From a virus (taxonomy: Duplodnaviria; Caudoviricetes), in IMG/VR virus record IMGVR_UViG_3300008255_000393, positions 1 to 27,643 of that record: a DNA stretch of 27,643 nucleotides. One strand, 5' to 3'. Shown piece by piece: positions 1 to 27,643 of the stretch. Position 1 is the first letter of the stretch. Each line of letters opens with the position of its first letter. Both the position numbers and the translations under genes were made by a program. The notes below the pieces were generated by a model that was not told the origin of the DNA, did not search any database, and was given only the letters and a program-made list of their open reading frames with translations.

Positions 1-70
1 AGTTGGATAGAACTTCTTGAAGTAATTCCTCTTTTACTTTTTTAGTCCTTTTTCTCTGGCATACCCTATA

Positions 71-181
71 CTACTCGTTATATGCATCGTTAATTACTTT
101 CCGGACATCTTGTCCGGTACACTCATAATTTTTCGATACATATTTTACAAAGGTTTCCACATCTGGATGCGTATACCACAT
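71..181 (-). CDS. small hypothetical protein (36 aa, MWYTHPDVETFVKYVSKNYECTGQDVRKVINDAYNE)
   Basis: Manual translation. Strong AGGAGG RBS follows the stop of the upstream gene. Below the ORF-track cutoff. The frame stays open past the TAG to the window edge. Confidence 0.55.
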   Translation of the reverse strand: MWYTHPDVETFVKYVSKNYECTGQDVRKVINDAYNE

Positions 182-193
182 TTTTCGTCCTCC

Positions 194-484
194 TTATGAA
201 ATATAGTAGTGGACACGGGTACGGTCAGTATTCTTAAACCGTTCCTCATACTCATCATTGGGATCATTAATTCCAGGGATCTTATATTCTGAATGGGCTT
301 TTTGCAGATCATTCAAAGAAAGGTATCCAAACCCGTTATAGTTCCCGGTTTCATGCAGGATATTTTCTATGAACAGCATAATCCCTTGCCTATAGCCGAT
401 ACTATCATCCGTAGAATTCAGGATCATATTGTTGGCCATTTCTACCAGTTTCTTTACTTCTGTCGTTTTTCTTGACTTTGCCAT
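194..484 (-). CDS. hypothetical early phage protein (96 aa)
   Basis: ORF with GGAGGT RBS inside a repeated leader cassette, downstream of a sigma70-like promoter. Confidence 0.8.
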   Translation of the reverse strand: MAKSRKTTEVKKLVEMANNMILNSTDDSIGYRQGIMLFIENILHETGNYNGFGYLSLNDLQKAHSEYKIPGINDPNDEYEERFKNTDRTRVHYYIS

Positions 485-522
485 TTTTCTACCTCCTACA
501 GTAGTTTTTGGGTTTTTACTTC
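481..522 (-). repeat. leader/RBS cassette type A, copy 1
   Basis: Minus strand gaagtaaaaacccaaaaactactgtaggaggtagaaaaatgg, essentially identical to 1605-1645. Confidence 0.9.
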
Positions 523-551
523 ATGGAACATCTTATTAGATAACATAAAAT

Positions 552-580
552 AAAATAACAATTAATATTTATTATGTCAA
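552..580 (-). promoter_or_regulatory. sigma70-type promoter flanked by a 14-bp inverted repeat
   Basis: Minus strand TTGACA (580-575), 17 nt, TATTTT (557-552) with TG extension. Inverted-repeat arms taacataaaataaa 541-554 and tttattttatgtta 581-594. Confidence 0.6.
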
Positions 581-600
581 TTTATTTTATGTTATTCAAT

Positions 601-638
601 AAGGAAGGGGGTCCATAATAAGCAACCCCCTTTTCTTT
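601..638 (-). terminator. putative intrinsic terminator hairpin
   Basis: aagggggt...accccctt stem immediately after the stop of 644..841 and just before the 552-580 promoter. Confidence 0.5.
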
Positions 639-643
639 GAAAT

Positions 644-841
644 CTAATACAGATGATTATATCCGTATTCTCGATTAATTCCTTTTACCCTTTCAAGAAT
701 ATCTCCCGCATCTCCTTCCATCAATTCTACCCCGCCTAATACAAGACAATAGAATTGATTGGAGATAGTCCAGACTTCCATTAGAATATCTCCTCCACAC
801 TCATTAAAATGATCTACTTGTTCTTTCAATTCATCTTCCAT
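644..841 (-). CDS. hypothetical protein (65 aa)
   Basis: ORF with AGGAG RBS, tightly packed with its neighbours. Confidence 0.75.
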   Translation of the reverse strand: MEDELKEQVDHFNECGGDILMEVWTISNQFYCLVLGGVELMEGDAGDILERVKGINREYGYNHLY

Positions 842-850
842 TTTATTCTC

Positions 851-1096
851 CTAATATTCATTTTCCAGATGTCTACAATATCCCTCGGCAAAAAGCTCGT
901 AAACACTTTTCTGTTCTTCCAAACTCCCATTTATTTCCGGAAGCGGGATAAAGTAGTAAAGATCACCACACCTTATTTGATGTAATGCAGGTTCTTTCTC
1001 CAGCAATACTTCCGGTCCCCTATCGTAGGTCCCATAAAAGTATCCAAAGATGAAAAACAAAACAATGCCCAAAATAGCAACCCCCTTTTTTACCAT
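851..1096 (-). CDS. hypothetical membrane-anchored protein
   Basis: N-terminal hydrophobic segment VAILGIVLFFIFGYFYG. AGGAG at 1104-1108 favours the ATG at 1096 over 1114. Confidence 0.7.
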   Translation of the reverse strand: MVKKGVAILGIVLFFIFGYFYGTYDRGPEVLLEKEPALHQIRCGDLYYFIPLPEINGSLEEQKSVYELFAEGYCRHLENEY

Positions 1097-1106
1097 TTTC
1101 ATTCTC

Positions 1107-1286
1107 CTATTCATTCATGCTTTTCAATTTTTCGACGGTTGCAAAGTACTCGTTAACCTCTTTTATCATCTGGTGACCCCAATCTGATAAATCATGTCCA
1201 TACCAATTTAGGCAATCGGCAATATGTATCATCGAATTGTGGTCCCTTTGTTCCTCTACTTTCCAAGTATCCATTTTCATTCCCAT
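1107..1286 (-). CDS. hypothetical protein (~59 aa; start uncertain)
   Basis: The track ORF 1107..1415 overlaps the upstream gene by 128 nt. An in-frame ATG at 1286 lies just after the upstream stop at 1288. Confidence 0.6.
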   Translation of the reverse strand: MGMKMDTWKVEEQRDHNSMIHIADCLNWYGHDLSDWGHQMIKEVNEYFATVEKLKSMNE

Positions 1287-1287
1287 T

Positions 1288-1608
1288 TTACATGTAACCC
1301 GACATTGACCAGCCACAGATAACACAATCGAATCCAAAGCTTCCAGATTCGACATTTCCATCAGACTCTCCATGGTGCCCATGCTCTTCACATCGGCATT
1401 CCAATTGTTTACCAATTTCGATTCTATCCATCCAACTATCTTCCCTATCCATCCAATGCTTATACATTTTATCAGCCAGTCTTTTTGCTATAAAATGACC
1501 TGACATGGATGCCAATTGTTCTGGATTCATTGTCTCAATTATGGAAAATATCTGCCACAATTGGGAATAGTCCATAGCCTTTTCAAATGGTGTTAATTTT
1601 CTTTCCAT
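1288..1608 (-). CDS. hypothetical protein with C-terminal Cys motifs (possible Zn ribbon)
   Basis: GGAGGT RBS in the repeated leader cassette; CRC...CVIC. Confidence 0.75.
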   Translation of the reverse strand: MERKLTPFEKAMDYSQLWQIFSIIETMNPEQLASMSGHFIAKRLADKMYKHWMDREDSWMDRIEIGKQLECRCEEHGHHGESDGNVESGSFGFDCVICGWSMSGYM

Positions 1609-1645
1609 TTTCTACCTCCTACAGTAGTTTTTGGGTTTTTACTTC
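1605..1645 (-). repeat. leader/RBS cassette type A, copy 2
   Basis: Identical to 481-522 apart from one A in the spacer before the ATG. A diverged third copy lies at 2595-2630. Confidence 0.9.
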
Positions 1646-1659
1646 TTGACATAAATACA

Positions 1660-1710
1660 ATTGAGCAAACTAGGAGACATGGACTTTCCATGTCCCCCGA
1701 TTCAATCAAT
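1660..1710 (-). promoter_or_regulatory. conserved intergenic RNA hairpin, copy 1
   Basis: 24-position stem with G-U pairs on the minus strand and two internal mismatches; abuts the stop codon at 1710-1712. Confidence 0.75.
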
Positions 1711-2597
1711 TATACTGCCAGCAGTTCAAAGGCTTCCGCAGCCTTCCTGCTTTTTATGGATTCCGTACTCGGGTTTTTCACCGAATCCGTTATCCACTGG
1801 GTTACACTATTGTAGGCAATCCAAAGATCCGCTTTTTTATCTTTGAATCTATCTTCCAATGTTCCTTTAAATCCCCTCAGAGTTGCTTTTACAAGCTCCT
1901 CTTCCTGCTTTTCGGAGATCTTAAGGACTTTCAAAGTCTCCTCAAATTGTTCGGGAGTAATCTGGACTTTGTTCCAGCCCTCCCACAATCCTATGGTTTC
2001 AGTGAAGGACCCCATATTACTCATTGTAGTTTCAAGGCATTCCTGAAGATTCAAAGTACCCTTCAGATGTAATTTTTTCACACTCTCCTGGTTAGGGAAT
2101 CGCTTGTCAGGCACAGTCAATCCGTTGGTACATACAAGCCTTTCCACTTTGAATTCTGATAAGAAGCGCAGGGAAAGATCCACGCTATTAATGTTTCGCA
2201 GAACAGGGACTAGAATATCCCCGTTTACGGTCAATTCCGCATCCTTCCATTTTACGTCATTAAACATCCTGGAATTCCCAGCCCCGGAGAATTTCAAGTT
2301 TATTATGGGCTTTCCAAAAGAGGACATATAGGATTGAATTCCTTCCAGGAGGGCGCCAACTGCCTCATAATGTTGAACTAAGGAATACTGCTCGGAGACT
2401 TCCTTAATTGCTTCCCAATTCTCCCCGCCGTCCATTGAAGACATTGTATAAAAGCGTCCCGGGACTTCCTGGTATTTATTCGGTGCAATCTGTACCCTAG
2501 TCGGACACAATCCGAATTCTGGCATATCGTTCAAGCCGTTAATCTTAATACCCAGATCATTCGCCATTTCCATTACCTGCTTTTTGTTTTCTAACAT
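1710..2597 (-). CDS. DUF932/DUF945-like phage/plasmid protein (295 aa)
   Basis: Motifs VSEQYSLVQH, ERLVCTNGL and LWIAYNSVTQW are typical of DUF932. GGGAGGT RBS precedes the ATG at 2597; the track start at 2660 lies inside the hairpin. Confidence 0.75.
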   Translation of the reverse strand: MLENKKQVMEMANDLGIKINGLNDMPEFGLCPTRVQIAPNKYQEVPGRFYTMSSMDGGENWEAIKEVSEQYSLVQHYEAVGALLEGIQSYMSSFGKPIINLKFSGAGNSRMFNDVKWKDAELTVNGDILVPVLRNINSVDLSLRFLSEFKVERLVCTNGLTVPDKRFPNQESVKKLHLKGTLNLQECLETTMSNMGSFTETIGLWEGWNKVQITPEQFEETLKVLKISEKQEEELVKATLRGFKGTLEDRFKDKKADLWIAYNSVTQWITDSVKNPSTESIKSRKAAEAFELLAV

Positions 2598-2636
2598 TAT
2601 CCTACCTCCCAGTAGAAAAGGGTTTTTCTGCTCGTT

Positions 2637-2692
2637 ATTGAACAGATTAGGGAATACCAATTTACAATCTGATATTCCCCGATCCAGTCAAT
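2637..2692 (-). promoter_or_regulatory. conserved intergenic RNA hairpin, copy 2
   Basis: Same pairing register and mismatch positions as copy 1, with compensatory changes and a larger loop. Confidence 0.7.
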
Positions 2693-2748
2693 TACTTTTC
2701 CCGAGATGGATCATTCCGTGCATCTTCCAACAATTCAACTCTTTTCAT
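2692..2748 (-). CDS. putative 18-aa peptide MKRVELLEDARNDPSREK
   Basis: ATGA overlap with the upstream stop, GGAGG RBS, and a stop codon abutting hairpin copy 2 as in the other genes. Confidence 0.45.
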   Translation of the reverse strand: MKRVELLEDARNDPSREK

Positions 2749-2930
2749 AATCCCCTCCGATTATACTTTGCCAACCTTTTATTTATTCTCGGGTTATAGT
2801 GTACATCCCCCACAGTACAGGAAATTATTTCAAAGCTCCTGTACCAATTCCATTTTTTAATCATGGAACAGGTTTGATTTGAAATAACCCAAAACCAAAC
2901 TGCCTCATTATATTTTTCTATATTCCCCAT
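2745..2930 (-). CDS. hypothetical protein (61 aa)
   Basis: GGGGAG RBS; packed between small ORFs. Confidence 0.65.
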   Translation of the reverse strand: MGNIEKYNEAVWFWVISNQTCSMIKKWNWYRSFEIISCTVGDVHYNPRINKRLAKYNRRGL

Positions 2931-2940
2931 TTTCTCCCCG

Positions 2941-3033
2941 TTATTTTAAAAGACCGACATTAGCCATAAACCCCAAAAATCCCCACACCATTGGGCCAAA
3001 AAACAATATTGCCATGAATAATTTACCAATCAT
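2941..3033 (-). CDS. putative 30-aa hydrophobic membrane peptide MIGKLFMAILFFGPMVWGFLGFMANVGLLK
   Basis: Manual translation; preceded by the type B leader cassette with AAAGGAG. Confidence 0.6.
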   Translation of the reverse strand: MIGKLFMAILFFGPMVWGFLGFMANVGLLK

Positions 3034-3070
3034 AATCCTCTCCTTTGAATTGATTTTTTGCCGTAAATAC

Positions 3071-3128
3071 AATTAACAGACTAGGGCGAATATATCCCAT
3101 AAATATTATTCGCCCCGGTCTGGCAATT
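3071..3128 (-). promoter_or_regulatory. conserved intergenic RNA hairpin, copy 3
   Basis: Same register and mismatches; several G-U positions of copies 1 and 2 are Watson-Crick here. Confidence 0.7.
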
Positions 3129-3130
3129 TT

Positions 3131-3370
3131 TTAATACTCCCACGCCTCATACCGAATGCAATCTATATCGTGAATTATATTTACAATTAATTCCTGCCCG
3201 TCTTCCGTGACATAACACGGACCGGCATGTCTAGGCGCTCCGCAATGAGTACAGGCAGACTTTATAATCCTACCATAGGCGATTCCAGACAAGGCTCGTC
3301 TGGAATAAGCCTCATTAATCATTGACACCAGCTCAGGACGCTCGCCAAATAATTTTTCCTTTCTTGCCAT
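3131..3370 (-). CDS. hypothetical protein with CxxC-x4-H-x3-C motif (79 aa)
   Basis: CTHCGAPRHAGPC. RBS spacing favours the ATG at 3370. Confidence 0.7.
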   Translation of the reverse strand: MARKEKLFGERPELVSMINEAYSRRALSGIAYGRIIKSACTHCGAPRHAGPCYVTEDGQELIVNIIHDIDCIRYEAWEY

Positions 3371-3378
3371 GATAATCA

Positions 3379-3400
3379 TCTCCTTTGAATTGATTTTTTG
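3379..3400 (-). repeat. leader/RBS cassette type B (caaaaaatcaattcaaaggaga); other copies at 3039-3060 and partial 3984-4000
   Basis: Exact repeat of tctcctttgaattgatt in three intergenic positions, each just before an ATG. Confidence 0.9.
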
Positions 3401-3418
3401 ATTTTTGACTACTTAAAC

Positions 3419-3477
3419 AATTAATAAGCAAATTAGGAGGCATGGACTTCCCATGCCCCCCGATTCAATTATTAATT
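3419..3477 (-). promoter_or_regulatory. conserved intergenic RNA hairpin, copy 4
   Basis: Closest to copy 1 in sequence; overlaps the stop at 3472-3474. Confidence 0.75.
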
Positions 3478-3978
3478 ATTGTTAGGATCGGCTTCCGATC
3501 CTATAACAAAGAACAATTTTTCCTTTGTTACTCCGAAAACCTCTGGTCTTTTCTTTACCAGGTCGTAATAAGTATTGCCCAGCAATTCTTTGATATCCGC
3601 CATTTTCATGGCGGTATCCGATAAAATCATTTTCACTTTCCAGTTATTCGAACCCACTATAAATCCGAATTCATCTCTTTCCTTTTTTCCTTTCTGATTT
3701 TTCTGATTTTTCCTTTCCTCTTCCGCTTTCATTTTCAAATCTTCGGAGGTTAATGTCTGGCAAATATCTTTTAGGATTCCAGAACAATTTTTGCAGGATA
3801 CATCGTTTTTATTCCAGCAATTAAAATGGTCGCACCCACCCTTTTCATTCAATTTATTTATCATTTTCTCCCTGGCGTTCAACGCTTGGTTTTTCGACCC
3901 TTCATCTTCGCATGAATTCCAAGATTGATAAGAGGAAAAAATCTTTTTCATTATTTCATTTTCTCTTTTCGTTAACAT
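3472..3978 (-). CDS. hypothetical Lys-rich, Cys-containing protein (168 aa); first gene of the leftward operon
   Basis: AAAGGAG RBS (type B cassette) before the ATG at 3978; CDHFNC...CKNC...C. Confidence 0.75.
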   Translation of the reverse strand: MLTKRENEIMKKIFSSYQSWNSCEDEGSKNQALNAREKMINKLNEKGGCDHFNCWNKNDVSCKNCSGILKDICQTLTSEDLKMKAEEERKNQKNQKGKKERDEFGFIVGSNNWKVKMILSDTAMKMADIKELLGNTYYDLVKKRPEVFGVTKEKLFFVIGSEADPNNN

Positions 3979-5581
3979 AATAATCTCCTTTGAATTGATT
4001 GATAAACAACAAATAAACAATGATTTAAACAACATTACTTTTTTTTGTGCTAACTATAGCAAAGAAAGAAAAATAGCGAATAACAAGCAATACAGAGTTA
4101 TTTTCAGCTATAAAAATAATCTTTTCTTCGCTACGATTAAAACAAAAAACAAAGAACAAAAAACAAAGACAATAACGAAAAAATCCCTAGTTAAAATCCT
4201 AGTTTATGTGATTTAAAAAATCACAATAATTCACAAACGAATTTAAAGGATTCGATTTTTTCTTGTCTTGATATAAATCTACTGTTCAATTCTTTCCTAC
4301 GTTTACCGAACCTCATGCCCGGCGAATATCAGCCATTGATAAGTAACATTAAGACTTTAATCCCGCTTCCTCATAAAAAGCTTATTGGCAGCAAAAAGAA
4401 TTCTTTTCTTGTCTTTCTTTTATTGTCTTTCTTTTATCTGTTCACGCTATTGGAATTGTTTTCTTTTTTATCAATAGTATTCGAAAAAAATCTACTTTCG
4501 ATTTATATTTATGGGACACCCTCCTTTATATACAGGCATAAATTCTCCCATGGAATCATAGTGGCAGAAAATTTATAAGACTACTAAAAAGAAAAAATAT
4601 TCTTTCTTTCTTTGTACTTATAAATTTAGTTATCAAAGATCAGGCTTTTAAAGTCTTACTAGAGCGAATCTAGAATTGACTGTTCAGTGATTTTTTCCTC
4701 CTCTATAAAGTTAATCTGAAAAGCTAAAAACTAAAAAGCTTTGTTTTGTTGCTGCGGTTGCTAAAAAGCATATGTAACTACTTATATATATAGTAGCGTG
4801 GTTTATGTAAAGCTTTTTTTAATCTTTTTTATTCTTTATTACTTTATTTTATTTAAATCATAGATAACTATATGATATCACGTGATAAAATAATTTAAAT
4901 TATTTATTAATTGTTTTTAATCTTTTAACTAAATAGTAAACTATATACTAACAATATATTGAAGTATCCAGACAACAAAAAATAAATCTTATTCTACAAT
5001 AAGACAATGAAATATCAATATGAATAAAAACAAATAGTTAAGCGTCGTATAATAATAATACAATTAACAAGGTGTTGAAGTATTATATAGCGAATAGGAC
5101 AAGAAAATATAATAAATTCTCCTGTTCCAATAGGAATTATCAAGAAAAATAAAAGGAAAGGAAAAAATATTTATTTCAGAACAAAAAAATAATAAAAAGG
5201 GCAAAAAATAAATAAAAAGGTAAAAGAGAATAGGAATTGCATATTGCAATAACCATACTATGCAATCCTATTGATAATAAGATTAAAAAAGATTAATCCA
5301 TGAAACATCGTGTGAAACTTAGCCCATAACCTATTGATAATTAAAAGAAAAAACAGGGATTCAACGGACAGAAGTTTTGCATATGATTATACTCCTATCG
5401 CAAAAAATCAAACCAGCGCGCTCCTGGACCTTTTTAAAGCATAGTGTGAATTTATACATACTAAAGAAAAAATATTATTCAAAAAATATATAGGTAACCT
5501 AAATAATATTTATAAGGGTTATTTTTCTGAAAATACCTATATTGATAACTGTTATTGTATAGTATTCAATATTGATAAATA

Positions 5582-5787
5582 TTTTTTCTCATGGGATAGG
5601 GAGAATTGTTATTAGTTATGGGTAATTATTAATTGATATTAATTCTTGGTAGTGGGCAATCCTTAAATAATAATTGCTATTGGTAATTGATAATTCTTTT
5701 TCTCATGGGATAGGGAAAATTATTATTGGTTATGGGTAATTATTATTGGTTATGGGTAATTATTATTTTCATTGGGTAATTATTATT
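5582..5787. repeat. direct and tandem repeat cluster in the AT-rich intergenic region
   Basis: ~49-nt duplication (5583-5631 vs 5697-5745) and ~3.5 tandem copies of the 20-mer aattattattggttatgggt (5718-5787). Confidence 0.85.
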
Positions 5788-6025
5788 CCTTTTTGATTTT
5801 CCAGATTCCAAGATTGAGAATTGGTATCAATAAACTTTTTCTGGTCCCCTTTTCCCAGAACAGAGGGGTGCTCGTATTCCCCAGTATTCATTTTTATGGT
5901 CCAATGTATTAATATATCATCTCCTCCGTATTCATTTTTGGAATTATTCTTAATATGTATTTCTAAATTTTTTTAGAAAATATTTTTAGACATTACCAAC
6001 GTAGTACGTTTATAAATTTTTTATC

Positions 6026-6053
6026 TTGACAATGGAAATAACTATGTTATAAG
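6026..6053 (+). promoter_or_regulatory. sigma70-type promoter for the rightward operon
   Basis: TTGACA (6026-6031), 16 nt, TG-n-TATAAG (6048-6053). Confidence 0.55.
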
Positions 6054-6112
6054 TACAGAAATACCAAAATACTTTTTTAGAATTAGAAACAAGAAATACT
6101 TTTTAGACTATC

Positions 6113-6406
6113 ATGACGACAAGTAAAAATAATTCAGCCCTTAGATTCAGTGTTAGAATTTCTGGTACTGTAACATCTTTATCATTACGAAGAAATATTG
6201 TTGCTCTCTGGTTATCTCTTTCTTTTGATAAAATAGATAAAATAGATTTGCAGGGAAAGGTTAGTAATTTTATTTATGCCAATTTATCGGATTGGAAGAA
6301 TAATACTGGGAAGGGATTTTCAGATTTTATTTCTGAGAAAATGATAGAGGATATTCTTGAGGGAGATGATTTTAATAAATATAGAAAGATTCTTACAAGA
6401 ATCTGA
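6113..6406 (+). CDS. putative ribbon-helix-helix DNA-binding protein (97 aa)
   Basis: RFSVRISGTVTSLSL resembles the RHH_4 N-terminal pattern RSxxIxGxxTSxSL. No clear RBS. Confidence 0.5.
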   Translation: MTTSKNNSALRFSVRISGTVTSLSLRRNIVALWLSLSFDKIDKIDLQGKVSNFIYANLSDWKNNTGKGFSDFISEKMIEDILEGDDFNKYRKILTRI

Positions 6407-6477
6407 TTCTGTATTTCAAATAACTGAAATTGACAGTATATTGTGTTCTTTTTATTCAAATATAATTTTTTAATGCT

Positions 6478-7107
6478 ATGACTCGCAAGCTGAAGAAAAA
6501 ATTTAAACCTACACATACACGACGAAAATCAGAAGTGGATATTGATTCTCCTCCTAAAATAATCAAAAGATTTATAAAGCAGAAGTGTGCCTTTATTTAT
6601 GCTTGTGGCACTCAATGTACGAAAAATGCTGTAGGAAAAAGTACTCTTTGTAAAAAACATGGAGGGGATCCTATTATAAAAGAGAATCTTATTAAGCCGG
6701 AAGAAATGTCTTTGGTGGGAATACTGGAGAAATATGATGCTGAAAGGCATCCTACTCTTTTTATAGATCTTTCAAGGCAGGGATTGTCTGAGGTAGAAAT
6801 TGCAGCAGAATTTGAAGTAGGAGTTGGAACACTTAGAGGATGGGCAGAAAAATTTGAAATGTTTTCCGTTGCTTTTGAAATAGGAAAGGCATTACATGAA
6901 TCTTGGTGGCTTCAACAAGGAAAATCAGGATTGAATAATAGAGGTTTTAATACTTCTCTGTTTAAATTTTTGACTTCTAATAAACTTGGATATTCTGATA
7001 AAATGGAAACAAAGAATATGAATATGAGTGTTCATGGAGTTCTTGTAATTCCTGATAAAGTGACTGAGGAAGAATGGGAAAAGGAGATTATCGATGTTGA
7101 TTCCTAA
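6478..7107 (+). CDS. terS: terminase small subunit
   Basis: C..C..CKKHGG motif, HTH segment (GLSEVEIAAEFEVGVGTLRGW), and position upstream of terL. Confidence 0.8.
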   Translation: MTRKLKKKFKPTHTRRKSEVDIDSPPKIIKRFIKQKCAFIYACGTQCTKNAVGKSTLCKKHGGDPIIKENLIKPEEMSLVGILEKYDAERHPTLFIDLSRQGLSEVEIAAEFEVGVGTLRGWAEKFEMFSVAFEIGKALHESWWLQQGKSGLNNRGFNTSLFKFLTSNKLGYSDKMETKNMNMSVHGVLVIPDKVTEEEWEKEIIDVDS

Positions 7108-7627
7108 TACTCTTTTCTTTTTTATTAGAAATGAAAGAAATGTTTCTCGTTTTCCTTTGATCAATGTTTATTCTGTCAAATCAAAAAGATATTGGAATAA
7201 TCTTACTCCTGAACAAAGAGTTGAGATTTCTAAGAAGTGTTCTATAGGAACGAAAAGATATTTTGCTAATCGTACTCCTGAACAAAGAGTTGCTTATTCT
7301 GCAATGCGTTCCAGAGTACAGAAAGAAACTATTAAAGCTAATCCACATTTACGTAAAATCCGAGCAAAATCTTTCAGAGAAGTTACCCAAAAGTACTGGG
7401 ATACTGTTGACGAAAAGAAAAAAACTGAACATATTAAAAAAATGAGTGCAGGTATGAAAAATGCTTGGGACTCTGCTGATGAAAATTTTGGACCCAAAAT
7501 TGCCCATGAAAGAAATAGAAAGATTTTTTTAGGTAATAAAATTATTAAAAAAGATTTACCAAGAATCAATGATTATTGCGGAGTTTTAACTTCTTCTCAA
7601 ATGGCTGAATTAAATGGCACGACCTAA
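7094..7627 (+). CDS. basic protein with internal 23-aa repeat; possible homing-endonuclease-derived (NUMOD-like) DNA-binding protein
   Basis: AAGGAG RBS at 7081-7086. KRYWNNLTPEQRV / KRYFANRTPEQRV repeat. Overlaps both terS and terL. Confidence 0.6.
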   Translation: MLIPNTLFFFIRNERNVSRFPLINVYSVKSKRYWNNLTPEQRVEISKKCSIGTKRYFANRTPEQRVAYSAMRSRVQKETIKANPHLRKIRAKSFREVTQKYWDTVDEKKKTEHIKKMSAGMKNAWDSADENFGPKIAHERNRKIFLGNKIIKKDLPRINDYCGVLTSSQMAELNGTT

Positions 7628-9956
7628 AATTATATGGGAGCCATTTGAAGGGGCCCAGAAAAGATTCTTAACTTGTCCTGCATGGGAATGTTTGCTTCAC
7701 GGGAACCGTGGAGGAGGCAAAACTGACGTTCTTATTATGGATTTTCTGCAAGGAGTTGGTGTAGGATACGGACAAGATTACAGAGGACTTTTACTTCGTG
7801 AAGCTACAACAGAGCTTGGTGATGTTATTGCCAAGTGTAAAAAATGGATTCCTCGTATATTTCCTACTGCAACATATAATGGTTCAAGAAAAATATGGAC
7901 TTTTAAAGATGGAGAAAGTCTCTGGTTGAACTATGCACGAACTGAAGATGATTATGAGCAATATCATGGTCATGAATATCCTTGGATTGGATGGGAAGAA
8001 CTTACAAATCATGTACTTCCAAATGTCTATTTGAAGCTTATGTCATGTAATCGATCTTCAAATAAACTAATTCCTAAAAAATATAGAGCTACTTGCAATC
8101 CAAGTGGTCCCGGACATCAATGGGTGAAAGCAAGATTTATTGATTCTGTGCGTCCAGGAAAAATTCATCGAGAAGTAATGGAAATTGAGTATCCTGATAC
8201 TCAAGGCAACACTATTAAAGCGGAATTCACTATTACACGCACACATGTACAAAGTTATGCATCTGAAAATAAAGCTCTTATGGATGCAGATCCCTTGTAT
8301 ATGGCTAAAATATATTCTTTGACTCAAGATGATGAAATGCTTAGAAAAGCATGGATTGATGGTTCATGGGATTTATTAATTGGCGGATATTTTACTGATG
8401 TGTGGGATAAGAAAATTCATGTACTTGAACCATTCTCTATTCCAAAAACTTGGAAATTATTAAGAAGTTTTGACTGGGGTTCTTCAAAGCCTTGGGCAGT
8501 CACATATGGCTTTGAATCAAATGGAGAACAACCAGATATTTGGGGACTTCCGTATATTCCAAAAGGATCTGTTATTATTCCTGGAGAAGTGTATGGTTGG
8601 AATGGTAAAGTAAATGAAGGTGATCGTGCTACTTCTTCTGAGATTGCAGAAAGAGTATTACAAAAAGATGATCTTTTATTCACAGAATTCGGTGTAAAAG
8701 CTTTTCCTGGGCCTGCTGATACGTCAATTTATGATGTACGTGATGGAACATCTATTGGATCAAATCTCGCTTCACATGGTTGCAGATGGACAAGAGCTTA
8801 TAAAGGTCCTGGATCAAGAATTTCTGGATGGTCTTTGATTAGGCAGATGTTAGGAGCTGCAAAGCGTCAAGATAAAGAAATGCCACATTTATATTTCTTT
8901 GATAGAGCAGAACATCATATACGCACATTACCCATAATGCAAAGAGATAAAAAGAATCCGGAGGATATTGATTGCTTTGTTGCGGGAACTTTAGTAAGAA
9001 CAGCTAATGATGACATTCCTATTGAGAATATACAAAACGGAGATTTTGTACAAACACCAATTGGATTACGTGAAGTTATAAAATCTGGTATATCTGGAAA
9101 AAGTAAATTGTGCGAAGTCTCTTTAGAAAATGGGATAATTTTAAAAGGTACTCATAATCATAAAGTATATGTAGAAAATAAGGGATTAGTTCCATTATGT
9201 AAATTGAAAATCGGAGATGTTCTATGTCAAAACTTATCACCTATTTTAGAGGAATCAAATTTACAAGTATCGATGGAGGATATTTTGAATGCCATCCCAA
9301 TAACAGTAAATTTTTTAATGGAACAACATTATTGCACAGAGCAAAATGGTAATTTTATATTGGAAGAATTCCAAAAGAACATGAATTGCATCATAAAAAC
9401 AGAATCAAATTTGATTACCGTCGTAAAAATCTTGAACTACTTCATGGCTCAGATCACGCAAGACTTCACATGCAAGAAAGACTTGAAAAAAGTGGGGATT
9501 TACACGAAAAACTTAAAAGCTGGAGAAAGTCTAAAGAAGGTAAAAAACAGCTTCGATTTAATATTGAAAAGTGCCGTGAAAATACTCCCAAAAGAGAATG
9601 TACGTGCGATTATTGTAATAAATCTTTTATTACAAAACATCCTACAAAAAAATTCTGTTCAATTAAATGCAGAGATTCAATTTCAGGAAAAATTAAAAAA
9701 GAATGTTCAATATGTGGAGAATGGTTTTGGACTAAGTCCCACAAAACAAGAGAAACACAAACTTGCGGTTATGCATGTGGATGGGAATTGCGGAGAAGCA
9801 ATAGTATATAATCTCACTACTGAACAGTCAGGAATGTATTATGCCAATAGTTGTCTAGTTTCTAATACCGATTTGGAGGATCATTTAATGGACTCATTGA
9901 GGTACCTTTTAACAAAAAAAATGACTCTCATGAAGAGAAAAAAGGTAGGTATTTGA
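7614..9956 (+). CDS. terL: terminase large subunit, intein-containing (780-aa precursor, ~482 aa spliced)
   Basis: Walker A GNRGGGKT, Walker B WIGWEE, motif ATCNP, nuclease motifs SFDWG and EDHLMDSLRY. Confidence 0.95.
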   Translation: MARPKIIWEPFEGAQKRFLTCPAWECLLHGNRGGGKTDVLIMDFLQGVGVGYGQDYRGLLLREATTELGDVIAKCKKWIPRIFPTATYNGSRKIWTFKDGESLWLNYARTEDDYEQYHGHEYPWIGWEELTNHVLPNVYLKLMSCNRSSNKLIPKKYRATCNPSGPGHQWVKARFIDSVRPGKIHREVMEIEYPDTQGNTIKAEFTITRTHVQSYASENKALMDADPLYMAKIYSLTQDDEMLRKAWIDGSWDLLIGGYFTDVWDKKIHVLEPFSIPKTWKLLRSFDWGSSKPWAVTYGFESNGEQPDIWGLPYIPKGSVIIPGEVYGWNGKVNEGDRATSSEIAERVLQKDDLLFTEFGVKAFPGPADTSIYDVRDGTSIGSNLASHGCRWTRAYKGPGSRISGWSLIRQMLGAAKRQDKEMPHLYFFDRAEHHIRTLPIMQRDKKNPEDIDCFVAGTLVRTANDDIPIENIQNGDFVQTPIGLREVIKSGISGKSKLCEVSLENGIILKGTHNHKVYVENKGLVPLCKLKIGDVLCQNLSPILEESNLQVSMEDILNAIPITVNFLMEQHYCTEQNGNFILEEFQKNMNCIIKTESNLITVVKILNYFMAQITQDFTCKKDLKKVGIYTKNLKAGESLKKVKNSFDLILKSAVKILPKENVRAIIVINLLLQNILQKNSVQLNAEIQFQEKLKKNVQYVENGFGLSPTKQEKHKLAVMHVDGNCGEAIVYNLTTEQSGMYYANSCLVSNTDLEDHLMDSLRYLLTKKMTLMKRKKVGI
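8973..9866 (+). mobile_element. intein (298 aa) in the TerL nuclease domain
   Basis: Block A CFVAGTLV, block B GTHNHKVYV, block F VYNLTT, block G YYANSCLVSN followed by +1 Thr. Removal restores KNPEDID-TDLEDHLMDSLRY. Confidence 0.93.
9224..9811 (+). pseudogene. HNH homing endonuclease with C-terminal Zn fingers, encoded in the -1 frame inside the intein; premature TAA at 9350-9352
   Basis: GGAG 9213-9216, ATG 9224. Reads MSKLITYFRG...LLHRAKW*FYIGRIPKEHELHHKNRIKFDYRRKNLELLHGSDHARLH...CDYC..CSIKC..CSIC..CGYAC. Confidence 0.85.
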
Positions 9957-9957
9957 T

Positions 9958-11457
9958 ATGGCACAAAAGATAGTTAGTTCCAATTCAGTAAGCAATCATC
10001 ATCCAGATTATGATAAAAAGTATAATTCATGGGTAAAAGTTCGTGATTGTATGGACGGAGAAGATGCAATAAAAGCAAAAAAAGAAAAATATCTTCCAAG
10101 ACCTGAGGGCATGTCCAATGAATATGCCAATGCATATGATTCTTACATTGAAAGGGCACATTTCCCTCTTATTGTTTCTTATGCACTTCAGGGAGCATTG
10201 GGGGTTGTTATAACTAAATTACCTGAATTCAATGTTCCCAAAGAGCTTGAATATATTTTGAGTGACGCGACAAAAGACGGCAGATCGATCCAACAACTTT
10301 TTCTTGATATCATAATTGAAGTTTTTCAAACAGGACGTGTTCCTTTAGTGATTGATGTTGTCAAAGAACTAAATGAATTCAGATTTGTTCAATATCGCGC
10401 TGAAGAGTTCATAAACTGGAAAACATCCTCAATAGACTCTGAGAAAAATTTAATTTTAGGCGTATTTTCTGAATCTATTCCATCTTCTGAAGATATATTT
10501 TCTCACCAATCAGATCAGGTTTATCGCGCTCTTTATTTGAATGAGGAGGGTAATTATACATCTAAAGTATTTGGAGAAAACGAAGAATATTCGGAATTTA
10601 GTGTCACTCCTGTATTTCTAGGAGATCCCATAGATGAAATACCTCTTATAATGGCAGGCTCCATAAATAATAGTTTTAATATGCAGCCTATCCCATTGAT
10701 TTCAGTAGCAAATTGTTCTGTTCAAATATATAGAAAAGAAGCAGATCTGGCAAACAGTGAATTTTTATCTTGCAATCCCACTCTTGTTCTCGTAGGCGCA
10801 TCAAATGAAGCCAATCTTCCGAACGTTGTAGGTTCTTCAGTAATGATTGTTATTCCTAACGAGCAGGCAAGAGTTTTTTATACACAGACTGATACAGCGG
10901 CACTTACTCATGTGAAAGATCACATCAAAGATTTGTATGAAGAAGCTATTCGACATGGTGTATCTATTTTAGATGCTCGTAAAGGTGTTGAAGCTGCTGA
11001 AGCATTGAGAATCAGACAAGCAACGCAATCAGCATCGGTCTATTCTATATATCTTGCTGCAATGAATGCATTGAAGCAGGGACTTGATTTGATGTGTAGA
11101 TGGGCTGGATACAATAGTGAAGAGGTGACACTCGATGCGCCTTCATCTCTGACTTATGGTATTCCAGACTCTACAATCATCAGACAAATTGTAGAAGGAT
11201 TTGGTCAGGGAGTTATTCCTCTTCCAGTTATACACAAATATCTTGTATCTTCTGGATTACTTGACCAAACTGTGAATTATGAGGAATATGTAGATTTGTT
11301 AATTGATCAACAAAAGGTTAAAAAAACAATAGCTGATGCAAATCCAGATGAATTAATCCCTAATGAAGCAAAACCTGATGTAAATAAAACATCAACAAAA
11401 CCTTCTGTCTCTGATGAAACTTTAGAAGCGATTGAAGGGACAGAAAATCAACTTTAA
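9958..11457 (+). CDS. portal protein (DUF4055-like)
   Basis: Directly after terL, ~500 aa, N-terminal HPDY..W..VRD..DGE..IK..YLP pattern. Confidence 0.88.
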   Translation: MAQKIVSSNSVSNHHPDYDKKYNSWVKVRDCMDGEDAIKAKKEKYLPRPEGMSNEYANAYDSYIERAHFPLIVSYALQGALGVVITKLPEFNVPKELEYILSDATKDGRSIQQLFLDIIIEVFQTGRVPLVIDVVKELNEFRFVQYRAEEFINWKTSSIDSEKNLILGVFSESIPSSEDIFSHQSDQVYRALYLNEEGNYTSKVFGENEEYSEFSVTPVFLGDPIDEIPLIMAGSINNSFNMQPIPLISVANCSVQIYRKEADLANSEFLSCNPTLVLVGASNEANLPNVVGSSVMIVIPNEQARVFYTQTDTAALTHVKDHIKDLYEEAIRHGVSILDARKGVEAAEALRIRQATQSASVYSIYLAAMNALKQGLDLMCRWAGYNSEEVTLDAPSSLTYGIPDSTIIRQIVEGFGQGVIPLPVIHKYLVSSGLLDQTVNYEEYVDLLIDQQKVKKTIADANPDELIPNEAKPDVNKTSTKPSVSDETLEAIEGTENQL

Positions 11458-11496
11458 TAAGGGCTTGAGGCCCTGTACTCCTGAGGAGAACTAAAA

Positions 11497-12258
11497 ATGG
11501 AATTTGAATTTATTGAAGACGCAGAACTAAGAGCCAAAGTAGTTGACGCCTATAACAATAGTATTATGGAAATTAAAGATTCCCATAAACTTGCAATGGA
11601 TGAAGCTGTAAATGGTCTTCGCAGTAAAAATGTTGAACTTCTTGACGAAAAGAAACAAACTCAGCAAAAGTTGAAGAAATTTGAGGAGTATGATTTTGAT
11701 GCTGCAAATGAAGCATTGGATTTCTTGAAGAATAATAAAAATGCACAGCTCATTAAAGATGGTAAAGTAGATGAGTTGATTGAAAAAGAAACTTCCACTC
11801 TTCGTTCAGATCATGAGACTGCATTAGGAGAACTTAATGCCAGATTGTCTGAATTGCAAAGACATGGCGAATTGTATGAAAGTCTTTATAAGACTAAAAT
11901 GGTTGAAGATTCTCTTCGTGAAGCTGCCATAGCTGCAAAAATACGTCCTGAAGCAATCACTGATGTATTGCTCCATGGAAGAAATATATTTGCTCTTGCA
12001 GAAGACGGATCTGTTGAAGCCCGTGACACAGAAGGAAAATTGAGAAAGACTGCTGATGATAAAGTTCTCACAACTTCCAACTGGATTGAAGGATTGAAGA
12101 GAACTTCTCCTCATTATTGGCCTGACTCTCTTGGCGCAGGTGCAAGAGGTGGCGGTCCTGGAGATGAAGGTGACTTGACAATTGCTTTGAATCGTGCTGC
12201 GGCAAGCGGGAATATGACAGAATATCGAAGGCTTAGAAAAAAAGCAGGTAAACAATAA
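11497..12258 (+). CDS. capsid scaffolding protein
   Basis: Coiled-coil, charged, with a Gly-rich linker and basic C-terminus (EYRRLRKK); lies between portal and capsid; GAGGAG RBS. Confidence 0.8.
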   Translation: MEFEFIEDAELRAKVVDAYNNSIMEIKDSHKLAMDEAVNGLRSKNVELLDEKKQTQQKLKKFEEYDFDAANEALDFLKNNKNAQLIKDGKVDELIEKETSTLRSDHETALGELNARLSELQRHGELYESLYKTKMVEDSLREAAIAAKIRPEAITDVLLHGRNIFALAEDGSVEARDTEGKLRKTADDKVLTTSNWIEGLKRTSPHYWPDSLGAGARGGGPGDEGDLTIALNRAAASGNMTEYRRLRKKAGKQ

Positions 12259-12266
12259 TTTTTTTC

Positions 12267-12295
12267 TTGACATTGTTTAACCATTAATTTAGTAT
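12267..12295 (+). promoter_or_regulatory. sigma70-type promoter upstream of the major capsid gene
   Basis: TTGACA (12267-12272), 17 nt, TAGTAT (12290-12295). Confidence 0.65.
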
Positions 12296-12448
12296 TGAAT
12301 TGTTATAGTAATCCTTTATAAATGTTTCTGGGAAACATTTAGTCAGACCTTGGGGGTCGGGAAATTACTTTTTTTAAAGGTAGTTCACCGATCCCCAACT
12401 TCTTTTATGATCGGTGAGCAAAATAAATCGATTATGGAGGAAGTTAAA

Positions 12449-13597
12449 ATGGCTAATATCTGGGAACACCCGTCAATCATCGCTGCTGAAGCGCTTCGTC
12501 ACCTGGAGGACGCTCTTGTAATTGCTCCTCTTTGTGCGCGAGACACTACCAGCGAATTCACAAATCGCTCTAACGGTTGGAAAGTTGGAGACACTGTATC
12601 TTTTAGGACACATGGCGAGTATGAAGTAAAAGACTTTGCTGGTTCTATTTCTGCACAAGACATCACCACATCCAGTCGAGCATTGAGTATTGAAAAGCAT
12701 TACGACATTTCAGTACAGGTAACTGCTCGTGAACTGGCACTTGATCTTGATTCTTTTTCTGAACAAGTTATTCGTCCATCTACATATAAACTAGCTGAGA
12801 CAATTGATACCTATCTTGGTACCAAGATTCTTCAAGCTGCCGGACTTTATGCGTCTGACAATCTTTTCACCACTGCCGCTGATATCGCTCTTGCTCGTAA
12901 GGCCGCTATTCTGCAACAGTTGGCAATGAATCGTTTCTGTCTGATCGATCTTGATACAGAAGCAACCCTTCTTGGACAAGAATGGTTCAACCAGCAGCAA
13001 ACTCGTGGCAATGACGGTACCAACACTCTCCGTTCTGCTGATATGGGTTACACTATGGGAATGGATTTCTTTTCCTCTATCGCATTTCCGACTCAAGCGC
13101 ATACCGCAGGAACTATGGTCTGTGTTACTAACAATGATGGCGGCGCAGCTAATCTAATTGGTAATACTACTCTTACAGTTGATACTCAAACTGCTGGACA
13201 AACTCTTGCTGCCGGTGACCGTCTTGCTATCGCTGGTGTTCGTCGTCCTCTCGTTGTGAAAACTGCTATTGCTGATACTTCCGCTACCACTTCTGTAGCT
13301 CTTGTTGATCCTATCACTGAACTTATTCCTGATGATGCTGCCGTAACTGTAGTTGGTTCTGGTCAAGCTATGACTTATCGTGGAGCAATTTTTGATGATC
13401 GTTCACTTGCTGTAGCTTTCCCGATGCTTGATCTTCCTGAAGATAAAGTATCTGCTGTTGCTTCAAATAATGGTGTTTCTATTCGTATCGTAAAAGGATA
13501 TGATCTGAACAGCAAAACGACCACTATGTCTCTTGATCTGTTGGTTGGTTCTTTCATGCTTGATCCTCGCCGGACCACGCTTCTTGCAGGTTATTAA
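12449..13597 (+). CDS. major capsid protein, P22 coat-like (382 aa)
   Basis: MAN....IIAAEALRHLE, KVGDTVSFR and C-terminal YD....TMSLDLLVG..LDP motifs. GGAGG at 12436-12440 gives a start at 12449. Confidence 0.9.
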   Translation: MANIWEHPSIIAAEALRHLEDALVIAPLCARDTTSEFTNRSNGWKVGDTVSFRTHGEYEVKDFAGSISAQDITTSSRALSIEKHYDISVQVTARELALDLDSFSEQVIRPSTYKLAETIDTYLGTKILQAAGLYASDNLFTTAADIALARKAAILQQLAMNRFCLIDLDTEATLLGQEWFNQQQTRGNDGTNTLRSADMGYTMGMDFFSSIAFPTQAHTAGTMVCVTNNDGGAANLIGNTTLTVDTQTAGQTLAAGDRLAIAGVRRPLVVKTAIADTSATTSVALVDPITELIPDDAAVTVVGSGQAMTYRGAIFDDRSLAVAFPMLDLPEDKVSAVASNNGVSIRIVKGYDLNSKTTTMSLDLLVGSFMLDPRRTTLLAGY

Positions 13598-13632
13598 TCT
13601 GTAGAATCTTGAATTAAATGGGAGTTCTCAAA

Positions 13633-13839
13633 ATGAGAAAACTTTATAAAACAGGCGTAGAGTGTACGGTGGACGATCATCAAGTTGACATTCTGTTGAA
13701 TAGTGGATGGTCAAAAACTCCTATAAAAGACACTTCTAAGCCAGAAGAAGAAATATCCTCTGAAGAAGTATCCTCTGAAGATGATGTTTCGAAAAAAGTT
13801 GTAAAACGCAGAATAAAAAAGATCGATAAAGAGGAGTAA
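13633..13839 (+). CDS. small hypothetical head-associated protein
   Basis: GGGAG RBS before ATG 13633; typical position after the capsid gene. Confidence 0.7.
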   Translation: MRKLYKTGVECTVDDHQVDILLNSGWSKTPIKDTSKPEEEISSEEVSSEDDVSKKVVKRRIKKIDKEE

Positions 13840-13843
13840 TTAG

Positions 13844-14347
13844 ATGGCTTTAAATGCCACTGTAGGCTCTCCAGATGCCAATTCTTATGTGACAGAAGAA
13901 GAAGCAACAGTTTATTTTTCTGATAGAACCCATGTTGAGAAATGGGAAGCATTCAGCAATAAATCTCAAGCTCTTGTAACTGCTTCACAGATGTTGGATT
14001 GGTATGTAAAATGGAAAGGACTTAGATCAACGACGACTCAATCAATGGCATGGCCCAGAACAGGGGTTGTGCGCGGAGATAGATCATCGGTAGCTATTGA
14101 TACACTTCCTTCTGAGTTGAAAGTGGCCGTATATGAGTTAGCCTTGTCCTCTCTTGATTCTGATAGAACAGCAGATGATCCACTTGCAGGAATTGAACAA
14201 GTAAAAGCTGGATCATTAATGGTAAAAGCTGATAACGGTGATAATAATTCTACAGCCAGAGATACTATACCTGAGAAAATTTACAGAATTTTAAAGGATT
14301 TGTATCTGAGTGGAAGTATTAATGTCGTTCGTTTGATGAGAGCTTGA
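13844..14347 (+). CDS. head-tail adaptor (DnaT-like family)
   Basis: ANSYVT..EA..YF, WKG.R....Q.MAWPR and LP.ELK.A.YELA motifs. Confidence 0.8.
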   Translation: MALNATVGSPDANSYVTEEEATVYFSDRTHVEKWEAFSNKSQALVTASQMLDWYVKWKGLRSTTTQSMAWPRTGVVRGDRSSVAIDTLPSELKVAVYELALSSLDSDRTADDPLAGIEQVKAGSLMVKADNGDNNSTARDTIPEKIYRILKDLYLSGSINVVRLMRA

Positions 14348-14348
14348 T

Positions 14349-14702
14349 ATGAGCTTAAAAACTGTTTTTCAGAAAGGGGTTAATATCTCATTCAGTATAT
14401 TTAACGAAGCTGTTAAAAACGCTAAATATACTGTTAAAACTGATAATGGTTTTGAAGATGCAACTGTTGTTGAGCATGATGTACGTGTAATCTTAGATAA
14501 GTTTAGTCAAGAAGACATTACATCGAGTTCATTTTCTCAAATACAGCCAACCGACACAAAAGCTATGATTCCCGGCACAGATTTATTGGTGCCCATGCAC
14601 ACTGGTAATGAATTAAATGTAGAGGGTCGTGTTTTTACGATAGTTGCTTTTGAAACTGATCCTTATGAAGCATTATTTACTTTATTGGTGAGGGACGTGT
14701 AA
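14349..14702 (+). CDS. head closure / head-tail joining protein
   Basis: Size, beta-rich pattern and synteny. Confidence 0.65.
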   Translation: MSLKTVFQKGVNISFSIFNEAVKNAKYTVKTDNGFEDATVVEHDVRVILDKFSQEDITSSSFSQIQPTDTKAMIPGTDLLVPMHTGNELNVEGRVFTIVAFETDPYEALFTLLVRDV

Positions 14703-15175
14703 TGAGTACCGTATCTGCATCTAAAATGGGCGTTGAGCTTAGAAATATGGCAACGAACATGAGAAGAAATACACAGTTAACGCTTTATAGAGAAGGATCT
14801 TTGCTTCTGAGAGATATTAAAAACAGAGCACCCGTTGATTCCGGTACGTATCAAAAAAGATGGGTTCTTTTCAGAAATAGATTTTCTTCTGGAAATATTT
14901 TAACTGGTATTTCGATATCAAACAATACTCCATATGCAATTTATATGGAACAGGGTGCTGAAGTTGGAGGGGCTCCTTGGTTTTATCCAAATCCAAAAAA
15001 GAAGCGTTCTGGTAAGCTAGTACGTAGAAACGGCAGAGTATGGGCAGGGGGATTAAACCCCGGACACGCGAACACTGTAGGCGGCGCAATTGGACCTATT
15101 ATCGCAAACAATGCCCAAAGACAAAAGAAACTTTCAAATGCTTTAGCCGACAGTATAATTGGTGGACTTAAATGA
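14702..15175 (+). CDS. HK97 gp10-like tail completion protein
   Basis: APVDSGTY and NNTPYAIYMEQG motifs. Confidence 0.8.
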   Translation: MSTVSASKMGVELRNMATNMRRNTQLTLYREGSLLLRDIKNRAPVDSGTYQKRWVLFRNRFSSGNILTGISISNNTPYAIYMEQGAEVGGAPWFYPNPKKKRSGKLVRRNGRVWAGGLNPGHANTVGGAIGPIIANNAQRQKKLSNALADSIIGGLK

Positions 15176-15615
15176 TAAATCGTGAACTTGGATTATTAGA
15201 AATAAAAGAGCGCCTAAAAGAGAATTATGTTGCAATAGGTTTGACTACTTTTAGACGTAATCCAACAGAAGCGTTGAGGGAAGAACAATTTCCCTATGTC
15301 ATTATGGAAGAGGGTGTTGATCAGATTATTGAGCGTTCCGGCAGAAATAAGACTGGATATCCTGCCAAAAGAGTGCTTGAAGTCATTTTAGAAATTGGCA
15401 CACTTAACACCACCAATATACGTGATTTATATAATAAGGTGCGCACGGTAATTTTTACTGAAAGAGGGACAGATCCTCCAGTATTTACACCGATAGTAGC
15501 TCAAAATGTTTTCATTAATGAGAATCGCACAGAAGGTCCTACAGGAGTAGATATTCCTGGAATATTGGTAATGAGATTAGTATTAGATTTAGTTTATACA
15601 GATAACGGATTCTAA
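15172..15615 (+). CDS. tail terminator protein
   Basis: Synteny (just before the tail tube gene), size, and FPYVIMEEG motif. Confidence 0.65.
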   Translation: MINRELGLLEIKERLKENYVAIGLTTFRRNPTEALREEQFPYVIMEEGVDQIIERSGRNKTGYPAKRVLEVILEIGTLNTTNIRDLYNKVRTVIFTERGTDPPVFTPIVAQNVFINENRTEGPTGVDIPGILVMRLVLDLVYTDNGF

Positions 15616-15630
15616 AGGAGGATTCATATT

Positions 15631-16413
15631 ATGGGTTTAAGTCCATCTACAGACAATTATACTCTTGGTAAAGGCGTCGTCTATTTCAACCGGAAAGACA
15701 GTGAGACCGGATTGAGTACTGGCGAACGTGATCTTGGGAACGCCCCGTCGTTCTCTTTTAACATTGCACTTGAAAAATTGCCTCACTATTCCTCACGAGG
15801 TGGTTTGAAATCGAAAGATAAAGAGATTGTTTCTCAGATGACTCCGGCTATTGCATTTACGCTGGATGAAGTCAATGCAGACAACCTTGCATTGCTGACA
15901 CTTGCTGATGTCGAGACAGTTGAGCAGGTTGGTAATTCTGTAATTGATGAAACGCACAAAGCATATCTTGGAAAGCGTATTTCACTGAATTATCGCGGGA
16001 TTTCTGCTGTAACTGTAAAAGATGCTGATACAGGCATGACTACTTATGATGCTGGTGTAGATTATAAAATTGATACCTCTCTTGACGATGCTAAAATTGG
16101 TCGTATTTTGATTCTTCCAAGTGGAGATATTACTGAGGGTCAAAGTCTCGATATTAGTTACACCTATGCAACTGTTACTTACACTCGAATCAAAGCTTTT
16201 GCACAGACACAAGTTGAGGGTTTTCTCCGATTCGTATCTGATAATCCCGCTGGTGATCAGCAAGAACTTAAAATTTGGCGTGTTTCTCTTACCCCTGCTG
16301 GTGATACTGCTATGATTGGTGACGATTGGTCAACTCTTGGCTTTACTGGTGAGGTATTGAAAGATTCCACTGGTCATCCTGATTCCCCGTACATGGATAT
16401 TATTATGACTTAA
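15631..16413 (+). CDS. major tail (tube) protein
   Basis: NYTLGKGVVYF, RDLGNAP.FSF and SLTPAGD..MIGDDW motifs; AAGGAGG RBS; no sheath gene nearby. Confidence 0.85.
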   Translation: MGLSPSTDNYTLGKGVVYFNRKDSETGLSTGERDLGNAPSFSFNIALEKLPHYSSRGGLKSKDKEIVSQMTPAIAFTLDEVNADNLALLTLADVETVEQVGNSVIDETHKAYLGKRISLNYRGISAVTVKDADTGMTTYDAGVDYKIDTSLDDAKIGRILILPSGDITEGQSLDISYTYATVTYTRIKAFAQTQVEGFLRFVSDNPAGDQQELKIWRVSLTPAGDTAMIGDDWSTLGFTGEVLKDSTGHPDSPYMDIIMT

Positions 16414-16442
16414 TTGGTTCTTTAAGAACTAACTGTTATTGT

Positions 16443-16475
16443 GTAACAGGGGACTAATACTCCCCTGTTACTTTC
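16443..16475 (+). terminator. intrinsic terminator after the tail tube gene
   Basis: Perfect 11-bp stem gtaacagggga / tcccctgttac with a 7-nt loop and a short T run. Confidence 0.7.
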
Positions 16476-16503
16476 ATAAAAGCCGAAAGAAGGAAAGAAG
16501 AAA

Positions 16504-16956
16504 ATGGCTAAGAAAGAAAGACAAAGACTCAAAGTTGATCTCCTAGAATTATTCCCAGGAGATACCCTCAAGATTGGCGAACAGACTTTAATGATCCGCC
16601 CACTCGGTGCTGGACAGATCGCCACTATCATAAAAAAATTCAAAGCCCTTACTGAATCCTTGAAAAAGGATGATGTTACCTGGGAAAATTACAACGAACC
16701 TGAAAGTTTGCTGAAAATTGCAACGAAGATTATTGATGATTTTCCAGAAATCTTGGAAGAGAGTTCTAATATTGCTTCTGAAGATTTGCAGGAACTTCCA
16801 ATTGAGGTTATTGTTCAGATCCTTGATAAGGTAATAGAGGTCAATATGGCCGCTAAAGATTCCTTAGTGGGAAACTTCACAAGCTTGATGGGGAGATTCA
16901 CGAAGATGATTCCGGGGAGCAAGACAAAGGAATCATTAGAGCCGTCCAAAAATTAG
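16504..16956 (+). CDS. tail assembly chaperone (lambda gpG-like)
   Basis: Lies between the tail tube and tape measure genes; contains an in-phase slippery heptamer. Confidence 0.8.
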   Translation: MAKKERQRLKVDLLELFPGDTLKIGEQTLMIRPLGAGQIATIIKKFKALTESLKKDDVTWENYNEPESLLKIATKIIDDFPEILEESSNIASEDLQELPIEVIVQILDKVIEVNMAAKDSLVGNFTSLMGRFTKMIPGSKTKESLEPSKN

Positions 16957-17240
16957 TATCCAACGGACACTCTTGGTCAAGCATAAAAGAATACAGTTTA
17001 TCAGAAATTGGGATTTTCTATAGAGCTATTATCTTAGATGAGGAAGATAGAAAGTCTGAAAATCTCACTGATTTATGGATTGGTGCAAATCTGAAGTATG
17101 AAGGATTGCAGGAAGTTCTTAAAAGTATAAGTAGAAAGGAAAAGCTTAAAAAGAAAAAAGCTGGTCATGATATTGCTGAAGTAAATAAAGATTGGAAAAG
17201 ATTAGCAGGATTTATTGGTAGTAGGAGACGAAATGGCTGA
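16869..17240 (+). CDS. frameshifted tail assembly chaperone extension (gpGT-like; fusion 16504..17240, ~245 aa)
   Basis: G GGA AAC at 16869-16875. The -1 frame is open from 16857 to TGA 17238-17240 with no ATG: LHKLDGE...QKLVSNGHSWSSIKEYSLSEIGIF... Confidence 0.85.
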   Translation, partial: GKLHKLDGEIHEDDSGEQDKGIIRAVQKLVSNGHSWSSIKEYSLSEIGIFYRAIILDEEDRKSENLTDLWIGANLKYEGLQEVLKSISRKEKLKKKKAGHDIAEVNKDWKRLAGFIGSRRRNG

Positions 17241-20200
17241 CAGTACAAAAAGAACTATTGAAATAGCGGTAAATGTAACTGGAGTTGAAAGTGCTGCTAA
17301 ATTAACCTCATTAGCTGAAAAGTTCACCACGTTGGCTGACGCTGCCAAGAATGTAACTACCTTACTTAATTCGTTTAAATCTGCTATTGATCAAATAAAA
17401 TTCCCAAAAGAATTTTCCAATGTAGTTGATTCATTAAAAGAATTATCAAAAGTAAAGAAATTACCAGATCTTGATAATATTGCAAAAGGCTTTGAAAAAC
17501 TGGGAAAGATTGGGAGTAATCTACCTAATCTTTCTCCTTTTATCACTGAGTTAAAGAAATTTGCTGGTGTCAAAGTTCCTAATATTACTCAAGTTGCTAA
17601 TGTAATTAAGAAACTAAATGAATCCACTTTAAATATAGGAGAAGCCACAACCCGTCTTAACAAGCTTTATTATAGCATTAAAAACTTTGACGGAATGAAA
17701 TTTCCGAATATGCACAGTTTCATTGGTGGATTTAAAGAATTTGAATCCCTAAAGATTGATGCTATTGCGACAAAGATAGGACAACTTGGAAGTGCTATAA
17801 GAAAACTTAGTGAATCAGGAAGTTTAAAACATTTTGCCACGTTTGCATCTGATTTACGAAATCTGTCTTCCAGTTTAGACAGATCTGTTCAATCAATGGG
17901 CAGAACTGAAACTGCTGTAAGATCATTGGGCAATTCATTTGATTCCGCAGGAAAACAAAGTAAGTCTTTTGGTGACCGTTTAAGAAATTATATGCAATAT
18001 CGTATTATAGCTGACACTATAATGGGATTACAGCAGGCATTTAGAAGCGGGATGTCTGCAATTTTCGAATACGATCAGGCACTAAAAGATTTACAAGCTA
18101 TTACAGGAGCAACCGGACTTGAAGTAGCCCAAATGGGCTTAAAAATAAAGGAAGTAGCATCAGGTACAAAATTCTCAGCTTCTGAAGTTGCTGAAGGTAT
18201 GAGAACTATTGGACAGGCTGGTTTTAGTGCTTCCGAAGCAATAGGCACAATGCAATCTGTCTCCGATCTTGCAACTGGTACTCTTTCTGACATGAGTACA
18301 TCTGTTGACTTGGTCACCACAGCAATGCGTGTATTTAATATAGATGCATCCCAATCAAGTCGTGTAAGTGATGTCTTTGCTAATGCTGTCAATAAGTCGA
18401 AATTGACAATCGACAAACTTAGGACCGCAATGAACTATGTTGGTCCTATTGCAAAAAATGCAGGTGTCACATTTGAAGAGATGTCCGCTGCAATGATGAC
18501 CCTTGCTAACTCCGGTATTCAAGCATCTAAAATTGGTACAGGTCTTCGAAGAGTGTTTGCTGAACTTCTTAGCCCTTCTGAAAAATTACAAGATGCTGCA
18601 CGTAATGCAGGAATAGCTTTACAAGAACTTGATCCTAGAACAGCTTCCCTTTCTGATGTATTCAAAAATCTTAAAATCGTTGTAAGTGATGCGGAAGTAG
18701 CTTTTAATCTATTTGGAAAACGTGGAACTTCTGCCGTTCTTGCACTTACCGACAGCAATAGCCAATTTGATAGTCTTCTTAATTCTGTAGGTAAATCAGG
18801 AACTGCCGCAGCAATGGCAGCAGTTCAGATAGAAGGTCTTGGAGTATCATTCAAGAACTTAAAAGATAAACTCGGATTACTTGCAATCGCAATTGGCGAG
18901 CTTGGAATAACCGATGTTCTTCGTGTTCTTATTGATGTATCAAAGAGTGTTGTCGATGCTATAACAGCAATTGCAGATACAGCACTTGCTAGATTTATAG
19001 GCAAAGGTGTTATATTTGTCGGTTCTATTTGGGCAATACATAAAGCTTTTGTCGCAATTCAAGCATTAAACATTGGCATGATTATAGGAGCTGCTGTCGG
19101 TAAAATGATTGCATTAACCGCTGCTACTATAACCGCTCAAGGTGCCGCCGCTGGATTACTTCTTGCTTTTAATCCGTTAATTGCTGTTTTTGCCGCTGCT
19201 ACCGCCGGATTAATTTATATGTTTTCAACTCTTGATAATGCAAAAGAGGCAGCAGAAGATGCAGCTATACTTGCCGATAAGTACGCAGCTCTTGGAAAGA
19301 CTTTCCAAGATCATAAAGTAGAAACTTCAAACATGGCAGAAGGTTCTAAAGAACTGAAAGAAGAAAATTTAAAATTAAGAGCATCACTTCTTGAAACCGC
19401 TTCAGGTATGTCCGAAATTTCAGATGAAGCTGCCGAAGCTGCTGCCAGTATAAATCCATTAACAGGCGAAATATATAAAAATGGAGAAGCACTTGAAAAA
19501 TATAATAATGAGCTATCACGATTAAGTTTTCAAAGTCTTTCGGATTCTGCCGGAGCTGCTGGAGATAATGTAGAAAAACAAACAAGCGGTATTAATAGAG
19601 TTGTAAACAGATGGAAGGATGCTTTTAATCAAGTGGGAACTCTTGGAGAAGGCGTTGGTAATTCAATAGTATCTGCATGGGAGGGTGATTTTAGTGCAAT
19701 TCCTGGAATAGTTGGAAAGGCCCTTTCCAAAACTTCTGAGTACAGTGAAGAATTTAAAAAAGCTTTTGATTTTTCAAAAGAGTTAAATAAAGGCAATAAG
19801 TCATTTAAGGAATTTTCAGATTATGTGAATTCACTTAATATGAGTAATCTTACAAATCAACAAAAAGATTTAGCGGAATCGTACAAATTGCTCAATGAAA
19901 GAACCGATAAATTTCTTTCTGGTCTTATCGAGTCAGGTAAAGTTGATCTGAATGATACAATCGAAAATATAAAAGGTATAGAAGAGGCTACAGAATTAAC
20001 AGGGATTGAGTTAGAAGCATTTATAGAAAAAATTAAAATATTGAAAGGTCTTGATTCCGGGGGATTTTCCAATGTAATTGAAAAGTGGGCTAATGATTCA
20101 GAACTTCTAAATGGAAGGGTATCAGATATGATACCTAAATTCATTGAACTTGGAGGAGAGATTGATGCGTCACAAGCAACACAGATAATCAACGGTGAGC

Positions 20201-23200
20201 GCATAATGCGTGATCTTGTTGATCAATACGGACAAGCCAAAGAAAATCTTGCTGCTGATCTCGCTGCCGGCAAAGATAAAGAAAAAGCATATAAAGAATT
20301 TTATGCTGTAGAAAAATCTCTTCTTAAACAAGCTGCTGACTTAAATGCTGAAACTGCAAAAAATACTGCGGCCCAGGTAATTATATCTCTACAAAAGGCA
20401 AAAGATGAACTTACAAAATCCCAGAATGAAATAAATGTCAAATACAAGGATAATATTGAACTTCTTGTAAAGTATTTGATGGAAGCTGAAACGAAATACG
20501 AAACTGCGAAAAGTAAAATTCTTGGTAATGTTGTAGACCCAAAAGAATTACTTGCACAATCAAAGACAATAGTAGGAGAAATTACAGAAACTTATGCAGG
20601 AATGTATAAAGATCTGGAACTTGAAGTCTTGAATAAAACCAAGACTGAAAAAGAAGCTGCTGCTATTCGTAGAAGTCTTGAACAAAAAGAAGCAAAAGAA
20701 ATAATCGATATATGGAATAACGCGAATAATCTTATTATAGCTCAAAATGATCCTGATTCGCCTGCTGTACGTTCTATAAATAATGCCCGTAGAGATGCAG
20801 CAATCGAACAAGGAAAAATTGAAGTAGAAATCTCTAAAGAAATTGCTGAGGAACAACTTAAAGCTAAACAGAATCTGTTTGATCGAGAAAAAGAGCAGAG
20901 AGAGACAAATTTTGCAGAATATATAACGATTATTGAACAACAAGAGCAAAAGGGTATTCTGACACACGAAGAAGCAGAAACAGCTAAAATGAACGCTTCT
21001 CTTGATCGATATGCGGAAGAATATCGAATGGCGAAAGAGTTTCATGATAAAATAGATGAGGGACAGAATCCTGAAGCCCATCAAGCAAGTTTAGATGCTT
21101 TGCTCAATGCTGAAGAAGCCTTTTATGAAGAGAAAGGAAAGTTTATTGAAACATACAATAAACAGGTAGAAAAACTTCATAATGATTTAGAAAATAAACA
21201 AGATGATCTTTTAAAACAGGAAAAGGCACATTCAGAGAAAATAAAAGACATTAATGATGATCTTGCCGATGATCTAATAGAAATTGCTGAAGATCTCGCC
21301 GAGAAAAAAACAGAAGCTGAATATCAATACACCATTGATGTTGAGGCGCTTGAGTATGATCTTGCCGACAAGATAAAAGATATCAAAAAGGATCTTGCTG
21401 ACGATCTAAAAGATATTGACGAAGAAATACTGGAAAATAAAAAGAAACTTAATGCTGAACTTCTTGATATTGAGAGTTCCACTAATGACATTGAAAAGGA
21501 CATACGTCAACGTGGAATGACTGATAGAGAGAAAAGTACCGATAATGAAAAATCGATTTACAGAGAACTTAAAACTATAAGAGAAGGAGTTGCTGAAGCT
21601 GAAAGAGCTGGAGATGCTGAAGCGATTAAACATTATCAAGATAGATTAAAAGAATTACAAAAAGAAAGCACTGGTATAGATGATAAGGGAAAAGCATTAA
21701 GTGCGCTTCATTCTGTTGAAAAGGATATGATAGCAACCACTAAATCTGCTGATTACGTTAAAACAATTGAACTTGAAAATGAAGCATTAAAGAAACAGGC
21801 AGAAGCAAAACAAAAAATACTGGATGCTGAACAAGATACTTCTCGCGCAAAAGCAATTCTTGATGGAAAATATGATCACGAATTAAGCCTCATTGATCAA
21901 GTCACAGATAAAAAAATAGCTTCCACAAAAAAGGCTTCTGCTGATGCGATTGAGGCTGAAAATTATCGCCATAATTTAGTTATGGACAATCTTGATACAG
22001 AGATTGCAAAGCTGAATGAAAAATTACAATATTCTTCTAATGCTGCTGCTGATGCTTCAAGCAGTGTATTAACAGAAGGTAGTGGTTCAGGCGCTGTCAG
22101 CGGCACATCTGGTAGCTCTGGCGGTGGTAAGTCCAATCCTATAGCTGAACAAGCAATACGGGCGAAACAGGCGATTGTCGAAATGGACACGCAAATGAAT
22201 GAAACCGCCACAAATATGATTCAGAAATCAAAAGAGATAGCAGATACGGGCTTTAGATCTATTGAAGAAAATGGTAAAATAATTTTTACGAATCTTAGCG
22301 ATGCGCAGAGAAACGCATTTCAAGTAATGGACGAGGCGATGACAGGTGCCTCTGAAAGCTCTATGACTGCAATCTCTGAAAGTACGAAACAAGGTGCCGC
22401 TCAAATTGTGGAAGCTGTTTCACAAATGAAGCAATCAGCTAGTGATACTGAGATTCCTATAAATGTTCAACAAAATCCAGAAATTCCTGATGTTCAATCA
22501 AAATTTCCTGAAGATGTAAAGGTTCCATTAAAGTTAGATGTTGATACAGTAAATAACGATGTAGGTGTGGTGACAAGTTCAATTATGGGACTTGCTAATG
22601 TTGCGGTCGCTCCTGAAATAAATTTAAACACAGAGGATGCTAATTCAAAGATAAAGTCAATTATCACAGACTTAGGCGCTTTAGCTGTTAGGGATGCAAA
22701 CTCAATAACCTTAGATACATCTGATGTTGATGTAGCTGCGCGTAAGATTTCGGATTTGTTTGATGGAATTGATCCAGTAGAGCCTAAACAGAAGCTACAG
22801 GATATGATTACGACTATGCACGGAATGGGACCTGCTAGTAGTCAAGTATTTAATTCCATGACAAAGGAAATAGTTGATTTTGCCAATACTATAGATGGTG
22901 TTGATGTCAGTATTGATATGAATAAAGTACTTGCCCCAGATACTTGGGCTAGGGGCTTTATGACTATTACTGATGGAGCAGGTAATCTTGTAGATAACTT
23001 GAACAAAAATGTACAGTCTAATCCAATAGATCTGTTTCCTAGAGATCAAACCTTAGATATAATAAGAAGAATTGATAATATTGCTGGAGCTGCTGAGTTA
23101 GTTCAGAAACAGTTAGATAAGGAATCTGAATTAAAATTAGATGTTACTGGAGCAGAAAGTAACATAGATAGGCTTGCAGATGAAGTAATTCCAAACGAAG

Positions 23201-26200
23201 AGTTAATGATGGAGGTATCTGGCGATACCGAACCAGTAGAGGGATCCATTGAAGGGCTTCAGCAACATTTACAGGATAATGGCCTAGATATTAAGATGGT
23301 GCCTGATACTCAAGATGCTGCTGCGGAATTTACAGCTTTTACTGAGAATCCTGAGTCTTATGTAATGCCTGTTGAAGTAAATTCTGGAGAATCAAAGGAA
23401 GAAATAAACGAGCTAAAGACAGAACTTTCCTCTATTGATGATTCAATTGAGCCTATAGATGCTGTTGTGAATAAGGAAGAATTAGATGCATTTGTGACAG
23501 AAGTAGATAATCTGGAAGATAAAGAAGTTTCTGTTAGTGCTTCAGGTGCAGTGAGAAGTGAGGAAGAAGTTGCTTTATTAGCTACGGCGATAAAAACCAT
23601 AGAGGATAAAGATGTTACGGTAGATGCGGAAATTACAGGTGATACTGAAGTTGCTCAATTAGGTGAAAATTTAATCGCACTTGAAGATAAAACTATAGCT
23701 GCTACTGCTGATGTTACAGGACTTGACGAAGTAGAAGAACTGTCACAATCTGTAGATGATCTTGATGATAAAGAAATTAAGATTGAAATAAGCTTAATGT
23801 CTGATGGAAATGATGTAGAGAAAAGAATTGATGCTGTAACAGATTCCATAACGGAATTTTCTAATATTGAGCCTGAAGTAACTTTCAATTTTGACATTGA
23901 TGAACTTGAAGACATTAAAGGGCTGATTGAAGAACTTGACGGTAAAGGAGTTCTGCTGCAAATTTCTGTGGAAGGTGAAGATGCTGTTCAACAATTATCG
24001 GATCTTTTATCTGAGATAAATGATAACTTTAATCCTCTTGACATTACCACAACTGTAGAAGTTGAGGGAAAAGAGGAAGTTGCAGCCTTAAAACTTTTGA
24101 TTGAAGAGATACAGGGACTAGCACAAAGAGTTATAAGAATTGTTGCTGAGGTTACTGGAACTTCTAAAGTTTATGAATTACGTGATGCCATAGCTTCTTT
24201 GCAGGATAAAATAGTGAACGTCACTACACGTTTTCATGAGGAAGGAAAAAGACCTTCTGGATACGCACATGGCGGAGAAGTTGAACAATACGCTGATGGT
24301 GGTAATGTTTTTCGAAGATTAGCAAATCGATACATAGGAACTGGATCAGGTCATAAAGATGATGTTCCCGCATTGTTGATGAAGGGCGAGTTCGTTCATC
24401 GTACCGCTGCTGTGCAAAAGTATGGTAAACGTTTTATGGAAATGGTTAACTCTGGCCTATATCCAGTTGAGCTGGCTAAAAAGGCTATATATAAATACGC
24501 TACTGGCGGTTCAGTAGATCTAAATATAAATCCAAGCATAGATACGACAGGTTTTGTACAACAGTTCGCTAGTGGCGGAATGGTTATGTCAAATATGCTG
24601 AGTTCTCTCAAGAAGAAATTATTTGAAATGCTGGGATCTTCTCTAGGTTCTGATGTATCATTGAACATAGATAAAGTCCAATTAAATAATGAGATAACAC
24701 AAAAGGCTGATAGTGTCACAAGTCAGCTTGGTGTAGATTCTTTAAAAACAATGGCTAATAATTTTGATGGGGCTGTTCAAAAATTGGCTTCTGGCGGAAG
24801 TATTAATGAAGAGCGTATTAAAATTGAAAAAGAAGCACAAGAAATCTACAATACGTACAATGAGCAGGTAGTAGAAGCAAAGAGGGATGGAAATGATGAA
24901 ATTGCAGCTATTTTGGCCGCTGAGAAAGAAAAGCTACAAGAAGTATCTGAGGCTCTTACTTCAGAATTAATTGCTATACAGAACACATATAATGAATCTG
25001 TTGCGCAAAAGGAAGAAGAAAGTGCGGAAGAGCAAGCTTCAATACAATCTGAATATGATCGGGATGCATCTGATGAAGAAGCGAGTTATGCAAGAGATGT
25101 CGAGGATGATGAACTTAATTATCGGACCCAAAAAGAGGATGATGAACTTGATTATCGGACCCAAAAAGAGGATTATGAACGTAATGTAGCAGAGGAAAAA
25201 GCTGAGTATCTTAAACAAGTAGATGAAGATACACTTGATTATGCAAGAGAAAAATCTGATTTTGATATTGATGCCATTAAATCAAAGGAAGATCTTGAAG
25301 AGAAATTAGCAGAAATAGAAGTAGAAATAGCTGATAATCAGGCTAAAATTCTTAGTGATTTAATGAAGGCTAGGGATGATGTTGATGAGAAGATAAAAGC
25401 GCTTAATAAGTTTGGGGAAAAGATAACCAATGTAAGAAATACAAATAATAGTAGATTCTTTAAAGATGGCTATTATCGTCCTGTAGAAAATTATTCATAT
25501 CTTGAGTTTGATGATGATATGAATAATTTCAGTCTACATAAATTTGAAAGCCTTATTAGATCATCTTACACAGGAGGTACTGGAAAATTAGGTACTGAGG
25601 GAGCTAAAGACGCTCAAAGAGAGCTTGAGGCTTTTTGGGATGAATTTACATTAGCTAATATCGCACTTCGTGAATACGGAATATCTGATGCTAGAGGATT
25701 GTTAGATGGTGGGTATGGTAGAGCAAGTGATCCTAGTGCTGAAATTTCAAAACAGCTCGGAATACTAATACCCAGTGGTGGCGGTAAGTCTGTACTTGAG
25801 AGCCTTTCAGAGATTTTAAATAAAAATATAAATGTTGGAAATGAAAATTCAAGTGCAGCAAAAAAAGAAAAGGAAATCAATGAGTATAATGAAAAAGAAG
25901 ATGAGCGTAAATCAGATTGGCAGAGATATGAAGAAGATTACAAACTTGAAACTGCTCAAAGAGATAATGAGCATTCTACCAATTTAGCAGACCTTGATTT
26001 CGATTGGGAACGTTATAATAACGAATTTAAAATTAATACTAACAGACGTGATGATGAGTATAAAATCAATACTAACAGACGTGATTATGATCATGATCTA
26101 AAATTATCTGATCTAAAAGAAAAGTATAATATAGCAATGTCAAATGATTCAGAATCATTGAAAGAAAGTCTTGCTGAATTTAAAAATACATATGATACAG

Positions 26201-26838
26201 ATACATACACAGCACAAACTAACGCTGCTGAAGATATAACTAATATAACAGAGAGTTCTTCCGCTGATGTAGCCTCGGCTAAAGAAAATTTACAAACCCG
26301 TCTTGCAGATCTTGAGAATTCTTATAAAGAAGAAATGTTAGGGAAAACTGAAGCTCTAAAACAGATAATTAAACCTTCTGAAGTGAATATTGACGATGTT
26401 ACAAGTGTCAATGAATTTTCTTCTGATGAGTTTTCATCTGTATTTGATGATTTTATGAAAAAATTCAAATTAGCTAGATTTAATTTTCCAGGATATAATG
26501 TTGGTGGTATGGTAGATCATATTTCAGGATCAATTCCAGGAAAAGATTCAATAATGGCAGCTTTAACCCCTGGTGAATTCATAATAAAAGAGCCTGTTGT
26601 GAGACAATTGGGATCTGGATTCTTTGAAGCTATTAATAATTTTAGAATTCCTAAGTTTAATTTAGGTGGAGTTGTAGGACCTATTCAAAAGAGTATCACT
26701 GAATCAGTACAAAGCAATGTTGAACGTCATGCCCTTGACCTAACTATTAATGGCAAGCAGTATGAATCATTATATGGCAGCAGTATAGGCATTGGCGATC
26801 TTATAAATGACCTTACACTTGCCAAAATGAGGTCTTAA
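17233..26838 (+). CDS. tape measure protein (TP901-family core; 3201 aa)
   Basis: TKFSASEVAEGM..IGQAGF core, hydrophobic Ala/Gly region, coiled coils, YAxGG and GEF motifs. AGGAG at 17223-17227 favours ATG 17233. Confidence 0.92.
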   Translation: MADSTKRTIEIAVNVTGVESAAKLTSLAEKFTTLADAAKNVTTLLNSFKSAIDQIKFPKEFSNVVDSLKELSKVKKLPDLDNIAKGFEKLGKIGSNLPNLSPFITELKKFAGVKVPNITQVANVIKKLNESTLNIGEATTRLNKLYYSIKNFDGMKFPNMHSFIGGFKEFESLKIDAIATKIGQLGSAIRKLSESGSLKHFATFASDLRNLSSSLDRSVQSMGRTETAVRSLGNSFDSAGKQSKSFGDRLRNYMQYRIIADTIMGLQQAFRSGMSAIFEYDQALKDLQAITGATGLEVAQMGLKIKEVASGTKFSASEVAEGMRTIGQAGFSASEAIGTMQSVSDLATGTLSDMSTSVDLVTTAMRVFNIDASQSSRVSDVFANAVNKSKLTIDKLRTAMNYVGPIAKNAGVTFEEMSAAMMTLANSGIQASKIGTGLRRVFAELLSPSEKLQDAARNAGIALQELDPRTASLSDVFKNLKIVVSDAEVAFNLFGKRGTSAVLALTDSNSQFDSLLNSVGKSGTAAAMAAVQIEGLGVSFKNLKDKLGLLAIAIGELGITDVLRVLIDVSKSVVDAITAIADTALARFIGKGVIFVGSIWAIHKAFVAIQALNIGMIIGAAVGKMIALTAATITAQGAAAGLLLAFNPLIAVFAAATAGLIYMFSTLDNAKEAAEDAAILADKYAALGKTFQDHKVETSNMAEGSKELKEENLKLRASLLETASGMSEISDEAAEAAASINPLTGEIYKNGEALEKYNNELSRLSFQSLSDSAGAAGDNVEKQTSGINRVVNRWKDAFNQVGTLGEGVGNSIVSAWEGDFSAIPGIVGKALSKTSEYSEEFKKAFDFSKELNKGNKSFKEFSDYVNSLNMSNLTNQQKDLAESYKLLNERTDKFLSGLIESGKVDLNDTIENIKGIEEATELTGIELEAFIEKIKILKGLDSGGFSNVIEKWANDSELLNGRVSDMIPKFIELGGEIDASQATQIINGERIMRDLVDQYGQAKENLAADLAAGKDKEKAYKEFYAVEKSLLKQAADLNAETAKNTAAQVIISLQKAKDELTKSQNEINVKYKDNIELLVKYLMEAETKYETAKSKILGNVVDPKELLAQSKTIVGEITETYAGMYKDLELEVLNKTKTEKEAAAIRRSLEQKEAKEIIDIWNNANNLIIAQNDPDSPAVRSINNARRDAAIEQGKIEVEISKEIAEEQLKAKQNLFDREKEQRETNFAEYITIIEQQEQKGILTHEEAETAKMNASLDRYAEEYRMAKEFHDKIDEGQNPEAHQASLDALLNAEEAFYEEKGKFIETYNKQVEKLHNDLENKQDDLLKQEKAHSEKIKDINDDLADDLIEIAEDLAEKKTEAEYQYTIDVEALEYDLADKIKDIKKDLADDLKDIDEEILENKKKLNAELLDIESSTNDIEKDIRQRGMTDREKSTDNEKSIYRELKTIREGVAEAERAGDAEAIKHYQDRLKELQKESTGIDDKGKALSALHSVEKDMIATTKSADYVKTIELENEALKKQAEAKQKILDAEQDTSRAKAILDGKYDHELSLIDQVTDKKIASTKKASADAIEAENYRHNLVMDNLDTEIAKLNEKLQYSSNAAADASSSVLTEGSGSGAVSGTSGSSGGGKSNPIAEQAIRAKQAIVEMDTQMNETATNMIQKSKEIADTGFRSIEENGKIIFTNLSDAQRNAFQVMDEAMTGASESSMTAISESTKQGAAQIVEAVSQMKQSASDTEIPINVQQNPEIPDVQSKFPEDVKVPLKLDVDTVNNDVGVVTSSIMGLANVAVAPEINLNTEDANSKIKSIITDLGALAVRDANSITLDTSDVDVAARKISDLFDGIDPVEPKQKLQDMITTMHGMGPASSQVFNSMTKEIVDFANTIDGVDVSIDMNKVLAPDTWARGFMTITDGAGNLVDNLNKNVQSNPIDLFPRDQTLDIIRRIDNIAGAAELVQKQLDKESELKLDVTGAESNIDRLADEVIPNEELMMEVSGDTEPVEGSIEGLQQHLQDNGLDIKMVPDTQDAAAEFTAFTENPESYVMPVEVNSGESKEEINELKTELSSIDDSIEPIDAVVNKEELDAFVTEVDNLEDKEVSVSASGAVRSEEEVALLATAIKTIEDKDVTVDAEITGDTEVAQLGENLIALEDKTIAATADVTGLDEVEELSQSVDDLDDKEIKIEISLMSDGNDVEKRIDAVTDSITEFSNIEPEVTFNFDIDELEDIKGLIEELDGKGVLLQISVEGEDAVQQLSDLLSEINDNFNPLDITTTVEVEGKEEVAALKLLIEEIQGLAQRVIRIVAEVTGTSKVYELRDAIASLQDKIVNVTTRFHEEGKRPSGYAHGGEVEQYADGGNVFRRLANRYIGTGSGHKDDVPALLMKGEFVHRTAAVQKYGKRFMEMVNSGLYPVELAKKAIYKYATGGSVDLNINPSIDTTGFVQQFASGGMVMSNMLSSLKKKLFEMLGSSLGSDVSLNIDKVQLNNEITQKADSVTSQLGVDSLKTMANNFDGAVQKLASGGSINEERIKIEKEAQEIYNTYNEQVVEAKRDGNDEIAAILAAEKEKLQEVSEALTSELIAIQNTYNESVAQKEEESAEEQASIQSEYDRDASDEEASYARDVEDDELNYRTQKEDDELDYRTQKEDYERNVAEEKAEYLKQVDEDTLDYAREKSDFDIDAIKSKEDLEEKLAEIEVEIADNQAKILSDLMKARDDVDEKIKALNKFGEKITNVRNTNNSRFFKDGYYRPVENYSYLEFDDDMNNFSLHKFESLIRSSYTGGTGKLGTEGAKDAQRELEAFWDEFTLANIALREYGISDARGLLDGGYGRASDPSAEISKQLGILIPSGGGKSVLESLSEILNKNINVGNENSSAAKKEKEINEYNEKEDERKSDWQRYEEDYKLETAQRDNEHSTNLADLDFDWERYNNEFKINTNRRDDEYKINTNRRDYDHDLKLSDLKEKYNIAMSNDSESLKESLAEFKNTYDTDTYTAQTNAAEDITNITESSSADVASAKENLQTRLADLENSYKEEMLGKTEALKQIIKPSEVNIDDVTSVNEFSSDEFSSVFDDFMKKFKLARFNFPGYNVGGMVDHISGSIPGKDSIMAALTPGEFIIKEPVVRQLGSGFFEAINNFRIPKFNLGGVVGPIQKSITESVQSNVERHALDLTINGKQYESLYGSSIGIGDLINDLTLAKMRS
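25102..25180 (+). repeat. 33-nt tandem repeat in the tape measure gene
   Basis: gaggatgatgaactt(a/g)attatcggacccaaaaa x2 plus a partial third copy. Confidence 0.9.
26029..26094 (+). repeat. 33-nt tandem repeat in the tape measure gene
   Basis: aaaat(t/c)aatactaacagacgtgat.. x2 (KINTNRRDDEY / KINTNRRDYDH). Confidence 0.85.
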
Positions 26839-26877
26839 AAATGTTTTTAAAATGTGTTTTTAACTATATAAAGGGGA

Positions 26878-27564
26878 ATGAAAATGTTGTATGATGATTA
26901 TGTGTGGAGATTATCTTCAACATCGCCCTTGGCAGTTGATATACAGCTCCCGAAAGATTTAGAATGGATTGATGAATTTACTTGGTCGCCAATACAACAA
27001 ACTGTATCTACTACATTAACAGGTGCTTTAGTTATTCAAGAGAGTAAGCAGAAGAAGGGAAGGCCAATAACACTACAAGGTAAAGATGATATGGGTTGGG
27101 TTGCAAGACTACTTGGAGATACTCTGATGCAAATGAGAGATTCAATTGGTCTTATTATGAATATACAACATGTGCATTGGAATGGATCAGCTTATGGTGA
27201 TGTTCTTTATGATTTTGATGTTATGTTCAGACATTATGAACCTCCTGTAGTTGATCTTGAAAGTGTTCTTAGATTTGACGGATTTGAGCCTGAGAGTTGG
27301 TATAAAGTGCGAAGTTTAAAATTTATGGAAGCTATTTCAGGGGCAGCTTCTCCTTGTTCAGCAAATGTTATATTGACATTAACAGGAGTATCCGGCACAT
27401 TCTTAATTGGAGAAGTTGTAGAGGTAACTTCAGGAGTAAAAATTGGCACTTTAGGAACTGTTCTCGGCTGGTCATCTCCAACATTACAGCTTTATGTCAA
27501 TGACGGATCAATAAATTCAGGAGCTACTATAACAGGACCATCAGGGTCTGCAAACGTGATATAG
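26878..27564 (+). CDS. distal tail / tail-tip protein
   Basis: Directly after the tape measure gene; LP.DLEWIDEFTWSP..Q....TLTGALVIQ....GRPITL motif seen in siphophage tail genes. Confidence 0.75.
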   Translation: MKMLYDDYVWRLSSTSPLAVDIQLPKDLEWIDEFTWSPIQQTVSTTLTGALVIQESKQKKGRPITLQGKDDMGWVARLLGDTLMQMRDSIGLIMNIQHVHWNGSAYGDVLYDFDVMFRHYEPPVVDLESVLRFDGFEPESWYKVRSLKFMEAISGAASPCSANVILTLTGVSGTFLIGEVVEVTSGVKIGTLGTVLGWSSPTLQLYVNDGSINSGATITGPSGSANVI

Positions 27565-27573
27565 GAATAAATT

Positions 27574-27643
27574 ATGACTGCAATAAATCAAAATGACATA
27601 AAGCTGATGGAATCTCAACGCCTGGATGATACCGATCAAGGCG
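27574..27643 (+). CDS. tail protein, 5' fragment (truncated by the window)
   Basis: ATG 27574: MTAINQNDIKLMESQRLDDTDQG..., a typical start of the gene following this distal tail type. Confidence 0.6.
   Translation, partial: MTAINQNDIKLMESQRLDDTDQG

Follow-up and report, generated by a model that had tools for sequence, protein, structure and literature searches.

Intercistronic hairpins with a shared helix defect in the probable early operon of a siphovirus and its relatives: candidate RNase III-type processing sites

The window analysed here, a 27,643-nt stretch of viral DNA taken at its full length, is a fragment of a siphovirus genome. Its plus strand encodes a large terminase carrying an intein (7614–9956; Hint hits), portal, capsid and tail proteins, and a tape measure protein of 3207 aa (17215–26838), which implies a very long tail. 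A basic ORF of 177 aa with no assigned family lies upstream of the large terminase (7094–7627) and has relatives in several loci. Small genes with strong ribosome-binding sites cluster on the minus strand (1–3978), separated from the plus-strand genes by a 2-kb AT-rich non-coding stretch; from the gene layout, this leftward cluster is probably the early operon. Within the non-coding stretch, before the terminase, are tandem AT-rich repeats with 20-nt spacing (5578–5793), which possibly mark a packaging or genome-end region; relatives have other short repeats there. A metagenome scan recovered a longer copy of the same phage (L102) and nothing else, and cultured phages gave distant capsid matches only (24–38% identity). 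L102 also contains, outside the window and between early genes, a perfect 21-bp inverted repeat with a 33-nt loop (11647–11721).

The operon opens with a gene of 168 aa (3472–3978, minus strand, as are all operon features given here) and continues with a 79-aa gene (3131–3370), a 30-codon hydrophobic ORF read from the sequence and below the cut-off of the ORF list (2941–3033), a 61-aa gene (2745–2930), a DUF932 (PF06067) gene of 295 aa (1710–2597) and a 106-aa gene (1288–1608). DUF932 is the sole protein with an assigned family in the cluster, and a search of the literature on it found no function. Repeated leaders recur in the operon: one with a strong ribosome-binding site at 3375–3404 (repeat family D2) has copies at 3035–3064, just before the 30-codon ORF, and at 3980–4009, and a 41-nt leader with a ribosome-binding site at 1608–1648 (family D10) has a 98% identical copy at 485–525. 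Long hairpins occupy four of the first five gene junctions, counting the 30-codon ORF: c4 at 3416–3480, c3 at 3071–3128, c2 at 2637–2692 and c1 at 1655–1715. The stop codon of the 168-aa gene falls within the 5′ arm of c4, and that of the DUF932 gene inside c1. A first, sequence-only reading had every hairpin begin at or within a few nucleotides of a stop codon; this holds for three copies, whereas about 51 nt separate c2 from the stop at 2745. Farther along, at 532–603, lies a fifth long hairpin, AT-rich and of a different type from the four (z −7.1). The operon's best promoter-like site (−35 at 580, with an extended −10) lies within it, and the repeated leader D10 follows; a stretch resembling it precedes DUF932 in the relative L106, and on this sequence evidence the region is probably a conserved internal promoter.

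All four hairpins share one register with two defects, as first read: a C·A mismatch on the inner side and a pyrimidine-pyrimidine mismatch six positions farther out. From the loop outwards, c4 consists of an inner stem of 11–12 bp, a G-U pair, C3462·A3434, 5 bp, a U·C mismatch and an outer stem of 12 bp, and c1 of an inner stem of 12 bp, C1699·A1671, U·C and an outer stem of 11 bp. The defects are C3117·A3082 and C·U in c3, which has an outer stem of 5 bp, and C2681·A2648 and C·U in c2, whose 3′ arm is able to pair with the downstream leader instead. Helices are 22–29 bp long and, with C·A as position 0, span about −11 to +10..+12 in every copy. Common to the four are G-U at +1, G-C at +2/+3 and A-U at +8 on the inner side, and A-U at −2, the pyrimidine mismatch at −6, U-A at −9 and A-U at −11 on the outer side. 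The minus-strand folds of c1–c4 have free energies of −30.9, −24.0, −26.7 and −30.5 kcal/mol (z −7.8, −5.2, −5.6 and −6.4), and none of 200 shuffles was as stable as any of them. Folded within 130 nt of context, c2 has an outer-helix pair probability of 0.03, a competing downstream hairpin winning, against 0.94–1.0 for the other three. The consensus proposed earlier matches exactly four times in the window, always on the minus strand; a sequence-free descriptor (inner stem of at least 7 bp, mismatch, 5 bp, mismatch, outer stem of at least 4 bp) run over both strands of the 27.6 kb likewise returns the four hairpins and nothing else. One caveat is that the copies are not independent, because copies 1 and 4 are 86% identical.

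The first reading also took G-U pairs to be confined to the coding strand. The asymmetry is strong, with about 18 G-U pairs on the minus strand, but it is not absolute: in the pair table one C·A per copy would become a wobble on the plus strand, where c1–c4 fold at −17.7, −17.3, −25.0 and −22.5 kcal/mol, and c3 folds almost equally well on both strands. This matters for the idea that the hairpins act as DNA, as single-strand or cruciform recombination sites or attC-like cassette ends that shuffle small genes. Their position after stop codons, the repeated leaders and a mosaic gene order among relatives would suit such elements, yet the G-U pairs favour the transcribed strand, and sequences of ribozymes, which act as RNA, share the slots in relatives. 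Integron attC sites have RYYYAAC/GTTRRRY ends and extrahelical bases and are recognised by an integron integrase. The defects here are opposed mismatches rather than extrahelical bases, and no integrase was found among the 25 window proteins scanned, from a genome that is incomplete; the hairpins were therefore not classed as attC sites, and we regard a DNA-level role as scarcely credible.

Like intrinsic (Rho-independent) terminators, the hairpins have a G/C-rich stem just after a stop codon, and a simple scan rates c4 as terminator-like. Unlike terminators, and as first read, they have no good U tract (4 of 8 nt are U, with interruptions, in the copies of the window; the count is 1–5 in 8 nt across 16 family members), and a conserved outer helix doubles their length. 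We did not classify them as intrinsic terminators. A weaker version of the idea is that they are uncut stability elements or weak attenuators. On this view the G/C inner stem makes RNA polymerase pause or in part terminate, or shields RNA already cut elsewhere from 3′ exonucleases, and the early operon is graded with no dedicated cut. The position right after stop codons speaks for this; the U count, which is 1 in 8 nt in 9 of the 16 members, speaks against it, as does an outer helix with fixed defects that a terminator would not need.

To place the hairpins in a wider context, relatives were fetched by portal, small terminase and DUF932 searches (30, 31 and 20 loci). Their leftward operons, when folded, also have long hairpins after stop codons, with the stop codon in the 5′ arm in most, as in c1 and c4. 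A looser descriptor run over 41 sources returned 25 rows, 17 of them outside the window's phage, and the four window copies, 6 of these 17 rows chosen by eye and one extra folded hairpin made up a training alignment of 11 sequences from 5 phages. The covariation that the sequence-only reading saw among the window copies extends to these homologues: 18 of 21 pairs change on both sides, 91.7% of cells are paired, none of 500 shuffles reaches the score, and sliding the alignment lowers the paired fraction to 41–50%. These figures are inflated by relatedness and by the hand selection of sequences. The A-U two positions outside C·A is present in 11 of 11 training sequences, and the second invariant, A-U at +8, in only 2 of 5 tabulated members from outside the training set; because the training sequences were picked by eye from 5 phages, the invariant pairs are partly selected. 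The conserved, covarying helix shared by the window phage and its relatives has about 22–24 positions. The usual defect in relatives is C·A with A·G, versus C·A with G-U in the window.

In a covariance-model search of phage DNA, 6 of the 10 related phages for which early-region sequence was available proved to carry the family (the window phage, L100, L136, L126, L127 and L101/L106); the four without it are L088/L105, L077/L144, L074 and L098. Matches from outside the training set score 45 bits in L106, 29 in L126, 51 in L329, 32 in L219 and 33 in L261, and a diverged fifth copy lies farther down the operon of the window's phage (L102, 12520–12575; 32.9 bits). L219, L261 and L329 were added through pattern scans of a sister subfamily (at least 121 loci and 55 loci) and are no test of the conserved pairs, because the fetching pattern fixes those pairs. 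All model matches are intergenic, on the sense strand and mostly at a stop codon, L219 also overlapping an alternative ORF call; across the whole contigs G001–G003 (101, 103 and 72 kb) they are confined to this operon. The fragments G004, G005, G008 and G011–G014 contain no match, and L223 (32 bits) and L250 (23 bits) were dropped, since they fold outside the family register. Scanning IMG/VR with a pattern specific to the window produced 70 stretches; folding in register was limited to those of the same phage (3 loci). Rfam has no match to the hairpins in the window and no family for them in the relatives' loci, and we found no open-access paper (PMC, bioRxiv) on this hairpin or on swapping between hairpin and ribozyme. 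By these sequence comparisons the hairpins are a real, uncatalogued cis-RNA family, which bears out the earlier suggestion of an undescribed motif. Other small RNA features were seen along the way. In L126, several copies of a palindromic hairpin of 9–11 bp (2370–6660, minus strand) are related to the ribosome-binding leader that the window's phage, L101 and L126 have, and could be an operator or leader hairpin. Between operon genes of the L126 phage, L153 has an int-alpA RNA match (656–725, minus strand; 39.9 bits against a gathering score of 35.8).

Not every gap among the relatives carries the family. In L077/L144 and L074 such gaps have U-tailed, terminator-like hairpins, which favours attenuation, and some orthologous junctions have short hairpins only, for example after the DUF932 genes of L106 and L126. 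Given these U-tailed and short hairpins, what the junctions have in common could be protection of a 3′ end, and not cutting. Other gaps contain ribozyme sequences. Rfam places compact twister-P1 sequences without P3 at L105 5157–5211, 6542–6595 and 7946–7999 (42.5, 36.9 and 32.9 bits) and at L126 5034–5085 (52.7 bits). At 33–53 bits the four are below the Rfam cut-off of 67.2 (E 3e-3 to 6e-10); they have P1, P2, P4 and two pseudoknots with the conserved loop nucleotides, 59 of 60 cells are paired, and both pseudoknots covary with two-sided changes, so that by fold, as far as sequence can tell, they qualify as twister-P1. They start 37–42 nt after the stop codon in L105 and 134 nt after it in L126, and end 23–32 nt before the next start. 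G004/L105, the phage with these three twisters in its gaps, has no hairpin match. Additionally, L106 has a type III hammerhead-like motif at 5297–5350, with a U·U at the base of stem II beside the core. The descriptor found no other site in 591 kb scanned and none in 682 kb of shuffled sequence, and the motif matches RF00008 weakly (17 bits, E 0.029); the screen outlined in parts of PMC3088659 would at first reject a site with U·U next to the core. The twister model R2, run over 55 sources and 5 contigs, found no further twisters, and the window has no ribozyme by Rfam, R2 or the hammerhead descriptor.

These ribozyme sequences occupy the same junctions as the hairpins. The DUF932 gene is followed by a hairpin of the family in the window and L100, and its orthologue in L105 (28.7% identical) by a G/C hairpin and a twister. 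A gene of 96–98 aa is followed by a twister in L126, and its orthologue in L106 (41% identity) by a hairpin of the family. Lastly, a 78-aa gene precedes a twister in L105, and its 42% identical orthologue in L106 precedes the hammerhead-like motif. A G/C hairpin directly precedes all four twisters and the hammerhead-like motif. Ribozymes of these classes cut near their 5′ end, which would leave upstream RNA ending in the preceding G/C hairpin. The window hairpins would give the same kind of end if cut in their 3′ arm just past the inner stem. Because the same genes precede twister or hammerhead sequences in relatives, the hairpins likely mark sites cut by a host enzyme. A plain G/C hairpin before every ribozyme would also suit the uncut stability elements or attenuators described above, but ribozymes in these slots would cut the RNA and not stop transcription, and we consider that explanation unlikely.

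We propose, with a probability of roughly 0.65, that the hairpins are RNase III-type processing and stability sites. The analysis lends this reading, already offered from the sequence, the support of covariation, a helix of about two turns with a central defect, no U tract, and ribozyme sequences in the orthologous junctions of relatives. RNase III, as described in passages of PMC3867540 and PMC1540722, takes two-turn substrates of ~22 bp, of which 11 bp or more must lie on the directing side, needs A-U or U-A at proximal-box position 2, and helix defects favour single-strand cuts that leave stabilising 3′ hairpins; a section of PMC11780869 gives similar rules for the B. subtilis enzyme. All four copies offer a two-turn duplex with at least 11 bp on the cut-directing side, the outer helix of c2 having its competing fold. 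In the E. coli data from part of PMC6212723, the mismatch that most often adjoins the cut is C·A (5 of 85 at B and likewise at B′). Scored with the pair matrix from the same part (thresholds −25.5 and −33.8), which may not represent the host's rules, the four copies reach about −24 to −33 in their better registers, values in the range of those thresholds; at least two registers fit and none is singled out. Taking A-U or U-A at proximal-box position 2 and no G-C beside the scissile bond as the rule, the outer half conforms in the 3′-arm register, and both halves conform when the site is centred on the pyrimidine mismatch; proximal-box position 2 is the invariant A-U at −2 in either. We favour the 3′-arm register because the two turns are then centred and the ribozyme product is mirrored, and infer that a cut just before the A of C·A would be preferred. 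By E. coli rules, which may not be those of the host, G-C pairs of the inner stem at +2/+3, and in many cases at +5, count as antideterminants. The contig of one relative is binned in a Ca. Tenebribacter MAG with rnc; MAG binning was not accepted as evidence for this host.

Two further explanations bear on which protein, if any, acts on the helix. The first is a site at which a phage or host protein binds and does not cut, reading the C·A/A·G or C·A/G-U defect to control antitermination, stability or translation. In L136, L126 and L106, nearly identical sequence surrounds the defect over about 16 nt of each arm, which exceeds the reported needs of E. coli RNase III, and the inner G-C pairs could make a bind-but-not-cut site of a kind found in passages of PMC3867540. 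Yet there is no candidate protein among the first genes, which have no family and weak likeness between phages, and protein-free ribozymes replace the hairpin at orthologous junctions; the antitermination or stability factor suggested earlier explains these swaps poorly, and a non-cutting protein site seems quite unlikely to us. The second is that another nuclease cuts here, either Mini-III or one encoded by the phage, or that the hairpin is a minimal RNA of a new class that cleaves itself. The hairpin does occupy ribozyme slots, conserves non-canonical pairs and fits any one E. coli RNase III register poorly, but the window hairpins lack the catalytic core and multi-helix fold of Rfam ribozymes and were not classed with them, and their two-turn length fits RNase III. 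A single helix that lacks branches, has one or two small defects and closes with a loop of free length is not known to contain a catalytic core like those of the small ribozymes described so far. We rate this explanation as highly unlikely.

If the hairpins are RNase III-type sites, the operon would be read as one long polycistronic transcript, and a host double-strand RNA endonuclease, probably RNase III, would bind the two helical turns. The defect would favour nicking of the 3′ arm only, at one point directly beyond the inner stem (before A3434, A3082, A2648 and A1671), as occurs in T7. Upstream pieces would then end in a protective G/C-rich inner hairpin, and the cut pieces would decay and be translated independently. 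In c1, c4 and most relatives the stop codon falls within the 5′ arm. There the outer helix would open briefly as a ribosome terminates, and this could, speculatively, tune cutting.

There are precedents for such processing. The T7 early pre-mRNA has RNase III sites at which single-strand cuts lead to mRNA maturation and protection, as related in portions of PMC8708148 and PMC3867540. Like the T7 signals (R1.1 and others), the window hairpins are long and intercistronic, with an internal defect, in a phage RNA presumed to be polycistronic. They differ in being a separate sequence family from a siphovirus, known here from sequence alone, in having symmetric 1×1/2×2 defects with a second defect 5–7 positions out, and in being interchangeable with ribozymes in relatives. 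Clusters of hammerheads and twisters in phages and prophages have been proposed, in passages of PMC3088659 and PMC6765202, to cut long transcripts into gene-length mRNAs, and in vitro cleavage of tandem hammerheads is reported in part of the former. The present phages resemble those with clustered ribozymes in that relatives carry ribozyme sequences at orthologous junctions, whereas the window hairpins have no ribozyme core and would need a protein.

The sequence comparisons raise the possibility, to which we give a little less than an even chance, that in this phage clade RNase III hairpins, twisters and hammerheads stand in for one another at early junctions, as plug-in parts for cutting mRNA. 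If true, the phages would switch between host-dependent and host-independent mRNA processing. We see a very slim chance that the defect-bearing hairpin is a self-cleaving RNA of a new, minimal kind or is targeted by a nuclease of the phage. The work adds an uncatalogued, compact family of probable processing sites, which may be usable as insulators or stability parts. The purpose of bacterial and phage twister and hammerhead ribozymes is called unresolved in a passage of PMC6765202, and the presence of a ribozyme or a protein-dependent hairpin at orthologous junctions amounts to a swap experiment made by nature. Should ribozyme and hairpin both produce the same pieces capped by a hairpin, processing of the polycistron would be the function.
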